Part shown: positions 1 through 64,000 of the stretch, one piece after another
Layout: every line of letters starts with the position of its first letter
How positions within the stretch are numbered: position 1 is the first letter of the stretch
DNA from: a virus
IMG/VR virus record: IMGVR_UViG_3300046007_003718
Coordinates: 32,001-96,000 of that record
Reading direction: 5' to 3' (one strand)
Length of the DNA: 64,000 bases
Position numbers and translations under genes: made by a program
The notes under the pieces: generated by a model
Seen by the model: the letters and a program-made list of their open reading frames with translations, nothing else
Told to the model about the DNA's origin: nothing
Database searches by the model: none

Positions 1-3000
1 TGTTGCATACTCACCAAAAGTCATCTTTTCAACAGGAGAAGTCATATGAAAAAGTTCTCCAGTATCTGGATTATAAAGTCCACGATAAGACTTGCTTAAA
101 TCACTTCCTATCCACCCATTATCTATTAAAGTTTGTTGATGAATATCTTCCCAGTCGCCTGCAATATGCATTTTTCCATCAGGATCAATTACGGCTGCAT
201 GAAATCCCTCTATCCAATGGCTTTTCTTTTTCCATTTAGATTCTTTATACCCAACAGGCTGAATAATAAGATCATATGGATGTTTGCCATGATCAAAGTG
301 GAATGACCAGCGCTTCTTTTCTTCGTAAAGTTTTAGATCTTCTATTGCGTGGCCATCTTGCTCTTTAGCCTCGGGGTCAATCTTTTTATTGTCATGAGGG
401 TTTTTCTTATTTATATATCCATTTTTAAGTTGCTTAAGCCACTTAAGAGTTTGCTTCTTTACTTCCTCCCAACTTCCGGTTGTGAGGATATCGTGGCCCA
501 ACTCTCCATCAAGGACGGCTTCCCACGCATCTTCTTTAGATGTTTTCCATTTAGACATTCTCATCTGGGCCACCTCTGCTGGGGAATGACGATTATATCT
601 ATTTACATCGTATCCAACATATGGATTTCTTTCAGGCTCTCCCGAAAACATTTTTACCTCTGATACTGGAATGTCAGCATCTTCAGCAGCCTTAAGCCAT
701 TCTTTTTCGGTTTTATATGGAGATATAAAATGTTCTGGGCTATTAAACCATTCAAAACCCAGTGGCCATTGCTTTTCAGTATCATCTGTGCTGTAATCCC
801 AACTATTTTGAAGTTTGTTCCACTCTTCGGGAGTTGTCATATGTAACAACTCGCCAGTATCCTTGTTGTAAAGACCACGATGATATTTACGCAGTCCTAG
901 ATCGCTAAATAAACTTCCGTGAAAATGATTCCAATCTTTAGCGACTCTCATTTCGCCATTTGGAGTAATAATTGCTGCATAATAATCCTCTAACCAATGG
1001 CCTTTTTTCTTCCATTTAGAAACTTTTGGCATAAACTCTTCTGAATCTAAGAGATTAAAATCTTCTTTTTTGTTTTCACCGTGCCAAAGTTTCTTAAGAG
1101 GCTCATCTCCATATTCATCTGCATCTTTTTCGTACATTAATTTAAAATCTCTAATAGGAATATTTGACTGATTGGCAGCATCTCTCCAATAAGTTTCATG
1201 CTCTAAAGGATTTATGGCCTCATCTTTACTTAGATATTCATAACCGGGGGACATATTCTCATGCTCTTCTGAAGAGGTCATGTGGATAAGTTCTCCAGTT
1301 TTATGATTATAAAGTCCACGATATTGAGGATAACCGCCAATATCCCAATGCGTTGCGTGCCAAGTATCGTCTTCGTCAATTACATTTCCATTACCATCAA
1401 CAATAACCATTCCCGGAGGAGCAACTTCCATTTTCCCATGTTGATTGATTATTGCAGCGCTAAATCCTTCAATCCAATGCGCTTCTTTTTTGTTTCCAGT
1501 ACGTTTTGGTGCAGGAGAAGCAAAAGTAATTTGATATTCATGCTTATAATTCTCTTCTGGTTTATTCCAAAGAAATTTAAAATCTTCTGGAGATTCTTCC
1601 GGTATGTCTCTTTTGTGCATTACATGAACAGATCCAATAGGAATATGTTTTTTATCAACTACATTTAGTTTATCGCCACCCTTTAATAAACCACTAAGAT
1701 TGGGATTCTTGCCATTTTCATCAACGGGTCCATAATCGCCCATCTCTCCAGCCGGTTCAATAATGTCAACAGGCTTTTTTGCAGCATCCATCCAAACTTT
1801 TTGATGCTCTTCGGGGGTAGCATCTAAAGCCTCTCTATTTGGCAAGATATCGTCGTATCTATTTTTTACATATTCTGTTGGTGAACTTAAATGAATTACT
1901 TCTTTTAATTCTGGATTATATAACCCGCGATAATCAGGGAAAGTACCATTTGCTGCGTGAATATTCCAATGATTCATACCTTCGTGATTTGCAAGAATCA
2001 TTCTATATCCACCATTTTCTTCATCAGGAATTAAAGTTGTTGAGTACCATCCGGGGAAATAAGTTCCTCGTTTTTTAATGCTTCCAGTCTTTGTATCGTA
2101 TCCGCCTTGTGCTATTTCCCAAGGAGTTAGAGGACGTTTTCTTTCGCGCATTCTCATCTCTCTAGATACTTCTTCAGGCATTTCCAAATCTGCAACATTT
2201 AGATCTTCCAAGTGCCCTGTCTGATTGTTTAATACGCGAATAGAATCTAATTCGATGTTATTTTGTTCAGCAAGTTGTCTCCAGAATGCTTCCATTCTGT
2301 CGCGCTCATCTTGATCTAGATGTTTGAAGTTATATTCTGCTTCATTCCAAAAATCGGGGTGAGACATATGAATAAAATCTTTTGTGACTGGATTATAGAG
2401 GCCTCTTGCTGTATGATAATTATAATAGTCCGTGCGACTATCCTTATCTGCGACAGCCTTTCTCATGGCTTTTGTGCCAAGATCATTTATATAATCTGCT
2501 GTCACGCCTCCGTGGGTCAGTTTATCATTGAAACCCACATCCATGTGCCAAACGTCGGTGTCTGGGTCTCTTAACGCAACTGTTGCATGATATCCATCTA
2601 CCCAGTATGAGAGTTTGGACATATTATCTAATGCAATTAGAATCGCAGCCTTTTGAGAAAAACCTGCTTTGATTAGAGATTGTTCCATTTCTTGTTGCAT
2701 ATCTAGTTTACTTTTCTTTTCAGGAAGGTCTTTGGGGCTTTGCCCCTCAACATATTCACAAGCCTGAGCGCGAGTCATTCCTTTAGGTGGCTTAATTGAT
2801 CCATTGCAGATTGCTTGCATATATCTGAACTGAGCCTTACTGCGGGCTGGGGCTTCTTTAATCATCCATTTGGACTTAATAGAAGGAAGAGGTAAACGTC
2901 GTTTAGAACCATATTCTTGATAATACTTATCAATTGCATCTTTAATATCCATATCTTTTGCAGCACGACCGACCCAATTTTCTTTATAGACAGGATCTGA

Positions 3001-5127
3001 TTCTTCGATTATTGGATATCTTCTCATAAAGTCTGCAAAAAGATTTGCATCTATTTCCATCGGATGCTTAACATATTCCTCTTCAAACTTTTTAGCAACC
3101 TCTTCGTCTGTTAGGCTTGGATCTATTTTAGTTGGATCAAAATAAGCATCTCTCAACTCTTTTGTAAAGCGTTCTTCTTGGTGTTGATAAGCATGTTGCA
3201 ATTCATGCCAAAGTGCTTCGTTTGCAGATTCTGGAGAGATAAGAGGATTAATATAAATAAATCCACTTCTGTTCTTTCCTTGGGGAGATTCGTGAGTCCC
3301 CAATGCCGCTCTGTTCCAGTGGGTAAGGTCTGGTTTTTCTCTTCCTTTGAGTTGTGCCTGTTCTAAGGATAGAGGAAAAACATTATATTTACTTTCTAAT
3401 GGCCACTCTGGGTGATTGTATAGTCTTTCCAGATTCTCTTTATTCAATTGCCATCTGTGACCCCGAGGGTCTTTATTGTATTTGTATCTTTCTTCAATCT
3501 CTTCAGCAGAAGGCGCTGGGGCTTTTTCATATCCCTCACCGAATTCTTCTGCTTTTTCTGCTGGAGGAACGGATATTTTCCACTTAGACAGACTTACAAA
3601 ATCTTGTTTTTGTGCTTTTTCTTTCAATTTTGGATTTACTATATCTGCACCGATTGGCGTTGGAAGATTATCTTTCATCCATCTAAGAACGGCGAGAGAT
3701 AATCTTGGATATCTTTGATTAAAATTATCTACTGTTTCTTGTGCATATGGATAATAAGTCTTTGCATGACCTTGTTCATTTAATTTTTGTAAATATATTC
3801 TACTTCCGGGGTAATAACTCTGTCCATCCATATAAGTAGCAGGCACATTATAATGAATACTTTCTACATAAGTTGGATTTTTATATTCCGAATATGCACC
3901 TTCAAGATCGTTAGGATCGCTAAAATCTTCGCCATATTCCAATGGATCAGTTTCCACATAATGATTAAATAATTCTGGGTGATTTAAATTATATTCCATT
4001 CCATAAACAATTTGAAGTTTTTCTGGATCCCAAAAAGATATGTTGTGATTGATTTGAGAACGTTGAGACAAGTAAAACCTATCTTTAGACAACATTCCGC
4101 TAGGGACTTCAGTTAATGAACGAGTAAGAGCATCAGAATCTATTTCTGCAATAGGAATAACTCCATATCTTGCAAAATTAGGAACTAATTCATGAACTAT
4201 TGCATAACCCGAAGGTATCTCATACTCGTCAATATTTCTTACATCTATTGGAGTTGCTTTTTCTGACGAAACGACTACCCAAGACTGTTTTTCCATTTCG
4301 TCAAGTAGTTTAGAATAAAAGCCCCATCCTCCGATTGGATCTTTATATGTATCAGGTTGAGGATTATTCTTGCGACGAACTATTCTCCATTTCTTACCAT
4401 TAATAATTTTTATCTCATCTTCATGCTCATCTGAAGTATCTTCATTTTGAATAGATTCAAAAGTTGTTTCTGCTGCGGGAGGACCGTCTGTGTGTTGGCG
4501 GTACATTCTATTAGCATCTTGTGCCATTTTCCACTTAGATTCTTTTTGTGGTCCATAAAGCGCACGTTGCATTAATTGTGCCCGAGTTGGGACTGGAGTA
4601 TCTTCATTTGCAGCAGAAAGCCCTTCATGTAAACCGGGAATAAAGCCAACTCTTTGATCAGTAAAACCACCACGATCAATTGCATACCCGGTTTGACCTA
4701 AGCATTCTGTTGCCAGTGCTTTTTGTGCATGAGGACTTGATAGAGCAAAATGTGTGGAACATGCATCATTTTCACCATGCCAGCCAAAGTCACCTTCAGT
4801 TGCTGCATGACCAAAAACATCATGAACGATTCTGAAGTTTATATTATCTTGTGGGGTCCAGATGGGGTGATCTGCATTTGCAGTAGAAACAATAAAATTT
4901 CTATTGTTTCTTATATCACGGATCATATCCTCAGAAGTATCATAAGGTTCTGGATCCTCTGTTTCTGTTACATTTAAGTGTTGTTTAATGTAATCAGCGT
5001 GTTCCTTAGATTCTTCTGCCAGTTGTTTCCAAGCATATTCTGCTTTTGGATCGTACTTAGGCAAAGCCGCATATCCAGCAGCCACATCTCCAATGTTGTG
5101 GCGAGAATGATCCATATTCCATTGCAT
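1..5127 (-). CDS. Giant modular polyprotein (>=1709 aa, 3' end outside window), probably virion/head-associated; HDxFGH domain, HExxH zincin domain, 5 RGLYN repeats
   Basis: Absent from the ORF track, consistent with no stop inside the window. ATG at 5127 (MQWNMDHSRHNIGDVAAGY). Frame read by hand over much of its length with no stop. Motifs FRIVHDVFGHA, HELQHAYQ...HPMEIDA, PARSKAQFRYM and repeated SKWK linkers. Confidence 0.85.
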   Translation of the reverse strand, partial: MQWNMDHSRHNIGDVAAGYAALPKYDPKAEYAWKQLAEESKEHADYIKQHLNVTETEDPEPYDTSEDMIRDIRNNRNFIVSTANADHPIWTPQDNINFRIVHDVFGHAATEGDFGWHGENDACSTHFALSSPHAQKALATECLGQTGYAIDRGGFTDQRVGFIPGLHEGLSAANEDTPVPTRAQLMQRALYGPQKESKWKMAQDANRMYRQHTDGPPAAETTFESIQNEDTSDEHEDEIKIINGKKWRIVRRKNNPQPDTYKDPIGGWGFYSKLLDEMEKQSWVVVSSEKATPIDVRNIDEYEIPSGYAIVHELVPNFARYGVIPIAEIDSDALTRSLTEVPSGMLSKDRFYLSQRSQINHNISFWDPEKLQIVYGMEYNLNHPELFNHYVETDPLEYGEDFSDPNDLEGAYSEYKNPTYVESIHYNVPATYMDGQSYYPGSRIYLQKLNEQGHAKTYYPYAQETVDNFNQRYPRLSLAVLRWMKDNLPTPIGADIVNPKLKEKAQKQDFVSLSKWKISVPPAEKAEEFGEGYEKAPAPSAEEIEERYKYNKDPRGHRWQLNKENLERLYNHPEWPLESKYNVFPLSLEQAQLKGREKPDLTHWNRAALGTHESPQGKNRSGFIYINPLISPESANEALWHELQHAYQHQEERFTKELRDAYFDPTKIDPSLTDEEVAKKFEEEYVKHPMEIDANLFADFMRRYPIIEESDPVYKENWVGRAAKDMDIKDAIDKYYQEYGSKRRLPLPSIKSKWMIKEAPARSKAQFRYMQAICNGSIKPPKGMTRAQACEYVEGQSPKDLPEKKSKLDMQQEMEQSLIKAGFSQKAAILIALDNMSKLSYWVDGYHATVALRDPDTDVWHMDVGFNDKLTHGGVTADYINDLGTKAMRKAVADKDSRTDYYNYHTARGLYNPVTKDFIHMSHPDFWNEAEYNFKHLDQDERDRMEAFWRQLAEQNNIELDSIRVLNNQTGHLEDLNVADLEMPEEVSREMRMRERKRPLTPWEIAQGGYDTKTGSIKKRGTYFPGWYSTTLIPDEENGGYRMILANHEGMNHWNIHAANGTFPDYRGLYNPELKEVIHLSSPTEYVKNRYDDILPNREALDATPEEHQKVWMDAAKKPVDIIEPAGEMGDYGPVDENGKNPNLSGLLKGGDKLNVVDKKHIPIGSVHVMHKRDIPEESPEDFKFLWNKPEENYKHEYQITFASPAPKRTGNKKEAHWIEGFSAAIINQHGKMEVAPPGMVIVDGNGNVIDEDDTWHATHWDIGGYPQYRGLYNHKTGELIHMTSSEEHENMSPGYEYLSKDEAINPLEHETYWRDAANQSNIPIRDFKLMYEKDADEYGDEPLKKLWHGENKKEDFNLLDSEEFMPKVSKWKKKGHWLEDYYAAIITPNGEMRVAKDWNHFHGSLFSDLGLRKYHRGLYNKDTGELLHMTTPEEWNKLQNSWDYSTDDTEKQWPLGFEWFNSPEHFISPYKTEKEWLKAAEDADIPVSEVKMFSGEPERNPYVGYDVNRYNRHSPAEVAQMRMSKWKTSKEDAWEAVLDGELGHDILTTGSWEEVKKQTLKWLKQLKNGYINKKNPHDNKKIDPEAKEQDGHAIEDLKLYEEKKRWSFHFDHGKHPYDLIIQPVGYKESKWKKKSHWIEGFHAAVIDPDGKMHIAGDWEDIHQQTLIDNGWIGSDLSKSYRGLYNPDTGELFHMTSPVEKMTFGEYAT

Positions 5128-5179
5128 AAAACAAAACCCCCAGACTATACATATATTATAGTCTGAGGGCTGGGTTTTA

Positions 5180-5614
5180 TTAGGCCAAAACTAGCATATC
5201 TACAGGCCAAACATATTCTAGGTCATTTGGAATATCAGACCAGAACTGACTGTAGTGGTCAAAATCTTTGCGGAGAAGATTAGACTTATGTGAAGTATGA
5301 AAATCTTCGTCACCAAGCCACGGAGGAAGGGTGACTTGATTGTTGCCAATACGATCACGGAACCATTCTAGTTGAGTGTCATTGTAACCGCGCTCAATCC
5401 ACTCTAGACAAATAACAGAGCCATAGTAGGCAAGAGCGGTCTCGTAACCACGCCACATATTGACAGCAGGGTGGTTGCGCCAACCCTTAGCCTCGTCACC
5501 GCGATCAATGGTAAGGAGAACTTGCTTGGCCTCAACGCGCTGCTTGCCTAGTCTGCGCCAGTCAAGAACAGAAGCGGTCTCATAAAAATCTGAATATGGA
5601 AGGAAAGTTTGCAT
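5180..5614 (-). CDS. Pyrimidine-dimer DNA glycosylase / endonuclease V-like protein (MSMEG_6728 family)
   Basis: MQTFLPY...LDWRRLGKQRVEAKQ...GWRNHPAVNMWRGYE...PPWLG...HTSHKSNLLRKD signature. Confidence 0.85.
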   Translation of the reverse strand: MQTFLPYSDFYETASVLDWRRLGKQRVEAKQVLLTIDRGDEAKGWRNHPAVNMWRGYETALAYYGSVICLEWIERGYNDTQLEWFRDRIGNNQVTLPPWLGDEDFHTSHKSNLLRKDFDHYSQFWSDIPNDLEYVWPVDMLVLA

Positions 5615-5623
5615 ATTTGTATC

Positions 5624-5902
5624 TTACAAGAATCTTATATCTTTTTCAAGGGCATAAGTTGCGCTAACAATTTGCTTCTTAAGAGCAGCATTGATTTCCC
5701 GCAATTGCTTCACTTCGATAACAAGTTTGGCAACATCGCTAGCAGCATTTTCAAAAAATTCTAAATCTGAATGAGTCATTGGCTTGCCATTCTCTCGTTC
5801 AATATAAATAAATGCATCGTCGCTAGAGATATCGGCTCTCCAATTGGTGGGAGTTGCGTTTCTCACTCGTTCAGATACTTCGTTTAGATTATTTTCAATC
5901 AC
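5624..5902 (-). CDS. Hypothetical phage protein
   Basis: 92-aa ORF in an overlapping operon; C-terminal coiled coil. Confidence 0.6.
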   Translation of the reverse strand: MIENNLNEVSERVRNATPTNWRADISSDDAFIYIERENGKPMTHSDLEFFENAASDVAKLVIEVKQLREINAALKKQIVSATYALEKDIRFL

Positions 5903-6114
5903 TTTTCTTTCCCTGCTCGTAGGTTTGCCCTTTTTACTCTATCATTGATTCTTGTTTTTTCTATTTCTCTTAAAACAAGATCTGATTTGAAAGTCTTTAA
6001 TTCTTGAATAAAATCAACAGCAATGTCTAATTGCCTCTGCAAAGACTCTTTCTCTTCTGTGGCTTCGACCAATTTATCTGTGGAATTAGCCCACATATCT
6101 TCCCAATCTACCAT
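5899..6114 (-). CDS. Hypothetical coiled-coil protein
   Basis: GGAGA RBS; overlaps next gene by 4 nt. Confidence 0.6.
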   Translation of the reverse strand: MVDWEDMWANSTDKLVEATEEKESLQRQLDIAVDFIQELKTFKSDLVLREIEKTRINDRVKRANLRAGKEK

Positions 6115-6130
6115 AATATATCTCCGAATA

Positions 6131-6163
6131 GAAAGGGGGCGGGAAATCCCGCCCCCTTTTATT
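6131..6163. terminator. Intrinsic terminator, possibly bidirectional
   Basis: aaagggggcggga-aa-tcccgcccccttt hairpin with A/T tails. Confidence 0.8.
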
Positions 6164-6360
6164 TAACTTACGACTGGAGCGCTTGACAGAACCTCATGCC
6201 AAGCGGTCTTCACGTTCTCATCTCTTGTTGCTGCGTCCTGAACAAGAGCAACAGGGTTTGAATTCGGGAAATTATCATCTAGACCAAACCGAGAAACAAT
6301 CTCAGTAGCACCTGTCTGAAGGTGGTCTGTGTGTGCAGTGCTTACAAGTCCAAAATGCAT
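6163..6360 (-). CDS. Small hypothetical protein
   Basis: AAGAAAGG RBS; followed directly by a terminator. Confidence 0.6.
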   Translation of the reverse strand: MHFGLVSTAHTDHLQTGATEIVSRFGLDDNFPNSNPVALVQDAATRDENVKTAWHEVLSSAPVVS

Positions 6361-6377
6361 TTTATGCCTTTCTTTAG

Positions 6378-6662
6378 TTAATTTAAGAATGTATTGGGGT
6401 CCAACTCTGGCCCATCATAGTTGCGAACGAAATCTGCTTCATCTTCTTCAAGAAAAGTAACATTGAGTGGAATTTCAATAACTTGAAGTTTTTCACCCTT
6501 CGTCTTTTCAAAGATGAAAGACATTTGATCATAAATGTCTAGAGCATCCTCCACATCAAGAGAAGCATACACAATAGTATTCTCTCTTGCAACTACATAG
6601 ACGGATAATCCGTCGTCGTCAATCTCTTCGTCGCCGTAAATAAAGAAACTGTTCTCCTTCAT
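6378..6662 (-). CDS. Acidic hypothetical protein
   Basis: 94-aa ORF in operon context. Confidence 0.55.
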   Translation of the reverse strand: MKENSFFIYGDEEIDDDGLSVYVVARENTIVYASLDVEDALDIYDQMSFIFEKTKGEKLQVIEIPLNVTFLEEDEADFVRNYDGPELDPNTFLN

Positions 6663-6793
6663 TCGTGTTACTCGTTTCTGGTTGGTATGAAAACTCGTAT
6701 TTTTCCATTACTTTTGCATATTCCTTCTCAAAAGAGTTTTTATTTGACTCTTTCCATCCGTTGGCATATAAATCATGAAAATCATTCTTTTCG

Positions 6794-7105
6794 TTATTCA
6801 TTTACTTTTAGCCCTTTTGTCACTATTTTAAGGTTTTCTGTGCCTTTTTCGGTTAAAAACCAGTCAAAAACGGCCTTTTTAAGCCCTTTTTCGTCTAAAT
6901 CTGCGTTTGAGAGGCTAAAAGTAGTGCATCCCAAATCGGACAGATCTTCTGAATAAAACTCTACTTCCGCAGTCTTTTCGCCTCTAATTTGGGTTATTTT
7001 GATATATAACGGTTTATTGTCGCTACCATCAATAGACATTACGACACAATTTTGGACTACAGACTGTATTTTTCTAATATTTAACTTAAACATGGACTTT
7101 GCCAT
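6794..7105 (-). CDS. Hypothetical protein
   Basis: 103-aa ORF in operon context. Confidence 0.55.
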   Translation of the reverse strand: MAKSMFKLNIRKIQSVVQNCVVMSIDGSDNKPLYIKITQIRGEKTAEVEFYSEDLSDLGCTTFSLSNADLDEKGLKKAVFDWFLTEKGTENLKIVTKGLKVNE

Positions 7106-7145
7106 ACACCTAACTTATCAGAATCCCACTCCCAAATCAAGAATC

Positions 7146-7331
7146 TTAGTTTTTAGAATCTTTCATTTTTGGGTGGGGAGAAATCCAACCAAATATAACA
7201 GCGGAGAGAGTTGCGATTGCCCCCGCAACAGTATCAGGCACCACAATACCAAACATAGTTAGAATCCAAACAATAATTACTCCGACTGCTCCACCTATGG
7301 CTGCTGTTCCTACGGTAGTATCTGGACCCAT
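7146..7331 (-). CDS. Holin-like two-TM membrane protein
   Basis: Two hydrophobic helices separated by VVPDTVA, basic C-tail; GGGAGA RBS before ATG 7331. Confidence 0.55.
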   Translation of the reverse strand: MGPDTTVGTAAIGGAVGVIIVWILTMFGIVVPDTVAGAIATLSAVIFGWISPHPKMKDSKN

Positions 7332-7368
7332 AATAGTCTCCCTTTTCAACTATTATGTTTCGCGGAGA

Positions 7369-7623
7369 TTATGAATCCTTTATAACTTCATAGACCTTTG
7401 TTGTGATCCATCGAATATAGGGCCACGCCAAAAACACGACAAAACTGAGGCCCCACACGGCTACCCACGCGGCAATAAGGATAGTGGAAATAATTCCACC
7501 AATGAAGATTGATACGGGAATTATCGCCAAAAGAATAAAAGCGCCAACAATAAAAAAGCCAACAAATATTTGGGCCATAGTATATTCTAGATCATCTTTA
7601 TTACACTTCTTTAGTTTACTCAT
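7369..7623 (-). CDS. Two-TM membrane protein
   Basis: Long hydrophobic stretches; AGGA RBS. Confidence 0.6.
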   Translation of the reverse strand: MSKLKKCNKDDLEYTMAQIFVGFFIVGAFILLAIIPVSIFIGGIISTILIAAWVAVWGLSFVVFLAWPYIRWITTKVYEVIKDS

Positions 7624-7721
7624 TATTCCTATCTTATATATCTCTATATCTTAAAGACCTAAGTATAACTCTATATAGGTCTTACTCATTATGCAAATCA
7701 TATACATAACTAAAACGAAAA

Positions 7722-7750
7722 CAAAAAGGGGGCCACTCACGGCCCCCTTA
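7722..7750 (-). terminator. Intrinsic terminator
   Basis: ggggggcc-actcac-ggccccc hairpin with U-tract on minus strand. Confidence 0.7.
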
Positions 7751-7754
7751 GAGT

Positions 7755-8060
7755 CTACGACCTATACTTCAAAACATCATCATAGTAATCGGGATCATAA
7801 AACCTTCCCGATGTATTGGGATCTGTACTCGCATCTTCGTTGTTTGTAAAGAACCTGCGGATAAGATCAATTACCTCTCTATATGCATATGCATCATTCA
7901 AGTTGCTCTTCTCTACAAGGCTCACATAGAAATCAAGAAGATCCTCCCGATTCATATGGATGACAACAGTTTCATCCTTCTCACTTCGGACGACGATATC
8001 GCCCTTAAGAACATCAATTGACATTAGACCTCTTAATCCTTTCACTCTTGGATATTCCAA
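7755..8060 (-). CDS. Hypothetical protein
   Basis: ORF ends at terminator; true start may be MSIDVL. Confidence 0.55.
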   Translation of the reverse strand: MEYPRVKGLRGLMSIDVLKGDIVVRSEKDETVVIHMNREDLLDFYVSLVEKSNLNDAYAYREVIDLIRRFFTNNEDASTDPNTSGRFYDPDYYDDVLKYRS

Positions 8061-8243
8061 CCCTTATTATAACAACTATTATATGCCTGCCAATACCCAA
8101 TCGCAACATCGCGTGGGCCTACATTCTCAATGCGATTAAGTGCATCAAGAAACAGATACGAGCGCATAACGAGCGACAAATCAATTCCTCGCGGCGCAGC
8201 GTTCAAAAAATTACTTTTTGTCACAATATTGTTACAATCTCAT

Positions 8244-8435
8244 CTAGCCTGTACGACGGAGATTATAGATCTGGATATCCTGAATGAATGCTGCATTATT
8301 CAAATCAAGGGATCCTTCGGCAATCTTCGTGACAAGATCATTCTTGGCAGCCTCAATGGCCTCTGGGTCTCCCTGACCTTCGGCTTCAACATTGACAGTT
8401 AAGACAATATCTGCCTGTGCCTGATAAGTAGCCAT
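8244..8435 (-). CDS. Small hypothetical protein
   Basis: AAAGGA RBS. Confidence 0.6.
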   Translation of the reverse strand: MATYQAQADIVLTVNVEAEGQGDPEAIEAAKNDLVTKIAEGSLDLNNAAFIQDIQIYNLRRTG

Positions 8436-9730
8436 CTAATTCCTTTCTATTTGTAATCTATAAAGATTCCTATAAGGACGATAAAGAACACTATCCCAAG
8501 GAAACATAAAAGCATAAACATAACTGCATCATGCAGGGCCTGCATATCAGTCCTTATCTTGCTTGCGCTTAACGTTCCAGATCATGATTAGTATCATGGC
8601 CAAGGGAACGAGTAGCCAAACGATATATTGACCAAGGAAATACATACACCTACTCTACCAAATATGCTCGCAGATTTCAAAGGGCTGGGACTCCTATCCG
8701 CAGACATACTTTGCGTTTTAGGGATATGGGGGGGTGCTTAATGGACAAAACATATAGGGGGTATATCTTTTGTCCACATATACATAGCAGAACAGTACCG
8801 TTTTCGGTACGGTCTTGCTACCGCTTTAAGGGAAAACTCTTGCGGCGGTACAAACACCCAGCCTAAGCATCTGTCGCTTGCGCCTTCATGCATAAACTCA
8901 AACTACGGAAAATTGCTTACAGATTTAAGAGGAGGGGGACTCCTAACTCAGATATGGGTACCCTTGATTTAAAAGGGATATGGGGGGAGGGGGGGGGTGG
9001 CCCCCTACACTATAGTCGGCCCCCTGTCAAGTCACACCTGTATGTCACAGTTAAGTGTAACTTACCTATTGGGATTCTCCCATGCCATAAGCACAAAGGG
9101 ATAAACGAGATACATAGCCAGAGTCACTACAGCAGAAGCATATCCCAGCATGACCATAGGCACACCAATGAGGGGCAGGGGCACCATGATGATGAGGCCA
9201 AGGACAAGTACCACAAACCCCCTTGCCACAATGGCATTGGCCCATCTCCTCCACGGGTGGAGCGTAGCCTTCCCTTCCCTGTATCCACGGCTAAACGCCT
9301 GTGTGAATGACTCCCTATGAGCCTGTACGGGCACGCTGTTTACATGAGCATGGGGAATACGCCCACTATTCACCACTTCTCCCCCACTATCCCCACCTGT
9401 GTTGGATGCATCGTTCTCCCCATAGCCAAGGGATATACGGCTGCCTTCCATCGTTGTGTAGTCCGGCTTTGTATGTGACACCTGTGTTGCACCTCCCCCT
9501 CTGTATCTTGTCTATATGTGACATATGCTTATTGGTATGTATATGGGCCGCCGAATGGGCTTCCCTGTAGAGGTGAGTTACACCCCAAAAGTATTTTTTT
9601 TAACCGCCGACGCGAGGGCATAGCCTCCCCCTTCCTGCCGTCCCCCGCATACTATCATATGTGTCAAGTGTATGCCCTCCTCGTTTGTACCGGGTGGGCT
9701 TCTATGGGCCACGGGCATTGGATGAATCCA

Positions 9731-10010
9731 TGAGAAGCGATCTACGGGCCGCGAATGGGGCTACCCATGCTAGGACATAGGCTAGGGGGTCGGAGGCCCG
9801 TGTAGGCCTTCCTGTGGCTTCCTGTGCATGGTCCCGTGGATGCCAGCCCCCGTGTCTGGTGGGCCAGCCTGTTCTGTATGGGTCATGGCCGTTGGATGAA
9901 TCGCTGAGAGGCTCTGTATGGGCCGCGCCTCGGGGTACCCATGCTAGACCCTTGCCCACCACCTCGGAGGCCGTCCTAGGCCCTCCTGTGGCCTCGGAGG
10001 CATGGTCCCC
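9731..10010. repeat. Two tandem copies (9731, 9905) of a ~105-bp dispersed non-coding element
   Basis: TGAGA.GC..T.TAYGGGCC.CG-N9-CCCATGCTAG...GGCC...GGCC; also at 12987 and 13958. Confidence 0.75.
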
Positions 10011-10016
10011 GGAACG

Positions 10017-10048
10017 ACAAAGGGCCACCCCGGAAGGTGGCCCTTGTC
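10017..10048 (-). terminator. Intrinsic terminator after helicase C-half
   Basis: aagggccacc-ccggaa-ggtggccctt hairpin. Confidence 0.7.
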
Positions 10049-10072
10049 TCCTGCCCGTTTATCCCGTGACCC

Positions 10073-11110
10073 CTAGAAGGCCGTCACCTCCTCCACCTCA
10101 TCCTCGGACAGCAGGCCCGCCTCCACGATGAAGGGCGAGACCCCGGTGATGTTGCGCCCGTAGACGGAGGTGCTGCTGACGAACAGAACGTCCTCGGCGC
10201 GGGTCATGGCGACGTATGCCATGCGGCGCTCCTCCTCAACGTCCTGCGGGGTCTTGGCGAGCGCGTGGGGCAGCAGGCCCTCGCTCATCCCGGCGATGAA
10301 CACGACCGGCCATTCCAGCCCCTTGGAGCGGTGGATGCTGAGGATGGTCACGGCGTCGTCCTCGTTCTCGCCCCGGAGGTCGGAGGCCTTGGCGGTCACG
10401 CTCTCCTGCTCCACGAACCATGCGACGAACGCCGCGAGGTCGTCCCCGAACTCGGCCCCGGAGAGGGCTACGTCCTCCACGATTGCGATGGAGCCGTCGC
10501 CGTTGGTCTCGGGGGTCTCGGTGTCCTCCTCGGCCTGATCGCGCAGCCATGCGGCCACCCCGGAGTCCTCAGCGATGCCGCGCACAATGTCAATCACGGG
10601 CACCTTGCCGACCATCTCACGGTACTTGCGAATGAGGGCGATGAAGGCGTCCATGTTGTCCTTCTGGCGACGGTTTATACGGGCGTCCTTAAGGCCAAAG
10701 AACGGGTCGTTCGGGCAGGCAGCGTAGGCCTGACGGGCGACACCGGCACCAAGGAACCGCGAGGGCGTGGACAGGGCCGTGGTCAGGGCCTCCTCGTCGG
10801 CGTTGCCGACGACCACGCGCAGGTAAGAGGTGATCGCCTGAGTCTGGTACCGCTTCCAAAACGACGGGGAACCGATGATGCGAAAGGTGAAGCCAGCGCG
10901 GGTAAACGCGCTTTCCAGCGGGCGGGTCTGACGGTTGGTACGGACCAGCACGGCGATGCTCGCGCCGGGGACACCGGCATCGCGCAGGGCCTTGATCTGG
11001 GTGGCGATGTTGTCGGCCTCCTCGCCCTCGTCGTTGTAGTGCGCGTAGTTGATGGGGTCCAGCCCGGTGGCCGGGATGATGAACTCAGGGATATCGGTGG
11101 TGGTGTCCAT
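10073..11110 (-). CDS. uvrD: UvrD/PcrA/Rep SF1 helicase, C-terminal half (2A/2B domains)
   Basis: AVLVRTNRQ, SIHRSKGLEW (motif V), EERRMAYVAMTRA (motif VI); own TAAGGAG RBS. Confidence 0.9.
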   Translation of the reverse strand: MDTTTDIPEFIIPATGLDPINYAHYNDEGEEADNIATQIKALRDAGVPGASIAVLVRTNRQTRPLESAFTRAGFTFRIIGSPSFWKRYQTQAITSYLRVVVGNADEEALTTALSTPSRFLGAGVARQAYAACPNDPFFGLKDARINRRQKDNMDAFIALIRKYREMVGKVPVIDIVRGIAEDSGVAAWLRDQAEEDTETPETNGDGSIAIVEDVALSGAEFGDDLAAFVAWFVEQESVTAKASDLRGENEDDAVTILSIHRSKGLEWPVVFIAGMSEGLLPHALAKTPQDVEEERRMAYVAMTRAEDVLFVSSTSVYGRNITGVSPFIVEAGLLSEDEVEEVTAF

Positions 11111-11135
11111 GTGGTCTCCTTAGTCGTGTAGAGGC

Positions 11136-11185
11136 ATCGTACAGGAAGGGCCGGGAGGATGCAAGCCCTCCCGGCCCCTCGTTTA
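11136..11185 (-). promoter_or_regulatory. Sigma70-type promoter overlapping a hairpin
   Basis: TTGCAT-N17-TACGAT; -35 sits in the loop of gggccgggagg/cctcccggccc; TAAACG upstream. Confidence 0.7.
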
Positions 11186-11191
11186 TCCGGG

Positions 11192-12271
11192 CTACCCGGC
11201 CAGCACCTCCACCGGGACGCCCTCAGCCTCGTCGTGGTCACGGTGCGGGGCGACCTCCTTGCCCAGCCGCTCCTTGTTGTGGGCGATGAGGCGGGCCGCA
11301 GCCTCCACGATGGGGCGACGGGAGCGGTAGTTGGTACCAAGGTTCACGACCGTCACCTCGCCCTTAGTCTGGGCGATGAACTCGGCAGGGACCGCGCCCC
11401 GGAACGAGTAGATGCTCTGGTCGTCGTCCCCGACCATCGTGAGGTTGGAGGTCTGCGATGCCAGCACCCGCATGAGGCCGAACTGCACCGGGTTGCAGTC
11501 CTGCGCCTCGTCCACGAACACCCACTTGACGCGGCCGATCACGGCCTCGCGCACCTTGTCGTCCTTGGCGGCAGCGAGACCCCGGATGCCCATGCATGAG
11601 AAGGTGACGCTAATCACGCCGCCCTGCCGACGCTTCCAGCCCCGGTCGCGGCCCTTACCCTGAACCGCCCAACCCTCGTCCAGCAGGCGCTCCATGATCT
11701 TGTAAACGGTGCCCACCACCGGGTCGGCATCGGGCAGGGAGAGGTACTGCTCGGCGGTGAGGTTCTGGTCCATGATCTTGGACACGGCCTTGGCGATCTT
11801 GCCAGCCTTGCGGGGCATGTCCACGCCGTACTCGGAGCCGCCCCACTCGCTGTCGTTGGCGAGGTTGTGGCCGAACGGGCAGTAGCGCGAGGGAGCCTCT
11901 ACGATGCCGCGCACCATGCCTGTCACCTGACTCGGGGACAGCAGGGAGCCGCCGTACTTGCCAGCGTTTATCCGCTTACCCTTCTGCTGGCGGTAGAACT
12001 TGTACCCCAGCGAGTGCAGGGTGCCAACGTGGGCCAGCCGCTCCACGACCTCATCACCGACAAGGGTGGCAAGGCGGGACTTCATCTCCTCGGCGGCAGC
12101 CGTGGTGAAGGTAGCCAGCACGATGCTCTCGGGGGCCTCGCCCTCGGAGATGAGGCGGGCGACACGGTGAACCAGCACGCGGGTCTTACCGGAACCAGCA
12201 CCAGCGTTAATGACCAGCGGCCCCTCGCCGTGGTCAATCGCCGTCTGCTGCTCGGGACTCATGGTAGCCAT
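11192..12271 (-). CDS. uvrD: UvrD/PcrA/Rep SF1 helicase, N-terminal half
   Basis: SPEQ (Q), AGAGSGKT (I), TFTTAAAEEM (Ia), GTLHSLG, DEAQD (II), GDDDQSIYSFRGA (III), NYRS. Start set at ATG 12271 after GAGGAGG. Confidence 0.9.
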   Translation of the reverse strand: MATMSPEQQTAIDHGEGPLVINAGAGSGKTRVLVHRVARLISEGEAPESIVLATFTTAAAEEMKSRLATLVGDEVVERLAHVGTLHSLGYKFYRQQKGKRINAGKYGGSLLSPSQVTGMVRGIVEAPSRYCPFGHNLANDSEWGGSEYGVDMPRKAGKIAKAVSKIMDQNLTAEQYLSLPDADPVVGTVYKIMERLLDEGWAVQGKGRDRGWKRRQGGVISVTFSCMGIRGLAAAKDDKVREAVIGRVKWVFVDEAQDCNPVQFGLMRVLASQTSNLTMVGDDDQSIYSFRGAVPAEFIAQTKGEVTVVNLGTNYRSRRPIVEAAARLIAHNKERLGKEVAPHRDHDEAEGVPVEVLAG

Positions 12272-12315
12272 GCTCTTTCCTCCTCGTTCGGCGGGGCCGT
12301 TCCCCGTGTTCACGC

Positions 12316-12356
12316 ATCGTACCACAGGTGGTTCTGAGATTGCAAGTCCTCGTTTA
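12316..12356 (-). promoter_or_regulatory. Early promoter, TAAACG class
   Basis: TAAACG-N5-TTGCAA-N18-TACGAT with TGn extension. Confidence 0.75.
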
Positions 12357-12399
12357 GACGGGGTGCCGCATTGGCGTTTGGGCGCGAGTAGCACACCTT

Positions 12400-12960
12400 G
12401 TCTGAATCCACAAGTACCCCTTGTGCGTACTTGCTACAAAGTCGGTCCCGAGATTGTAAAGTCCCTGCTCCGAGCAGGCACTTTCACCAGAGCCGTTCTA
12501 CGGGCCTTGGAGGGATTCCCGAGGGTCGTTACACCTGAGACCTGTAAAGTCCCTGCTCGTAGCGACTTTCGGGGGTTGGCACGGAGGCCCGAGAATCGCC
12601 TGAGAGCGATTGTGGTGAGACTTTGTGCGAGATTGACACAAGCAAGTTGAGGTCGCTTGTGCGGATTCAGCACAATCTCAGTTGCTTGCACTCGCAAGGA
12701 CTCAGTTGCACTTGCAAGTACCTTGTAGCACTTTGTCACAAGAATCCCGTTAAAGCCGTTGGGTTTCTTGGGTATAAAAGCCTGAGATGTTGTTGGGATT
12801 CTTGTGCTGATTTCGCACAATGTTGTTGCAGTAGCAAGTACCTTGTTCAGTTTCGCACAAGGTCACGCTTGTAGGTATCCGCACAATGTAGTTGCAAGTG
12901 CAAGCACAGCGTTTACACGCGGTCCTCGGGGCCTTACACGATTGGGGAGAGAATGTCAAG
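12400..12960. repeat. Non-coding array of short degenerate repeats
   Basis: GCACAAT...GTTGC x3 (~12670, 12815, 12881); CAAGTACC(CC)TTGT x3; TGTAAAGTCCCTGCTC x2; no credible ORF. Confidence 0.65.
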
Positions 12961-12986
12961 GGCTACGGGCCTCAGATTTGACGCCC

Positions 12987-13092
12987 TGAGAGGCGATATA
13001 CGGGCCTCGGAGGGCCTACCCCATGCTAGGACATTCGGGAAGCATGGAAGGCCCGTGTGTGGCCTCCTGTGGCCTCCTAGGGGGTATCGGGG
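12987..13092. repeat. Third copy of the ~105-bp dispersed element
   Basis: tgagaggcgatatacgggcctcggagggcctaccccatgctaggac. Confidence 0.75.
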
Positions 13093-13170
13093 TATCCGGG
13101 CCTGTCCATCAACGAAAGAGGGGGCCTTGCGGCCCCCTCCCTGTCCTGCTCCTCGTTTGTACGCGGTGCC

Positions 13171-13536
13171 CTAGACCGCTGCCTGCTCGGCCCGCTGCTC
13201 ACGGGCGAGGTCGTACAGAGCATTGGCGGCTGCGGTCTTGGTTGTGTAGAGGCCGACCTTCTCGCCACCACGGTCGTAGGCGTGCCACTTGCCGTTCGCC
13301 CGATAGACCTCGCCCAGATACATCTCGCTGCGCCAGCGGTAGTAGCCAACCGCGTGCGGATTCCGCATCTTAACGACCTCGCGGCCCTCGGTCACGATGC
13401 CGTCCTCCCATGCGTAGATGCCCTGCGATGCGTAGATGGTGCTGACCAGAGGCTCATGGGCGCTAACCTCACGATGCCCCCATCGGATGTTCTCGTTGGG
13501 GACATACTCCTCGTTCTGGATGGTCTGGATTCTCAT
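13171..13536 (-). CDS. Hypothetical early protein
   Basis: AGGAGA RBS; terminator hairpin at 13117-13142. Confidence 0.65.
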   Translation of the reverse strand: MRIQTIQNEEYVPNENIRWGHREVSAHEPLVSTIYASQGIYAWEDGIVTEGREVVKMRNPHAVGYYRWRSEMYLGEVYRANGKWHAYDRGGEKVGLYTTKTAAANALYDLAREQRAEQAAV

Positions 13537-13594
13537 GGGATTCTCCTGTTCGTTGGCTGCTGAGGCAGTCTAGCACGTTTGTACCGCGTGCGCC

Positions 13595-13885
13595 CTAGCC
13601 CTCCTGCGCCTCCATGTAGTCAAAGATTGCGTGAACGCCCTCCTTGGTGAACCAGATCACGGGGTCGCCGGGGTCGTAGTGGTCGTCCTCGTCCACGAAC
13701 ATCAGGCCCTTGGCGACCAGAGACCCGATCACCCCATCGGCCTCATGCTTGTTTCCGATGATGCGCTGGGCACCAGAGAGGTCAAGGTTGGAGTAGTTGT
13801 CGCTCAGTTGCCCCTCCCGGTCGTCGTAGTTGAGGGCGGCGGTCAAAAGGATTGCCTCGCGCTCGGTGATGTTGCTCATGGTCAT
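13595..13885 (-). CDS. Hypothetical early protein, possible winged helix
   Basis: GGGAG RBS; ITEREAILL...GVIGSLVAKGLM pattern. Confidence 0.6.
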   Translation of the reverse strand: MTMSNITEREAILLTAALNYDDREGQLSDNYSNLDLSGAQRIIGNKHEADGVIGSLVAKGLMFVDEDDHYDPGDPVIWFTKEGVHAIFDYMEAQEG

Positions 13886-13957
13886 GCTCCCTGTTCGTTG
13901 GCTGCCAGAGCAGCGTATCACAGATTCCAGACGTAGGCCCGATTCGCTGTGAAGCCC

Positions 13958-14060
13958 TGAGAGGCGTTCTACGGGCCTCGGATGCCTTCCCCCATGCTAG
14001 ACCCTTCCCAGACCATGCGAGGCCCTTCTAGGCCCCTTAGAATCGCTCCTAGGCCCTACC
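13958..14060. repeat. Fourth copy of the ~105-bp dispersed element
   Basis: tgagaggcgttctacgggcctcggatgccttcccccatgctagacc. Confidence 0.75.
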
Positions 14061-14140
14061 GGGGGTCACGACCCCATCCCCGGATGCAGAAAGGGGGCCT
14101 TGCGGCCCCCTCCCCGTTTACACGCCCTGTACCTCCCGGC

Positions 14141-14323
14141 CTAGTAGTCGTCCAGCACCTCGTCCAGAAGGTCGCGCAGGCGCTCCACCTCATCCCCGGT
14201 CATGGCGACCGACACCTGCGGGCCGTCCAGCGTGGGGAAGGCGTGGAGGGTGATGTTGGCATCCCCGTCGCCCTTGTCAGTCACGAACACCACGGGGCCG
14301 TGGTAGGTCTCAATGCTGCTCAT
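14141..14323 (-). CDS. Small hypothetical protein
   Basis: AGGAG RBS; TAAACGATG stop/start junction. Confidence 0.6.
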   Translation of the reverse strand: MSSIETYHGPVVFVTDKGDGDANITLHAFPTLDGPQVSVAMTGDEVERLRDLLDEVLDDY

Positions 14324-14326
14324 CGT

Positions 14327-14530
14327 TTACACGCTCCTGTTCTCGTTGTTGAGGTGATGCTTGCCGCCACACTTGGGGCAAGCCCGGACGAACGTGAGTC
14401 GCCCGGTGCTGTTCTCCCTGAGCCAGAGGGTGCCCTCCTTCTCGGGCTTGCCGACGTACATGCTCATCCCCCGCCCGGTGACGGTGTTGCCACCGGGGCA
14501 GGGAGCAGAGATGAATGAGGTGGCCCCCAT
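14327..14530 (-). CDS. Small Cys/His (Zn-ribbon-like) protein
   Basis: CPKCGGKHH; TAAACGATG junction. Confidence 0.55.
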   Translation of the reverse strand: MGATSFISAPCPGGNTVTGRGMSMYVGKPEKEGTLWLRENSTGRLTFVRACPKCGGKHHLNNENRSV

Positions 14531-14533
14531 CGT

Positions 14534-14836
14534 TTACACCCCCTTCTCGTCGTTGGGAAGGAACATGGCCTCGCGCTTGGCAGCCTTGGCGAACGACGAC
14601 CCGCTGATGGAGTACCTGCGGGGCCGGGACGGGGCGGCGATCAGAGCCGCGTGGAACTCGGTCGCCAGCGACTCGGCCTCGTAGGCGCTCGCCAGAGCAA
14701 CGTCGGCCTCCAACCCCTCGGGCAGAGCGTCGGCCTGCCGGTGGTACTCCTCGGCACGGGCTTCCAGCGCGTCCACGATGAACGCGGCCTCACCGATGCA
14801 GAGGTTACGGATGGAGACTCGGTACGGATTACCCAT
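14534..14836 (-). CDS. Hypothetical early protein
   Basis: Start reassigned to MGNPYRV after GAAAGGA RBS and promoter. Confidence 0.6.
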   Translation of the reverse strand: MGNPYRVSIRNLCIGEAAFIVDALEARAEEYHRQADALPEGLEADVALASAYEAESLATEFHAALIAAPSRPRRYSISGSSFAKAAKREAMFLPNDEKGV

Positions 14837-14865
14837 GATGCTGTCCTTTCGGTTGGTGTTGGGGC

Positions 14866-14904
14866 ATTGTAGCACGCCCCTCAGACGGATGCCCTCCCCG
14901 TTTA
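14866..14904 (-). promoter_or_regulatory. Early promoter, TAAACG class
   Basis: TAAACG-N4-GGGCAT-N17-TACAAT; near-duplicate of 15345-15383. Confidence 0.65.
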
Positions 14905-14954
14905 TCCGGGGAGGGGAGGCAGGGCAGGGCGGTGGCCCGCCCTGCCCCTGTCGT

Positions 14955-15308
14955 TTAGACCCCCTGCTCGGTGGTCTCCTCGTCCTGCGGCCCCTCCTCG
15001 TACTCGCGGGCGGCAGCGAGCAGCACCTCGGCAATCTCGCGGGCCTGCTGGGCGGTGAACTTGGCGTGAACGTATCCCTTCTCCTGCCCCTCGGAGGTTG
15101 CCAGCGTCCCCAGCACCATGACCGTCACCTCACCGAACTTTCCGCCAGCGATCTGGTAGTCCTGCCGGTGAGTCGTGAGGGAGTCGTTTCGCTCATGGGT
15201 GAATGAGGTGCCGTCGTTGGTGACGTAGGTGTACGGGCCGACGCCCTCGCCCTGCACCGTGTAGGTGGTGTAGTCGTCGTTCTCGTAGTTGCTGATGTTG
15301 ATGCTCAC
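14955..15308 (-). CDS. Hypothetical early protein
   Basis: GTG after GAGGAG; acidic tail. Confidence 0.6.
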   Translation of the reverse strand: MSINISNYENDDYTTYTVQGEGVGPYTYVTNDGTSFTHERNDSLTTHRQDYQIAGGKFGEVTVMVLGTLATSEGQEKGYVHAKFTAQQAREIAEVLLAAAREYEEGPQDEETTEQGV

Positions 15309-15344
15309 GATGAAACTCCTCGGTTCAGTTGCTTGCTGAGGGGA

Positions 15345-15383
15345 AGTGTACCACACCCCTCGGACGGATGCCCTGCCCGTTTA
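15345..15383 (-). promoter_or_regulatory. Early promoter, TAAACG class
   Basis: TAAACG-N4-GGGCAT-N17-TACACT. Confidence 0.65.
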
Positions 15384-15441
15384 TTCGGGGAGGGGCGAGG
15401 GAGGGGGAGGGGAGGTGGCCCCTCCCCCTCCGGGGTGGTGA

Positions 15442-16203
15442 CTAGGCCCCGTGGGGAGCCGTCACCTTGGGCTTGCGGGTCTTGCGGGCGACCACCTGCA
15501 TACGCTCGCCGCAGCAGGGGCAGATCGGCGTGCCAGCCGCTTCCAGCCACTTGGCCGTCATGTTGAGGTTGTAAACGTCCTTGCCCTCACCGCTGGGGTC
15601 GCAGCCACGGGTGCCGTCCTCCTGCGGGGTGCAGCAGGCGACCTTCACCAGACGGGTGGCCTGCGGCTTGTGGACGACGTTCATGCCCTTGTGCGGGTAC
15701 TCGCCCAGCGACTCGCGCAGGCGGGCAGTCAGGGCCACGAAACGGTCCCCGGCGTAGGTGGCGGTGGGCTTGCCAGCGAGGCCGATGGTGCGAATCATCT
15801 CCACGAACGGACCCTTGTGGCCGTTCTTGTTGCCGTCAATGGCGTGGACAATCTCATGGGCGAGAACGTCCAGCACACCCGGCTCGCGCTCGTCGTTGCC
15901 CAGCGTGTCCTTGCGGCCCGTCTTGGGGCCGATAGCGTGGGCAAGGGCGGGCGACACGGTGATGTGCCGCACGTTGCCCTCGGGCGAGGAAGTCTCATGG
16001 TAGGCCATGCCGACCACGGAACCCTTGCCGCTCTTACCCAGCCACGCCCGCTTGTGCGAAAAGGACAGGTGCGGGGCGACGGTGTAGCCCTCGGGCATCG
16101 GGAAGCCAGCCTCGGCCAGAATGGTGAGCAGGCCGTCAGTTGCGGCGGCGATGTAGGACTCAGGCGTGTCGTGGACCTGAGCGTGAATCGGTGAGTAACC
16201 CAT
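15442..16203 (-). CDS. SprT-like zinc metalloprotease with C-terminal Zn ribbon
   Basis: VLAHEIVH...GHKGPF...IGL; C-terminal CPCC; AAGGAG RBS; TTGACA promoter upstream. Confidence 0.75.
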   Translation of the reverse strand: MGYSPIHAQVHDTPESYIAAATDGLLTILAEAGFPMPEGYTVAPHLSFSHKRAWLGKSGKGSVVGMAYHETSSPEGNVRHITVSPALAHAIGPKTGRKDTLGNDEREPGVLDVLAHEIVHAIDGNKNGHKGPFVEMIRTIGLAGKPTATYAGDRFVALTARLRESLGEYPHKGMNVVHKPQATRLVKVACCTPQEDGTRGCDPSGEGKDVYNLNMTAKWLEAAGTPICPCCGERMQVVARKTRKPKVTAPHGA

Positions 16204-16373
16204 GATGCTGTCTCCTTGGTTGGTTGCTGTACGGGGATTAAACCAGATGGTGTGAGCCGTGTCAAGTGCCCGGTGTGGGCGGCTCGTTTATCCCTGCCCC
16301 GGCAGTATGACAGATGCTCCGGGGGAATACAAGCCCTCCCCGAATCCTCGCTCGGGGAGGGCGTTTAGATGCC

Positions 16374-16613
16374 CTAGAGGTCGGCCTCGTACTCATCGGC
16401 CAGCCGGTCCAGCGTGTAGGCCTGATACTCGGCCTCCCGGTGGGTCTCCATCCACTCACGCTCGCGCTTGGGGTCGTAAGCGAACCCATCCTCATCCCCG
16501 AATCCTGCGGCGATATGCAAGGCATCAGCGGCCTTCTCACGCAGAGCCTCGGCTCCTGCCCTCAGAACCTCCACCCTCTCCTGCTGAATCATCCGGCTTG
16601 TTGCAACACCCAT
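16374..16613 (-). CDS. Hypothetical early protein
   Basis: Start MGVATS after GGGAG; promoter at 16641-16681. Confidence 0.6.
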   Translation of the reverse strand: MGVATSRMIQQERVEVLRAGAEALREKAADALHIAAGFGDEDGFAYDPKREREWMETHREAEYQAYTLDRLADEYEADL

Positions 16614-16678
16614 CGTTGTCTCCCTGTTCGTTGTTGGGGGACCGTAGCACAGATTGGGGAGAGGGCACAAGGCCCCGT

Positions 16679-16864
16679 TTATCCTTCCACCCACGACCAC
16701 ACCTCGGGGTCGGTAGGATGCTGCTCGGGGAGGGTGGCAAGGCGCGGCCATGCAGTCATGCCTTCCTGCTCCATGATGGTGAAGGCCGCGTTTACACGGG
16801 CGGTGATGTTGGTGAACTGCCCCTCACGGAGCCACTCCATGTACCGCTGCTCATCGCTCAACAT
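16679..16864 (-). CDS. Small hypothetical protein
   Basis: MLSDEQRYMEW; operon context. Confidence 0.5.
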   Translation of the reverse strand: MLSDEQRYMEWLREGQFTNITARVNAAFTIMEQEGMTAWPRLATLPEQHPTDPEVWSWVEG

Positions 16865-17023
16865 GACCAAGCCCCCTAGTAAGAATCCACGCATCCAGAG
16901 CATCCTGAACAAACGATGTGATGCGCTCCTGCACCGTATCAAAGTCCACGGTGCCCTCCTGCTTGTCCCACTCAGCGGCGTCCAGCGAAACCTGAACGGA
17001 GATTGGCAGAGAGATGTTGCCGC

Positions 17024-17191
17024 TTACCATGACACTTCCTCCTTGTGCTTACGCTTGCGCGTGTAACGGATGTTTACACGCTCGGGCGCATCCTTGCGCG
17101 AGCGCCTGACCTCAATGCGAACCCGCTGGCGCATACGACGCGCACGCTTAGGCTCAACGAACTTCTCCTCGTCCCGCTCTTGCTCGTACAT
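17024..17191 (-). CDS. 55-aa basic protein with YTRKRKHK motif (ArfA-like tail)
   Basis: Hand translation MYEQERDEEKFVEPKRARRMRQRVRIEVRRSRKDAPERVNIRYTRKRKHKEEVSW; TAGGAGA RBS. Confidence 0.6.
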   Translation of the reverse strand: MYEQERDEEKFVEPKRARRMRQRVRIEVRRSRKDAPERVNIRYTRKRKHKEEVSW

Positions 17192-17254
17192 GGTATCTCC
17201 TAATAGTTATCTATCTAACTAATGAATATCTATCTAACTGCTTGCTGCTCAGAC

Positions 17255-17293
17255 AGCATACCATCTCAGATGAGAGATGCAAGGCCTCGTTTA
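17255..17293 (-). promoter_or_regulatory. Early promoter, TAAACG class
   Basis: TAAACG-N5-TTGCAT-N16-TATGCT. Confidence 0.7.
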
Positions 17294-17620
17294 TTCGCCC
17301 TCAATCTCCATACCAATCGTGAATCCTAGGCTAGCACCAGACTTGGTGTTGTAAACGCCGTCAGGCACCCATCCGCTAACATCGTAGAACGACTCCAACA
17401 CAGTCCCCTTCACGGATTCTAGCGAACGGTGAAGGGTAAACCACACTTCACTCTCATGCACCTTGCGCTCAACTAGAAGCCACGGACGCTCCTGCTGCCC
17501 AGCAACCTCCAACCGAACATTGTCTGGGTCAATGTGGAAATCCTGATCGTAGTCCTCTAGGATTTCCACAATCACCTTATTGGTGATCTGAACATCGTCA
17601 GGGATGCAACTAACACTCAT
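17291..17620 (-). CDS. Hypothetical protein
   Basis: GGAGG RBS; TAAACGATG junction. Confidence 0.6.
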   Translation of the reverse strand: MSVSCIPDDVQITNKVIVEILEDYDQDFHIDPDNVRLEVAGQQERPWLLVERKVHESEVWFTLHRSLESVKGTVLESFYDVSGWVPDGVYNTKSGASLGFTIGMEIEGE

Positions 17621-17623
17621 CGT

Positions 17624-17899
17624 TTAATCCTCCTGTATGATTTCGGCAATATAACCTGCATAGCAGTTAAACTTCTCCTCATCGTTGGCTGATGAAGGAA
17701 CCTCAACATAACCATCGTGAACCCAAACATCATGCCCATCTATGCAACCGGGCTGACCGTCAAAGAGCATACGGCAGACCTGATGTGAAGTGCTGCCGTC
17801 GTCGTAGAACTGCCACCAATCATCAGAGCCAAAGCGGAGGCGATGAAGGGTCACAGTCTCCTGCTCGTACTTCTGGGGAGGCATGATTAAACGCCCCAC
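17624..17899 (-). CDS. Hypothetical protein
   Basis: Operon context; start may be MPPQKY. Confidence 0.55.
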   Translation of the reverse strand: MGRLIMPPQKYEQETVTLHRLRFGSDDWWQFYDDGSTSHQVCRMLFDGQPGCIDGHDVWVHDGYVEVPSSANDEEKFNCYAGYIAEIIQED

Positions 17900-18264
17900 T
17901 CAGAAAGGTTGCCATTGGCACGCTCAGGGACTCGGACACGGTACTCGGGGTAATAGACCTCACCGTTGGTGGTGTCCACGATAGCAACCACTACCCACAC
18001 ACCCTGTGCGTCAGCGTCCACCACAGAGTCGTAGATAGAGGTGTCGGCGTACTCGGCAGCCTCGTCCCACTCATCCTTGCCGTCGTAGAGAACATCGAAG
18101 TCCCCGCCCTTGACGACAGCGATGAAGCGGTACAGGTTGCCGTCAGAATCCCAGAATCCCGACTGCGGGGAGCCATGACGGGGAGTTCCCCACGCACTCT
18201 GAATCCTGTCCATCATCTCCTCAGCCTGCTCGCGCTGCTCAATCTCTGCATCGGTAATGCTCAT
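17887..18264 (-). CDS. Acidic hypothetical protein
   Basis: Start MSITDAE after AAAGGAG. Confidence 0.6.
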   Translation of the reverse strand: MSITDAEIEQREQAEEMMDRIQSAWGTPRHGSPQSGFWDSDGNLYRFIAVVKGGDFDVLYDGKDEWDEAAEYADTSIYDSVVDADAQGVWVVVAIVDTTNGEVYYPEYRVRVPERANGNLSEWGV

Positions 18265-18296
18265 CAGAATCTCCTTTAGTTTGTTGCTGCTTAGAC

Positions 18297-18335
18297 AGCA
18301 TAGCACCTCAGACCTAAGATGCAAGTGCCCGTTTA
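18297..18335 (-). promoter_or_regulatory. Early promoter, TAAACG class
   Basis: TAAACG-N5-TTGCAT-N16-TATGCT. Confidence 0.7.
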
Positions 18336-18556
18336 TTCGTCGTAGTAGTCGAAACTGTCTGAGACCGGACCTTCCTGCTGTAGCAGGGAGAACACTTCCC
18401 ACGCCTCGTCCTCGTCCTCTATGTAGAAAGAAACGTCCCGTAGTCCAAAGCCAGCACCAGAATCGAACTGATAACCCTTAGACTCTCGGATGCCCTCAAA
18501 GAAGTCCTGCAACTCGTTTAGACGCTCAATGGGATATGAAGCAGAAACAACAAACA

Positions 18557-18892
18557 TTATCCCTCCCTCCACTCAGGCCCCTCGTCCAGAATGTCCATAA
18601 CCTGAACATCTCCGGGCTGGCAATCAATAAGGTCATGCCAAGCCCAACGGTCGGGGCAATCATCTGAGGCATCGGTTGTGATGCGAAGGGTGATGGTGTA
18701 AACGCGCATCTCTCTCACGTTCAGAACGTAAGCAGGAAACCTCTCACCACAGTCGTAGCACTTGTAGCCACAGACCAGAACCTCACGGTCATGCTCATCA
18801 ATCTCAACATCATGCCCAGACTGCGAGGTGACGTTCTCAGACTGACAGTTTACACAACACTCGGGATTATCAACAAAGTTTACGGCACTCAT
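18557..18892 (-). CDS. Zn-ribbon protein
   Basis: CVNC...CYDC pairs. Confidence 0.55.
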   Translation of the reverse strand: MSAVNFVDNPECCVNCQSENVTSQSGHDVEIDEHDREVLVCGYKCYDCGERFPAYVLNVREMRVYTITLRITTDASDDCPDRWAWHDLIDCQPGDVQVMDILDEGPEWREG

Positions 18893-18895
18893 CGT

Positions 18896-19075
18896 TTAAC
18901 CATCCTGTCGGGGAGTGATGTACCCAGCCTCAATCAGAGCCGCAGCCATGCGACCGTAAGAGCCTTGCAGGCTCCATGCCATACCTGTATCCACAAGGTA
19001 CTGAAAGAGGTCAATGATACCCTCCTCATCCAACTCACCCTGCTCATACTCCATAATCGAACTAACGTAATCCAT
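18896..19075 (-). CDS. 59-aa small phage protein
   Basis: Hand translation [53 protein letters not shown]...; AAGGAG RBS; below ORF-track cutoff. Confidence 0.65.
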
Positions 19076-19193
19076 TTCTATCTCCTTACCTAGTCAGAGA
19101 AAACGTAAGACCGGCCACTACCCACACGGCCAGAACGCCAACTGCGATTACAATAAAAGTTTCCATCTTGCCCTCCTCGTTGCTTGCCTTGTA

Positions 19194-19233
19194 AGCATAG
19201 GGAATATATCTCACTAATGCAACTATTCGTTTA
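19194..19233 (-). promoter_or_regulatory. Early promoter, TAAACG class
   Basis: TAAACG-N5-TTGCAT-N17-TATGCT. Confidence 0.75.
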
Positions 19234-19455
19234 TTCAGCCTACCACTCAAAGCGAGCGGAAAGAACCTTGTGGTCTGGGAACAAACACCTAACCTGCTCC
19301 ATCGCTCGGTCCACCATCTCTGTGATGATTTCACTATCCTCAAGGTTTCCCCAAACATAGTCTAGCGTGTCCTCGTTCTGCTCGGTCAGGCTTGCCTCAT
19401 AGGTAAAGTTATCGGCAATACCATTCTCACTAACCATCTCAACGGTAACAAACAT

Positions 19456-19812
19456 TTAGATGCGCTCCTCGCTCATTGTGTCCTGTCGGATGTTCTCCAT
19501 CTCCTGTTCGTTGAGCCATGCGTAAGCCTCGGCACGACTCTCCTCGTCAGCCGCAGCCTGTCGCAGAATCTCGTTCCACTCCTCGGGGTCGGTGACATAG
19601 GACTCAGCATCAATCTCGTCCCGACGACGCCGATACTCCTCCTCAATCTGAGCCTCAATGATGCCCTGTCGGTACTCAACCCAGAGAGTCAGAGCCTCAT
19701 CAAGAATGACGAACTGCTCAATGGTGAGGTCTCCGTTTACAGTCAGGTCGTCCAGACGGTGATAGAGAGCCGTAGCCTTGTCCTGCATAATCATAACATC
19801 GTCCTGCATCAT
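19456..19812 (-). CDS. Acidic hypothetical protein
   Basis: AAAGGAG RBS; promoter directly upstream. Confidence 0.6.
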   Translation of the reverse strand: MMQDDVMIMQDKATALYHRLDDLTVNGDLTIEQFVILDEALTLWVEYRQGIIEAQIEEEYRRRRDEIDAESYVTDPEEWNEILRQAAADEESRAEAYAWLNEQEMENIRQDTMSEERI

Positions 19813-19842
19813 TGGTCTATCTCCTTTCGTGCTTGCTCGTCA

Positions 19843-19882
19843 AGCATACAGGTTAATAGGAAAAAGTGCAACCCCTCGTTTA
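19843..19882 (-). promoter_or_regulatory. Early promoter, TAAACG class
   Basis: TAAACG-N5-TTGCAC-N17-TATGCT. Confidence 0.75.
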
Positions 19883-20251
19883 TTCAGCGTAGAAGGGGTC
19901 GGGGCACCAATGCGAAGCAATCTCCATCTCTCGCTTCCACGAACGCTCCTCCTCCACACACTCGGAGAATCGCTCAATAATGATAGAACCGATGCCCTCC
20001 AACTCCTTGCGGTCTGTATCAATCTGGTTCATCGTGCAGTACGAAGCATCCTCAGCATAATCCCAATCACCATCAGGCTCCTTGGTCAGCACAGAGAAGC
20101 GAAGCAGAGGCTCGTCGGTAGGGTCGGTAGGGTCGAAGTCCCCATACCATCCCTCGCCAATGTAGTCCCACTCAACCTTCACAGTCTGGTCGTCGTTCGT
20201 AACCTCTAGTGGAATAAACGACTCAATCTCAGTTGTCCAATCCTTACTCAT
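19880..20251 (-). CDS. Acidic hypothetical protein
   Basis: GGAGG RBS; IGEGWYGDFDP...PLLRF...DASYCT. Confidence 0.65.
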   Translation of the reverse strand: MSKDWTTEIESFIPLEVTNDDQTVKVEWDYIGEGWYGDFDPTDPTDEPLLRFSVLTKEPDGDWDYAEDASYCTMNQIDTDRKELEGIGSIIIERFSECVEEERSWKREMEIASHWCPDPFYAE

Positions 20252-20593
20252 CTTTCCTCCTAGCGTCCGTAGTAGTCTGGGTGATTCATACGATACTTAG
20301 CCTCCTGCTTCATGGCTGCGATACACTCATTATCGCAGCGAGCAGGCAAACCAAGCGTTACCACGTTATACAGCATAACACTTCCAATCACAGAAAGCGA
20401 AGCGTAAAGAATAACCTTCCACATCATCGGTTTCTCCATTCAGTATAAACGCCCACAACTTCATTGTAGATATCGAACGGCTCATCTAGAGTGTGGCCTG
20501 CATCGTCCCGATAGCCACAGTCGTCGTTAGAACCAACATCGCATGAAAGATAGCACGCAAGACCTTGGAAATAGTAGTCAGGCTCTAGCATGT

Positions 20594-20803
20594 TTATTCT
20601 CCATCCTCGGGGTAGCCAGCCTGTGAGCGCAGGCTATCAATGAGTGACTGAATAAACTCAACATTCTGCTCGTCAGCATCCTCGTAAGATGAGGAGTCAC
20701 GAATCTCCTCAACATTCTGCCAGAGAGACCAAAGAATGTAGTCCAAGTCCTCAATCGGCAGAGTCACGTTTACATCTCGGTTCCAAAAGTCGTTGGTAGT
20801 CAT
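20594..20803 (-). CDS. Small acidic hypothetical protein
   Basis: GGAGG RBS; TAATG coupling. Confidence 0.6.
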   Translation of the reverse strand: MTTNDFWNRDVNVTLPIEDLDYILWSLWQNVEEIRDSSSYEDADEQNVEFIQSLIDSLRSQAGYPEDGE

Positions 20804-21007
20804 TACATAACCTCCGGTGTAGGAATGTGCAGTCGAAGTCCACCAGCCTCGTAATCGTTCAGAGCATAGTGGATAGCATCAGGCAGGGTAGCAATCATAG
20901 TCTCTACCTCCCCACCGTCGCCGGGACCACCATGATACCAGATATCCCAGCACCTATCATCCATCGCGGGATAAATGTCGTACACGAAGCCCTCGCCGTA
21001 GATACGA

Positions 21008-21331
21008 TCAATAGTCCTCATCGTCGTCCTCGTCCATCTCAAAGTCGAACTCCACGATGAGGCGAGCGACACGACCATCGTTGTCGTACTCAACGAACAC
21101 CGGATAAACGCCGTCACCCCAGCCGGTGCTGGTGCAGACCGCATCAGAAAAACGACCCTGAGTAGAGAACTGCCCCGCCCGCTCGTCGCTCAGGCTAGCC
21201 GCACAAGCGCGACCATATGGGGAATCCTCACCGTACTCGCCGTCAAGGACGTAGCAGGGGTCCACAACGAACACCTGACCAGAATCAACGGGAACCTGTC
21301 CCACCTTCACGCGCATACCAGACCTACTCAT
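21008..21331 (-). CDS. DUF4241-like protein
   Basis: VDSGQVFVVDPCY...TGWGDGVYPV motifs; GGAGG RBS. Confidence 0.65.
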   Translation of the reverse strand: MSRSGMRVKVGQVPVDSGQVFVVDPCYVLDGEYGEDSPYGRACAASLSDERAGQFSTQGRFSDAVCTSTGWGDGVYPVFVEYDNDGRVARLIVEFDFEMDEDDDEDY

Positions 21332-21359
21332 TACTGCCTCCTTTGTTGCTTGCTCGTCA

Positions 21360-21400
21360 AGTGTAGCAGATCAAGTCTGCCGATTGCAACTACTCGTTTA
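21360..21400 (-). promoter_or_regulatory. Early promoter, TAAACG class
   Basis: TAAACG-N5-TTGCAA-N18-TACACT. Confidence 0.75.
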
Positions 21401-21591
21401 GATGCGGGTACGCTTGCTGCGCTGATTGACCCTCATCAGAATCTCGTAAACCTCAGCCTCATTCACCGCCTCATGCAGAGAATCAAACTCAGCATCCGTG
21501 AACTCGCTCTCATCAATCACGATAAGATCATCCTCGTCGCATCCACCCCAACTGCCGTCAGCGGCGCTCATCCAGATCACACGACCCATGA

Positions 21592-21849
21592 CTAGGCCTC
21601 CCGAATGATCGTAGAGATATACTCAGCGAGCATACCACGCTCATCAGAGTCGTCAGGAAGGGGAATAACGATGCTGCCCACATTGGTCTTAGTGCCGTGG
21701 GCAGTCGTGGACTCAATCAGGATGTTTATACGACCACCCGGCTTGGCAAAGATGCCGACCTCGTAAGTGCGAGCGTAATCCTTTCCTGCATCACGCTCCA
21801 CCTTGTAGATATAGGCCACACCGTTTACATCGTTATTGGTACCAATCAT
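21592..21849 (-). CDS. Hypothetical protein
   Basis: Operon context. Confidence 0.55.
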   Translation of the reverse strand: MIGTNNDVNGVAYIYKVERDAGKDYARTYEVGIFAKPGGRINILIESTTAHGTKTNVGSIVIPLPDDSDERGMLAEYISTIIREA

Positions 21850-21850
21850 A

Positions 21851-22279
21851 TTATGCCTTCCTTTCGTAAGAATCGTACTTTTCGTTTAGAATCGGTCGAA
21901 ACTTCTGCTCAACAAGCGCCTGAGCAGTTTCATACACTTCCTGAGCAAATGCGTTTGTCCACGCCCCGGTCATATCAAAAGAGTCAGGGAGATAAGTGTC
22001 GAACAACTCATCCACCAACTCGCAGGGAGAGGGCCAATAAACGCTGTCCACGTTCTTATCCCAATACTCCCATGCGATGTTAGCGAATACCTTGCCCACA
22101 TACTCTGCATTGTTATTGGAATAAATGACCACACCATAGATGCTCCCATCGAAGGGGTCCACATACGGAGTAAAGGTGATGCCTGCATCGTACTCCACGG
22201 TCTCCTGAAAAGTCTCGCGGAAGTCTTGCAGCACAGCCTTGCTAACAGAACCATAGGACTCACACATTAGGCATCCCAC
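21851..22279 (-). CDS. Hypothetical protein
   Basis: Operon context; start may be MCESYG. Confidence 0.55.
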   Translation of the reverse strand: MGCLMCESYGSVSKAVLQDFRETFQETVEYDAGITFTPYVDPFDGSIYGVVIYSNNNAEYVGKVFANIAWEYWDKNVDSVYWPSPCELVDELFDTYLPDSFDMTGAWTNAFAQEVYETAQALVEQKFRPILNEKYDSYERKA

Positions 22280-22422
22280 CCACTCACGCGGGCCTGCTGC
22301 TTGGCCTTACGGCGCTGGGTCTTGCGACTCTGGATGCCATGCGTCTGAGAGTGCATGATAGCGAACCGCTGGCCGGTCGTGCTGGTGTCCTGCCGGAACT
22401 TCTTTCGCTGCTTGTTGGTCAC
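22267..22422 (-). CDS. Small basic protein
   Basis: AAAGGAG RBS; KQRKKFR...SRKTQRRKAKQQAR. Confidence 0.55.
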   Translation of the reverse strand: MTNKQRKKFRQDTSTTGQRFAIMHSQTHGIQSRKTQRRKAKQQARVSGWDA

Positions 22423-22450
22423 GATCATCTCCTTTGCTTGATGCTCTAGC

Positions 22451-22490
22451 ATCATACAGTATGGAATCCAAAAGTGCAACTGCTCGTTTA
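22451..22490 (-). promoter_or_regulatory. Early promoter, TAAACG class
   Basis: TAAACG-N5-TTGCAC-N17-TATGAT. Confidence 0.75.
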
Positions 22491-22706
22491 TTTGCCTTCC
22501 TCTAGGGCAATCAGAGCATTGACAATCTTGCGGGCCTTCTCCTCTGCTTGCTTCATGTAAACGCTACGGTCGCCCTTCACATCCTTACGGACAACGATGA
22601 TACAGACCTCTCCACCCTCCTCATCCATGACCTCAATATGGTCTGCATGAGGAAGGGCAAAGTCGGGTTCCTCGTTCCAATACCAAGCATACATCATCTA
22701 AATCAC

Positions 22707-23174
22707 CTATCCGTAGATGAGCCGACCGAACACAGCAATCTGAACCAGAACATCGGCGCAGTCTGCGTCAAGATAGCCGGGGTCGTTCTCACGAAGGGCA
22801 CGCTGAATGTAGCCGGTGATGCTGGTGTTAGCAGGAGGCTCCTCCTGAACAAAGGTCTGGAAAGCCTTAGTCAGATTCTCAGCATTGACCGTATAAATAG
22901 GGGATTCGGTCTCAGCCACATCCTCATTCTCGCGGAGAGTAACCTCGTACCACAGTTCATCAAGAATGTCTCCACTCTCAGGCTTAGTTACCTTAATGTT
23001 TAGAGCGTCAGCCCAATAGAAGGAAGCGCCATAGGAACCATCAAAAGCCCCGACAAGCACAGCGTCCACCATATGCGCGGTAATAGGAAGGGTCGTCGTG
23101 ACCACACCAACCACCGTGGACTTGTCGTACTTCTCCTCTAGAGCCTTAAGACTCTCCGATACATAGTCACTCAT
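22707..23174 (-). CDS. Phage hypothetical protein
   Basis: C-terminal DADCADVLVQIAVFGRLIYG; start after GAAAGGAG. Confidence 0.65.
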   Translation of the reverse strand: MSDYVSESLKALEEKYDKSTVVGVVTTTLPITAHMVDAVLVGAFDGSYGASFYWADALNIKVTKPESGDILDELWYEVTLRENEDVAETESPIYTVNAENLTKAFQTFVQEEPPANTSITGYIQRALRENDPGYLDADCADVLVQIAVFGRLIYG

Positions 23175-23203
23175 ATTGCTCCTTTCGTTTTCCATCTGAA
23201 TAG

Positions 23204-23243
23204 ATGGTATCAGATCAACCAACCAACTGCAACTACTCGTTTA
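23204..23243 (-). promoter_or_regulatory. Early promoter, TAAACG class
   Basis: TAAACG-N5-TTGCAG-N17-TACCAT. Confidence 0.7.
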
Positions 23244-23477
23244 TACTCCACGCCAACCAGAACAGGTGCCGCATGTGCAACAGCAACTTGTGGGGGATGC
23301 AAGCCAAAGGTAAGCGATAGCCCTCTCAGCATAACGTCCTTTACTATCGGCACAATAAATACGCTGCCAAATAGAGATTGTATCATCGCAGAAGTAACGC
23401 CTATGGGGGTTATCCCATGCCCTCTTATAGATAGGCTTATTAAACCACTCATTATTAGAGCATCCACATCCACACAT
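23241..23477 (-). CDS. Cys-rich small protein
   Basis: AAAGGAGG RBS; CGCGC and CCCTCGTC ends. Confidence 0.5.
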   Translation of the reverse strand: MCGCGCSNNEWFNKPIYKRAWDNPHRRYFCDDTISIWQRIYCADSKGRYAERAIAYLWLASPTSCCCTCGTCSGWRGV

Positions 23478-23502
23478 AAAAGCCTCCTTTAATGATTTAT
23501 AC

Positions 23503-23596
23503 TACCCCTAGCGGGAGTCGAACCCGCGATAAACTTCCGCGTAAGCCAAGCGTCCTTGTGCGTTACCGGCGTCGTTGCCGCTAGACCATTAGGGGC
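23503..23596 (-). ncRNA. tRNA-like RNA with a long non-canonical anticodon arm
   Basis: Acceptor stem GCCCCUA/UAGGGGU, D-arm GUC-UAGCGGCAAC-GAC, T-arm GCGGG-UUCGACU-CCCGC; central arm ends in CAAG-GACG-CUUG; no encoded CCA. Confidence 0.75.
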
Positions 23597-23602
23597 ATGA
23601 GT

Positions 23603-23630
23603 ATTATAGACGGTTCCACAATCAAGTCAA
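23603..23630 (-). promoter_or_regulatory. Consensus-like promoter for the tRNA-like RNA
   Basis: TTGACT-N16-TATAAT ending 6 nt before the acceptor stem. Confidence 0.7.
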
Positions 23631-23639
23631 AGGTAGGCT

Positions 23640-23846
23640 TGACGTAACAATGCCCGCTCCCTGCTCACCCGTCACCGACAACCGATTCCTTTAGTTTACT
23701 TATTATTAGTATAAATGGCTCTCGCGCCTAACGTCCCATATTGGTTGTTAGGATTTCCCGACCTACCAATCGGTTTCTTACGGAGATTCCTCCACCCCAC
23801 TAGGTCAAGAGTGGTAGCCCTCGCCTAGTAGGTCGTGAGAACCGCT
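23640..23846 (-). ncRNA. Putative structured RNA downstream of the hammerhead
   Basis: Non-coding; helices CGACCUAC/GUAGGUCG, ACUAGG/CCUAGU, GGAG/CUCC, CCUAAC/GUUAGG, AACCGAUU/AAUCGGUU. Confidence 0.5.
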
Positions 23847-23889
23847 GACGCCTCTCGGCGTTTCGTCCTATCAGGACTCGTCAGAGCGG
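23842..23889 (-). ncRNA. Hammerhead ribozyme (type I)
   Basis: CCGCU-CUGACGA-GUCCU-GAU-AGGAC-GAAA-CGCC-GAGA-GGCG-UC-AGCGG: complete core, three stems, GUC cleavage triplet. Confidence 0.92.
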
Positions 23890-24041
23890 CTAGTTGCCAT
23901 TACCTTCTTATGAACCTGCATAACCCAACCATCCTCAAAGTCGTGAGCATCACACGCCTCGCCAAGACTTTCGTAGGGGCCATAAGCCATGTACCCCGTA
24001 GAGAGATTACCGACAAGAAATACAAAAGTGTAGTCACCCAT
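23871..24041 (-). CDS. Small hypothetical protein whose 3' end overlaps the hammerhead
   Basis: MGDYTFVF after AAAGGAG; TTGCAT-N17-TATGCT promoter at ~24072-24100. Confidence 0.6.
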   Translation of the reverse strand: MGDYTFVFLVGNLSTGYMAYGPYESLGEACDAHDFEDGWVMQVHKKVMATSRSDES

Positions 24042-24403
24042 GAATCTATCTCCTTTCTCGCTTGCCCAACAAGCATACAGCACTCAATCTAGAAATGCAA
24101 GCCTTAGTCGGACTCTGAATAAACGTAACTGACCTCTCCCGAAAGATGATCTGAATGGCGATCATCAAAGAAACGATTGTCGTAAGTACCCCAGACTTCC
24201 TCTCCGGGGACATTAGACGCTGCTGCTTTAGACGCATCAAGGATAGAGTTAGCCAAACTCATAGCCTCGTCTGGATAGAGAGATAGGATAAACCCGAAAG
24301 TGCTATCTCCCGAATCAATCACAACTTGGTCCTCCACAACTGAAACATAGAACTTACTCATACTCACTCCAAAGTCTGCTTGCCACACACCTGTAGATTA
24401 GCA

Positions 24404-24436
24404 GCCCCCTATCCCCGTGTCAAGGGATAGGGGGCA
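24404..24436 (-). terminator. Hairpin overlapping a TTGACA promoter
   Basis: gccccctatccc/gggatagggggc; TTGACA in the loop, TAATCT 17 nt downstream. Confidence 0.6.
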
Positions 24437-24442
24437 ACCGAT

Positions 24443-24931
24443 CTAAATGGCCGCGCCGAAGAACTCGGGCTGCTCCTCTGGGGTGTCCACGGCCTGCTGC
24501 TCAAAGGCGGGAGTCGGAGTAGAGAACTGCATGAGCGAGTAGTCGCCGCTCAGGACAAGAGCGACCTTAGTGAGAATGCTCCTCAGAGCCTTATTCTCCT
24601 CCTCCACAGCCTCTAGACGCTGAATAAACTGAATGGAAACGGCCTCGTCGTCCATGCGCTCGTTGAGCATACCCTCAACGACATACTCCACACGGGAGTC
24701 GAAGTCGTCAATGTCGTCGGAATCGAAGGTGCGATAGCGAAGGGCCTCCTCAACTCCGTCAGAGAAGTCAAGGTTGTTGTCAATGTAGTCCTGCACGCGA
24801 CCATCAATGTCAGACTCATCCACGACAGTCTCAGCGATATCGCGGATAAACGACTCGCTGTTATAGACAGCCTCGGTGGCCTTCTCGTCCACCAGAGTCT
24901 CAATGTCTGCGGGCCAATCCTCAAAACTCAT
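24443..24931 (-). CDS. Highly acidic protein with coiled coil
   Basis: Asp/Glu-rich; own promoter (TTGACT...TATGCT ~24964-24991). Confidence 0.65.
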   Translation of the reverse strand: MSFEDWPADIETLVDEKATEAVYNSESFIRDIAETVVDESDIDGRVQDYIDNNLDFSDGVEEALRYRTFDSDDIDDFDSRVEYVVEGMLNERMDDEAVSIQFIQRLEAVEEENKALRSILTKVALVLSGDYSLMQFSTPTPAFEQQAVDTPEEQPEFFGAAI

Positions 24932-24994
24932 TACAGTCTCCTCTCGTTGATTGCTTCCCTAGAAGCATACAGTATGGATTCTAAAAGTCAAGGG

Positions 24995-25414
24995 CTAGTG
25001 CCAACCCTCGTCCTGCTCATCTAAACACTCAGTCAGAGCCGCGATAGCACTCTCCAAAGCGGGAGGGGTATAATCCAGACCAGCAATCGTGCCATTGATT
25101 AGCGCACGAATCTCGTCCTCGTACAGATAAACAGGCATCTGCCCCTCATCAAGCACGTTTTCCCAATCGCTAGAGATAACGCTAAGAGATGCAACTCCGC
25201 TCAGAGGCACGACGCACTCGTAAACAGGAGCAGCATCGCGGATAAACGACCGTCTTGCCATGAAAGGCTTACCCACAGAAAGATGCTTCTGAAAATCAAT
25301 AAGACGACGCTGCTTTGCAGGCTCGGGATTCTCCCTAGCCCACTCAGTAGTGTTCTCCCAATCAGTATAAAGGGTGCGCCCATCAACAGTACGAATCTGG
25401 ATGTAAGAACTCAC
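24995..25414 (-). CDS. Hypothetical protein
   Basis: GGTGGAG RBS. Confidence 0.6.
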   Translation of the reverse strand: MSSYIQIRTVDGRTLYTDWENTTEWARENPEPAKQRRLIDFQKHLSVGKPFMARRSFIRDAAPVYECVVPLSGVASLSVISSDWENVLDEGQMPVYLYEDEIRALINGTIAGLDYTPPALESAIAALTECLDEQDEGWH

Positions 25415-25622
25415 TACTCCACCTCAATATCGTTAGAAAACTTCATAACGTCCCAGCCATAATAACCCTCAATCAGAGAAGCGGCCTCCTCAATCGCAAC
25501 CTCCCGGTCAAAATCAGGAGGAGCAATCACCGAAGTTGTGAGGGTGAAATAATCTCCAATAAAAGTCACATTCATCATCTATCCATCTCCTTTCATCGCT
25601 ACGGGAGTAGCGTAGCATAGAA

Positions 25623-26156
25623 TCACTTAACAGGCAAGGTCCGAAGGTGACGGACCCTATCTCTTGCCCAACGCCTACGAGGCTCGGTAAACGGGTAGTT
25701 GTTCTCAATGCAACCATCCAGCATCTCCAAAACCCTGCTCTCGTCAGACCCCGTTTGTACCGCGAAGTCGTGAATCATCCCGCGAGCGATCTTAAGGTCG
25801 TGAAGGTTCTTTTCCCTGAGAAGTTTACGGTCGTCAGTAGCCTTGTTCTTACGAGCCTGCCGAATAAGACGCTTGGCCTCATCCTTTACCTCACCAACAA
25901 GGTGCTTGTTTGCACCAAGGAAGGTCTCAATGCAGTTGGAACCGGCGATGAGGTCGCCCCCATTGTCCACATCAGAAAGGTGGAACTCATACCGGATTCC
26001 ACCGTGACCACACACCTCGCAGGTAGTGTAGTTACCGGGACCGCGATCAACAGCCCCGACAAGACGAAGCCGGTGAGCATCCCTCTGCTCCTCGGGAACA
26101 CGAATGTCCTCAAAGAACTTCTGGATACCACCGGCCTGTCGCTTGCTGAACTCCAT
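25623..26156 (-). CDS. Zn-finger protein
   Basis: CEVCGH..IRYEFH...GSNCI; own promoter TTGATT-N17-TATGCT. Confidence 0.65.
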   Translation of the reverse strand: MEFSKRQAGGIQKFFEDIRVPEEQRDAHRLRLVGAVDRGPGNYTTCEVCGHGGIRYEFHLSDVDNGGDLIAGSNCIETFLGANKHLVGEVKDEAKRLIRQARKNKATDDRKLLREKNLHDLKIARGMIHDFAVQTGSDESRVLEMLDGCIENNYPFTEPRRRWARDRVRHLRTLPVK

Positions 26157-26218
26157 TAGAATCCCCTCTCGCTTGCTTACGAAGGAAGCATAGCATACCC
26201 ATTAGGGGGAATCAAGCC

Positions 26219-26578
26219 CTAGTAGTGACCATCATCATAATCACAGGGGAAATCAGGCTCGCGGGGTTCATCATCGTACCATCCACTTGCAGCCTCATAC
26301 TCAGACTCAGCGATATCACAACAAGCCTCAAAACTCAACTCAGCAACGATGTATCGTTTAGATGCCTCTGGCTCATCCTTAACGATACTGTCGTACAAAC
26401 TCTGAATCTCCTCCTGAGTACCAATCTCGTCTGGAACCTTGTCGTAGTTGATGATATCTCCCGTTTCGGGGTCTGTATCATACAGCCCGTACAAACCGCG
26501 CTCATAGACGAGTTCTGCCTGCTTCTGAAAAGAATACTCAGGCGGGTCGTAATAAGAATCTGGCATATGAAACGACAC
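26219..26578 (-). CDS. Acidic hypothetical protein
   Basis: GTG after GGAGG. Confidence 0.6.
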   Translation of the reverse strand: MSFHMPDSYYDPPEYSFQKQAELVYERGLYGLYDTDPETGDIINYDKVPDEIGTQEEIQSLYDSIVKDEPEASKRYIVAELSFEACCDIAESEYEAASGWYDDEPREPDFPCDYDDGHY

Positions 26579-26807
26579 TACAAGTCCTCCTTTGTAACAG
26601 GAATACAGTTTTCGCAATATGGAAGCCCCTCAGTCCAAGTAACTGCCTTGGTTGCTGGGTTAATCAGCACCACTTTGTCGGTCTCAACCGTATGACCACA
26701 CATACATACAGTAGTCTTTGTGTCCATCTTTCCTCCTCTCCCCCTATTGCTCTGTCGCTCAGACAGCATAGCATAGGTCGTTGGCTAAAAGCAAATGCTC
26801 GTATAAA

Positions 26808-26927
26808 TCATCGGGCGTGCCAAAAGTTTGGCTTAGGAACGCTAGCCTTGCGAGGCTTGCTGACCTTCATCTTAGCAACACGAACCTTACGCGGCTTGCT
26901 AACACCTGTACGACGAACCTTACGCAT
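26808..26927 (-). CDS. 39-aa highly basic repeat peptide
   Basis: MRKVRRTGVSKPRKVRVAKMKVSKPRKASVPKPNFWHAR; AAAGGAG RBS. Confidence 0.6.
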   Translation of the reverse strand: MRKVRRTGVSKPRKVRVAKMKVSKPRKASVPKPNFWHAR

Positions 26928-26985
26928 GTAATCTCCTTTGTTTGATCTATCTAACTTACGAAGTAACTCTATCAACTTACATATC

Positions 26986-27174
26986 TTAAGTCAAGTCATC
27001 CTCGTCATCTTCATCTATAACTATAAATGTCCTTATGAACATCAATAACATTCCTGAGATTATAGCCCATACCCCGGCGTTCCAATCTCCTGTAAGCAAA
27101 TAAAAGGTGCCGAAAAAGAAGCAGACGAGAGCAACGAATAAACCCGCTGCTCTAACCAAGTCAGTCATTAACAA
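26986..27174 (-). CDS. Two-TM membrane protein
   Basis: Hydrophobic helices, acidic tail. Confidence 0.55.
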   Translation of the reverse strand: MLMTDLVRAAGLFVALVCFFFGTFYLLTGDWNAGVWAIISGMLLMFIRTFIVIDEDDEDDLT

Positions 27175-27457
27175 TCTCTTTCCACGCTGCCCATGCCGCC
27201 TTACTTGCTCTATCTAGTCGAGACCATCGCTCTTTGTAGAATCTAACTCTAGTCTGAATAGCATTGTAGGATTCCATCTGCATCTCTACTTTGAGAATGT
27301 CTTTACTTCCGGGGAAGTCTGGTACGTTGGGTTTGCGAATGGTGCTTGCTATATCCCTCGCTATGAGGTAATCGCGGTGCGCCTCATTTGCACGACGAGA
27401 TATAGCCTTCCAAGCCCTATAGAACAAATCTGCGTTCTTTGGGCTAGGCTCGGACAT
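27161..27457 (-). CDS. Hypothetical helical protein
   Basis: Overlapping operon context. Confidence 0.55.
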   Translation of the reverse strand: MSEPSPKNADLFYRAWKAISRRANEAHRDYLIARDIASTIRKPNVPDFPGSKDILKVEMQMESYNAIQTRVRFYKERWSRLDRASKAAWAAWKEIVND

Positions 27458-28286
27458 AACGAGTACCCCTACGCTCTCCCTCAATGTTTACACGCTCATC
27501 GTTCTGTAGAACATAACGCACGCTAGTCCACTCAGTAGTCGAAAGACCGAAGTGCGAGATGAGTTCTGCCTTAGACGTTGGCCCATTGTCTGAGATAAAC
27601 TGAACAATAACATTCATCACATCAGTATCAACCGTAGGCGTCTTGTCCTCAACGATAACCTCATAAGTGCGACCGGGGACAGTATAGTTTGTCCCTCGCT
27701 TGGTGCCGTTCTTAACTACCTTGCCTGTCTCAACCGCAGCGTTGATTACCTCGGAATAGATCGAAGCCGGGATAAGGTCGCCAATATGCTTCTTAGTAAC
27801 AGGCTGGTCTGACTCCTCTACAAAGAGGATAAACTCGTCGCGTACAGCAGCAATCCTCTGAGCCTTCTCGTCGCTCTGCTTGCGCCCCGGCTTGTACCGA
27901 AGGACGCGACCATACTCATCAACGGGGGCACCGCGAGCAATAGCAGCCTGATCGGCTCGCTCCTGACACTTGGCAATCCACTTTCCCAAGTAATCCTCAC
28001 GATGGTTAATAGCCTCGTCCTCGGGCAGAGAGCGAAGCAACTCCATACGGTTATCATGCACCTCGTTTAGATCCTCAAAAGGAAGCGTAATGCGATCATT
28101 GTCTGATGTAAGAATAGTTGCTTCCTTATCCTGTGCCGCAAGCACAAGTGCATATCGAAAGCCACCCTCGCTATTCCAAAAACTAATCGTGTCACCGCGA
28201 ACGGGCGCAACCTTGGTCTGCATATCAACCTCCTTTGACTTAACATTTCTCTTAGTAAGTTTGTTACTCACTCGTTTCTTACCCAT
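27444..28286 (-). CDS. Putative DNA-binding protein with tandem winged-helix-like repeats
   Basis: Two C-terminal repeats ending GTKRGTNY and GERRGTRY. Confidence 0.55.
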   Translation of the reverse strand: MGKKRVSNKLTKRNVKSKEVDMQTKVAPVRGDTISFWNSEGGFRYALVLAAQDKEATILTSDNDRITLPFEDLNEVHDNRMELLRSLPEDEAINHREDYLGKWIAKCQERADQAAIARGAPVDEYGRVLRYKPGRKQSDEKAQRIAAVRDEFILFVEESDQPVTKKHIGDLIPASIYSEVINAAVETGKVVKNGTKRGTNYTVPGRTYEVIVEDKTPTVDTDVMNVIVQFISDNGPTSKAELISHFGLSTTEWTSVRYVLQNDERVNIEGERRGTRYVRA

Positions 28287-28297
28287 AAGTTACCTAC

Positions 28298-28522
28298 CTA
28301 ACTCTCTACTGTCAAGGCCTCATCAAAGATCGCATTTAGACTATCTGCGATCACATCCCTCTCTTTAGTCAGACAAGGGGAACATTGTGCCTCGGGGTTA
28401 TACCGTGAGAGGCGAGCATCGCACCGGGTACAATGCCGCACCTCCGCAGGCTTGTCGTCCACGAAGTCAAATGGGACCATATCGCCCATAGATTTCGCAG
28501 GAATAATCTCATCAAATCGCAT
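28298..28522 (-). CDS. Zn-finger protein
   Basis: CTRCDARLSRYNPEAQCSPC; GGAGG RBS. Confidence 0.6.
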   Translation of the reverse strand: MRFDEIIPAKSMGDMVPFDFVDDKPAEVRHCTRCDARLSRYNPEAQCSPCLTKERDVIADSLNAIFDEALTVES

Positions 28523-28532
28523 AACTTACCTC

Positions 28533-28790
28533 CTAGAACGAGTCCGGGTATTCTGCTGAAAGGATAGTCAGCATAAAGTTAAGAGAGTGAAACGTAGAGT
28601 CGGCAGGAGTCCATGCCTTCTCAAAGTTGTCATACACACGCCACTCCTGCTTGCGGCCACGCTTACCAATGCCGCGAATCATAAAGCGCCCATCCTTGGA
28701 CTCATATACACCGGACTCAACACGGTGAAGGGACTTAGTGCGGGGACGGCCCCGGCCACGCTTCTCCTCAGTAACAGTTGCACTAGACAT
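28533..28790 (-). CDS. AT-hook-containing protein
   Basis: KRGRGRPRTK; AAAGGAG RBS. Confidence 0.6.
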   Translation of the reverse strand: MSSATVTEEKRGRGRPRTKSLHRVESGVYESKDGRFMIRGIGKRGRKQEWRVYDNFEKAWTPADSTFHSLNFMLTILSAEYPDSF

Positions 28791-28939
28791 ATGAATCTCC
28801 TTTAGGTCGTATTGACGATATAACAGTAACTTAGCATAGGTACTATAGGAGATGCAAGTGTAACTATAATCGCATTTATACGGAGATATTCGCGGGGCGT
28901 TTAAACGCTGAGTCCACGGGGGCGTACAAACGCTGACCT

Positions 28940-29365
28940 CTACTTCTCGTCAAGAGGAGGAGCGTCTGGAATGGAGCGGATAAACTCCTCAACGATAGCC
29001 TCCTCTTGCTCCCCGATTTTCTTATCAACGCGCTTCTTAAACTCGTCAATCTGCGCCTTGTATTGATCGGGGAATAGAGCCTGCATTTGTTCGATAGAAA
29101 CAAGGACGGTTGCCATCGCGCTTGCAAATTCAGAAAGAGAAGAAACAATCGCCCTTCCATTTGGAGTGTCTACGATCTCTGCCAACTCGTCGGGTGGAAT
29201 TTTAGCCATTTTAATATCCACTTCAGAACCGATGGCGCTAAGAAGGTTGTGAATGCCCTCCATAATCACGATTGCCATCTCGCTGATGTTCATCTCTTTT
29301 GCCGTTTCCCAATTGGCATTTATAATCATCTTTAACTTGTCGGGCACTTTATCATCTTTAGGCAT
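28940..29365 (-). CDS. Hypothetical helical protein
   Basis: 141-aa ORF. Confidence 0.6.
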   Translation of the reverse strand: MPKDDKVPDKLKMIINANWETAKEMNISEMAIVIMEGIHNLLSAIGSEVDIKMAKIPPDELAEIVDTPNGRAIVSSLSEFASAMATVLVSIEQMQALFPDQYKAQIDEFKKRVDKKIGEQEEAIVEEFIRSIPDAPPLDEK

Positions 29366-29589
29366 AATAATTATCTAACTAACTTTCTAATAGAATTTAA
29401 TAGGATTTAACTATCTAACTAACTTAAATTAGTCCCATCTTACGAAATGGGGATGTGCATCCTACAGGGCACCAACCATCCATCTCTACATATTCACCGT
29501 GGGGGCAAATTAGGTGAAAGTCGAAAGGGTCATTGCCTTCCATCTCCCAATCATCTGGTAGCAAATCTTCTAGAGTCTCCCAAAGACCA

Positions 29590-29874
29590 TCATACTTGCT
29601 CATCATCACCCTCTCGTAAATAAATTAATAAACTATCTATCTGACTATTTACTGCTGAAAGATTCTCCATCATAGTTTTCTTAATCTTATCAGATTTTGA
29701 TTCATGAAACAACTGCATTAGTTCATCTCTTTCCAAGAATAGATTAACTAACTTATTTGAAAGATACAACTTTTGTTCAGCGATTTCTTTTTGTTCAAGT
29801 GCTTCTGCCATCTTTTTCCAAAGATGCTCTGCTTGATAAAAACGCCACGGGTCTTTTTCTTTATCTTCACTCAC
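29590..29874 (-). CDS. Hypothetical coiled-coil protein
   Basis: Overlapping operon context. Confidence 0.55.
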   Translation of the reverse strand: MSEDKEKDPWRFYQAEHLWKKMAEALEQKEIAEQKLYLSNKLVNLFLERDELMQLFHESKSDKIKKTMMENLSAVNSQIDSLLIYLREGDDEQV

Positions 29875-30137
29875 TACTTAAATTTTCGTTCTTTTCGTTA
29901 GAAAGAGCCTTTTCCTTAGCAGACCGCGATGCTAAACGGAATAAATCACCATCTGCATTTTTTGAAGCCCATATTGAGAGTCCACGCTTTTTTGTCTTTG
30001 CAATAACATGCAATTTATCTCCAGAGATGTGGCATTTGCCCGGAGTGTGCGTTTCGGGGTCTTGCCAAACTTTCTTTTCTTTCCAGCCTTTAATTTCTTC
30101 AGGCGGGTTGCGACCTTCTCCCAATGGCTCCATTTGT

Positions 30138-30995
30138 TTATCCTTCCTGTGATCTGAATACGTTTGGCGCGATTCTTTGAAGTTGTATACGGACAAGTTT
30201 TGCAACTTCTTGGAACATAGCATCTGCTTCTGGGGTGTCGCGCTTTTGTAGATATTCATACCAAGACCTAAGATTGCCTGTGATAACCATCTTTGTTTCC
30301 GTACATTCTGGAAGGATTGCTCTCGCCGCCTCTCGGCTTTGCTTCTTAAGTGCAAAAGAGTCCTCCCCAATACTATTGTAAAGATCGCTAAGGTTATCAA
30401 CATACTTCTTTCCAACCTTTTCGCCATAATTCAAAAACTCCTTCTCAATATTCTTCTCTCTCCACAGAGCGGGAGGAATAACTAACTCAACCTTGTCGGG
30501 TACAAAAAATCTTTGAGAAAGTTGTGAATAATTAAAATGACGATGCCTGACCTGTTCATGACTCCAATAACGCGGGACTCTATCAACATAGATGGAAACA
30601 TGAGTATGTTCTAAAATTGAATAGTGACCCACTTCCATAATATGTTCAAGATAGTCTGACGCATTCTTTCGCCCTGCCTTGTCACCAAATGATTGATAAC
30701 AAATTCTTCCAGCAAAGATTGGAACCTGTTCTTCTAAAGCAGAGTCATCCTCAATCTTATGACCAAACAATTCCGACAACTCTCTAAAGGGAGAGGGATA
30801 TTTAAATGAATCCCACATCGGACGAGATGACTGAATCGCCACCACGCGAGGTTTGCCAAGGAAAACACGGCTGTATTTACCCTCAAACACAAGACGAGAT
30901 ACATCACCCCACACACCTGTAAAGGTGTCTTTTTCAACGTATTCCTTTAGGGGTGTCGTTACATCTGACTTAAATAAACTTAAAAGTGATTTCAT
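30138..30995 (-). CDS. thyX: Flavin-dependent thymidylate synthase
   Basis: AGRICYQS, GHYSILEH, RHRHFNYSQLSQR motif, AARAILP, GNLRSW. Confidence 0.93.
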   Translation of the reverse strand: MKSLLSLFKSDVTTPLKEYVEKDTFTGVWGDVSRLVFEGKYSRVFLGKPRVVAIQSSRPMWDSFKYPSPFRELSELFGHKIEDDSALEEQVPIFAGRICYQSFGDKAGRKNASDYLEHIMEVGHYSILEHTHVSIYVDRVPRYWSHEQVRHRHFNYSQLSQRFFVPDKVELVIPPALWREKNIEKEFLNYGEKVGKKYVDNLSDLYNSIGEDSFALKKQSREAARAILPECTETKMVITGNLRSWYEYLQKRDTPEADAMFQEVAKLVRIQLQRIAPNVFRSQEG

Positions 30996-30997
30996 AA

Positions 30998-31279
30998 CTA
31001 GAATGGCCTTCTCATTCCACACTTGTCACATCTTGTTAAATAATGACGATGAGGGCCAGAACAATCTGGTTCATCGCAGCCCCATTCCTCTTTTGGTAGT
31101 GGAGACTTGCCAAAATTTCTTGGAGTAACATTTGAAGAGAACTTACCCTCTAGAATCTTTCGTGAATGCATATCGGTGCCAAGATACTTCAAAGGTCCAG
31201 TAGTGGTTCCTTCGGGGATACCATCTCTAACCGGATCCATTACTTTAACTTTAATTGGCTTATCTTTATTATCACTCAT
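30998..31279 (-). CDS. Small Cys/His protein
   Basis: C...C...H...CDKC at C-terminus. Confidence 0.55.
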   Translation of the reverse strand: MSDNKDKPIKVKVMDPVRDGIPEGTTTGPLKYLGTDMHSRKILEGKFSSNVTPRNFGKSPLPKEEWGCDEPDCSGPHRHYLTRCDKCGMRRPF

Positions 31280-31291
31280 CTAACTAACTCC

Positions 31292-31582
31292 CTATGGTGT
31301 AATTAAGGAACCACCACCAACGGCTCCCGCTGCTGCTGCTCCTTGCATCATACCAGCCAGTTGTCCAAGAACAAAGGCTAGATTAGCAATGCTATTAAAT
31401 CTTCCGGCAAAATTGATTGCTTCATCAACATTTAGAAACAATTCACTCTTATTACCATTAATATCTGTGACAAGCAACTTAACTCCAAGACCATACAGAG
31501 GATGTTCACTAATCCCGACTGAAATACCCTTATTGTTAGAAGCCGAAGGCTCTTCTTGTGCTTGCTTCTCTTCTTCTGACAT
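31292..31582 (-). CDS. Hypothetical protein
   Basis: GAAAGG RBS. Confidence 0.6.
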   Translation of the reverse strand: MSEEEKQAQEEPSASNNKGISVGISEHPLYGLGVKLLVTDINGNKSELFLNVDEAINFAGRFNSIANLAFVLGQLAGMMQGAAAAGAVGGGSLITP

Positions 31583-31811
31583 AATTACCTTTCTTATTTA
31601 AAATTTCCACGGCTTAGAATCAAACAATGTTAATTGATTGTTAAAATCCTCAACCTCGGGAGTTTCTACGCTGGCAGACTTTTCTGCTAGATCTAATCTT
31701 TCTCCATCAGATCTAACTGAGATACCCATATCATCTATTACAATAGATATTCTATCAGTCGCATTAACTTTTGTTTCAAACGGCATCTCGTTATCTTTAT
31801 CAATGCGAATT

Positions 31812-32198
31812 CTAATCATCTGACTCATCATCCACCTCTTTCCAAAATCTAAATACTGGACTAATAAGCCCAGCGCGAATTGCCGCAGCAACCGCTGACG
31901 GAGGGATTCCTATATTCATATATTCTTCCACTTCCCGGATTGTAATTGATTCTGTTCTCTGCTCTACTTCAAAATTCCGGGTTAACTGCACATACATTAC
32001 TTCAGAATCTGGTTCTCTAAAGTATTTAATACCTTGTTCAGCAAATGCTTGAGAAAGTTCAGAAAACCATTTTTGATAAGGATCTTGTGAAATCTTTTCT
32101 TGCTGATTCTTTATGTGCAATTCATTAAACTGAGCGCGAAATTCTTCAACCATCTCTGGGTCAAAAAGATCATCGAACTCATCTTTGTTCATAGTCAT
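31812..32198 (-). CDS. Hypothetical protein
   Basis: Operon context. Confidence 0.55.
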   Translation of the reverse strand: MTMNKDEFDDLFDPEMVEEFRAQFNELHIKNQQEKISQDPYQKWFSELSQAFAEQGIKYFREPDSEVMYVQLTRNFEVEQRTESITIREVEEYMNIGIPPSAVAAAIRAGLISPVFRFWKEVDDESDD

Positions 32199-32205
32199 GA
32201 TATAT

Positions 32206-32766
32206 TTATGAGGGAATAATCAACTCACTAACAACCTCAAGCACCCTTTCTTTAAATTGATTCAAAGAACTTTTATTATCTATTATATAAGAAAAGTATT
32301 CATCAGGCAAACGTTCTTCAGAAATATGAGAATCATTATGAAATAGATCGGGCCTATTTATGCGAATAATATGACCGCCAAGATGTTTAATTCTCTCTGC
32401 TTCATTCTTAAAACGAACATCCGTAATAATCCACAATTCATCATCTGGAACGGTAGGCTCTCTGGGTAATATCATATCTACCCAAAAATCATCACCGAAA
32501 ATATCTCGGTGCGCTTCTGTACCATACCTTTGAGCAAAACTTCTCCAAGTGTATGAATGCTCAAAACTCTGACTTTCAATCTTAAAGACGCCCCGCTCTT
32601 CCTTTAGTGTGTTTATTTCTCTTATTGAAACGCCAAAGAGAGCCGCTAGGCTCTCCTTGATCTTGTCAGCAAATGCTAACCTTTGAGCATGAGGATATAC
32701 GGATTGAATAAAATTGTAAGCGGTATCTTTTCCAGCCCGCTTACCTCCATGTAATCCAATAATCAT
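32206..32766 (-). CDS. Deoxynucleoside monophosphate kinase
   Basis: GGKRAGKDT P-loop, FADKIK, QRYGTE, ITDVRFKNE, HISE. Confidence 0.88.
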   Translation of the reverse strand: MIIGLHGGKRAGKDTAYNFIQSVYPHAQRLAFADKIKESLAALFGVSIREINTLKEERGVFKIESQSFEHSYTWRSFAQRYGTEAHRDIFGDDFWVDMILPREPTVPDDELWIITDVRFKNEAERIKHLGGHIIRINRPDLFHNDSHISEERLPDEYFSYIIDNKSSLNQFKERVLEVVSELIIPS

Positions 32767-32768
32767 AT

Positions 32769-33038
32769 CTAGTTAGACTGTTCGCCTGTCATGTTCTCAT
32801 AAAAATCATCAATCTCTTGCTGAATAGAATCTTCAGCATGACGACGAAGTTCATCCTCAATCTCAGCACGACGAGTCCTGACATACTCATCATAAGCCTC
32901 CTGCTCTTCTTCCGTATCTGGACGAGGAGCCAAAGGCTCTTCATGAGCAAAAGAACGAGAGAAAACAACATTTTCATATTGGTTTCTTGGATTTGTAACC
33001 TTAGAGGTCAAACCAACACTAACCTTAATAACTGTCAT
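32769..33038 (-). CDS. Hypothetical protein
   Basis: Operon context. Confidence 0.6.
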   Translation of the reverse strand: MTVIKVSVGLTSKVTNPRNQYENVVFSRSFAHEEPLAPRPDTEEEQEAYDEYVRTRRAEIEDELRRHAEDSIQQEIDDFYENMTGEQSN

Positions 33039-33276
33039 AACTACCCCTTATTTACAGCAATAGCAAGACTATTGAGATTGCTTCCCTTAATAGACTCCTC
33101 AACCTGAGAAACAATACGCTTTACAATATCATCAGAAATTGGCGAACCTTGCATATCATATACAGTAACACAGACAGAACGCGGATAATGCTTATACGCT
33201 GTCCAATTATTGTTGTTGTGCTTACGTCGCTTATTGTTATTATTCCTGTTGTTGCCCTGACTAGACAATTTAACTC

Positions 33277-34578
33277 CTATTGAATTGATCCGAGATTAAT
33301 ACGTTCAAAAGATGTAATACCATGCTTGCGATTCATAGTGATGAGAGCCTGTTGTGCCTCATCTCCTGCGTGCATAGTATCAAATGCATACTCATCTGGC
33401 CCCTTAATGGAACCATTCACTACAAGATCACATCCACGACCGGGCCACCAAAGCAACTGGTGGAAGTGACCCATTACTAGCATATCAACTGACGGCATCC
33501 CAAGACTCTTAAGACCCTCCTGAAAAGCCGCCCTTTTCTTTGCAAGCCCATAGAATGGAATACCTGCAAAACTTGATGACTTATAACCATCACCGTGAGT
33601 CATGCCGACGCGGTGGCCTGCAATCTCATGAATATAAATCATATCCTTTGGTACGATAACTTTGACATTCTTAATTGGCTCAACGATAGCCTTCACCATC
33701 ATACCCATCATGTATTCAAGATTATCATACTTATTCTTGTGGCGTGGCTTGTGGTGAATGCGAGGGTGATTACCCGGCATGATAACAACTTCAACCTCTG
33801 GGAATATCTCAGACATTGAACCAATCATATCTACCATAAGATGTGCCATTCGTACAAACTGGTCAGAAACTGGAGTCTCATTGCTCTCAGCCAACTCTTC
33901 GTGGATATTCCCACTAATCATATCGCCAAGAAACGCTAGAACGATCTTATTGACTGGATAATCATTACTCTTGATTTCATAGAAGCGAGAAATCTTCTGA
34001 GCGAGAAATTCCATACGACGATCACAGATATCCATATTATACTTAATATCAAACATATCTACAGTCTCTCCGTAGTGGGCGTCTGAAATTAGAGCAAACA
34101 TGGTGTGAGGATCGTCACCGATAGCGGGGTTTGGTCCTACACGGAATACTGGCTCATAGGGATTTGATTCAATTACCTGAACAATGCGATCTGCAATACG
34201 ATCCTTATCATCAACGATCTTTTCATATTCCTTAATCATCTTAAGGGTATGACGCTTATCAGCATTTAGACGAACAATTTCTCTATTCGCTGTAAGCAAC
34301 TCATCATGAATGCGATCCTCTTCTGTCTCTTCCTCTTCCAGACGACGCTTTGCTCTCTTGATGGGAGACTTATCTGCATCGAATGAAAAGATTTCACTAT
34401 CCCAACGATCAATTGCTCGGCGCACAGAACGATCAGAAGTGGAAAGACCATAACGATCTGTAAGAAAGCGGGAAATTGCCCCAGCAGTCATTCCATCCAC
34501 ATAACAGTCAATAATTATGTCTTTATACTCGTCTAGTGGTGACACTGACGATTTACCATCTGGGGTATTAGTACCCAT
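33277..34578 (-). CDS. Calcineurin-like metallophosphoesterase with N-terminal HTH and coiled coil
   Basis: DAHYG, GDMISG, GNH, HGD, GHFH motifs. Confidence 0.85.
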   Translation of the reverse strand: MGTNTPDGKSSVSPLDEYKDIIIDCYVDGMTAGAISRFLTDRYGLSTSDRSVRRAIDRWDSEIFSFDADKSPIKRAKRRLEEEETEEDRIHDELLTANREIVRLNADKRHTLKMIKEYEKIVDDKDRIADRIVQVIESNPYEPVFRVGPNPAIGDDPHTMFALISDAHYGETVDMFDIKYNMDICDRRMEFLAQKISRFYEIKSNDYPVNKIVLAFLGDMISGNIHEELAESNETPVSDQFVRMAHLMVDMIGSMSEIFPEVEVVIMPGNHPRIHHKPRHKNKYDNLEYMMGMMVKAIVEPIKNVKVIVPKDMIYIHEIAGHRVGMTHGDGYKSSSFAGIPFYGLAKKRAAFQEGLKSLGMPSVDMLVMGHFHQLLWWPGRGCDLVVNGSIKGPDEYAFDTMHAGDEAQQALITMNRKHGITSFERINLGSIQ

Positions 34579-34605
34579 TAAGTAACTCCTTGATTAGAGA
34601 ATTAA

Positions 34606-36735
34606 CTATTCTTTTTCATCTTCACTAGAGATGTTATCATCTTTTACTTCTTCTGGAAGTATATCATCTCTGATTAATGAAATCTTTTTAGCATTCTTTG
34701 GGCGGTTTATCTTTTCTACAAGCCTACCGTCCTTCTCTTCAAGGACTTTACTCATACTTGATCTTCCGCCCGGAGGTTGGATGGGAGTTCTTTCATTAGA
34801 AACTTCAGGCATACCGCCCGGAGTTGGGCTTATTGGCTGTGCGGCTGGAGTTGTACCACCCGGCTCTGGTGGGATAAGAATGCCACCGGGGCCTTGCTCT
34901 GGGGCACCCTCTTCACCTTCTGCTGGCGGCATCATTCCACCACCGGGGACCATTTCTTCATCCATACCGGGGAATTGATTTGGGTCAAGACCAGCATTAG
35001 GATCTAGTCCAGACATAATGATTTCCTGCAACAAGTCTGGAGGAATGGGAAGATTCTGAGCCTTAAGCAGACGATAAATCTTGACCTTAGCCTCTTGCTG
35101 TGCAACAGTCTTTTCGATAGCCTCTTCTTCAAACCTTGCAAGTTCTTCCTTGAAGGTGTAAGGCAGACCAACCATAAATGTCTGATCTGAAATAGGAACT
35201 CCAGAAGCCTTGAGTTGGGCAAGGAATTGACGCTGAGTAGCCTCATCTCTAAGATCAAGAACTTTCATGTTAATTTCTGGAATAAGCAATTTGTGTCGTT
35301 CGACAACCATGATGTTGCCCTCTTCATCATATTCAATATGCTCTTCCATGATTGGGACGCGAGTATCACCACGCTGTTCGTAATCGTAATGTTCATTAGC
35401 CTCAGCAACAACTCGGGCGCGGTCCATGAAGTGCCTCTTCAAGAAGTTCTGGTATGTACGAAGGATTTGATTAAGGAACTCAGCCTGTAGTGCTGATGAT
35501 GCATATGGTTGTGCATTAGAACCAGCAGAAAGTAGGCTTGGGTTTACACCAAACAACTGCATTAAACGACGTTCAATTCTGTCGAAGTCATCGCCTAGAT
35601 TTGGCATCTGCTCACGACCAAATACATTTTGAATATCTACGCCGAAGTGGTGGACAAGAACACGGAAGTCTGAAGCGAGAGCGATATCAATATCATCGCG
35701 GAAGGCCTCACACTCATCTGGACCGGGCATCCAAGGTACACCATCTCCAATATCCTGAACACCTAACTTGGCTAGAATCAGTGGGGAGTACAAACGCTCT
35801 GCAATAGCATCCTGAGAAGCAAGCAACTTCTCTTCATGCATAAGTGTGCGTAATCCTCTAAGAAGCAGAGGGGTTCCGTGAATGTCCCAATCGTTAATCT
35901 TGAAAGCAACCTGCTTCATAAGAACGTTCGAAACAGGAATATTTTCATTCTTGATCAAATATGGAATAAGTTCCGGCCAATCCTGAACAAGAGTTTCGTA
36001 GTCTGTAGTAGGACTCTTCTTTGCCGCGAGTTCCTTTAGGAATTCAGGTGGTTTAATCTCAAACTGCTGAGTTCCAAGAAGCGGATACTGCTTTAGTACC
36101 ACATCTTCTGGATTGATAAGTTCTTCTCTTTCCCAAATACCAAGAGTCTCATTAAATGAGCCGAGAGGAAATGCCTGTCCCACTGTCCAGTATTCACGGC
36201 CAAGACGTACAAGGAATTCCTGATAGTCAAGACGATCAAAGAAAAGATCCTCGTACCATTGTGTGAGTTTTGGATCTTTAGAACTTAGTTCCATTCCTAC
36301 TAAGGGGAACCTAGTAAAAATATCAATCAAGATAGGAACAAGGTAATGCGTCATGTAGTATAGACGCAGCCACTGATACAACTTCTGACGATGCGTATCA
36401 TTTTGAATATTCCAAGGAATACCAGAGAGTTCCCAGTATTCCACCGGATCGTAAAAACGAGGAATAGCAGCAATATAGTCTCCACCGCCCGCTGCTGTTT
36501 TGTTAATAGAAGAAACCCTACGGTTTCTAGAGAACTCAGACGCAAGAGCGCGGTTGGCTCTCATATCTTTAATTGTGTTCTCTAGACTGTCAGGACCGTT
36601 AGGGTCACTAGTAGCAAGGTTGTACGACTCCCAAGCCGCAATCTTCTTACGAAGGTCGTGCTTAGGGAGCGTACCTCCCATTTCCTGAATTGCTTTTACC
36701 TTCTGATCTGATGAAAGATGAGGAAATTCTGGCAT
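34606..36735 (-). CDS. Portal protein
   Basis: Size and position near terminase; GTPLLLRGLRTL...QDAIAERLYSPLILAKLG resembles large actinophage portals; Pro/Gly-rich tail. Confidence 0.75.
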   Translation of the reverse strand: MPEFPHLSSDQKVKAIQEMGGTLPKHDLRKKIAAWESYNLATSDPNGPDSLENTIKDMRANRALASEFSRNRRVSSINKTAAGGGDYIAAIPRFYDPVEYWELSGIPWNIQNDTHRQKLYQWLRLYYMTHYLVPILIDIFTRFPLVGMELSSKDPKLTQWYEDLFFDRLDYQEFLVRLGREYWTVGQAFPLGSFNETLGIWEREELINPEDVVLKQYPLLGTQQFEIKPPEFLKELAAKKSPTTDYETLVQDWPELIPYLIKNENIPVSNVLMKQVAFKINDWDIHGTPLLLRGLRTLMHEEKLLASQDAIAERLYSPLILAKLGVQDIGDGVPWMPGPDECEAFRDDIDIALASDFRVLVHHFGVDIQNVFGREQMPNLGDDFDRIERRLMQLFGVNPSLLSAGSNAQPYASSALQAEFLNQILRTYQNFLKRHFMDRARVVAEANEHYDYEQRGDTRVPIMEEHIEYDEEGNIMVVERHKLLIPEINMKVLDLRDEATQRQFLAQLKASGVPISDQTFMVGLPYTFKEELARFEEEAIEKTVAQQEAKVKIYRLLKAQNLPIPPDLLQEIIMSGLDPNAGLDPNQFPGMDEEMVPGGGMMPPAEGEEGAPEQGPGGILIPPEPGGTTPAAQPISPTPGGMPEVSNERTPIQPPGGRSSMSKVLEEKDGRLVEKINRPKNAKKISLIRDDILPEEVKDDNISSEDEKE

Positions 36736-36778
36736 TTATATTATATCCAAACTGTTGATAGGTATATCATACCACACA

Positions 36779-39637
36779 TTATCTTTTAGAACCAGATCCC
36801 CAGCCAATGAAATTATCATCATATACTCCAAGTGACTGGATTGCTTGTTCTGGGGTCATACCATCAGACATAAGTTTTTCAACTTCATTGTCTATTAGAT
36901 CAAAATCTAGAGGTGCTGCGCCTTCTTTAGAATTTTCTTGCTTTAATTCCTTAAGACGCTTATGCAAATCGGCTAATTCGTCAGAAGCGATATCATCATC
37001 GCCGGGATAAATATACCCACCGTCAAGCACGCCGCGTTTTAGTTTAGCAATCTCTTTTTCAATCTCTTCTATTTCATCACTTCTATTTGCTGAAGTCTTA
37101 GCATTTTCTATTTGCTTAACTTTAGCAGCAGCCCAAGTGCGACCGGCGTTTCCGCCCCATGCTAACCAAGCAACATCCCAAGGAGTTATTTCGCCTTGCT
37201 TTGCTTTTTGCGAACGACCACCCGCATGACGCTCAAAGAATGAGTGCATACGCTTTACATGCTCGGGAGTTAATTCTTGCCCTTCGGCAATTTTCTTTGC
37301 TCTAGTTAGGGTTGCTGATTCAAATCCATCTCCAGCCTTACCTTCTGAGTGATACTTAATGCCACGCCTTGCAGCACTACGCACACCTTCTGGTGGTACT
37401 AGATTTAGATCGGATGCCTCCTTGACAGAGGCGCTAGATTTTTTTGAATCGCTTCCAAAAATAGGGTCTCTTTTGTTTCTTTGATTTTCAGATGCTAAAT
37501 CGTATGCGTGCCTTTGAGCATCTTGATGTGCTGTTTCGCCATGAAACTCTTTTATCTTTTGTCCATTACTGGCATTAAGCACTACAGCATACATCCCATC
37601 TTTAGTTGATCCATACGCAAAATCTCCGAGCCTATCAAATTCCATTGCCTTGTCATTTGATAAAATTATTGAAGATTTTTTTGGAGCATTATCCTCTTGC
37701 TTAACACCCTTAGCGTTCATATCTGAAGTGGCCTGAGCCTTTTCTTTATCTTTAGTATTTTCAGAATAAGGTGCTTCTCCACCGGGCTGAATAAACTCAC
37801 GAACTGGCTCACCAAAGTCAGTAAAGTCTTGATGTTCTAATCCCAATTCTTTTTGCTTTTGCTTAACATCTAAATTTTTGTACTTCTCGCCTTCTGATCC
37901 GCCAATTTCTTTATCAATACTCATTCTGCTTGGATCAGAAGCGCCTGCGGGTAGCCCCGGTTCATTTTGCTGAAGTTGGGCCATCTCGCCAACGGCTTCA
38001 ACGAGAATAGAAGCGGTCTTCTCTGGGATTCCCTGAGCAACATAGAATTCTTCTAAGGCCTTTACGCTCGCACCACGAAGATAATCGTAACGATTTGGTC
38101 CTCTTGTCTTGAATTGAGGCTCCCCCTCAATCATCTCTTTTCTTCTACGAGCATTTTCTTTCATCTTTTCTTCTGCTCTTGATTGATCTTCAATCATATC
38201 TTCATACTCGCTCTTTTCAGAAGAAGGGCTATTTAATTCAATAGTAGGTTGCTCTTGAGCCTCTAGTTCATCCATCTTTCTTGCTCTAGCAGGCAGTGGC
38301 TTGTCTTTGCTTGACCAGTCTGGAGCATTGTAACCAACATCATTATTGCGGTCCATAAAGCCACGAAGCATTTCTCTCCAACCAGCATTCTTTTGAATCC
38401 ATTCTGGTACAAGGGAATCTGCGTTCTCTAAAATAAATGCAGCCTTTTTCTTTTCACGATCTGCATCACACTTCTCACAAGAGCCGGGAGAGCAAGGCTT
38501 AGTTCCGGGGACACGCTTGTACCCATCCCAGCAATTACATTCCTTAGCCTCTCTTACTGAAGAATTCTTTCTTTCATCTCTTTCGTTCCATCTTGATTGG
38601 TATTCATGAGCCGCATCGAATGCTTCATCAAGACTATCGTAAACATCACGAACATCATGCCCCGAGAATATCAAGTTACCTCCCTTCCCCTCGTAGTAAC
38701 CGGGAGGGATGTGAGATAACTGATAGCGAGTCTCCCTACGTCCGGGGTAATCGGGTGGATCAAAGTCTAGAAGGCCCATATCAAGTTGCTCTTCTCTACT
38801 TTGAGGATCAATATTCCACTCACCATGCGGTCCCTTGGCAGTGTAATAATCGTCCCCGTGGTCTTGCCAATCAATGTTAGCGGTCTTTACTACTGAAGAT
38901 TCTTTCTTTTCTTCTTCTTCGTCCTCTTCTTCTTTTTCTTCAGAATCTGACTCCTCATCCTCTTCATCTTCTTCCTTGGATTCATCTTCTTCGGTCCAAG
39001 GCTTGTCCCATTCAGCCTGCCTGATAGTCGCCTCTTTTAAATCAGTTCCTGCTGCTTCGTCTAAGGAGTGATCAACACCACTATCATAAAGGGCGCTTAG
39101 AGCCTTACTAATTTGTTCTTCTAGCGACCAATACTTATCACTACCTTCCTCTTCACTATCAATACCATCTAATTCACTCTTCAGATGCTCAAGTTCCATC
39201 TCTAATTGATTCTGGTCTTGATTCCAGCCCCCCTGAAGTGCAGATTGTACAAGTGGCTTATACTGATTCCAATACAGTTCAATCTGATCTAAGTCCATAT
39301 TGTAGCCAACATAATCATTGATTAGATCTGAATGTGCTTCGTCTTTTCCAGCAAATGGATCAACATATGGGTTTGCCTTCTTAACAGCAGCCTCTTTTAA
39401 ATGAGTTACTGTTGCATCATAGATAGTCTCTGAAGGAATGTCATACTCTGCGGCATACTTATCCGCAACTGAACGAATGTCATCAGAAAGGAAATCAACT
39501 CTCTCTGGATTCTTGGCTACGAAACTTTCAAAACGCTGTTCGCATTCTAACTGTGAGGCCATAATAGCCTTAGTTGGATTAATTCTTTCAGCCTCTTGTC
39601 TCATATTGAGTTCTAGGCTCTCAAACATATCGCTCAT
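36779..39637 (-). CDS. Large modular head-associated protein
   Basis: Modules CWDGYKRVPGTK and PPEGVRSAARRG...VKRMHSFFERH...AWLAWGG, separated by KEA/KTA/REA/KNA sites; TAATG coupling. Confidence 0.7.
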   Translation of the reverse strand: MSDMFESLELNMRQEAERINPTKAIMASQLECEQRFESFVAKNPERVDFLSDDIRSVADKYAAEYDIPSETIYDATVTHLKEAAVKKANPYVDPFAGKDEAHSDLINDYVGYNMDLDQIELYWNQYKPLVQSALQGGWNQDQNQLEMELEHLKSELDGIDSEEEGSDKYWSLEEQISKALSALYDSGVDHSLDEAAGTDLKEATIRQAEWDKPWTEEDESKEEDEEDEESDSEEKEEEDEEEEKKESSVVKTANIDWQDHGDDYYTAKGPHGEWNIDPQSREEQLDMGLLDFDPPDYPGRRETRYQLSHIPPGYYEGKGGNLIFSGHDVRDVYDSLDEAFDAAHEYQSRWNERDERKNSSVREAKECNCWDGYKRVPGTKPCSPGSCEKCDADREKKKAAFILENADSLVPEWIQKNAGWREMLRGFMDRNNDVGYNAPDWSSKDKPLPARARKMDELEAQEQPTIELNSPSSEKSEYEDMIEDQSRAEEKMKENARRRKEMIEGEPQFKTRGPNRYDYLRGASVKALEEFYVAQGIPEKTASILVEAVGEMAQLQQNEPGLPAGASDPSRMSIDKEIGGSEGEKYKNLDVKQKQKELGLEHQDFTDFGEPVREFIQPGGEAPYSENTKDKEKAQATSDMNAKGVKQEDNAPKKSSIILSNDKAMEFDRLGDFAYGSTKDGMYAVVLNASNGQKIKEFHGETAHQDAQRHAYDLASENQRNKRDPIFGSDSKKSSASVKEASDLNLVPPEGVRSAARRGIKYHSEGKAGDGFESATLTRAKKIAEGQELTPEHVKRMHSFFERHAGGRSQKAKQGEITPWDVAWLAWGGNAGRTWAAAKVKQIENAKTSANRSDEIEEIEKEIAKLKRGVLDGGYIYPGDDDIASDELADLHKRLKELKQENSKEGAAPLDFDLIDNEVEKLMSDGMTPEQAIQSLGVYDDNFIGWGSGSKR

Positions 39638-42093
39638 TATAGTAACCATCCTTCATCTGAAATTTCAGTGTTTGACTTTTTCTTTTTAGGCTTTTCTTCG
39701 CCCTCTTTCTCATCATCTTCTGCCTCTTCTTGCATATCGTCAATCTCATCAATGGTTTCAAAAAGAGTGGAGGCAGCAAATCTATCAACAAAATCATCAG
39801 GCTCATTTTCTGCCATTTGACTCATTTCATCAGGATCCATCTGATGTGCAACAGAAGAATCTAGATATTGCTCAATTTGAAATGATGCTCCGGGAATATA
39901 TTTATCTAGGTCATCAAAATTCGAAAGGGGAGCATTGACAATATCTTCGGCATGAAGAAGAATTTCTTCTTTTAATTTATTGATTTCTTGTTCCCACTTA
40001 TTATTATCCCAACGAAATCCGTCTTCCGCATCTGTTTTAGAACCGCTTCTAAGAACACGCATTCCTTCTCTTGCATAATTTATCAATTCTTGAATTTCTG
40101 CTTCTGATTCATTTTCTGATATTTTTTCAGTCGCTTCTCTCATTTGAATAACAAAAGAACGACGAACTTTTTCTACATTTGCAAGGAATTCATTAGCAAT
40201 TTCTTGAGCCTTCTCTGCGGGAAGAGCAGAAACTTTAGGCTGAATAAATGTAGTTGCAAGTCTAGCAACTTCTTGTCCATCACCGATCAGAACAGGAGAA
40301 ATGTCTGAAACGAATTCAACGGAGGCAATTCTAGCGAATTCATTCCAATTAGTTGCTTCTAGTTCTTCTTCCATTTCCGCAGCAATGAGTACGATTGATT
40401 CTCCACCACCGGGGCCAAATGCATATCCACCAGCGGCTTCCTTGCCGAACTCGTACTTGGGTAGGCTATTTACATATTCATCTTCACCAACGAAATCTGC
40501 GCTAGCGAGGCGAGTCTGACAAAATACAATTTCGTTAGCAAGGGCAACCTTAGCCTCTCCAAGAAGTCCCATCTCGGCAACATCTTTAGTTGTTGAGATT
40601 CTGTTATGAACTTCTCTTTGCAACTTAGTTGCAGCCTTAATTCTTTGTGAATATGTGTTTCGATAATCCTCTGGTAGAGCCTCTAGAGCGTCATACCAGT
40701 CACCGCTAAGGTGTGCTGCAATCTTGTCTAGCAATTCATCTCTAGTATCAGCAAGTTTATCTTGCCTTACCTTTTGTAAATCTTCAATGGGGAATTCATA
40801 TTCCCCACCATTTTCTAATTTTACACTCGCCATTTTGCCGTAGAGAGTATCCCATACTCCAGTTACCTCTCCTGTGTTTCCACTGGCTCTGACGATAGTG
40901 CCGGGATTGATCGCAGGATCATCCTCTAGTTCTAGATTCTCAGCCACTTGATTTGCCTCCTCCTCGCTAGCGCCTTCATTTTGCAGAATCTGTACTAAGT
41001 CAGTTTTAGTCATTTGTGGATCATTGGAAACAAAATCTTGACCTCTTCCGCCCCAATATCCTAGATCTTGATCAGAACCCATCTCTGGAGCCTGACCAGA
41101 ATCTTGTCCTTCTGTAAAGAATTGTCCATCTTCAGTATCTTCGGGACCACCAATAAAACCCCCACCAGTAGCCTCAAAGTCATTTGGACCGGGAGCGCCC
41201 TCTAGTGAGTCGTTGATTCCTCCGGGGCCACCCTCGTCACCCATTCCAGCACCATATGGAAAATCACCACTTGGACCCATATCTAGATCTTCTGGGGCAT
41301 CACTTTCAGGACCAATTCCCGATAGGTCTGCTCCGGGGTATCCTTCGTCCCCCTGATCCTCCGCTCCACCTTGCTCCCTAGGAAGAGATGCGGCATGGGC
41401 TTCTTCGTCAGTTGCCCCAGCACGTTTTAGTTCTTCGATAATTTGATCCTGAGAGATTCCCTTATCTTGCAAAGTAAGACCAAGTTCTCTCCAAGAGAGT
41501 TCTACAGATGTTTTATTAACATTTGAAGTCTTTCCGCCAAACAGTTCATTTATGAGTTGTTGAATTGATTGGGAAGAAACGTTATGCTTTTCTAGCATAG
41601 TTCTTATAAATGAAGAATCAATTTCATCACGATTAGATTCTGCATGATTTAGCAACTCTTGGAGTGCAGCGGGAGGCACATCGTCGTATTTATATCCGGG
41701 ATCGGCATAATCTGCAAAAGCATTATCATCCCCCTCTTGAATATCAGTATGTTGATTAACTGACTGAGAACCTTCATCTGTATTGAGCATATCAATAGCA
41801 TTTGAAGCATCTTCTCTTGTATAACCCATCTCCAGAAGGGCATCTAAGATTTGACCAAGATCAATATTAGTGCTGAACATCACCTTGGCTGCCTGTAGGG
41901 CGTTTACTCCAGAAGACTTTAGATAGGTAACTTCAGGGCCATCCTGAAATACCATCATTACTGCCATTTTTGCTGTTTTGGGATCAAATCCCATTTGAGT
42001 AAGTTCTCTAACAATATTTCCGATATTGCTGTATCTCACATCTGGTCTCTGCTTTACCAGAGTGATTGCAGCAGAGAGGTCGGTTTTTGCCAT
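39637..42093 (-). CDS. Large acidic head-associated protein
   Basis: Between terminase and portal; repeated L..MG...E.A helical units; Gly/Pro/Asp linker. Confidence 0.65.
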   Translation of the reverse strand: MAKTDLSAAITLVKQRPDVRYSNIGNIVRELTQMGFDPKTAKMAVMMVFQDGPEVTYLKSSGVNALQAAKVMFSTNIDLGQILDALLEMGYTREDASNAIDMLNTDEGSQSVNQHTDIQEGDDNAFADYADPGYKYDDVPPAALQELLNHAESNRDEIDSSFIRTMLEKHNVSSQSIQQLINELFGGKTSNVNKTSVELSWRELGLTLQDKGISQDQIIEELKRAGATDEEAHAASLPREQGGAEDQGDEGYPGADLSGIGPESDAPEDLDMGPSGDFPYGAGMGDEGGPGGINDSLEGAPGPNDFEATGGGFIGGPEDTEDGQFFTEGQDSGQAPEMGSDQDLGYWGGRGQDFVSNDPQMTKTDLVQILQNEGASEEEANQVAENLELEDDPAINPGTIVRASGNTGEVTGVWDTLYGKMASVKLENGGEYEFPIEDLQKVRQDKLADTRDELLDKIAAHLSGDWYDALEALPEDYRNTYSQRIKAATKLQREVHNRISTTKDVAEMGLLGEAKVALANEIVFCQTRLASADFVGEDEYVNSLPKYEFGKEAAGGYAFGPGGGESIVLIAAEMEEELEATNWNEFARIASVEFVSDISPVLIGDGQEVARLATTFIQPKVSALPAEKAQEIANEFLANVEKVRRSFVIQMREATEKISENESEAEIQELINYAREGMRVLRSGSKTDAEDGFRWDNNKWEQEINKLKEEILLHAEDIVNAPLSNFDDLDKYIPGASFQIEQYLDSSVAHQMDPDEMSQMAENEPDDFVDRFAASTLFETIDEIDDMQEEAEDDEKEGEEKPKKKKSNTEISDEGWLL

Positions 42094-42127
42094 AAGATTA
42101 TCCTTTAGTAAATGCATTTACTACCAA

Positions 42128-44059
42128 TTATAGGGTCGGACGGCGTGTTTTATTATAAGTGTTTTGCCTTGGAACCCTTTTTGCACTGCGAACTCGCATC
42201 GGTTCTGCTTTTCTTTCGTAAAAATGAGACATAGATTCGGGCACATTGCTTGCGGGACGAGAGTTATATCCACCGGGCGCACCCATAACAAGACCCTCAG
42301 AATATGGCTCCATTTGTACAAAATCGCCAACTAATGAATCAACAACTTCCATTATACAGTCTGCGATATCCTTTGTGGTTACAGGTCCAACTTCCTGTTT
42401 TACCACACGATTTCCCTTCTGCTGAAGAAACTTTAGTTCATTTTTAGCGAGTTCAAGGAGGGGGAAATCAGCAGGAGCGTGTACCAAACCGAGGTTTATT
42501 GCTGTTTTAAACCTATCTGCTCTTGCAAAGTTTAACTTTTCTGTAGCAGTAACTTCTCTAATCATTGTTTCGCCAGCACCTTTTTTGCGGCTTTCTTTCC
42601 TAAGCCACTGAATTAGCCCCTTTGATTGGAATTGATCGAAAGTAAATTCTTTTGGTCTAAAAAGCAAGATCTTTTCAAGGATTTCGTCTTGAACATCAAG
42701 GTAGTTAATTGTGTGATCTGGGAAGTCTGCTGGGATCCATGCGTGAATAAGGTCAAAGAATACATGAGGTATTTCTCTTCCTTGCTCATCTTCGTGATAT
42801 TCAACATGCCCAACTGCCAGACCAAAGTTGGCGGTAGTTGTTGAGGGGTCGCAATGCCCCTTAAATACAACACCGGGACCATAGCCAGCGCGGTCCTTAG
42901 TCGTTCTTAATATACGATTCTTCCAAGGCTTAAACATATCATCAACCTTGTTTGGATCTAAAAACCCGTCTATGACTTCTGCAAACTTAGAACGACGCTC
43001 AACTGAAAATTTCTCAGGATTACGTTCTTCTTCCAAAGCCATTGCTTCATCTACTCTTGGAGAAAGCACAATTGCATTCTTAAAACGTCGTTCTGGATCT
43101 TTATCCCAATCCTTGTAAAGTTCCCATGAAGGAAACTGAAAACCCATCATACGGTAGTCAAGAATTTCACTTGAAAGTTGCTCTTGATCTGGTATAATAT
43201 CCATTGCGACGAGATAGTTACTATAGAACTTTCCTACCTTAGTATATGGAGAAGAGTTCTCAAAGATAAGAGCATCTTCTTTAAACTGGTCAAGTGCAGG
43301 ACGAGCCGCCTCTAGAATTTCATCGGCTCCCGATTTACTATTAACACCTTCCATCATGTGAGCCATCTCATCCATGATAAGAACCATCGTTGCTTCTCCA
43401 CGGATGGTAGAAGCGTTTGCTGCTGAAGGCTTGATTCTAATAGATGCCAAGTCTCTTTCTGCTTTAAATGCACTACCTGCTTTTAGTTGAGCAGCCTTCT
43501 CAATATCAGCGGGAGTCATAAGACTGATTTCTTTTTCAAGAAACTTTGACCAGTATGGTCTAAGTGCTTCGCATGAAGTAACAGCGCCGTTAATATCGGC
43601 AAACTGATAACGCTTTGCCTGATCTTCGGATGCTGCGATTGCAGTTACCCAAATCGCCTTATCGCGGTCAATCCCATATTTGTCTTGTGGATTTTCCATA
43701 TTGATGAGATCATAAATCTTTTTAGCAACCGCAAGGCCAGTGATGTGGCCTTTTGAAGAACGACGACCTCCGATAAGCATCACCTCTCTAAAGTGATCAT
43801 AGTTCTTATCTCTAAGCGTCTGAATGCGTTCACGAATTCTGGGAGAGATCATTACTTCTCCAGATTTGTTGTGAATCCATTCATCTAGAACATCTTCTTC
43901 ATAGCCGGTGAGTTCTTCAAGAAAGATTAGTTTAAGAAGAAGACGCTGCCTAGGATAGAGAGGCTTATTACAATAATCACTAGACTCCGCAAATTCAACA
44001 ATTGAAATATTTTTATCTCTAAGATTATTTGTAAAAAAATCTAAAAGATCAGTTCCCAT
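42128..44059 (-). CDS. terL: Terminase large subunit
   Basis: GRRSSKG Walker A, IMDEMAH Walker B, HCDPS / FDQFQS / KDIAD RNase H-like nuclease. Confidence 0.88.
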   Translation of the reverse strand: MGTDLLDFFTNNLRDKNISIVEFAESSDYCNKPLYPRQRLLLKLIFLEELTGYEEDVLDEWIHNKSGEVMISPRIRERIQTLRDKNYDHFREVMLIGGRRSSKGHITGLAVAKKIYDLINMENPQDKYGIDRDKAIWVTAIAASEDQAKRYQFADINGAVTSCEALRPYWSKFLEKEISLMTPADIEKAAQLKAGSAFKAERDLASIRIKPSAANASTIRGEATMVLIMDEMAHMMEGVNSKSGADEILEAARPALDQFKEDALIFENSSPYTKVGKFYSNYLVAMDIIPDQEQLSSEILDYRMMGFQFPSWELYKDWDKDPERRFKNAIVLSPRVDEAMALEEERNPEKFSVERRSKFAEVIDGFLDPNKVDDMFKPWKNRILRTTKDRAGYGPGVVFKGHCDPSTTTANFGLAVGHVEYHEDEQGREIPHVFFDLIHAWIPADFPDHTINYLDVQDEILEKILLFRPKEFTFDQFQSKGLIQWLRKESRKKGAGETMIREVTATEKLNFARADRFKTAINLGLVHAPADFPLLELAKNELKFLQQKGNRVVKQEVGPVTTKDIADCIMEVVDSLVGDFVQMEPYSEGLVMGAPGGYNSRPASNVPESMSHFYERKAEPMRVRSAKRVPRQNTYNKTRRPTL

Positions 44060-44379
44060 TATTCAATTTCCTCAATATCCTGATTCAATTCTCTAGCCTT
44101 CTTAACTTCGTACTGTTTCTTCTCATGATCAAATCCAGAGATAGGATCTACCCGATCAATGATAGTAACGACAAGTTCAAGAATATCTGTATCTTCGTTG
44201 AGTTGCCAATCGGCATCTGCTTCGAATCCGTTATCATATAAACGGCCTTCTAGTTCTGCAATCATGTTCCACATTGTATCAAAGTTGTTATTAGCATCTT
44301 TATATTTATATTCAATGCGTCCAACAACATCTCTAATTTTAACGATATCCTCATCGTACAGATTAATCATGCTGTCCAT
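44059..44379 (-). CDS. Hypothetical protein
   Basis: GGAGG RBS; coupled to terL. Confidence 0.6.
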   Translation of the reverse strand: MDSMINLYDEDIVKIRDVVGRIEYKYKDANNNFDTMWNMIAELEGRLYDNGFEADADWQLNEDTDILELVVTIIDRVDPISGFDHEKKQYEVKKARELNQDIEEIE

Positions 44380-45076
44380 CAATTTCCTCCTCTGAAATAA
44401 TAATTTGGTCAACGGGAACTTCCACATCGCCAACCGTTGCTTTCTCTACCCCAGATTCTAGACTTAGAATATCTCCCTTAGCAATTTCTTTTGCTCTGGC
44501 AGCAACAGCAGCATGGAGGTCTGGAGGAACAATTTCTCTAATTGCCTGCACCATAGATTTAACCTGAATCATCATCTTTTCTTCAAGAACTGAGTAACCA
44601 TCATTCATCAACTCTTCTCTCAGTTCGATAGCCTTAAGAATGTCCTTCGGATCAAGATTCAAATCTTCATAGATTAATTGGTCCCATCCCTTTTGAATGA
44701 ATACATCTAGGTATGCCTTACCAGAAATGATTCTAATTTCATTTTCAGCATTTGCCTTCTCGTACTCTTCTGCGTGCTTGTCAATAATTGCACGATACGC
44801 AGACTTCTCTAGATTAAGGTGCGACTCTTTATGACGCTGAACAGAACGATAACTAATGTCTTCACCTGCGTTCTGCAAAGACTCTGCAATCTTTCTAACG
44901 CTAAAGCCACGGATAAGCATCATATCTACATTAGGACGCCATTTAGATTGGCATACTTTGCAACGGCTTGATGACACGACTTCAAAAAGTTCGTTTTCTC
45001 CAGCGGCTGGAAGTCTACTTGACTTCTCTTTTTTCTTGCCGTCATCTTTTTCTGGCTGTTCTGGTAGTTTAGGCAT
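44363..45076 (-). CDS. Possible terminase small subunit (CxxC + HTH)
   Basis: CKVC...GFSVRKIAESL...SVQRHKESH; upstream of terL. Confidence 0.5.
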   Translation of the reverse strand: MPKLPEQPEKDDGKKKEKSSRLPAAGENELFEVVSSSRCKVCQSKWRPNVDMMLIRGFSVRKIAESLQNAGEDISYRSVQRHKESHLNLEKSAYRAIIDKHAEEYEKANAENEIRIISGKAYLDVFIQKGWDQLIYEDLNLDPKDILKAIELREELMNDGYSVLEEKMMIQVKSMVQAIREIVPPDLHAAVAARAKEIAKGDILSLESGVEKATVGDVEVPVDQIIISEEEIDGQHD

Positions 45077-45414
45077 TAGCGGTAAAAACTTGCTCCGTTG
45101 ACTTTACGCTGGTACTCACTGTTAACTTTACGCCCATCTGGGTGAGTTCTATTGTAATATCCTTGCTGAATAGAAGGATCTGGAATACCCACCTTTGTAT
45201 AAATCTCTCTCTTATAACGAGTTCTCATATGCTCTTTAAATAAAATAGGATTTTTATGGTGTATTCTATTACCGGCTCGCACATCTGCTTTTAATATCAT
45301 ATCGGTAATATAGTCAAGTTGAGCAGGAGTTAAGTTTGGGTCGTTAATATCAAACTCATAATACTCCTCTTCAAATGTTAATTCTTCAAATTTGTTATTA
45401 ATCTCTTTGCTCAT
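45076..45414 (-). CDS. Hypothetical protein
   Basis: Operon context. Confidence 0.6.
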   Translation of the reverse strand: MSKEINNKFEELTFEEEYYEFDINDPNLTPAQLDYITDMILKADVRAGNRIHHKNPILFKEHMRTRYKREIYTKVGIPDPSIQQGYYNRTHPDGRKVNSEYQRKVNGASFYR

Positions 45415-45745
45415 CTTCATCTCCAAAATAAACATCTGCCAACTGACGAGATGCGCTTTCTACATATTGCCCGACAGACACTGTTGTTATGCCCATGATC
45501 TCAGCAACATCTTTTTGCTTTTTATCTAAAATAACGTTGAGATAAAAAGCCTCTTTCTTTCGTGGGCTTAATTCTTCTAACCCAACGCCCAGATCATGAA
45601 AAGATATCGTAAGCCCACGATGGCTTATTGCGTGCTTACCTGTAGCCCTGACGTATTCTTGAAATTGAAGATAATTTCTATATAACTCACGCATGACTTT
45701 GTGCTTTTGAAGAGTTTCTGCATCTTTCTTTTTTGTCTTTGGCAT
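45398..45745 (-). CDS. Sigma-70 region-4-like HTH regulator
   Basis: LSPRKKEAFYL...KQKDVAEIMGITTVSVGQYV. Confidence 0.75.
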   Translation of the reverse strand: MPKTKKKDAETLQKHKVMRELYRNYLQFQEYVRATGKHAISHRGLTISFHDLGVGLEELSPRKKEAFYLNVILDKKQKDVAEIMGITTVSVGQYVESASRQLADVYFGDEDEQRD

Positions 45746-46278
45746 TACTCTTCTTCCTTTACATGATGAAGGTCTGGAAAGTAACTCATTCCAATCGCAA
45801 TAGCATCAGTTTCGTCAAAAGGTATATCACTTAACTTTCGTTCTTGTTGGATTTCAGGGTATTCCGCAATTACCGCTCTGCGAATAACAGCCTTACTTGC
45901 AGAAGAATCTCCAACAATCATCGTCTTGACAGACCTTGCTGATATATCTTTCCATTCTATTTCATCTTCATAAGCCATAATCTTACACACGGCGATTACT
46001 GAAATAACAAGAGGCAATTGAGGGGATATGCCAAAATTTCCTTTATTGGAAATGGGAGGAATAATCTCAGCGATTATATGAGTAACTTTATTTTCTTCAA
46101 TTAATTCATCAAACCAGTGATACATATCATAAAGACCAGTGTTCAAATAGGCTTGATATTTTTCGTCTTTGCCACGTTCTCTTGGAGATCTAACTCCGTG
46201 AGTGATTAACTCAGCGTTTTCATCAAAAATTGCGTACCCGAATCTTTTAAAGCCGGGGTCAATTGCTAGTAACCTCAT
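45745..46278 (-). CDS. ruvC: RuvC-like Holliday junction resolvase
   Basis: LAIDPG, AE, VK...G...ASK, DETDAIAIG. Confidence 0.85.
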   Translation of the reverse strand: MRLLAIDPGFKRFGYAIFDENAELITHGVRSPRERGKDEKYQAYLNTGLYDMYHWFDELIEENKVTHIIAEIIPPISNKGNFGISPQLPLVISVIAVCKIMAYEDEIEWKDISARSVKTMIVGDSSASKAVIRRAVIAEYPEIQQERKLSDIPFDETDAIAIGMSYFPDLHHVKEEE

Positions 46279-46973
46279 TTAGCCTCCGGTGGTGTTTCAT
46301 TCTGGACGCATTCCCAAACATATGACCATTTCTTATAAATATCTTGTATAAGATTTTCATCATATTCAATAGCAATTTCTCTTAGATCGTGTGCAGGCAA
46401 TCCACCCTTACCGGGGGAGCCTCCTTTTCTAATGCAGAGAATAAATGCCTTTCTAATACCAGTCCAATCCATATAGCAATTGACTTGGGCGGTCCATTTA
46501 GCAAGAGTTTGAGGAAAGGGTCCAGTATCAAACTCATTGTCATTCATGGTCTTTAGATCTACAATGTATTCGCCACCCTTTGGCATATCAACAATAAGAT
46601 CCAGCGTTCCCTTACCTGTCCATCCATCTGGATGATCATACCCATAAGATCTTTCGACATTCTCTGGTTTTGCGTATCCCATTGCAACCAGAATGTTTTG
46701 GTAATAAGCGTGCCAAAAGTGACCACAATCAAAAACGCGCCTTAACCCGGCAGAAACTCTTTTCTCTTCTTGTCCGGTTAGACGCTTATACAACTCATGT
46801 GGAGATGCCAAACAATCTCCTGATGGGTGAAAACATTGATCTGGAACTCGTCTAAAGTTTTCTATTTCTACGGTCCACTTGTCTGGAAACTCTCCCCGAT
46901 TTTGATATTGATCAATATAAGGGACAAGCATATTTCCAGTTGATAATTTTTTTAGTAGTGTTTTATTTAGCAT
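46275..46973 (-). CDS. Cas4-like PD-(D/E)XK exonuclease
   Basis: FHPS, G..WH, GTLDL...VDLKT, QVNCYM. Confidence 0.75.
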   Translation of the reverse strand: MLNKTLLKKLSTGNMLVPYIDQYQNRGEFPDKWTVEIENFRRVPDQCFHPSGDCLASPHELYKRLTGQEEKRVSAGLRRVFDCGHFWHAYYQNILVAMGYAKPENVERSYGYDHPDGWTGKGTLDLIVDMPKGGEYIVDLKTMNDNEFDTGPFPQTLAKWTAQVNCYMDWTGIRKAFILCIRKGGSPGKGGLPAHDLREIAIEYDENLIQDIYKKWSYVWECVQNETPPEAK

Positions 46974-47313
46974 CTTCAATAATTTCTATATCGTCATGAA
47001 TTGATCTAACTACAAGATCAATAGCCTCTCCAGTCTCTAACTGGAAACGAATAAACATTGTCGGTCTACGGTTCTGTTCTTGAGCCTCTTCAATAATCTT
47101 ATTCCACGTTTCTAACTTAACAGAATAAGACTTTTTTTCAGTAGCCTTGCACTCGGCTGTGAAATCAAAGTTTTCACCAATCTCAAACCTAACGTCGCCA
47201 CGATCAGCCCAAGATGCCCCGGACGATGCAGACCTTCTACCATTATACATTTTAGCAATGTATGTTTCATGGCGTCTTGCTAACTCAGTTGTTGTTTTTG
47301 CTCTACTTTGCAT
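46963..47313 (-). CDS. Hjc-like PD-(D/E)XK resolvase/endonuclease
   Basis: RHE...SGA...GDV...AECKATEKKS. Confidence 0.75.
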   Translation of the reverse strand: MQSRAKTTTELARRHETYIAKMYNGRRSASSGASWADRGDVRFEIGENFDFTAECKATEKKSYSVKLETWNKIIEEAQEQNRRPTMFIRFQLETGEAIDLVVRSIHDDIEIIEDAK

Positions 47314-47484
47314 TTAAACCTCTTATAAGAAATATATCATAAAATAGAGCCGCCGTCGTCTTCCCAACGAGACATTTCTCTATCATATTCTTCAAACCAA
47401 TACTTAAACGTTTTTAAGTATTCTTCATTTGGCATATCTCTATATTTCCATGCCAATTGTATCATATTTATAATTCTAGGATCT

Positions 47485-48501
47485 TTAGACAGAGAGTTCG
47501 ATTGAAACATCTTTAAACATCTCTTTTCTAAGTTTTTCAATGTTTTCAGGATCTGACTTAAGAAAATCTACTAAAGCATTTCTTCCTTGATAACTTTCTT
47601 CCCAAAGATCGTACCAAGATCCCCTTTGCTTTACTAATCCCATACGCAGAGCAACACCAACAGTAGATTCAACAATATCTACTCCAATATCATTATTCTC
47701 TGTCTTAGTATGATAAAGATCCCATTCAGCATTTCTCTTAGGTGGGCTTACCTTTGACTTGTTAATAGTTGCTACGGGGCGAAAACCAATCTCAACTGGC
47801 TCACTTTCCCCCGGAATGGTAGCCTTCTTAACTCCAGCAGAGCCACCCTTCTTGACTTGAATAATTACAGCGCAAGCATGATGGAGAGCGTGACCACCGG
47901 GAGCGTGTACAATCGGAAGCCCCTGACGATTAGCAGTATCTCGCACTTGATTGAGGAGAAGGAAAGCCTGCTTAGTCTTGGCAATACGAGGAAGTAATTG
48001 CTTTACCATCTGCGTAATAATTCCAGATTGACCATATGCCTGCTTCTTACCGTCTTCATCCAGTTCTCTTTCTGACGCCATAGCACCAATTGAATCTACT
48101 ACTACAATGCCAAGAGCCTCCTCTTGAGCAAAGTGTACGGCGTGCTTTGCAGTATCTTCAGCAGACTCTGGAGTAGTAACGATTAAACGATCAATATCTA
48201 CTCCAAATTGTTTTGCAAATTCTGAATCAAAAGAACCTTCAAGATCAACATATGCAGCATACTGACCATTCTTCTGAGCCTCAGCAACTGCCATGTAGGC
48301 CATTACAGACTTACCCACACTCTCTGGACCAAAGACCATAGTGATTCCACCTTTTGGATACCCACCGATCCCAAGTGCATAATCAAGGGAGGGGATTCCT
48401 GAAGATGATGCTTCGACCTTCACTGTATTACTCGCAATTCTAACATTGTCTGAACCAAACTCTTTAGATGCCTTCTTTAGAATATCTTCAACTTCACTCA
48501 A
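47485..48501 (-). CDS. recA: RecA recombinase
   Basis: SSGIPSLDYALGIGG, GPESVGKS, VVDSIGAM, LNQVRD, PGGHAL. Confidence 0.93.
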   Translation of the reverse strand: MSEVEDILKKASKEFGSDNVRIASNTVKVEASSSGIPSLDYALGIGGYPKGGITMVFGPESVGKSVMAYMAVAEAQKNGQYAAYVDLEGSFDSEFAKQFGVDIDRLIVTTPESAEDTAKHAVHFAQEEALGIVVVDSIGAMASERELDEDGKKQAYGQSGIITQMVKQLLPRIAKTKQAFLLLNQVRDTANRQGLPIVHAPGGHALHHACAVIIQVKKGGSAGVKKATIPGESEPVEIGFRPVATINKSKVSPPKRNAEWDLYHTKTENNDIGVDIVESTVGVALRMGLVKQRGSWYDLWEESYQGRNALVDFLKSDPENIEKLRKEMFKDVSIELSV

Positions 48502-51500
48502 CTGAGTTCCTCCAAACTCACCAAATTAACTCCTCTATTTGTAACCTTGAGTACGGCCAATACAGGAATACACTCTTCTAGTATATCAGAGAATGCAAAC
48601 AGTTGTTGTTCAAACGCTGCAAACTCTACTGTCTGGTCTCCATATTCCATTGTAATCCAAGCCATATCTTGGCCCTTCTTTGTTTTAGTCTTCCTGACTG
48701 ATTTAATTTCACCAGCAACAATATGTTTTCCATTTACAGAGCGTAGATCTGAGTAGTCTGAACATTCTTCTTCAATTGCTTCTTTATATTTATCTAGAAT
48801 CTTGGGAGCATCATTAGTTAGGATAATACCCAACAATTCCTTTTCAAATTCACGGCGCTCTCTCTTGGAAATTATCCGATCTTCAGAAGCATCAAAAGCG
48901 CCCGCATTAAATAGAGCCTTCGCCTTATTAGCACCAAGACGTTGCTTAGGAGATGGGCCGTCAGTTTCGCCAGCCTTCTTATCAATCAGGAATTGCTTAT
49001 TCTGCGCTTCTAGCACTTCAATCATGTGATCAAAGTTATCAAAAGGACGATTCTCAATAACCCACTCGGCTCCCTTCGAAACACCCTTAACGTCTTTTAG
49101 ACCTAGATAGATTTCACCGTCAATAATATCTGTTTCATACATAGACTTATTGATATCTGGAGCATTGACCTTAGTTCCCATTCGTTGGGCTTCTGCAATG
49201 AAACGTGGAACATCTTCTCTCTTATCTTCCTTGCGGATACAAGCGAGAAGGTATTCTGCGGGATAGAGATACTTTGTCCAGAGAGTCCATAAGGTAACGA
49301 TCCCGTAGGCAACTGAGTGTGCCTTATTAAACGCATACTTAGAGAAACCAAGAAGTTCTTGCCACAACTCATTGGCGCTCTTTTCGTCCATATGATCTGT
49401 TGCCTTCTCCATGTAACGAGGATAGAACTCTTCCATCTCCTTAACTTTCTTCTTACCCATGATGCGTCGAACATCATCTGCCTCTTCTAGAGTAAAACCC
49501 ATCTTAGTAAAGAGACTGATGACCTGTTCTTGATACACAAAGACACCATAGGTGTCCTCCACAATGTCTGCAATAAAGGGATGAAGAACTTCGAACTCTC
49601 CACCACTCTCACGACGATCTAGATACATATCTACATAACCAGCGCGTAGGGGGCCGGGTCGGTTAAGAGCAACGAGAACAGCAAGATCTTCTACACTACG
49701 GCACCTCATTCTGGAAGCAATTTTCTTTGCAATACCACCATCCTCAACCTGAAAGACACCAACAGTGAGTCCACGGTCAAGAAGTTCCCAAAAAGGCTTG
49801 TCTGTTAAATCAAGTTCGTGGTGCATCTTCTTAAAATCTAGATCAAAGTCATAATCTCTCTTAATAAGACCTTGAGCCTCTTTTAGAATAGAAAGGTTCT
49901 TAAGAGCAAGGAAATCCAACTTCATGAATCCAAGGGATTCAATTTCATGCATATCGAACTGAGTTGCAATTTCCCCCTCCTTTTTGCCCGCGCTTTTATC
50001 AATTCTTAGAGGGCAAATAGCAGCAAGAGGCTCATCACCCACGACAAATCCACTAGCATGAACACTACTAGCAAAGATGCGTCCGTGAAGGTCTCCAGCA
50101 AGAGAGAATAGGTCTGGGTATTTAGCAATCCAACCCTGAAGTTCACCGACTTCCATAACATCATCCCAATCAGCCATTAGGCCAGCATCCGTCGTGCTAT
50201 CAATAATGATCTTAATTTCTTCAATATCTCTCATGGGCACTTCTAGATACTTGCCTACTCTTTCAATGGCAGACTTACCATGCAACTTCATCACAGTACC
50301 GATATGGGTTACACAGTCCTCCCCGAAAGTATCGCGCATAAATTGCTTAATCTTGTCTCTGTCTTCAATAGCAAAGTCAGTATCAATATCGGGCAGACCA
50401 CCCTTCTCACGACCCTTGTTATAGAATCGCTCAAAGATCAGTCCGTACTGAATCGGATCAATATCTGTAATCCCAAGCAAATAGGCTACGAGGCTTCCGC
50501 CTACAGAACCACGGCCCGGTCCTCGGACAACTCCACTTGTCTCCGCATAGTCGTTTACAAGATGTTCAATTAGGAAGAAGTCAACAAGATCCGCCTCAAA
50601 GATAGCGCTCATCTCTTTCTCAACGCGAGCCATATAGCGACCATCATCGTCAAGATCAGCAACCTTGTCAAAGTAACCCTTCTCAACGAGAGCGACAAAA
50701 CGATCAGTTCCTTCAGGCCCCCATGTGGGGATTCTCTTGCGCTTGGTAGGGAGTTCCACCTCACTCATATCCGCAATCATGTGGGTATTAGAAATGGATT
50801 CCTCAACAATGCTTTTAGGCAGATAACTAAGTGCATCTCGGATACCCTGCTCATCTAGAATCCAGAGAGAGGGTGGATGATTGCGCTCAGATTCGGATAC
50901 CTTCTTACGCATTGACATATTAACGAATGCTTCGTGATTACAATACTGATCAGCGCAAGCATAGTGGGCGTCGGTGGCGTACACAAAAGGGACACCCTTC
51001 TTCTGACCTAACCTCACCAGTTCACCATTTACTTCACGTTGAGTATCGCTGTCATATGTGTGGAGTTCAATAAAAAATCTGTCTCCAAATATTTCTAGAT
51101 ATTGATCTAGTACGGCCTCTGGATTTTGCTCTTTCATAATCGCAGAAGACACCTTACCACCAAGGCAGGCAGATGTAAGGATCAACCCCTCGTTATGCTC
51201 TTGAAGCAATTCCCAATCAACGCGAGGCTTATGATAAAAGCCTTCTAGATACGCCCTCGTAGAAATGGTCCACAAATTGTTAAGACCCTTATTATTATAA
51301 GCAATAATAATAAGATGGCTACGATCATTTTCTGGACGATTGCCTTTAAGGTCAGACTTGTGATGTACCTTACGATCATCTCTTGCTTGGTAAGATTCAA
51401 TTCCAAGAATGGGCTTAATGCCCCGCTCGGTTGCCTTTCTATAAAACTCAACGTGGCCAGCCACAGTACCATGATCCGTTAGGGCAACGGCATCTGAACC

Positions 51501-51590
51501 GATATCTTTCACCCGATCTAAAATCTCATCAATCGTTGCATAACCGTCAAAAATAGAATAATGACTATGTTGATGAAGTGGTACAGCCAA
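48498..51590 (-). CDS. dnaE: DNA polymerase III alpha subunit
   Basis: PHP HQHSHYS/TDHG, GRGSVGGS, PDIDTDF, KLDFL, YAFNKAHS. Confidence 0.95.
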   Translation of the reverse strand: MAVPLHQHSHYSIFDGYATIDEILDRVKDIGSDAVALTDHGTVAGHVEFYRKATERGIKPILGIESYQARDDRKVHHKSDLKGNRPENDRSHLIIIAYNNKGLNNLWTISTRAYLEGFYHKPRVDWELLQEHNEGLILTSACLGGKVSSAIMKEQNPEAVLDQYLEIFGDRFFIELHTYDSDTQREVNGELVRLGQKKGVPFVYATDAHYACADQYCNHEAFVNMSMRKKVSESERNHPPSLWILDEQGIRDALSYLPKSIVEESISNTHMIADMSEVELPTKRKRIPTWGPEGTDRFVALVEKGYFDKVADLDDDGRYMARVEKEMSAIFEADLVDFFLIEHLVNDYAETSGVVRGPGRGSVGGSLVAYLLGITDIDPIQYGLIFERFYNKGREKGGLPDIDTDFAIEDRDKIKQFMRDTFGEDCVTHIGTVMKLHGKSAIERVGKYLEVPMRDIEEIKIIIDSTTDAGLMADWDDVMEVGELQGWIAKYPDLFSLAGDLHGRIFASSVHASGFVVGDEPLAAICPLRIDKSAGKKEGEIATQFDMHEIESLGFMKLDFLALKNLSILKEAQGLIKRDYDFDLDFKKMHHELDLTDKPFWELLDRGLTVGVFQVEDGGIAKKIASRMRCRSVEDLAVLVALNRPGPLRAGYVDMYLDRRESGGEFEVLHPFIADIVEDTYGVFVYQEQVISLFTKMGFTLEEADDVRRIMGKKKVKEMEEFYPRYMEKATDHMDEKSANELWQELLGFSKYAFNKAHSVAYGIVTLWTLWTKYLYPAEYLLACIRKEDKREDVPRFIAEAQRMGTKVNAPDINKSMYETDIIDGEIYLGLKDVKGVSKGAEWVIENRPFDNFDHMIEVLEAQNKQFLIDKKAGETDGPSPKQRLGANKAKALFNAGAFDASEDRIISKRERREFEKELLGIILTNDAPKILDKYKEAIEEECSDYSDLRSVNGKHIVAGEIKSVRKTKTKKGQDMAWITMEYGDQTVEFAAFEQQLFAFSDILEECIPVLAVLKVTNRGVNLVSLEELS

Positions 51591-51601
51591 CTTAACCTCT
51601 C

Positions 51602-52198
51602 TTAAATTTGATAATGTATCTCGCCGTTGCCCTTTGTGATTCGGGCTTCCTTGGCAAGTTTATCACAGTAGTCATTAAACTTGTCGCCACTGTGAGCCTT
51701 AACTTTAATGCATTCTATTGGATTGAACTTTAATAAGTACGTCAATTCTCTCCAATAAGCAGAATTTGGAGTAGGGATTCCGTTCTTCTTAACCCAGCCA
51801 TTCTTTTCCCAATCTTTCCACCAACCATGCCTTAGTGTATTAATCATATAGGCAGAATCGGAATAAAGATTGATTTGACATTTTTGAGAAGTTAAATGCC
51901 AAATACCTTCTATGGCTGCCTTCAGTTCCATACTATTGTTGGTGGCGATAGGTTCGTACCCATAATCTTGGGTTAAAAACCCCTCTTCAGAATAAATAAC
52001 ATAAGCCCACCCGCCTTCGTGGGTTATATGAGAAGAAGAACCATCTGTATATAAATGATAGAGGGGGAGGTCTTGCCTCCCCCTCTTTTTGCTTTTAGGA
52101 CTGCCCTGCTGCCTGTCGCTTAATGCGCTGGAAAGCAGTTTCTGCATCCTCTTCTGCTTCTGAGTCTTCCGCCCTGCGACGGGGGACTTCTGTGCCAC
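51602..52198 (-). CDS. rnhA: Ribonuclease HI (start uncertain)
   Basis: YTDGS, TNNSMEL, SDSAY, KVKAHSG, NDYCDKLA. Confidence 0.88.
   Translation of the reverse strand: MAQKSPVAGRKTQKQKRMQKLLSSALSDRQQGSPKSKKRGRQDLPLYHLYTDGSSSHITHEGGWAYVIYSEEGFLTQDYGYEPIATNNSMELKAAIEGIWHLTSQKCQINLYSDSAYMINTLRHGWWKDWEKNGWVKKNGIPTPNSAYWRELTYLLKFNPIECIKVKAHSGDKFNDYCDKLAKEARITKGNGEIHYQI
52060..52090. terminator. Hairpin after the SSB stop, inside the RNase H frame
   Basis: agagggggagg-tcttg-cctccccctct. Confidence 0.5.
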
Positions 52199-52961
52199 TA
52201 TTACTCTCTTCCTTGTTTACAAACTTCTGATGCTGCTTCTGCCACAACTCTGGATTGCCAAAGTATGTGTCATAGCGCTCCTTAGATCCAAGATTCTCTA
52301 GAACTTCATGAATCGTCGGGATCTTCATATTAGAATAATCAACGTCGGCTGCCTTATCTACTTCATAGCCGTGATAGATCGTTGACTGGTCATTTCCTTC
52401 ACGGATGATCTTCCAAGGATTTGCGGTAATTGGTCCGATCTGGTCATTGTGACTGGCAAACTGCTGCCAGAAGTTCTGTGCAGCCTGAAAAACTACAACG
52501 ACCTCTGGATAGAAAATAGTTGTCCCATCCTTGGTGGTGTACTCATTACCCTTAACCTCAAATGAGGAGATATCTGAGATACGATTAGTCTTTGCAGATG
52601 AATCAAAGACCGGCTCTAGACCTACCGCTACAGCGGCAAAGTTTTCCTTCGGAACGTGGCCGAGTTCATCACAAATAACGCACTTACCGTCTGCATCGTC
52701 CCAAGCGTCCATCTTGCGACAAGCAAAATCGCGGTATCCCTTACCGATACTACCATCATCCTTCTCCCATGCAACCTGAACAAAACGATGCAGGGTAACG
52801 AGGGGTACATCCTCAATATCAGTAAAGAACTGGATATACGATTCCTGACCATCCTTCAAAGAAAAGAATGGCATAAAGTCAGTTGGCTTAGAACGAGCGG
52901 TTCCTCCCCCACCCTGACTTTTCTGCTTAATTAGATTACTTCCACCCTTAAATGTCGGCAT
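52095..52961 (-). CDS. Single-stranded DNA-binding protein (T4 gp32-like)
   Basis: Replication cluster; H...C...CxxC Zn ligands; acidic C-terminus; own upstream promoter. Confidence 0.7.
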   Translation of the reverse strand: MPTFKGGSNLIKQKSQGGGGTARSKPTDFMPFFSLKDGQESYIQFFTDIEDVPLVTLHRFVQVAWEKDDGSIGKGYRDFACRKMDAWDDADGKCVICDELGHVPKENFAAVAVGLEPVFDSSAKTNRISDISSFEVKGNEYTTKDGTTIFYPEVVVVFQAAQNFWQQFASHNDQIGPITANPWKIIREGNDQSTIYHGYEVDKAADVDYSNMKIPTIHEVLENLGSKERYDTYFGNPELWQKQHQKFVNKEESNSGTEVPRRRAEDSEAEEDAETAFQRIKRQAAGQS

Positions 52962-53174
52962 TATGTCTCACCTTTCTTCGTGTTAATGACTTGCCTTTAT
53001 AGGTTTACTATAGCATATGAGATTATTTGTTTTTATTTAGTTCTTGGTTAAGTTCTTCTCTTTCTTCTTTAGTCAACTGATCATACACAACCTTACCAAC
53101 ACGCTTAAAGTAATTTTGTACAACTTCAGTTTCGACTTCAATAGATTCAGAACTAGTAAATTTTGTAAAAGCCA

Positions 53175-54149
53175 CTATTTCCTCCAATGGATATAGTATT
53201 GCGCTCTATTAAGATAACTCTCCCATTCCTCAAAAGGAACGTCGGCGGGATCACCCTTTGGAACGCTTACAGGGGGAACAATGTAAACTTCACAATGATC
53301 CTTCAATAAATTAAGGGCCGTGCGAGTCGCTTTTGCTCCTGCCTCATCGTTGTCAAACCATAGAAAAACGTTTTCATATCTCCACAACATTCTCATCTGA
53401 TCTTGATTGATAGAGGCCCCAAAAGTGGCAACGACATTGCGGTATCCTACTCCCCACATAATTGCTGCCGTTTTGGGAGATTCAACAACAATTACATAAT
53501 TTGAATCATCGTGGCATTCACAATCTCCATGATATAACGTTTCACTTTTGGGGAAATCTGGAGTATTAAGGTATTTAGCCTTCTTCTCTCCTGTCAAGTC
53601 TCGGATTTGCCACCCGACTGCCTTGCCCGCAACAAAGTGGGGAAATATAATCCCCTCTCTGTTTTGATCATAAGAGATTCTAAAATGTTCTATTGCTTCG
53701 TCGTTAAGACCCTGTTTGTACATCCACGGATGCTTGTTTGGAATGCTAGATATTTCATAGTTTGGAAATTCTTTTTCGACTAAAGATACTGGGATAGGTT
53801 CTGAATCATCAACCATCTTAAGGAATTCTTCCTTATTCCACTCATCATCAATATCGTTTAAATATTTATCTTCTATCCATCGCTCGGCTTCTTCATAAGA
53901 ATCAAAACCTTTTATTTGATGAACAAAGTTAACCACATTTCCACCACCACAAGCAAAGCAATGGTAAAGACCATATTTCAAAGAGGTGGGATTTACATTA
54001 ATGCTAAAACTTGGGTTTTTATCATTATGGAATGGGCAAGGACACCACAACTCGCCGCGTGAATCCTCAAAGAATTCCGCGTCGTGGGTGTCCTTAACAA
54101 TTTGTTCTATCGGAAGTTTATTCCGACGCTCTTGAAACAATCGGCCCAT
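53175..54149 (-). CDS. dnaG: DNA primase
   Basis: CPFHNDKNPSF...CFAC zinc finger; KYLN; TOPRIM VVES...FDNDEAG. Confidence 0.9.
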   Translation of the reverse strand: MGRLFQERRNKLPIEQIVKDTHDAEFFEDSRGELWCPCPFHNDKNPSFSINVNPTSLKYGLYHCFACGGGNVVNFVHQIKGFDSYEEAERWIEDKYLNDIDDEWNKEEFLKMVDDSEPIPVSLVEKEFPNYEISSIPNKHPWMYKQGLNDEAIEHFRISYDQNREGIIFPHFVAGKAVGWQIRDLTGEKKAKYLNTPDFPKSETLYHGDCECHDDSNYVIVVESPKTAAIMWGVGYRNVVATFGASINQDQMRMLWRYENVFLWFDNDEAGAKATRTALNLLKDHCEVYIVPPVSVPKGDPADVPFEEWESYLNRAQYYIHWRK

Positions 54150-55353
54150 TGAATGTGAACTGTGTCTTATTTTGTAGGTTTACTTTGATTCCCCAAGTAG
54201 CGTTACTCTTACAATAACGGCCTTCTAGAATCCTCATCCTGACAATGTTTAGGTCTGCCTCATCTTCATTTCTGTGAAGAGCAACAAGGAGGTCAGCGGT
54301 CTCCTCAATTGAGCGAGATAGGCCAATCTTATCTGCTCCAGCCAGATCCTCCAACTGAGCAGCCTCTCGGTTAAACTGACAAACGCAAATATAAGGAATT
54401 TCCTGCTTGGTTGCTGCAACTTTCAAAGCGTGAACAATAGACTTTGTGTTTTCATCAGAACGACCAACATTCTTCTCGGGATGAATGAACGAAAGTTGAT
54501 CAACCAAAACAACATTAGCATTAACCTTCTCGGACTCAAGGACAAAACTAGAAACCTTACGATCCTCAAATCCGGGATGGATAATGTATGCGGGACCAAG
54601 AGCGTTAAACTCAGACATAGCACCTTCAATCTGCTTCCATTCTGACGGCATTAGAGAATTTTTAACCATCCGGGTGTAACTCACCCCACTGACCAGACAC
54701 ATAAGGCGCTTATACATATCCTTTTCTGTAAGTTCTAGGGTGAACAAAACCGGAATGAGGCCCTGACGGCGCTGCTCAACAAAAGCGTTGAGAAGGAACC
54801 ATGACTTGAAGCGCTTTGGGCGTGCAACAAAAAAAGTCAAGTGCCCCGGTCCCGCACCGCCAGTGTGTTCATCAACATCCGGGAAGCCATAAGTAGCACC
54901 CTGCTCATTCTTCTCTGCATAAATCTTAAATTCTTCAATAAGTTCCTTGTAGTCTTCGGAAGCAAGAATATGCTTCTTGCTGCTTACCTGAGACCAAACT
55001 TCGTGTGCGCGAGAAATTAGCGCATCAACAAAATCATTGGGATCTTTAGTGTCAGCAAGTTCCTCAATAATCTCCTTATGCTTAGAGCGCACATAGCGCA
55101 TCTTAAGTTTATCGGCAAGAAAATGAGGATCAACCGTTGGTCCAGTTCGAACAATTTCCCATTCGCTATTAATGGTAGTCTCGTTCGGAGGCTTACCGTA
55201 GTCATGGAGATAGTCAAAGATAAACTGCACAAGTGGGCGCAGTTTTGAATCCTTAATCATGTTAGGGCCAACACCAGCGGCCTTGAGTTCGACTAGATTT
55301 TCAGGTACGAGAGCCTGCTGAACAAATTCATTATCAAGATCAAGTACACTCAT
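54118..55353 (-). CDS. dnaB: DnaB-like replicative helicase
   Basis: ARPKRFKS Walker A, TLE, VDQL, QFNR, IEETAD. Confidence 0.85.
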   Translation of the reverse strand: MSVLDLDNEFVQQALVPENLVELKAAGVGPNMIKDSKLRPLVQFIFDYLHDYGKPPNETTINSEWEIVRTGPTVDPHFLADKLKMRYVRSKHKEIIEELADTKDPNDFVDALISRAHEVWSQVSSKKHILASEDYKELIEEFKIYAEKNEQGATYGFPDVDEHTGGAGPGHLTFFVARPKRFKSWFLLNAFVEQRRQGLIPVLFTLELTEKDMYKRLMCLVSGVSYTRMVKNSLMPSEWKQIEGAMSEFNALGPAYIIHPGFEDRKVSSFVLESEKVNANVVLVDQLSFIHPEKNVGRSDENTKSIVHALKVAATKQEIPYICVCQFNREAAQLEDLAGADKIGLSRSIEETADLLVALHRNEDEADLNIVRMRILEGRYCKSNATWGIKVNLQNKTQFTFNGPIVSRASE

Positions 55354-56126
55354 TTGATTGGTCGGACTTCCTTGTTAGAAATTAGCATGTTAACAACATC
55401 TTTTGCTGTAGACGCACGAACGTCTGTACCAGATACTAGCACAGGGATCTGCACCATGTTGAGAAGACTCCAAACTCTAGGATAAAGTTTTTCATGTTCT
55501 TCTGAAGATAGGTTTGTACCAATTAGGGTCGGTAGGCTGTTCTCCACGCGGTATCGGATAACCGCTTCATAAACATCAGAAAAGAATTCGTGTTGGCGAA
55601 CAGACATAGGCTCAATAACCTCATCAAGAGCAAAAATTTCAGCCGACCGGACGGCTTCCATAAGCGCAACCTTATTCTCGCCATTGCTATACCTATCAAC
55701 AACACTAGTGAATGACTCAAACCACGCCTTATATCCTTGCTTAACAAGTTCTTTTAAGATCAAAATTTGAGCAAAGGTCTTGCCTGTTCCAAGAGGTCCA
55801 AAGAACGTGAGGCCACGGCCATAGCGAGAATTGAAATCGAAATTATTTATATAATCCTCTAGAAAAATTCTGAGTTCATCTTTCTCTTCATAAAGATCAT
55901 CAAAAGACAGGGAATGATACCTGATGCCAATATTTGCATATAGATAGTGTCTGCGAAGCCCCTTTTGGATATCGCAGTCACATTCATTCTCATTGCCTTC
56001 AAAGAAATAAAGGCCAGTGTCATTGCAAGTTGGGCAAAGATTTGCCTTTGCTCTTAATGTTGGAAATCTCTTCCAGAGAGTTTCATATTCTGTGCTTGGG
56101 ATGCTTCTCCAAATAATCTTACTCAA
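55350..56126 (-). CDS. DnaC/IstB-like helicase loader
   Basis: CPTC...CDC, GPLGTGKT, ALDEV, TNL. Confidence 0.82.
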   Translation of the reverse strand: MSKIIWRSIPSTEYETLWKRFPTLRAKANLCPTCNDTGLYFFEGNENECDCDIQKGLRRHYLYANIGIRYHSLSFDDLYEEKDELRIFLEDYINNFDFNSRYGRGLTFFGPLGTGKTFAQILILKELVKQGYKAWFESFTSVVDRYSNGENKVALMEAVRSAEIFALDEVIEPMSVRQHEFFSDVYEAVIRYRVENSLPTLIGTNLSSEEHEKLYPRVWSLLNMVQIPVLVSGTDVRASTAKDVVNMLISNKEVRPIK

Positions 56127-56595
56127 CTCTGATTATCCTATCATTAATCTTTTGGTCAAAAAATACTTGTCGAATTGCCTTGTCTATTGCGGCATTAATT
56201 TCGTCTTTGCCCTTGTATGGCAAGTAATATATCTCATCATACCACAGGGAGTCATTGATTACTTGATTCAGCAATGCGCTAGGCCATAAAAGTCTAACCA
56301 TTCTCTCATCATCATCTCCCACAAAATTGGCCTTAAAAACAAAATGAGCCAAAGTGTAGAGGGAACTGGATGTAATTACATATCCTTCATCTTTGTATTT
56401 ATATTCGTTTTCAAGAATATTTCCCATAAACATCATATCAACGCGATAGTCTGATATATGACCTAGTGCCAGTCCGGTCTTTTTTATGTATTTTTGGGGA
56501 AGATTGTCAAGAAGATTTAAGTTTTTATCTTTTGCTAGTGTTTTAGCAAATTTAGTTTTTCCAGACTTAGGAGCGCCTATTACACAGACCTTCAT
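56119..56595 (-). CDS. P-loop nucleotide kinase-like protein
   Basis: GAPKSGKT at N-terminus. Confidence 0.65.
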   Translation of the reverse strand: MKVCVIGAPKSGKTKFAKTLAKDKNLNLLDNLPQKYIKKTGLALGHISDYRVDMMFMGNILENEYKYKDEGYVITSSSLYTLAHFVFKANFVGDDDERMVRLLWPSALLNQVINDSLWYDEIYYLPYKGKDEINAAIDKAIRQVFFDQKINDRIIRVE

Positions 56596-57110
56596 TATTC
56601 CTCCGTTGGTTTCGTAGCAACAAGAGCAACAGAAGGTCTGGTCATTTCTAAGACTTCTTCTATCACCCTTAGAAAATCAGGATCATTTTCTAATTTATTG
56701 TTTAATTTTTGTTCATCAATTTCTGGAACAAGGGTAATTATTTCTTGAAAATAAGAAGGGTAATTTTTTTGTAAAAGATCTGTATTGATAGTCGGTTTGC
56801 CGTGAGAAATCCTTCTATAAAATTGCGCCCCGTTTTCAAAAACAATTTTTTTTGGAACAAATGCTTCCTTTTCTTTAATTTTTGCTGTTCTTTGATCTAA
56901 CGAAACTAAATCAAAAGTTGGGTAACGCTGAGAAAGATATTCTCCGATATCTTCTATGTACTCAGGCACTTCAATAATTTTTATTTCTGGATCCCTTTCC
57001 GGTAAAAGTTCTGAATCCAACATATTCTTATATTTTTTAATGTCCGACTCTACTGAATCTTTAAGATCTTGTAATTCTCTAATTTTTTGATAAATTTCTG
57101 TCGTATCCAT
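56595..57110 (-). CDS. Hypothetical protein
   Basis: Coupled ORF; N-terminal coiled coil. Confidence 0.6.
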   Translation of the reverse strand: MDTTEIYQKIRELQDLKDSVESDIKKYKNMLDSELLPERDPEIKIIEVPEYIEDIGEYLSQRYPTFDLVSLDQRTAKIKEKEAFVPKKIVFENGAQFYRRISHGKPTINTDLLQKNYPSYFQEIITLVPEIDEQKLNNKLENDPDFLRVIEEVLEMTRPSVALVATKPTEE

Positions 57111-57279
57111 AATTTTTTCTCACTTCTTGTAAATGGGAACAGTCCCCACGAAAAGAAAACCCTCGGCAATCGCAAAAAGGATCACACAAGGGATAACCAA
57201 CCCCAGCAACTGTATATACTTTGCCACGGGGCGAAACTTTAGTTATTGAATTTGGAAAATCTTCTATTTTTTTATTCAC
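57079..57279 (-). CDS. SWIM zinc-finger protein
   Basis: YTV...CDCRGFSFRGDCSH. Confidence 0.65.
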   Translation of the reverse strand: MNKKIEDFPNSITKVSPRGKVYTVAGVGYPLCDPFCDCRGFSFRGDCSHLQEVRKNYGYDRNLSKN

Positions 57280-57664
57280 TTATAATTTCTGAAAGAGATT
57301 CTTCTGTTGTATATGAAATGTTGATGTGATTTAAAAATTCTTTAATCATATCAATCAATCTAAAACACACAATTTGTGCAAGTATATCATGCAGAGTGTG
57401 TTCTCCACCTTCTTGGAAAACAAGTGAGTCAAAAGAAAACTCTTTATTGAAATAAAAAATTTCTACTAAGTCAACCTCTCCAGATGCTTGAGCATCTACT
57501 AGAGCAGCAACAGAAAGTTCAAGCATTGTGTCAAACTGAATAGGTATCGCAATATCGTCTTGTTTAATTAAATTTTCTAAAGTTATTAAAACTTTTTTAG
57601 AAAGTTTTATAAACGGATTGTCTTCTATTGTTGAGTTTTCTAGATCAGTCATATTTTTCTTCAT
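57272..57664 (-). CDS. Hypothetical protein
   Basis: Operon context. Confidence 0.5.
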   Translation of the reverse strand: MKKNMTDLENSTIEDNPFIKLSKKVLITLENLIKQDDIAIPIQFDTMLELSVAALVDAQASGEVDLVEIFYFNKEFSFDSLVFQEGGEHTLHDILAQIVCFRLIDMIKEFLNHINISYTTEESLSEIISE

Positions 57665-57759
57665 CCAGTGACCAAAAATAATTTTCCATTGGGCAGTCTG
57701 CCCTATTACAGTCCTTTGGATCTATTTTACCACAAACCTTACAAGTAACAACATATTCA

Positions 57760-58053
57760 TCATTCATTTTCTTCTACCTTATGTCCGTATGCGAAATTAT
57801 CACACTCATTGCATAGCGTGATTAATTTTTTATTAAAATCTATGGCCCAATAGAGATCGTTATGTTTACAATCTCCTTGAATCTTTTCGGGCCAAACTTT
57901 TTTAATATCTTTCCCCGTGAGGATCACTCTCCAGATATAAATAGGATTATCTGGGGAGTTTGTCTTCAACTTCATCAAACCATCCCCAACACAGGGTTGA
58001 AAAATTGGGGATTGTTCTTGCTCTAAATTCTCTTCTGGATCTAAGAAATCCAT
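57760..58053 (-). CDS. Hypothetical protein
   Basis: AAAAGG RBS. Confidence 0.55.
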   Translation of the reverse strand: MDFLDPEENLEQEQSPIFQPCVGDGLMKLKTNSPDNPIYIWRVILTGKDIKKVWPEKIQGDCKHNDLYWAIDFNKKLITLCNECDNFAYGHKVEENE

Positions 58054-58062
58054 AATTACCTT

Positions 58063-61000
58063 TTATAAAAACAAATCTTGATCTTCAGTGGGAAGTTGAT
58101 ATGAATCTTCTTCTATTGTAGCAGTTTGTTCAAAATTTGCAAGTTCTGGATAATGTGTGCCTTCTAGATTAAGACGATCTAAATTTCTAGCAATTCCCTG
58201 TTCATCAATTAACTCTCTCTGCTGTGAGGTTGACAGGTTTGCAGTTTTATTTATAGGCTTCCATTTGGCAGCACGGTTCCAATATTCAATTTCTTCTTTT
58301 GTTTTACCCTTTTGCCAAGGCTCGTCTTCTAGCCAATGTCCTCTTGTTGGATCATCTTCTTCTCTCATAAGTCTCATCGCCCTTTGTTGTATTTCCCAAG
58401 GAACTTCCAGTTTTTGATCTTCTTTATCTTCTTCGCCATAGACGTTATATCCAGATAAGGCTAATCCAGCCCCTTCCATAGCATTTGACCAAAATTCTTT
58501 TAGATTGGTTCTTTCATCTTCACTCAATTCATCTTTATAGGCTGGGTGACTTAAGTGAATTAAATGTTTAGTTTGAGGATTATAAAGACCTCTGACGGTA
58601 TGATCGTTATAAAGATTTCCAATCGTCATTTGATCATTGGCTTTTGCTAATGATTTGTTTTTTAATGCTTGATCATAAAGAACGTCTAAATGACCATTTC
58701 TATCGTTAGGAGAAACTTCTGTATGATATTCTCCTGTCTCTGGATTGTGAACAGAAATGATTGCATGGTATCCATCAATGTAATAAGCCTCTTTATCTAA
58801 AGAAGAGGTCTTTATTGGTTCAAACTTATATTTAGAAGTTCTCATCTTATCTTCATCTAAAGTAACCTCTACTCCAGATCCGCTTAAGTGAATATCTAAT
58901 TTTTTAGGACCATTATTAATTACCCTGACAAAATCAGGAACGGGATACTCGGGGGAAGTCATCTTGTAGATCTTCCCCCTTTCTAATAAATTTCCCTTAG
59001 TATCCTTCCATGCGGCTACTTTTGCAGTTGTTGCAGAGGGAAGGCCTGCTGCTGCTGGATTTGCCCTCTGACCGGCTGGAGAGATTGGAGACTGGCTGTT
59101 GGGATGGGGTGCTTGTTGAGCATTTAACCATTTTTTAGCCATTTCTGGGGGTACATTAGGATACATTTGAGAAAGTTGTGCCATCTCTTGTTGCTGCTTT
59201 TCTAATTCTGTTAATTGTAAAGGATTTGGTGGCAATCCAACATTTTGTGGACTAGCATTCCATCCAGCATTAGACATACCAGCGCCGGTATTTGGCATAG
59301 CAGTATAGTCAGCACTTTTTTCACTAGATGAACTTTTTTGTTTGCTTCTTTCTTCAGCAATCCAGTCTTTGACTTTCTTTCGTTCTTTATCTATTAAAGA
59401 AATTCTTTCAATTGGAGCGCCTTCGCTTTGCATTTCTAAAATAAGATTAGTTAAACGCTCTTCTTCGGCCATAAGTCTTGACAACATAGAGGAGTCTTGA
59501 GCCCATTTTTCTTGTTGAGGAGTGATTAAATTAGAATCTGCTTGTTGGTTAATTTTTTCATCTTCATTTTGGCCAACATGCTCACCCTTGGCGGGGAATC
59601 CTGCTTCTTCTTGAACAATACCTCTTGCCCAATCAAGGAGTTCTTTAAATTCCCACTCACCTTCTTCTTCTAAGAAATCTTTTCCTAAAGAAGAAGGGTC
59701 TGTTGCAAATCCCATCTCTTTTCTATCAGAAACTACTTCTGGATGGTTTTCAGCAATCCAATTTCCAACTTCAATAAAATTTCTTTCTGAAAAGTTTGAA
59801 GTTTTCCACTCAACGCCCAAGTTTGCAACTGCTGGATCAACTAAAGGGTCGCTATTTGCCACCTTTTGAGCCTGATCAATTGCCCAAATTGTTCTTTCTA
59901 ATCCAAACGCGGGAGAAAGTTCATTTACAATCTGCTCTTCGTGTGCGCCAGATTCAAGGTATTTAGCAACCTTTGCTAAAACTGGACGGTCTTCTTCTGC
60001 ATAATCTTCAAATAAAGATTCTTCAGTTTGAGCAAAAATTGGTCTGATTTTCAATTCATCGTGGGAAGCCATCGCTCCGGGAATGAGGCCCTGTCCTTGT
60101 GGCATCTTCTGAGGAGTTCCAGCGCCCTCAATTGGCACCGGGCTTGGAGTTTCATCTTGATTAGCAATAGAAGCACTACCTTCTGCTGGATCTGTTACGT
60201 CTGGAAGTCCACTATTACCTTCTTCTGGAGCGATTCCAGCGGGGAGTGGGCTTGTCATAACGGCATTGTGGTAATCTGCTGGGATTGCGGTGAGAATAGT
60301 CTGAAGTTCAGCAATGGTGCTGGCTTCGTGAGCATAACTAAAATAAACCCACCATTCTGCTCTATTCTCTGCTTCTCCAGAATCTGCCCAAGCCTTAAGA
60401 GCAGCGATAACTTGCGCTCTAAGAGTTTCAATGTCTTCATTTCTCTTTTTAGGTCCGGGGGATGTTGCAGATTGGAACATCAAGTTGTCTTCAACATGCT
60501 GATATGGCATTTCATAACGATTGTTTGCATAAGTAGGCTGAGGGCCTTTTAGATCCCAATCTGTAGTTTGTACCGGCGCTGCGCCTCCAACGGCTCCTCC
60601 ACCGCCCCCACCACCGGGAATTAAACTAGCAATACCAAGGCCCTTAAGAGCCGAGCCTAAACCACCTTTTGCTGCTTGCAAACCTTTTTGAGCAAAAGGA
60701 AGAAGTCTACCGGCCATAGGAAGGACTCTTGATGCAAGCATTCCTCCCGCAGCAAGAAGTGGAGCAATGGCGGTTTTATTCTCTCCCATCCTAAAACTGC
60801 TAATTCCATTTGTTTTGGGAGAGCCTAGAAGAGAAATAATTTCATGAGTTCCGGGAAGATCTTCTTCTCCTAATTCAGAATCTGAACAAGTGTGCAAAAA
60901 ATCCATAAAGCATGAGTTAAAGTGGTCTAATTCAGAACAATCTTCGCCATTTTCTTCTTTGGCTCTTTTTTCGTGATTGTAATCTTGTAAATATTGTTGA

Positions 61001-61137
61001 ATAAACGCCTCTGGGCGCTCTAGAGGATCCGGATATTCGTATGCCTCTGGGTCATAACCACTATCTGCGGGACTAACCATCTCTCCAATGGCTAGTTTTC
61101 TATCCAAACTGGACATTCTAAATGCGAAATCAGACAC
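58063..61137 (-). CDS. 1024-aa modular virion-type protein with one RGLYN domain
   Basis: KxA/KxS-delimited segments; YYIDGYHA...RGLYNP...HLSHP at ~58540-58785; AGGAG RBS. Confidence 0.75.
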   Translation of the reverse strand: MSDFAFRMSSLDRKLAIGEMVSPADSGYDPEAYEYPDPLERPEAFIQQYLQDYNHEKRAKEENGEDCSELDHFNSCFMDFLHTCSDSELGEEDLPGTHEIISLLGSPKTNGISSFRMGENKTAIAPLLAAGGMLASRVLPMAGRLLPFAQKGLQAAKGGLGSALKGLGIASLIPGGGGGGGAVGGAAPVQTTDWDLKGPQPTYANNRYEMPYQHVEDNLMFQSATSPGPKKRNEDIETLRAQVIAALKAWADSGEAENRAEWWVYFSYAHEASTIAELQTILTAIPADYHNAVMTSPLPAGIAPEEGNSGLPDVTDPAEGSASIANQDETPSPVPIEGAGTPQKMPQGQGLIPGAMASHDELKIRPIFAQTEESLFEDYAEEDRPVLAKVAKYLESGAHEEQIVNELSPAFGLERTIWAIDQAQKVANSDPLVDPAVANLGVEWKTSNFSERNFIEVGNWIAENHPEVVSDRKEMGFATDPSSLGKDFLEEEGEWEFKELLDWARGIVQEEAGFPAKGEHVGQNEDEKINQQADSNLITPQQEKWAQDSSMLSRLMAEEERLTNLILEMQSEGAPIERISLIDKERKKVKDWIAEERSKQKSSSSEKSADYTAMPNTGAGMSNAGWNASPQNVGLPPNPLQLTELEKQQQEMAQLSQMYPNVPPEMAKKWLNAQQAPHPNSQSPISPAGQRANPAAAGLPSATTAKVAAWKDTKGNLLERGKIYKMTSPEYPVPDFVRVINNGPKKLDIHLSGSGVEVTLDEDKMRTSKYKFEPIKTSSLDKEAYYIDGYHAIISVHNPETGEYHTEVSPNDRNGHLDVLYDQALKNKSLAKANDQMTIGNLYNDHTVRGLYNPQTKHLIHLSHPAYKDELSEDERTNLKEFWSNAMEGAGLALSGYNVYGEEDKEDQKLEVPWEIQQRAMRLMREEDDPTRGHWLEDEPWQKGKTKEEIEYWNRAAKWKPINKTANLSTSQQRELIDEQGIARNLDRLNLEGTHYPELANFEQTATIEEDSYQLPTEDQDLFL

Positions 61138-61180
61138 TTTAACTCCTTGTTATGAAGATCTACCCTTTATTATCAGGAAA

Positions 61181-62608
61181 CTACAACAATACAGGTTCTG
61201 TACCACCTACAGAAATGCTAATTATGTCTCCCGTCGCGGTTCCATGTACGGTTGAGTTATCATTAATATTCAATACGAGGGGGGCGGCTTTACCAATACC
61301 TGTTTTTTCTTTAAATGTAATCAATTGGAGGCCATTCAGGGCTATAGCACTAGTCAATTCACTAACAAAGAATTGATCGTCATCCTCTTTAAGAATAGAA
61401 GCACTTGTAATTTCAGAAATTAAGAATAGATGATCTAATCTTGCATAATCAGCATCATAATATGGTATTTCTGTCAATATTCCTCTTTGAAGACCAATGA
61501 GAGATATTCTATTATCCGATTCTGTTAGATTTGCAGAATCTTTACTAGTAGCGTTTGCATTTATCCTTACAAAATCTGAAAGAATTGACACATCAGAAGC
61601 GATTGCTCCAATAATTTTGTTTTCTATTAAATTAATTGAATCTAAACTATTCAAAGAGTTTTGAACAATTTCTGTTAAGTGGCCTGAATCGGCTACCGAC
61701 ACTGTGATAGTAATACTCTCTCCAAGTTGAATGTTTTCTACTCCAATTGGACTTGCTTCTAGCGTGCGGTTATCTTCAAAACTTAAAGAATCTAAAGCGC
61801 TATGATCTGTTGCAAGATTAAATGCTTCTTGATAAATAAATTGATCAGTAGATGATGCTGAAATCCCAAGAGAAGAAAGTGTATCGGTAATAAATAGACT
61901 ATCTTCCGCAATCAACGCAAGAGATATAAATTCTGATATGTCACCAGAGTCAACAACTGGGATAGATATATCAGGAGTATCTTCTGAGAGGATGGGATCA
62001 TCTAAAGATGAAAGTGTAGTTTGAATAAATTGATAATCAAACTCATCGTTCCAATGCATGTGATCAAGACCGGGGCCATCTGCTATTATGAATCCACTAA
62101 ATTCTATAAAAGTCTGATCAAGATCAATTGATTGTACAAAAGTAGAAATGCTTTGCACAAGATCAGTTGCTGCAACTTCATCAGATTGTCTAAGTGCTAT
62201 TGAATTTACAAAATCAGAAAGTGTTAATGAGTCTTCAATAAATATCTCAATTGTAGCAACATCTGCAAAAGAACTTGAGTCTTCAGAGACAAGAGATATA
62301 CTTATTTTGTCTGTAAAGTGAATAGTTTCATCAGGTACGGTAATAATAAATGTACCTATGAAATCCTGTATTGTGGCAGAATCAACACTATCAAAAGTAA
62401 TAGAAAGGACCGTATCTGATGCTAAAGCAGAATCAGATAGGTCTAAGTTTACATCAAGCGTTACTTTTTCTGCAAAAGAGGCGGAATCAAAGGGCGGCTC
62501 AATTATAAATGAAGCAATTGATTCTGAAAAAGTTACAGAATCTGAAGACTGAACACTCTTGTAAGGAATAGTAATTGCATCATCAATAAATGTAAAATTA
62601 GTTGACAT
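61181..62608 (-). CDS. Repetitive Ser/Asp/Ile-rich virion/tail protein
   Basis: Repeated S.DS...(S/T)(E/D) units; structural context. Confidence 0.6.
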   Translation of the reverse strand: MSTNFTFIDDAITIPYKSVQSSDSVTFSESIASFIIEPPFDSASFAEKVTLDVNLDLSDSALASDTVLSITFDSVDSATIQDFIGTFIITVPDETIHFTDKISISLVSEDSSSFADVATIEIFIEDSLTLSDFVNSIALRQSDEVAATDLVQSISTFVQSIDLDQTFIEFSGFIIADGPGLDHMHWNDEFDYQFIQTTLSSLDDPILSEDTPDISIPVVDSGDISEFISLALIAEDSLFITDTLSSLGISASSTDQFIYQEAFNLATDHSALDSLSFEDNRTLEASPIGVENIQLGESITITVSVADSGHLTEIVQNSLNSLDSINLIENKIIGAIASDVSILSDFVRINANATSKDSANLTESDNRISLIGLQRGILTEIPYYDADYARLDHLFLISEITSASILKEDDDQFFVSELTSAIALNGLQLITFKEKTGIGKAAPLVLNINDNSTVHGTATGDIISISVGGTEPVLL

Positions 62609-62644
62609 TAGATCACCTATCTATTATGTGCCGTATAAACACAG

Positions 62645-62665
62645 AAACCCGCCGAAGCGGGTAAC
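62645..62665 (-). terminator. Intrinsic terminator
   Basis: acccgc-ttcg-gcgggt followed by ttct. Confidence 0.7.
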
Positions 62666-62689
62666 TGATTTGTTTTAGGCTAATTTGCA

Positions 62690-63262
62690 TTAGGCTAATG
62701 AAAGTGATACAGAAAAAGTCCACGTTGAAGCAGAAGTCTTTGATCCAAGATCTTCTTGCTTACGGTTAAGCATTCTTCCGCCAGATGAGCCATTAAATAC
62801 ACCCCACTCATACCAGTGAAAGTTGGCATCTGCGGTTCCGTATGTTGAACGGAAGGTAATTGTACCGGCTCCTGCACCAGTCCCGTCTGAGTGTTGTGGA
62901 TAAGTTGAATCCATAGCCTTACGGATTTGGTTTGCAGTACCACCAGAAGCCTGCAAATCGTTTTGAGTTGCAGCAGCGGCAACAGTTCCATTGCCTACTC
63001 CAATGTGAGCGTTAGCATTGTTAAAGTAAGTAAGAGTTTGACCGCTTGATGCATTACCATTTCCGATAAGAGTTTCCCAAATACAAGAAGCCCCACCATG
63101 CATGAGAAGGTTGCCCTCTTTTTCAAATACTTCATAAGGTTGGCTTAGATCTTCGCCATGATATTTTTCAACTCTCCAACGGGCTTTCCACTGGATTGGT
63201 TGGTGAGTTTCATAATTAGCGCCAATTACGCTAGCCTCACCCATTCTTGCTGATTCTTTCAT
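62690..63262 (-). CDS. Virion structural protein (tail-associated)
   Basis: IGVGNGT...ANFHWYEWGVFN...GRMLNRK...KTS pattern of baseplate/tail proteins. Confidence 0.65.
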   Translation of the reverse strand: MKESARMGEASVIGANYETHQPIQWKARWRVEKYHGEDLSQPYEVFEKEGNLLMHGGASCIWETLIGNGNASSGQTLTYFNNANAHIGVGNGTVAAAATQNDLQASGGTANQIRKAMDSTYPQHSDGTGAGAGTITFRSTYGTADANFHWYEWGVFNGSSGGRMLNRKQEDLGSKTSASTWTFSVSLSLA

Positions 63263-63344
63263 TTTAAGTATTTCCTTTCTTTTACGCGCATAAAAGATAT
63301 TTTCTTCTTATATTAAAGCAAAGTGTGTGGTTAGAAAGAAGGAT

Positions 63345-64000
63345 TTAAGATATTTCTGCTGATGCTGTGTAAGAAAATCCATAAGTATACCCGCTACTGG
63401 GTATTCCACTAGTATTTCCCACAGTATAAAAACCATCATGGGTAATGTTTCCAGCAGTCATTGCATACCCTGAATTTGTATTTGATACATAAACACTTCC
63501 AGCACTACCACCAAGATATGTACTATTATATAAAACAATTACTGGATCTGTTCTCATTCTCGTTGGAAAAATTGCTCCAGTTCTGGCAACAGTGCCGTTA
63601 CCAGAATTACCATCGGCATAGACCATAGAATCATTTCTCAAAAAATACCTTCTACATAAAGATAGTTCTTGTTTAAACGTTCTTTGTTGAAAAGGAGTTG
63701 CTGTTGGACCTAACTCTAATTGTACCCCGGATAATTGCCAAGTAGCCGCAGCGGTTGCCATAAGGTTTGTTGATCCAGACGGTTGATTATAATTAGCGCT
63801 TTCCCATGTGTTTATGTTTGAAGTTGTAAATGAAGATCCGTGGCCTAGTGACCAATTAATTATCAATCCACCTGTTGTCGTCTTTTCCCACGTTCCAGTA
63901 TTGTCTGCTGTGAAAGTTATAATCTTTCTTTCCCAAGTATTTGCAGCATTAATTGTATAAGAAAAGGTATAGGATCTATTCAATGCGTCATTTTTAAATG
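63345..64000 (-). CDS. Tail fibre / receptor-binding protein, C-terminal part (5' end outside window)
   Basis: VQLELGPTATPF...ELSLCRRYF...MRTDP...YTASAEI; frame open to the window edge. Confidence 0.75.
   Translation of the reverse strand, partial: FKNDALNRSYTFSYTINAANTWERKIITFTADNTGTWEKTTTGGLIINWSLGHGSSFTTSNINTWESANYNQPSGSTNLMATAAATWQLSGVQLELGPTATPFQQRTFKQELSLCRRYFLRNDSMVYADGNSGNGTVARTGAIFPTRMRTDPVIVLYNSTYLGGSAGSVYVSNTNSGYAMTAGNITHDGFYTVGNTSGIPSSGYTYGFSYTASAEIS

Follow-up and report, generated by a model that had tools for sequence, protein, structure and literature searches.

We identified, on the minus strand of an uncultured phage genome, a 94-nt RNA element that is derived from a tRNA, has no anticodon arm, and forms the 3' terminal module of a ~390-nt cassette headed by a hammerhead ribozyme. 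The explanation that we favour, although we put it forward tentatively, is that RNase P and RNase Z use this element, which does not decode, as a tRNA-derived processing handle. The stretch of DNA that was analysed (the window) is 64,000 nucleotides long and comprises bases 32001-96000 of a 110-kb uncultured virus record that is ~70% complete. The carrier is a tailed phage with genes for a portal, a terminase and a DnaE-type polymerase; the polymerase is only ~31% identical to those of cultured phages, and the phage is present in many lake-water metagenomes.

The cassette is surrounded by a long run of small minus-strand ORFs whose families are uninformative, and the neighbouring genes proved to be ORFans, with no informative family in Pfam or PHROG. 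For the 171-aa protein adjacent to the element, seven homologous clusters were found. In the window and in one related contig (L021), the genes of one block (A) precede the cassette and those of another (B) follow it, an order that is reversed in a second relative (L002). Comparison of window positions 17000-28500 with positions 1-11000 of L002 indicates that these two blocks of small early genes have been swapped around the cassette, which marks the rearrangement junction. No RtcB, integrase or reverse transcriptase gene was found in the 110-kb, 70%-complete record, which is no proof of their absence from the phage. Elsewhere in the window, at positions 8001-20000, the G+C content is 54-63% versus 36-43% across most of the window; possible explanations for this G+C-rich stretch are acquisition, a different class of genes or a chimeric assembly.

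The element and its parts are arranged as follows:

23503..23596, minus strand: tRNA-derived RNA without an anticodon, 94 nt; G1 is 23596, position 72 is 23504 and position 73 is 23503
23590..23596, minus strand: 5' strand of the acceptor stem, pairing with 23504-23510; 7 bp in all variants
23571..23586, minus strand: D arm, a 3-bp stem and a 10-nt loop with the elbow GG; stem invariant
23537..23569, minus strand: long bulged hairpin replacing the anticodon arm, 13 bp (3+4+2+4, with single-base bulges)
23528..23536, minus strand: variable-region linker of 9 nt, its final C being a candidate C48; conserved except for one A/G change
23511..23527, minus strand: T arm, a 5-bp stem and a canonical 7-nt T loop; invariant

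The acceptor, D and T arms of the original prediction are thus all in place on the minus strand, and the bulged helix that substitutes for the anticodon arm is present exactly as first described, with 3, 4, 2 and 4 bp beneath a 4-nt loop (23554-23551). Three bases lie between the acceptor and D stems, and a single base separates the D stem from the 33-nt hairpin. Two variants have G:U and the third G:C as the first acceptor pair (1:72), every variant has C:G at positions 3:70, and a candidate eighth acceptor pair is not conserved; the D loop differs among variants by one base change and one insertion. If the extra base after the acceptor stem is ignored, putative tertiary partners (U8, A14, G15, G18, G19, A21, C48 and the T-loop residues) can all be assigned from the sequence.

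The original prediction held that such an RNA cannot decode, and this claim is supported. Run without introns, ARAGORN reports the element as a 96-nt tRNA-Cys(aca), but only by accepting mismatches in the anticodon stem and a 20-nt 'variable arm' that is unpaired, and with introns allowed it reports Val(gac) or Ala(ggc). For the three sequence variants described below, the calls without introns are Cys, Cys and none (the last for L003), and those with introns are Val, the supposed introns being 9, 6 and 12 nt long and placed at positions 35, 38 and 43, with an anticodon that reads gac or cac depending on the variant. We rejected an intron-containing tRNA on these grounds, as neither the intron position nor the mature anticodon is consistent among homologues. 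Rfam 15 returned nothing on the element at gathering score, the tRNA model RF00005 gave no reportable match to it at E<=10, and a permissive search recovered only a generic 17-18-nt T arm under tmRNA models, this arm being a local match to the T arms of the tmRNA/tRNA clan models. Canonical tRNA features that are retained include the 7-bp acceptor stem, the canonical T loop and the D-loop GG; a 5-bp anticodon stem with a 7-nt loop, U33 and a defined anticodon was found in none of the three variants.

In all three variants, the fold with the long hairpin is favoured by 3-7.6 kcal/mol over the sole cloverleaf-like alternative, in which a second D-3' motif closes the D stem, leaving an insert in the D loop and a relic anticodon arm. 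This alternative was rejected because its energy is worse and the relic arm is not conserved. Since the ARAGORN calls are inconsistent and the Rfam matches are limited to the T arm, we conclude that the RNA is tRNA-derived and lacks an anticodon arm. That it is nonetheless a decoding tRNA, either canonical with oddities or matured through removal of a short intron by some activity, is exceedingly improbable. Such a reading could draw on the Cys(aca) and Val calls and on a relic 5-7-5 arm with a plausible loop that can be drawn in the window's alternative fold, but the calls disagree and their anticodon stems are all mismatched, the relic arm contains two G-G mismatches and is absent from L002 and L003, where four extra bases lengthen the hairpin, and the Rfam tRNA model does not recognize the element.

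The missing loop also bears on what the RNA might do. An anticodon loop is needed by anticodon nucleases, for the specifier contact of T-boxes and for the activation of RelA in the ribosomal A site. As this loop is absent here, the suggestion that the element acts as a decoy for anticodon nucleases or for T-box/RelA sensing found no support, and decoy roles that require an anticodon are unlikely; we count them as improbable versions of the small-RNA function considered below.

With regard to its origin, the element has in common with a phage tRNA-Glu(CUC) gene (L005) the sequence of the D arm and the D-3'/anticodon-5' joining motif. Two adjacent ~20-nt segments of the element resemble each other (p ~0.01), and the second of these matches the D-3'/anticodon-5' junction of the phage tRNA-Glu. 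From this resemblance and this match, we infer that the hairpin probably arose by a partial internal duplication of ~20 nt in a Glu-like tRNA.

A sister phage carries 12 ordinary tRNA genes (10 different tRNAs), none of which encodes CCA; sister-phage clusters of ten tRNAs comprise Asn, Gly, Arg, Val, Leu, Ile, Leu, Glu, Gln, Lys. As no ordinary tRNA gene was found in the 110-kb record itself, the tRNA cluster of the window phage is probably in the missing 30% of the record. Outside the window, the phage encodes a member of a family relevant to tRNA 3' ends:

G000:C1:109800-110183 (locus L028), outside the window: PolyA_pol/CCA-adding-enzyme-family protein, 91 bits

The original prediction noted that the element encodes no CCA, and we confirmed that none follows position 73 (23503). 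However, because the sister tRNAs are all CCA-less and the phage has a gene of the CCA-adding-enzyme family, this lack is normal for the lineage and uninformative.

Exact and gapped pattern scans of IMG/VR, JGI metagenomes and GTDB (one genome per species) found carriers of the element among IMG/VR contigs (three) and JGI metagenome contigs (five), and these carriers are syntenic relatives. The sequences comprise three variants, all from one uncultured phage lineage: the first is that of the window and L020, the second is shared by L002, L004, L017 and L019, and the third by L003, L021 and L022. L020 is a new window-type contig from the JGI scan, the remaining JGI sequences (L017, L019, L021 and L022) being copies of the other variants. 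The other IMG/VR matches were rejected as ordinary tRNA-Glu genes (L005 and L006) or chance coding matches (L007-L010 and L023), as was a chance match in JGI (L018); the GTDB pattern scan produced four chance coding matches and no cellular or prophage homologue. BLASTN searches with the locus and with the element against 50,697 phage records gave no match. A covariance model constructed from the three variants separates true members, with scores of 118-130 bits, from ordinary tRNAs, none of which exceeds 35 bits.

Conservation in relatives had been named as a check on the original prediction, and it is evident in these three variants. Outside the hairpin, the core of the element is 96% identical between the phages G001 and G002, compared with 72-96% for their ten orthologous true tRNAs and ~30-80% for neighbouring proteins of these phages. 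All 22 core pairs are 100% paired in all variants and only pair 1:72 varies, so covariation reveals little about the core. The hairpin forms in each variant (13, 11-14 and 15 bp) with the same tetraloop cap, and variation is concentrated in its middle, where the 5' strands are unlike in both sequence and length and four bases are missing from one 3' strand; the hairpin tip and base, the 9-nt linker and most of the hairpin 3' strand are conserved. On its own, the hairpin folds more stably than dinucleotide shuffles, with z-scores of -2.7 in the window and -1.6 and -3.5 in the other variants, and native strand pairs mostly, although not always, pair better than chimeras, indicating modest co-adaptation. 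Covariation, a second check named with the original prediction, rests on three variants: the middle of the hairpin varies and still pairs, while the core pairs are near-invariant and the support is thin.

These observations can be set against the possibility that the element is a functionless remnant, either a decaying tRNA pseudogene or a leftover of recombination or integration. A plausible origin by a ~20-nt internal duplication (p ~0.01) and a location at the junction of rearranged gene blocks are what such a remnant might be expected to display. However, its core is conserved beyond the neighbouring proteins and at the upper end of the range of true tRNAs, its hairpin stays paired despite indels, the entire flanking cassette is conserved as well, and no integrase was found in the 110-kb record; this explanation is disfavoured, and we regard it as very unlikely.

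The original prediction missed that the element belongs to a larger conserved RNA unit. From 5' to 3', this cassette consists of the hammerhead, a 150-240-nt structured RNA, an AU-rich linker, an invariant block, a long hairpin and the tRNA look-alike. Its upstream modules are:

23841..23890, minus strand: type I hammerhead ribozyme, with a predicted cut between 23847 and 23846
23697..23846, minus strand: 5' structured domain of the non-coding RNA (ncRNA), starting at the hammerhead cut
23669..23696, minus strand: invariant 28-nt block, within an exact 34-nt identity with L002 over 23663-23696
23609..23679, minus strand: long imperfect RNA hairpin, with the block as its 5' strand and the '-35/spacer' region as its 3' strand

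The hammerhead matches RF00163 over its full length and with a complete core (E = 4.7e-5), at 29 bits against a gathering score of 34; it has three stems, of which stem I is open, and a cleavage-site triplet that ends in H. Every variant retains it, stems I and III having undergone compensatory changes, and it is predicted to be active. Its stem I and core overlap the last codons and stop of the longest reading of the upstream ORF (23871-24083). No Rfam family besides the hammerhead matches the cassette, whose motifs are all single-copy in the genome. Between the hammerhead cut and the tRNA look-alike lies a structured ncRNA of ~240 nt (23609-23846). Its 5' domain is 96% identical in L020 and partly conserved, with an extra insert, in L021, where an internal stem (23752-23747 with 23732-23727) has compensatory changes on both strands. 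In L002, this domain is replaced by unrelated sequence (~50% in global alignment), around which the hammerhead, the 34-nt block, the base of the long hairpin and the element are all kept; the cassette thus has conserved ends and a swappable middle. The long hairpin, predicted from four variants with RNAalifold, has 27 pairs, 8 of which have pair-keeping changes on both sides, and is followed by a -10 hexamer, 3-6 variable bases and the element.

Pairing of the post-cleavage 5' end with the spacer forms in the minimum free energy folds of the window and L020. Manual pairing gives the same stem with only ~5 bp in L002, and L021 keeps it through one-sided changes only; a closing stem between the new 5' end and the spacer is possible. 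Within the invariant block (23663-23696), a Shine-Dalgarno-like motif also precedes a short frame that opens with TTG and runs for 19, 14 or 27 codons, depending on the variant. As only the first 4-7 codons are conserved, and both length and sequence diverge thereafter, we rejected this short frame as a peptide gene and consider constraint at the RNA level the more likely explanation.

The original prediction further assigned the element a dedicated consensus promoter, and a suitable site is present directly upstream:

23603..23630, minus strand: sigma-70-type promoter-like site, with the -35 at 23625-23630 and the -10 at 23603-23608

This site agrees with the consensus at 11/12 positions, has a 16-nt spacer, ends 6 nt before G1 and is the best in 8 kb, a region whose total of promoter-like sites does not exceed that of shuffled sequence. 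All variants share the same -10 box and spacer. The window, L020 and L002 have the -35, which L021/L003 lack; in these last two, the -10 box is 3 nt from G1 and a start would fall within the acceptor stem. Exact conservation of the -10 hexamer is most simply read as that of a real promoter, while the invariant spacer is explained also by RNA pairing, as the '-35/spacer' sequence doubles as the 3' strand of the conserved long hairpin. With no -35 and with a -10 box 3 nt from G1, the element of L003/L021 would be released from read-through RNA and could hardly be a primary transcript. We conclude from these arrangements that read-through RNA is probably the source of at least part of the element's output, and in one lineage of all of it, and that the promoter is an optional extra. 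The claim of a consensus promoter before G1 therefore stands for the site itself but not for its being dedicated, given that one of the three variants has no -35 and that the same sequence serves as a hairpin strand.

Available RNA data consist of assembled contigs of four metatranscriptome runs over 23300-23900, and contigs cannot show RNA ends. Contigs with 95-99% identity were found on 23615-23889 only; they originate from seawater and salt-marsh metatranscriptomes, whereas the DNA is from lake water. Two of them end at 23615, 18 nt before G1, which, contig ends not being RNA ends, is a weak hint in favour of the processing handle. No RNA contig of the four runs covers the element itself, a result that does not prove non-expression; small structured RNAs are often lost from such libraries.

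On the other side of the element, the conserved unit gives way to a gene that differs among relatives:

23241..23477, minus strand: first downstream ORF, 78 aa and Cys-rich, with a strong ribosome-binding site; it starts 26 nt past the element

This ORF has Cys clusters at both ends and no match in Pfam or PHROG, and it is missing from the same position in L020, L002 and L021. No terminator was found between the element and the ribosome-binding site and ORF. The L020 contig is near-identical to the window up to acceptor position 72 and unrelated directly after it; homology between the phages stops at acceptor position 72/73, and the discriminator base that follows is unconserved (A, U, U, G). 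Taken together with the differing downstream genes, this stop and the variable discriminator place the end of the conserved unit exactly at the 3' terminus of the acceptor stem, the expected cutting site of RNase Z.

The sequence of events that we propose for the processing handle begins with cleavage of an early polycistronic transcript by the hammerhead at 23847|23846, which would give the ncRNA a 5'-OH end. Host RNase P would then cut directly 5' of G1 (23596) and so set the 3' end of the ncRNA, with the block:spacer hairpin just upstream protecting this new end. A cut after position 73 by RNase Z or an equivalent enzyme would free the downstream early mRNA, and the phage's own CCA-adding enzyme may add CCA to the 94-nt RNA thus cut out. 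With a closed hairpin where the anticodon arm would be, this tRNA-shaped by-product would be barred from translation. In two of the three lineages, the internal promoter may additionally drive a transcript that has the element as its leader and its start at or close to G1. Ribozyme chemistry aside, the enzymatic cuts and the order of these events are what we infer from the layout of the locus.

Several lines of evidence argue for this handle. The features that processing enzymes are expected to engage, namely the 12-bp stack of acceptor and T stems, the T loop and the D-loop GG of the elbow, have been kept within an intact tRNA core under strong constraint, while variation that preserves pairing is confined to the middle of the hairpin, which RNase P and RNase Z do not need. 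The element is positioned between an ncRNA headed by a hammerhead and a ribosome-binding site with its ORF, its 3' border coincides with the homology boundary, and the conserved ends of the cassette flank variable cargo in L002. In L003/L021 it must come from read-through RNA, and the lineage matures CCA-less tRNAs and has a CCA-adding-enzyme-family gene. Finally, there are analogues in t-elements, MALAT1/mascRNA and the phage RNAs processed by RNase P. A processing tag was among the roles first proposed for the element, and of these it is the best fit to a last cassette module at which homology stops; the cuts themselves are predicted. Several points weigh against the handle. The core pairs of the element are near-invariant across three variants of a single lineage, which leaves thin covariation support, and the strands of the hairpin are no more than modestly co-adapted in the comparison with chimeras. 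Processing alone would not obviously call for the strictly conserved tip of the hairpin, the 9-nt linker or the conserved hairpin 3' strand, which hint at an added function; the near-consensus promoter in two lineages suggests that the element may matter as its own primary transcript, and a plain tRNA would signal processing equally well, so that loss of the anticodon needs an explanation of its own.

Some of these same points favour the main alternative, in which the element is itself a functional small RNA, a tRNA scaffold that displays the hairpin or the elbow and acceptor end in order to bind or titrate a factor. Candidate partners include a tRNA-targeting defence enzyme that recognizes the elbow or acceptor, a modification enzyme and the CCA-adding enzyme. 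Processing would then be merely the way in which the RNA is made, and the two roles are not exclusive. The hairpin tip, base, linker and most of the 3' strand are conserved beyond the needs of RNase P and RNase Z, conservation of the core equals that of the best-conserved true tRNA, the near-consensus promoter is placed such that transcripts of the window, L020 and L002 would begin at G1 or close to it, and engineered tRNA scaffolds are processed and accumulate stably. However, the promoter is not conserved in L003/L021, the ORFan neighbours point to no partner, the discriminator, which is important to most enzymes that bind acceptor ends, is unconserved, and the element has no RNA coverage in the four metatranscriptome runs. 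We consider a small-RNA function possible but doubtful.

We also considered whether the element is aminoacylated after CCA addition and used outside decoding, either in the manner of tmRNA or as an amino-acid donor. The intact acceptor/T minihelix and elbow, the CCA-adding-enzyme-family gene of the phage and the local match of Rfam tmRNA models to the T arm are in keeping with charging. Against it, the alanine identity pair of tmRNA, G3:U70, is replaced by C:G in all variants, and a discriminator that changes from A to U or G is incompatible with a fixed synthetase identity. Furthermore, there is no mRNA-like domain, ARAGORN finds no tmRNA, and the tmRNA match covers the generic 17-18-nt T arm only. 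Charging is, in our estimation, quite unlikely.

The processing handle that we favour has counterparts in known systems. Wilusz and colleagues reportedly described, in 2008, a tRNA-like module at the 3' end of MALAT1/mascRNA, and the present locus likewise has a tRNA-like structure at the 3' end of an ncRNA. In MALAT1/mascRNA and MEN-beta, RNase P acts at this module to make the 3' end of the ncRNA, which an adjacent stable structure protects, and in MALAT1/mascRNA, a small tRNA-like RNA that does not decode is set free by RNase Z and CCA addition (PMC4919922). Phage RNAs that are processed by RNase P are also documented (PMC4919922). The MALAT1/mascRNA system differs in that it is eukaryotic and nuclear and is protected by a triple helix; here, the long hairpin would provide protection, the hammerhead would make the 5' end and an mRNA follows. 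[quoted passage not shown] 2007, PMC1920247), and an excised t-element can receive non-encoded C/CA (PMC1920247). As with t-elements, our element is a non-decoding tRNA-like fold between two functional RNAs of one transcript. It differs in belonging to a bacteriophage rather than an organelle, in having a complete D arm and elbow and a long closed hairpin, and in being joined to a self-cleaving ribozyme and a structured ncRNA, and its processing is predicted.

Engineered RNAs offer a further parallel. Ponchon and Dardel are said to have found, in 2007, that putting a hairpin in the place of a tRNA's anticodon arm yields an RNA that undergoes tRNA-like processing and stabilisation. Ribozyme/tRNA-flanked designs combine a hairpin in a tRNA arm with a hammerhead that defines the other end (PMC3401473). 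These designs are man-made and place their cargo within the tRNA part, whereas the cargo of the phage cassette is upstream of the tRNA-like part. Among natural RNAs, tmRNA and YrlA (RF02553) also keep the acceptor/T arm and elbow and have a long helix in place of the anticodon arm. However, tmRNA has G3:U70, no D stem and an mRNA-like domain, while the element has C:G at 3:70 and a D stem; in YrlA, the 5' and 3' ends are on the 'anticodon' side, with a Ro-binding helix, while the ends of the element are in its acceptor stem and its distal helix is capped by a tetraloop. Neither the tmRNA nor the YrlA Rfam models match the element beyond the T arm. The element also resembles tRNA-Glu, in the D arm and D-3'/anticodon-5' motif, and the acceptor, T arm and length classes are tRNA-like; compared with tRNA-Glu, the element lacks the anticodon loop, has an extra base between acceptor and D stems and a 9-nt variable region, and has G:U at 1:72 in two variants.

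A broader proposal, which we regard as improbable in its entirety, is that the whole unit is an undescribed, self-contained system by which a phage makes ncRNAs. The hammerhead would define the 5' end, a generic module made up of the invariant block, the long hairpin and the anticodon-less tRNA, which recruits RNase P and RNase Z, would define and protect the 3' end, and the cargoes between them would be swapped; cleavage may remodel the long hairpin through pairing of the freed 5' end with the spacer, so that ribozyme action would be coupled to a structural switch, and the CCA-tailed look-alike could then act as a regulator or decoy.

To our knowledge, non-decoding tRNA-shaped RNAs have hardly been described in bacterial viruses. 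The hammerheads of phages were found in intergenic regions, and their purpose has been an open question since (PMC3088659). The locus described here links these two subjects, and asks whether tRNA look-alikes serve as punctuation in phage transcripts and whether hammerheads release defined ncRNAs; natural variants with other cargo or without the internal promoter make both questions directly testable. If confirmed, the cassette would represent, in a virus of prokaryotes, the equivalent of the t-element and MALAT1-mascRNA mechanisms, as well as a natural precedent for ribozyme/tRNA-flanked RNA expression designs.

Follow-up and report, generated by a model that had tools for sequence, protein, structure and literature searches.

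A conserved structured RNA between a hammerhead ribozyme and a tRNA look-alike in an uncultured lake phage

In vertebrate MALAT1-mascRNA and NEAT1-menRNA, as in the t-elements of plant mitochondria, tRNA-processing enzymes make the 3' end of the upstream RNA. Phages carry highly structured RNAs near their tRNA genes, GOLLD and ROOL, which are 580-800 nt long, have Rfam models and are of unknown function; we know of no hammerhead that makes their ends. Hammerhead ribozymes of phages have been known since 2011 and, to our knowledge, are without a clear job. One proposal is that they divide the long transcripts of phages into smaller pieces (Perreault et al. 2011, PMC3088659). HDV-like theta ribozymes lie beside phage tRNAs; these are reported to be real suppressor tRNAs, and the ribozymes to serve tRNA maturation (Kienbeck et al. 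2024, PMC10879173).

The locus described here was found in a window of 64,000 nt, which is part of a 110-kb IMG/VR virus record with 43% G+C and an estimated completeness of about 70% (G000). On the minus strand, a hammerhead is followed by about 250 non-coding bases and then by a tRNA look-alike without an anticodon. The features, in the direction of transcription, are as follows.

23871-24041, minus strand: small upstream ORF of 56 aa, with its last codons and stop inside the hammerhead
23841-23890, minus strand: type I hammerhead ribozyme (RF00163), with a predicted cut between 23847 and 23846, after GUC
23597-23846, minus strand: structured ncRNA as a whole, about 250 nt, without an Rfam family and kept in relatives
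23837-23843, minus strand: 5' strand of the closing helix P0 (RNA positions 4-10), overlapping the 3' strand of hammerhead stem I
23753-23836, minus strand: ultraconserved 84-nt core, holding hairpins 23832-23796, 23794-23781 and 23773-23758
23727-23752, minus strand: covarying hairpin (6-bp stem, internal loop, 3-bp stem, variable triloop)
23717-23723, minus strand: 3' strand of P0 (RNA positions 124-130), pairing with 23843-23837
23697-23716, minus strand: variable, A/U-rich linker joining the 5' and 3' domains
23669-23696, minus strand: invariant 28-nt 3' block, apparently single-stranded, including the 3' partner of a possible pseudoknot pairing
23621-23668, minus strand: variable 3' hairpin, whose 3' strand carries a -35-like TTGACT
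23603-23620, minus strand: invariant 18-nt block, containing UGGAACC and ending in TATAAT
23502-23597, minus strand: tRNA look-alike of 96 nt (ARAGORN 'tRNA-Cys aca'), bounding the RNA on its 3' side

This layout shares elements with each of the described systems. As in MALAT1-mascRNA and the t-elements, a tRNA-shaped element lies directly 3' of the RNA, and a cut by RNase P is predicted; unlike MALAT1-mascRNA, the present case is bacterial and viral, its 5' end would be made by a ribozyme without a promoter, and there is no triple-helix end protection. Like GOLLD and ROOL it is a structured phage RNA adjoining a tRNA-type gene, but their Rfam models did not match here and the length is about 250 nt instead of 580-800 nt. 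The hammerhead resembles those of type I in phages and prophages in its catalytic core, its three-stem layout and its place inside a long phage transcript (PMC3088659). The units in that study are genes or short gene blocks, whereas here the unit is a conserved ncRNA, and the released 5' end would reuse a strand of stem I in a new closing helix. Theta ribozymes, too, are reported as small self-cleaving ribozymes coupled to a tRNA-type gene in phages (PMC10879173); they belong to another ribozyme class, and in the present locus the ribozyme is separated from an anticodon-less mimic by about 250 nt of conserved RNA. The combination of a hammerhead, a conserved ncRNA and a tRNA look-alike was not found in the literature searched. 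In this locus the hammerhead is tied to a defined, strongly conserved ncRNA product, and the unit is closed by a tRNA mimic. We lean slightly towards reading it as a self-maturing ncRNA cassette within a polycistronic transcript that this uncultured lake phage makes early, from the minus strand.

The hammerhead matched RF00163 over the full model (positions 1-45) with 29 bits and an E-value of 6e-5 in an 801-nt local search. The Rfam gathering cut-off for this family is 34 bits, and the copy is not listed in a run at the gathering threshold; it falls below the cut-off because its stem III loop is longer. The core letters (CUGANGA, GAAA and the NUH cleavage triplet) are complete, and stems I, II and III are present with stem I open. 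The core does not change among four distinct variants of the locus, and three of the pairs in stems I and III show compensatory changes. The 110-kb record has no other hammerhead-like site, and a scan of IMG/VR with the exact hammerhead pattern returned none. We take the hammerhead to be functional on these sequence features, and it would then cleave itself. By hammerhead chemistry, the predicted cut after GUC at 23847 would leave a 5'-OH at 23846.

Relatives were found by a portal search of phage records, and three records (G001, G002 and G003) carry the cassette. G002 and G003 are identical at the cassette, and a metagenome contig, L058, provides the fourth distinct sequence. Comparisons rest on these four sequences (the window, L058, G001 and G002/G003), three of which differ very little in the core; most of the helices are constant among them, and formal covariation depends on one hairpin. 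The window and G001 are syntenic; in G002 the early genes around the cassette are rearranged, with the cassette retained as a unit. Within the core (23836-23753), 3 of 84 sites vary among the window, L058 and G001, and identity between the window and G001 is 95%. In an 80-nt sliding comparison of these two over 5 kb, 23840-23761 was the maximum, at 95% identity; the flanking genes are mostly 50-75% identical, and the best coding stretches reach about 85-90%.

The cassette also appears to be modular. G002/G003 retain the hammerhead, the tRNA look-alike and the 3' blocks, with a different 5' domain in between. This domain showed no similarity to the window type in blastn or in covariance-model searches, even when filters were off. 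The G002 domain folds better in the sense than in the antisense direction, and its closing helix likewise uses the post-cleavage 5' end. The covariance model of the window-type 5' domain matched no other hammerhead-tRNA locus, again also with filters off. A blastn search of 50,697 phage records gave no match. A 21-mer from the core was found in IMG/VR in G001 only and in none of the GTDB genomes; a pattern for the 3' block found the three known relatives plus GC-rich coding false matches in IMG/VR and nothing in GTDB genomes, and a tRNA-mimic pattern found the same three relatives in IMG/VR. With the patterns tried, there were no further copies in IMG/VR, JGI metagenomes or one genome per prokaryote species. 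A generic hammerhead-to-T-loop pattern returned 17 loci, none of them homologous to the middle RNA.

The 5' 132 nt (RNA positions 1-132) have a minimum free energy (MFE) fold with z = -5.2. In this fold P0 closes four hairpins (23832-23796, 23794-23781, 23773-23758 and 23752-23727). Over the three-sequence alignment, 99% of cells are paired, compared with 24-54% when the partners are slid; P0 has three one-sided changes, all of which keep the pair, and 100% of its cells are paired. In the hairpin stem 23752-23747/23731-23726, three compensatory pairs separate the window and L058 from G001: hairpin 23752-23727 has CCUAAC/GUUAGG in the window and CUCAUC/GAUGAG in G001. The long hairpin (about 23832-23796) shows two one-sided, wobble-compatible changes with pairing kept. 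P0 and hammerhead stem I share nucleotides and therefore cannot coexist, which suggests that stem I gives its strand to P0 after cleavage. The MFE fold of the whole 250 nt contains another closing helix, joining the 5' and 3' ends; this helix does not hold in G001 or G002.

The first-pass annotation had drawn the fold differently, with a helix of 23835-23828 and 23766-23759 enclosing two hairpins, further hairpins after it, and an 8-bp pairing of 23775-23768 with 23687-23680 as a pseudoknot or alternative fold. The pairings that it named are present in the sequence, and both long-range ones are perfect over 8 bp. Its hairpins stand, given the covariation and the pair-keeping changes, but neither long-range helix shows covariation. 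The enclosing helix is perfect in the window and L058, where it surrounds the hairpins at about 23832-23796 and 23794-23781; it shows no covariation, G001 has a G-A mismatch in it, and the fold to which it belongs is 8-9 kcal/mol less stable than the alternative. P0 is better supported than this helix. The pseudoknot pairing, also perfect in the window and L058, loses two pairs in G001 and has no 5' partner in G002. Two perfect 8-mers together occur in about 9% of shuffles, so the pair is weakly above chance, and both pairings could possibly be alternative or tertiary contacts. Inspection by eye gave a third pairing candidate, between the hairpin loop 23817-23812 and 23768-23763.

The fold of the whole 252 nt has z = -3.0 against dinucleotide shuffles, and none of 200 shuffles equalled it. 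The fold energy is -84 kcal/mol for the sense strand and -64 kcal/mol for the antisense strand, and sense is better by 17-24 kcal/mol in all four variants. G-U pairs in the helices become A-C mismatches when read on the opposite strand. A search of Rfam 15 with 23846-23597 gave no match at the gathering score over the whole window or at E-values up to 10 in the local 800 nt, and the relatives' cassettes likewise gave no family for the RNA; the first reading had assigned none either, and in this respect it was borne out. Its proposal of a new structured ncRNA at 23640-23846 agrees with the conservation, the covariation, the strand-specific folding and the lack of a conserved reading frame, but the boundary needs correction, since the RNA runs on to about 23597. 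Our data indicate that this RNA is real, selected, structured and of an uncatalogued family.

Other types of gene product were considered for the same stretch. A possible start codon in the 3' block would give peptides of 14, 19, 27 and more than 50 residues in the four variants, with unrelated tails. The linker stretch is non-coding because contigs from RNA libraries carry indels of 1, 2 and 3 nt there, which are not all multiples of three. A protein-coding gene was rejected on these differences in ORF length and sequence and on the linker indels. A one- or two-piece tmRNA was also rejected; there is no conserved tag frame, ARAGORN predicts no tmRNA, and the 1-3-nt indels fall in the A/U-rich stretch. 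Complementary 10- to 13-mers, as would be expected of antisense targets in the phage genome, are no commoner than in shuffles.

Contigs from RNA libraries cover part of the RNA. Four runs were compared over 23400-24100, namely two seawater metatranscriptomes, one salt-marsh metatranscriptome and one wastewater cDNA library, the last flagged as probably DNA (its contig is X22). Each run gave exactly one contig of 156-167 nt, 95-99% alike and without loose ends, and these align to the window as follows.

23615-23777: first RNA-library contig
23615-23758: second RNA-library contig
23669-23833: third RNA-library contig
23676-23835: fourth RNA-library contig; together the four span 23835 to 23615

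All are wholly inside the RNA; none lies on the hammerhead, the ORFs or the look-alike, and this is not evidence of absence there. The linker is spanned by two of the contigs, which places the 5' and 3' domains on one molecule. The two that cover the 84-nt core have no differences from the window, and elsewhere differences are confined to the linker, the triloop, 23747 and 23720, where the contigs agree with L058 at 23720. X22 has a C to U change at 23747 that leaves a wobble pair, and its other changes in this hairpin fall in the triloop. Contig depth is 3-5, and contigs cannot show ends, strand or transcription; as evidence for an abundant, bounded RNA they are moderate. The two seawater contigs stop at 23615, 18 nt short of the predicted RNase P site. 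Near-identical copies are present in the seawater and salt-marsh metatranscriptomes (X19, X20 and X23), and DNA copies were found only in lake samples.

On the 3' side, the linker looks like an insertion hotspot; G001 has about 75 additional nt there, and L058 has small indels. The G001 insertion (L025:1410-1500) has its own hairpin and two additional TAAAC-type motifs. The 3' block (23696-23669) is the same in the window, L058 and G002 and has two changes and a 3-nt insertion in G001. The 3' hairpin folds as a hairpin in each variant, although its length and sequence vary and its thermodynamic support is modest. A basal paired extension, involving both strands, is common to the window and G002 and missing in L058 and G001; between the former two it shows one G-C to U-A swap, read by eye, and TTGACT is its 3' strand. 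The 18-nt block is the same in all four variants.

The tRNA look-alike is present in all relatives and is the sole tRNA-like gene of the record, in which no true tRNA gene was found. Its identity to G001 is 85-89%. All variants score below the cut-off of the Rfam tRNA model, and only the T arm matches Rfam, through the tmRNA model. The look-alike has an acceptor stem and a T arm, with a long closed hairpin, covarying between variants, in the place of the anticodon arm. It encodes no CCA, and the discriminator base differs among the four variants (A, G, U and U).

From this layout we infer cleavage in vivo, a strand swap, a cut by RNase P and a trans-acting role. The type I hammerhead would fold first and cut itself, which would free the upstream mRNA with a 2',3'-cyclic phosphate and leave the downstream RNA with its 5'-OH. 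The 3' strand of stem I released in this way (23843-23837) may then pair with 23723-23717 and close a compact 5' domain of about 130 nt, and this closure would hide the 5' end in a helix and make the cut irreversible. The tRNA look-alike, starting at 23596/23597, would recruit host RNase P, which would produce the 3' end of the RNA of about 250 nt. The product would be a stable RNA consisting of the 84-nt core, the covarying hairpin and the 3' domain with its two invariant blocks; most likely it would bind, in trans, a conserved macromolecule of the host at an early stage of infection. Our best guess is a stable phage RNA that matures itself and acts in trans; the unrelated 5' domain of G002/G003 fits poorly with a single conserved host target. 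A wider proposal is tentative, and we regard it as doubtful: that the cassette is a general phage device for promoter-less and terminator-less RNAs with exchangeable payloads, and that the 84-nt core, under near-absolute constraint and expressed beyond lakes, is a new class of host-factor decoy or catalyst.

The 3' domain also allows the roles to be reversed. TTGACT and TATAAT, 16 nt apart (23630-23603), lie inside the RNA and score 11 of 12 as a sigma-70 promoter in the window and G002; this is the only strong promoter-like site in 23000-24500, and in these two variants the tRNA look-alike may start from it. The product could then be the look-alike itself, with the 250 nt as a structured 5' leader that combines a processing or folding scaffold with a promoter region, and with the 5' domain as exchangeable filler. 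The parts that are invariant in all variants are indeed the 3' block, the 18-nt block and the look-alike, and G002 and G003 have an entirely different 5' domain in its place. However, two of the four variants, L058 and G001, are without a -35, and the TATAAT of G001 is 3 nt nearer the look-alike. Therefore, the invariant 3' blocks are unlikely to be kept merely as a sigma-70 promoter, and the look-alike of G001 and L058, with no -35, must be transcribed from upstream and then cut out. In addition, the window-type 5' core is more conserved than the look-alike or any nearby gene, filler would not keep 95-97% identity, and the RNA-library contigs are on the 5' core and not on the look-alike. We consider it unlikely that the look-alike is the product.

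A leader of about 250 nt with several stems and an ultraconserved core is also what would be expected of a cis-regulatory RNA, such as a riboswitch, an attenuator or a T-box-like tRNA sensor, controlling the look-alike or the downstream genes. Alternative pairings exist, in that 23835-23828/23766-23759 competes with the MFE fold and an AACCG segment has two exclusive partners, and the invariant heptamer UGGAACC is equal to the bulge of the T-box antiterminator. This heptamer, however, follows its hairpin on the 3' side, opposite to the arrangement in a T-box, and shows no covariation with the discriminator base of the look-alike. The Rfam T-box model (RF00230) and all riboswitch models were unmatched at E-values up to 10, and there is neither a terminator nor a sequestered ribosome-binding site. 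The hammerhead, moreover, parts the RNA from the upstream message. Control in cis is thus improbable in our judgement.

The invariant blocks with their -10 and -35 could also mark an element that acts as DNA, whether a promoter-operator cluster, an origin or a protein-binding array, with no functional RNA. Several results argue against this. Only on the minus strand is wobble pairing preserved by the changes in the helices, the two strands differ by about 20 kcal/mol in all variants, and hairpin 23752-23727 has compensatory changes in its stem between fixed flanks. The sequence is contained in RNA libraries, and a conserved ribozyme lies directly upstream. A purely DNA-level role is very improbable. 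Chance folding in a non-functional spacer between the hammerhead and a degenerate tRNA gene, to which the weak excess of the two long-range helices and the z near 0 of the 3' domain alone would lend themselves, is already disfavoured and barely credible in view of conservation above that of the coding flanks, the covariation, the 5' domain z of -5.2 and the retention of the cassette in a rearranged context.

The self-maturing cassette thus remains the reading that we favour. If it is confirmed, phages would be able to excise stable RNAs from within an operon with a single ribozyme and a single enzyme of the host. Confirmation would also establish a new RNA family, with an 84-nt core kept almost letter for letter, and a modular layout in which two unrelated 5' domains occupy the same frame and the binding of the payload is directly testable. 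At about 400 nt, the cassette is small enough for tests in vitro, in a laboratory actinobacterium or in E. coli.

The host is probably an actinobacterium, judging from the portal protein of the phage, which is 40-42% identical to those of Cluster C mycobacteriophages and the Gordonia phage Skog. All Logan runs in which the phage DNA was found are lake-water metagenomes. The genes surrounding the cassette are all on the minus strand; ORFs adjoin it on both sides, and a ribosome-binding site and the next ORF follow directly 3' of the tRNA look-alike. The stretch 23000-24500 contains no terminator-like site, and no promoter separates the cassette from the upstream ORF. None of the genes flanking the cassette has a known family, and no gene for a partner, target or enzyme was recognised nearby; Ro/TROVE and RtcB genes are absent from the 70%-complete record. 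The 56-aa upstream ORF matched no Pfam or PHROG family, a homolog search with it returned only itself, and the flanking small proteins gave no match as queries. Its final four codons (SDES) and stop coincide with the hammerhead core and stem II in the window and G002 (23871-23890). The homologous small ORF of L058 ends upstream of the ribozyme, and the stop of the G001 homolog is not at the window's place.

Hammerheads of other phages have different neighbours. At L003:585-740 (the same in L005) and L014:5217-5400, a phage hammerhead is followed by about 130-150 nt of unassigned RNA without similarity to the RNA of the window; in L003 a tRNA array lies 3' of this RNA, and in L014 ARAGORN finds no tRNA. 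In two unrelated IMG/VR phages, the hammerhead adjoins a tRNA-Tyr (L012:1981-2115 and L016:3824-3946, both minus strand). The hammerhead end and the tRNA-Tyr start are 2072 and 2071 in L012 and 3907 and 3906 in L016. The predicted cut is at the first base of the tRNA, and self-cleavage would therefore make the mature 5' end without RNase P.

Follow-up and report, generated by a model that had tools for sequence, protein, structure and literature searches.

A type I hammerhead ribozyme that probably processes the left end of a conserved RNA cassette in uncultured tailed phages

A type I hammerhead ribozyme located at 23891-23840 on the minus strand of a phage genome is probably functional and, as far as the comparison of related sequences can tell, provides the signal by which a conserved RNA cassette would be processed on its left-hand side. 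The DNA that we analyzed is a stretch of 64,000 nt (positions 32,001 to 96,000 of IMG/VR virus record IMGVR_UViG_3300046007_003718), hereafter referred to as the window. That the hammerhead is real and goes beyond chance was confirmed by the sequence analyses described below. The locus, whose features are compiled in Table 1, provides a concrete and testable case for the role that genomic hammerheads play in bacteria and their phages.

Table 1. Features of the hammerhead locus in the window, the analyses from which they derive and their identity between locus versions
Feature	Position	Strand	Derived from	Identity between versions
56-aa ORF (ATG at 24041, GGAG ribosome-binding site upstream, stop TGA at 23873-23871)	23871..24041	-	translation	
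Type I hammerhead ribozyme	23840..23891	-	sequence reading, fold, Rfam, descriptor search	76-94 %
Domain 1 of the released RNA, predicted five-way junction of ~130 nt	23717..23846	-	RNAalifold on the window, L122 and L124	88-96 %
AU-rich linker, then near-invariant block (about 23696-23660, ...CUAAAGGAAUCGGUUGUCGGUGACGGGUGAGCAGG)	23660..23716	-	alignments	
Variable hairpin, then promoter-like segment	23603..23659	-	promoter scan, alignment	
Anticodon-less tRNA look-alike, 94 nt	23503..23596	-	ARAGORN, alignment A3	87-100 %
Cys-rich ORF of 78 aa, preceded by its own ribosome-binding site, immediately 3' of the tRNA look-alike	23241..23477	-	translation	

Genomic setting of the locus and its relatives

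The parent IMG/VR virus record comprises 110,395 bases, is estimated to be ~70 % complete and encodes a portal protein, an exonuclease, a helicase and a thymidylate synthase. About 20 DNA runs from lake-water metagenomes carry the stretch present in the window without any difference. The hammerhead sits among a block of small minus-strand genes and overlaps the 3' end of a 56-aa ORF; on the 3' side of the predicted cut follow ~250 nt without an ORF, a promoter-like site, a tRNA-shaped gene and then a ribosome-binding site in front of a 78-aa ORF. Since all genes are present on the minus strand, and no terminator was found in the 2.1 kb scanned around it, the locus should be part of a long early transcript. 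The 56-aa ORF belongs to no Pfam family and is an orphan in a large protein database, in which it matched only itself (the identical protein is present in 15 contigs).

We retrieved relatives of the locus with exact probes derived from the non-coding stretch and from the tRNA look-alike. Three further versions were recovered from four contigs: L122, a 2-kb metagenome contig; L038, together with its near-identical twin L123; and L124 (extended as L131). The carriers of the cassette are a small group of uncultured tailed phages from lakes and the sea, with contigs of 77-130 kb. No match to 1.2 kb of the locus was detected when phage GenBank records were searched with blastn at a distant setting, and a protein-based search of viral contigs with the Cys-rich ORF, the phrog_2355 gene and the ORF overlapping the hammerhead recovered no relatives. 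Likewise, a 25-mer from the variable hairpin region had no match in viral contigs. Two contigs from seawater RNA libraries match positions 23615-23777 only, away from the cut site; they neither prove transcription nor bear on cleavage or on the ends of the RNA.

Anatomy and conservation of the hammerhead

In stem I, the sequence A-GCCGCU (23891-23885) pairs with AGCGGU-U (23846-23840) to form 7 bp, one of which is a G:U pair. The core consists of CUGACGA (23884-23878) and GAAA (23864-23861); these elements flank stem II (GUCC/GGAC, 4 bp) with its loop UGAUA (23877-23865), and they are followed by stem III (A-CGCC/GGCG-U, 5 bp), which is capped by a GAGA tetraloop (23861-23848). The cut-site triplet is GUC with C17 at position 23847, and cleavage is predicted to occur between 23847 and 23846, the site that the preceding sequence-only reading of this DNA had proposed and that was reached again when the minus strand was re-read. 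All required core positions are present, including the closing A:U pair (A15.1:U16.1) and a C at H17, and the topology is that of a type I hammerhead: loops close stems II and III, while stem I is open and built from the 5' and 3' flanks. Hammerheads need a tertiary contact of loop II with stem I to cleave fast at cellular Mg2+; in the window, stem I forms a simple helix of 7 bp, and our manual reading of L038 yields a stem I of 5 bp, a 2-nt bulge and ~4 more bp.

When folded as an isolated 61-mer, the minimum free energy (MFE) structure of the RNA is the hammerhead fold, with an MFE z-score of -1.64. The Rfam model Hammerhead_1 (RF00163) matches the site over its full length with 29 bits, corresponding to E-values of 6e-5 in 800 nt and of 2e-6 in the 110-kb record. 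At the gathering thresholds of Rfam, nothing was matched in the hammerhead region; the score falls short of the gathering score of 34, owing to a stem III that exceeds that of the model by 8 nt, and this threshold reflects the model and not the ribozyme class. A descriptor combining the core with stems I, II, and III of at least 5, 3, and 4 bp, respectively, identified a single complete hammerhead site in the 64-kb window, while none of 300 dinucleotide-preserving shuffles contained such a site. The sequence-only reading had described a complete hammerhead with all core nucleotides and three stems, a description that is borne out by the sequence itself, the Rfam match, the shuffles and the relatives.

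An alignment of the four versions (A1) revealed that all core bases are invariant except for N7 (C or U), a free core position. Loop III alternates between the stable tetraloops GAGA, GUGA, and UACG, and loop II varies as well (UGAUA, UUAGA, UAAAGA). Across the 16 pairs of the alignment, 96.9 % of the cells are paired, a value that dropped to 27-48 % when the 3' partners were slid. Three pairs are altered on both sides: a C:G pair in stem I that is replaced by U:A, a stem I pair that is present as A:U, G:C, or G:U, and a C:G pair in stem III that is replaced by U:A. In a shuffle control, the observed covariation values were reached in 14 of 500 shuffles; the counts are small because there are only four distinct versions, all of them from related phages. 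Hammerhead_1 scores in the relatives range from 21 to 28.5 bits, and each of the three related whole virus records has exactly one match to this model, at the expected place. An invariant core combined with compensatory changes in the stems is the pattern predicted for a functional ribozyme at the sequence level, and both the core conservation and the covariation strengthen the earlier identification of a hammerhead in a phage.

Boundaries of the conserved cassette

[quoted passage not shown] Its identity between phages amounts to 78-100 %, while the adjacent upstream ORF is only 56-57 % identical at the nucleotide level when the window is compared with L122 and L124 by global alignment. The boundaries are also evident from the blastn comparison of the window with L122, in which 387 of 400 positions are identical (97 %): this alignment sets in 2 nt ahead of stem I and reaches as far as the acceptor stem of the look-alike. 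The upstream ORF was not aligned by blastn at the DNA level, and the next gene (phrog_2355) is 84 % identical between these two versions. In L038, the genes on both sides of the cassette are unrelated to those of the window and the phrog_2355 homologue is located on the other side, and the boundaries of the cassette are nevertheless the same. The 78-aa Cys-rich ORF, which belongs to no Pfam family, is absent from L122 and has no relatives in viral contigs, lies outside the conserved unit as judged from these comparisons. Collectively, the sequence boundaries indicate that the ribozyme belongs to the downstream RNA and the tRNA look-alike, and not to the gene that it overlaps.

Overlap of the hammerhead with a stop codon

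The 56-aa ORF ends with the residues ...SRSDES*, and the codons for R, S, D, E, and S together with the UGA are read from stem I, the core and loop II. This translation agrees with the earlier notion that the SDES* codons encode the core and that the UGA falls into the loop of stem II. Homologues of the ORF at the protein level (…GNLS.GY.A.GPY…GW.M…) are found at the same position in L122 (21/56 residues identical) and in L124 (26/56). These two are identical to each other at 35 of 49 residues, and both end with …(V/I)EL* at a TAG codon that is positioned upstream of stem I, at a distance of 5 nt in L122 and of 8 nt in L124/L131. Since the homologous ORF stops before stem I in L122 and L124, the read-in found in the window is a derived state; the original stop codon and a short spacer have been lost, so that the frame now extends to the UGA in loop II, the next stop that it meets. 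In L038, an unrelated 63-aa ORF enters the ribozyme in the same frame and ends with NNNRSDES* at a UAA in loop II. Read at the sequence level, the common RSDES tail is the translation of the ribozyme's own sequence. Loop II of L124 (UUAGA) contains no stop in the frame used by the ORF of the window.

Stop codons within hammerheads are common in phages. The same pattern of core and stem II is present in at least 120 viral stretches, and among the matches listed there are 101 complete type I copies, 89 of which are unique. Most of the complete copies among the matches listed are located at gene junctions, with ~12 loci lying within tRNA arrays. We surveyed the 89 unique phage hammerheads among the matches listed by a crude reading of the longest upstream frame: the stop precedes stem I in 30 of them, falls into the 5' strand of stem I in 16, is the core's own UGA in 14 and is positioned deeper inside the hammerhead in five, the remainder having no ORF or an ambiguous frame. 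As the hammerhead offers a stop in two of the three frames, genes that are packed against it will end inside it. Viewed against these sequence comparisons, the position of the stop codon inside the hammerhead is best seen as a chance outcome of genome compaction and not as a switch controlled by ribosomes, although some interference between translation and folding of the ribozyme is physically plausible in the phage represented by the window. For annotation, stop codons in hammerheads should hence be treated with caution, as a common by-product of gene packing and not as a sign of regulatory coupling.

Predicted structure of the RNA downstream of the cut

For the first part of the RNA that would be released by the ribozyme, RNAalifold predicts a domain with five helices. 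Its closing helix P1 pairs the new 5' end (GGUUCUC.CG) with CG.GAGAGCC (23726-23717), and four of the seven nucleotides of the stem I 3' strand are reused in this predicted helix. P2 is a long hairpin of 15 bp, while P3 (GGAG/CUCC) and P4 (CCGAUU/GGUCGG) are short hairpins. P5 changes from CCUAAC/GUUAGG to CUCAUC/GAUGAG in L124, which corresponds to three compensatory pairs; the changes in P1 and P2 are compatible with pairing but one-sided only, and no double compensations occur in P1. In the uncleaved RNA comprising the hammerhead and domain 1, the active fold lies 2.5 kcal/mol higher than the MFE structure, with probabilities of 0.01-0.13 for the pairs of stem I. Because the active fold is unfavoured at equilibrium, the ribozyme would have to act co-transcriptionally, after which its 5' end could switch to P1.

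The first ~190 nt of the L038 cassette have a wholly different sequence, which escapes detection by the model of domain 1 (R1). This first domain is strongly structured (z = -3.55) and is likewise predicted to close on the new 5' end. Since two unrelated first domains are both predicted to close on the 5' end made by the ribozyme, the first module of the RNA seems to be exchangeable. Rfam 15 contains no match to domain 1 or to the segments between it and the look-alike, and the cassettes of the relatives match Rfam in the hammerhead and in fragments of the T arm only. When 135 loci were searched with covariance models built for domain 1 and for the look-alike, nothing was detected beyond the relatives that carry the cassette.

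The linker that follows domain 1 is the site of insertions and deletions between the copies, and it also holds all differences that distinguish the seawater RNA-library contigs from the window. The subsequent block is nearly invariant in all four versions of the cassette, and a pattern scan found it in the cassette relatives only. Further downstream, a promoter-like site of the sigma-70 type (TTGACT-N16-TATAAT, 23630-23603) agrees with the consensus at 11 of 12 positions and is the only strong site of this kind in 2.1 kb. Its spacer, GUGGAACCGUC, is invariant, and GUGGAACCGUCUAUAAU is kept in all four versions; L122 and L038 have also retained the -35 box, which L124 has lost. A strong promoter in front of the look-alike implies that the latter need not derive from the transcript processed by the ribozyme; conversely, the look-alike of L124, which lacks the -35 box, must derive from the long transcript.

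Three candidate features of this region were considered and discarded. A closing helix between the new 5' end and UUGUGGAACCGUCU (~23621-23607) is contradicted by L124 and L038, whose 5' ends have lost the ability to pair with a 3' partner that itself does not vary. No common fold that we found convincing emerged for the 3' part comprising the block, the variable hairpin and the promoter-like segment. Short ORFs starting at a GUG in the conserved block yield, upon manual translation, peptides of ~12-25 aa that are not conserved.

The anticodon-less tRNA look-alike

The four versions of the look-alike have in common an acceptor stem of 7 bp, the GG of the D arm and the T arm GCGGG-UUCGACU-CCCGC; the acceptor pair G1:U72 is changed to G1:C72 in L038. 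Where a tRNA has its anticodon arm, the look-alike forms a bulged hairpin of 10-12 bp, in which the tip CAAG-GACG-CUUG is invariant while the lower part has been remodelled. No CCA is encoded, and the discriminator base differs among the four versions (A/U/G/U). ARAGORN yields only forced calls, either a 96-nt Cys-ACA tRNA or a Val-GAC tRNA with a 9-nt 'intron', so that the RNA does not qualify as a canonical tRNA. It is no tmRNA either: ARAGORN found none, Rfam matches only the T arm (18.5 bits vs. 47), and position 3:70 is C:G instead of the G:U typical of tmRNAs. A search with a two-block pattern of the look-alike hit ordinary tRNA-Glu genes (L125, L126) and unrelated sites in two bacterial MAGs, and these candidates were dismissed.

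The look-alike is the only tRNA-shaped gene in the 110-kb record. The phage nevertheless encodes a 636-aa enzyme of the CCA-adding/repair type with head, RNA-binding and HD domains, and an enzyme of this type is also encoded in all three related records. The presence of the enzyme fits a processed look-alike with a CCA tail; as the phages are related, its co-occurrence with the cassette does not constitute independent support.

Proposed mechanism and its alternatives

The data can be combined into the following scheme. A long early transcript would span the region, and the ribozyme would fold as soon as it is made and cut 24 nt past the stop codon of the small ORF. The upstream mRNA would thereby acquire a 3' end consisting of hairpins II and III with a 2',3'-cyclic phosphate, and the downstream RNA would begin with a 5'-OH. 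The freed 5' end, previously the 3' strand of stem I, may then re-pair into P1 and close a multi-helix domain of ~130 nt. On the 3' side, the boundary would most likely be set by host enzymes acting on the look-alike, with RNase P generating its 5' end and 3' trimming its 3' end, and the CCA-adding enzyme encoded by the phage itself could then supply a CCA. Three of the four versions offer a second route, in which the look-alike could be transcribed from its own promoter.

A more far-reaching reading, which we put forward tentatively and consider possible rather than probable, is that the cassette represents a new type of phage RNA, ~345-400 nt long, that acquires its ends without a dedicated phage nuclease: the hammerhead would provide the 5'-OH, the look-alike would recruit host enzymes, and completion of the 3' end would fall to the CCA enzyme. 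An exchangeable module, formed by the first ~125-190 nt, would then be joined to a constant block and a constant tRNA mimic, the CCA enzyme would be present at least partly for this RNA, and the GACG-tipped mimic would be the working part, for example as a decoy or an adaptor for a host factor that binds tRNAs.

A different function of the ribozyme would be that of a generic intercistronic cutter that serves the upstream mRNA by providing a structured 3' end with a cyclic phosphate and by uncoupling decay, so that its adjacency to a conserved RNA would be meaningless. Such a role has been proposed in reviews (PMC3088659; PMC6765202), and most of the 89 phage hammerheads among the matches listed do lie between protein genes, often with a ribosome-binding site and an ATG ~20-40 nt further on. 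At this locus, however, stem I marks the exact start of the homology between the phages, the ribozyme remains linked to the downstream RNA even where another gene has taken the upstream place (L038), and the 3' strand of stem I is predicted to double as the 5' strand of the closing helix in both types of cassette. We therefore regard the generic cutter as rather unlikely. Less likely still is the proposal of the sequence-only reading that terminating ribosomes gate the cleavage, in which termination at the UGA in loop II would unfold stems I and II and thus couple cleavage to the translation of the small ORF. The last eight codons of the ORF cover the 5' strand of stem I, the core and stem II, so that a ribosome at this site must block the active fold, and two lineages (the window and L038) end an ORF at the same position of loop II and in the same frame. 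Yet the overlap is missing where the ORF itself is homologous, since it terminates upstream of stem I in L122 and L124, and loop II of L124 lacks a stop in the relevant frame; the two read-ins involve unrelated ORFs whose RSDES tail is dictated by the sequence of the ribozyme, and stops at many positions in and around hammerheads are common in phages. Moreover, since the predicted cut is located past the stop of the ORF, the cleaved mRNA would retain its stop codon with a 3' tail of 24 nt and terminate normally, with no obvious effect of the cut on termination. The gating proposal is thus not upheld, and we consider it improbable.

The sharp boundaries of homology, and the 97 % identity within the unit as opposed to 84 % and about 57 % in its flanks, could also be taken as signs that the cassette is mobile or has been exchanged recently, in which case the hammerhead would mark its left end, akin to ribozyme-bounded retroelements or to RNA-mediated transfer that makes use of the tRNA-like 3' end. 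The gene contexts differ, the first domain has been exchanged wholesale between the cassette types, and a similar argument has been made for HDV-like ribozymes (PMC6765202). However, there is only one hammerhead per genome, no flanking repeats were seen, the record (~70 % complete) encodes no reverse transcriptase, RtcB or RNA ligase, and three of the four versions retain synteny with the small ORF; the contrast in identity is explained equally well by a structured RNA under strong purifying selection. An element of this kind strikes us as very unlikely. The least credible of all explanations, to which we attach next to no weight, is that the site is a chance or decayed, inactive look-alike of a hammerhead. 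The Rfam score below the gathering threshold and the modest z-score of the isolated motif could be read in this way, but the shuffles yielded no such site, the E-value is 2e-6 per genome, and the core has remained invariant and the stems have undergone compensatory changes while the neighbouring ORF diverged to 56 %. Hence, a functional hammerhead that acts as the left-hand processing signal of the conserved cassette is the reading that we favour.

Comparison with known systems

As a ribozyme, the hammerhead is one more representative of a well-known class. Hammerheads of phages and prophages cut polycistronic RNAs both in vitro and in vivo, and one of them maps to the 5' end of an early transcript of the haloarchaeal viruses HF1/HF2 (PMC3088659); the purpose of bacterial hammerheads is nevertheless still undefined (PMC6765202). 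By analogy, the mechanism proposed here would match the role in the processing of polycistronic RNAs that has been suggested for bacterial and phage hammerheads (PMC3088659; PMC6765202). The ribozyme resembles the type I hammerheads of phages and prophages (RF00163, clan CL00010; Perreault et al., 2011, PMC3088659) in its core, the open junction at stem I, the GUCC/GGAC stem II and the polycistronic setting. In contrast to them, it heads a conserved non-coding RNA and not a protein gene, its stem III is longer than that of the Rfam model, with a correspondingly lower score, and the upstream ORF has its stop in loop II. What is less ordinary about the locus is the sharing of stem I with a predicted closing helix, the two unrelated first domains, the anticodon-less mimic and the presence of a CCA enzyme in a phage without tRNAs. 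Our literature search found no description of a hammerhead overlapping a stop codon or of a cassette that combines a hammerhead with a tRNA-like RNA in phages.

Hammerheads also bound circular RNAs and retrozymes. The locus differs from these in that there is one hammerhead per record and that no RtcB, RNA ligase or reverse transcriptase is encoded in the ~70 % complete record. Theta ribozymes, which are minimal HDV-like ribozymes, trim the 3' ends of phage tRNAs (Kienbeck et al., 2024, PMC10879173); as in the scheme proposed here, a cis-acting ribozyme of a tailed phage defines an end of a tRNA-type RNA without a host endonuclease. They belong to a different ribozyme class and are positioned 3' of real tRNAs, often suppressors, in gut phages. 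Unlike them, the hammerhead in the window is found in aquatic phages 250 nt upstream of an anticodon-less look-alike, and it would make the 5' end of the intervening RNA.

The possession of the conserved acceptor stem, T arm and D-loop GG, and a ribosome-binding site with the next ORF ~15-70 nt downstream, places the look-alike, by its sequence, among signals of the t-element type. tRNA-like folds serve as processing signals in tRNA punctuation, in the plant mitochondrial t-elements and in MALAT1-mascRNA. Similar to t-elements and MALAT1-mascRNA, the look-alike is a mimic of the acceptor and T arms without a decoding role at a transcript junction, and hence a putative site for RNase P and 3' processing. 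Its variable discriminator base and the missing CCA fit such a processing signal and not a carrier of amino acids. Unlike signals of this type, it carries a conserved additional hairpin and, in three versions, a promoter of its own, and these features suggest that its role goes beyond punctuation. If our interpretation is correct, the RNA repertoire of phages would gain both a structured RNA that has not been classified and an anticodon-less tRNA mimic.

In RNA engineering, guide RNAs are released from ribozyme-guide-ribozyme and tRNA-guide cassettes, in which stem I of the hammerhead uses the first bases of the cargo and frees an exact 5' end. The phage cassette resembles these artificial designs in that a hammerhead would define one end of the cargo and a tRNA fold the other, and it differs from them in that its cargo is a natural structured RNA. 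If the proposed mechanism holds true, the locus would thus be the natural counterpart of the ribozyme/tRNA release cassettes devised by RNA engineers.

Relatives and genomic setting of the cassette

Contigs 95-99 % identical to window positions 23615-23777, a part of the non-coding RNA downstream of the window's hammerhead, are present in two seawater metatranscriptome runs, the match being limited to that part of the RNA. Both contigs stop at position 23615, and every difference from the window (3-nt insertions and three substitutions) falls within the AU-rich linker. Hence, marine samples, like lakes, contain a close relative of this RNA.

In two versions of the cassette, that of the window and that of its relative L038, a gene for a small Cys-rich protein directly follows the tRNA look-alike; the two protein sequences are dissimilar (Table). 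The G+C content of the window is 38-44 % over most of its length, about 50 % at 18-28 kb and 60-66 % at 10000-16000, a stretch that contains helicase-like genes. This strong compositional mosaic suggests that the window carries acquired modules.

The 110-kb record of the window's virus contains no canonical tRNA gene and encodes a nucleotidyltransferase of the CCA-adding/repair type, which possesses an additional C-terminal extension of about 170 aa. This enzyme is also encoded by all three of the related cassette-bearing records.

Table. Positions of hammerhead motifs and protein-coding genes
Feature	Location	Strand	Remarks
Hammerhead motif	Viral contig L084, about 8398	+	Predicted cut at tRNA-Tyr(GTA) +1
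Hammerhead motif	Viral contig L088, about 6876	+	Predicted cut at tRNA-Tyr(GTA) +1
Hammerhead motif	Viral contig L106, about 7077	+	Predicted cut at tRNA-Tyr(GTA) +1
CCA-adding/repair-type nucleotidyltransferase, 636 aa	Window's own record (G000:C1), about 108363-110273 (L132:64-1974), outside window	minus	PolyA_pol, RNA-binding and HD domains
Cys-rich protein, 78 aa	Window 23241-23477	minus	Directly after tRNA look-alike
Cys-rich protein, about 50 aa	L038, downstream of look-alike		CxC...CxxC
Helicase-like genes	Window 10073-12394		

Hammerheads in viral tRNA arrays

Among the matches listed from the core-pattern scan, about 12 of 121 loci carry a hammerhead in a tRNA array. Type I hammerheads whose stem II is that of the window's ribozyme lie between the tRNA genes of phage arrays in L003, L025, L041, L045, L058, L087, L089, L100 and L112. 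A sub-family of near-identical hammerheads (L004, L005, L025, L032, L041, L058, L087 and L100) shares stem I CUGUCU/AGACAG, loop II GUAG and stem III GCCGAAAGGC; with the partly conserved non-coding sequence 3' of it, this sub-family may represent another ribozyme-headed RNA.

Within the tRNA arrays of three further viral contigs (L084, L088 and L106), the predicted cut of the hammerhead falls at position +1 of a tRNA-Tyr(GTA) gene, and the 3' strand of stem I is at the same time the 5' strand of the tRNA acceptor stem. Because of this arrangement, the 5' end of tRNA-Tyr would be generated by the predicted ribozyme instead of by RNase P, and would bear a 5'-OH.
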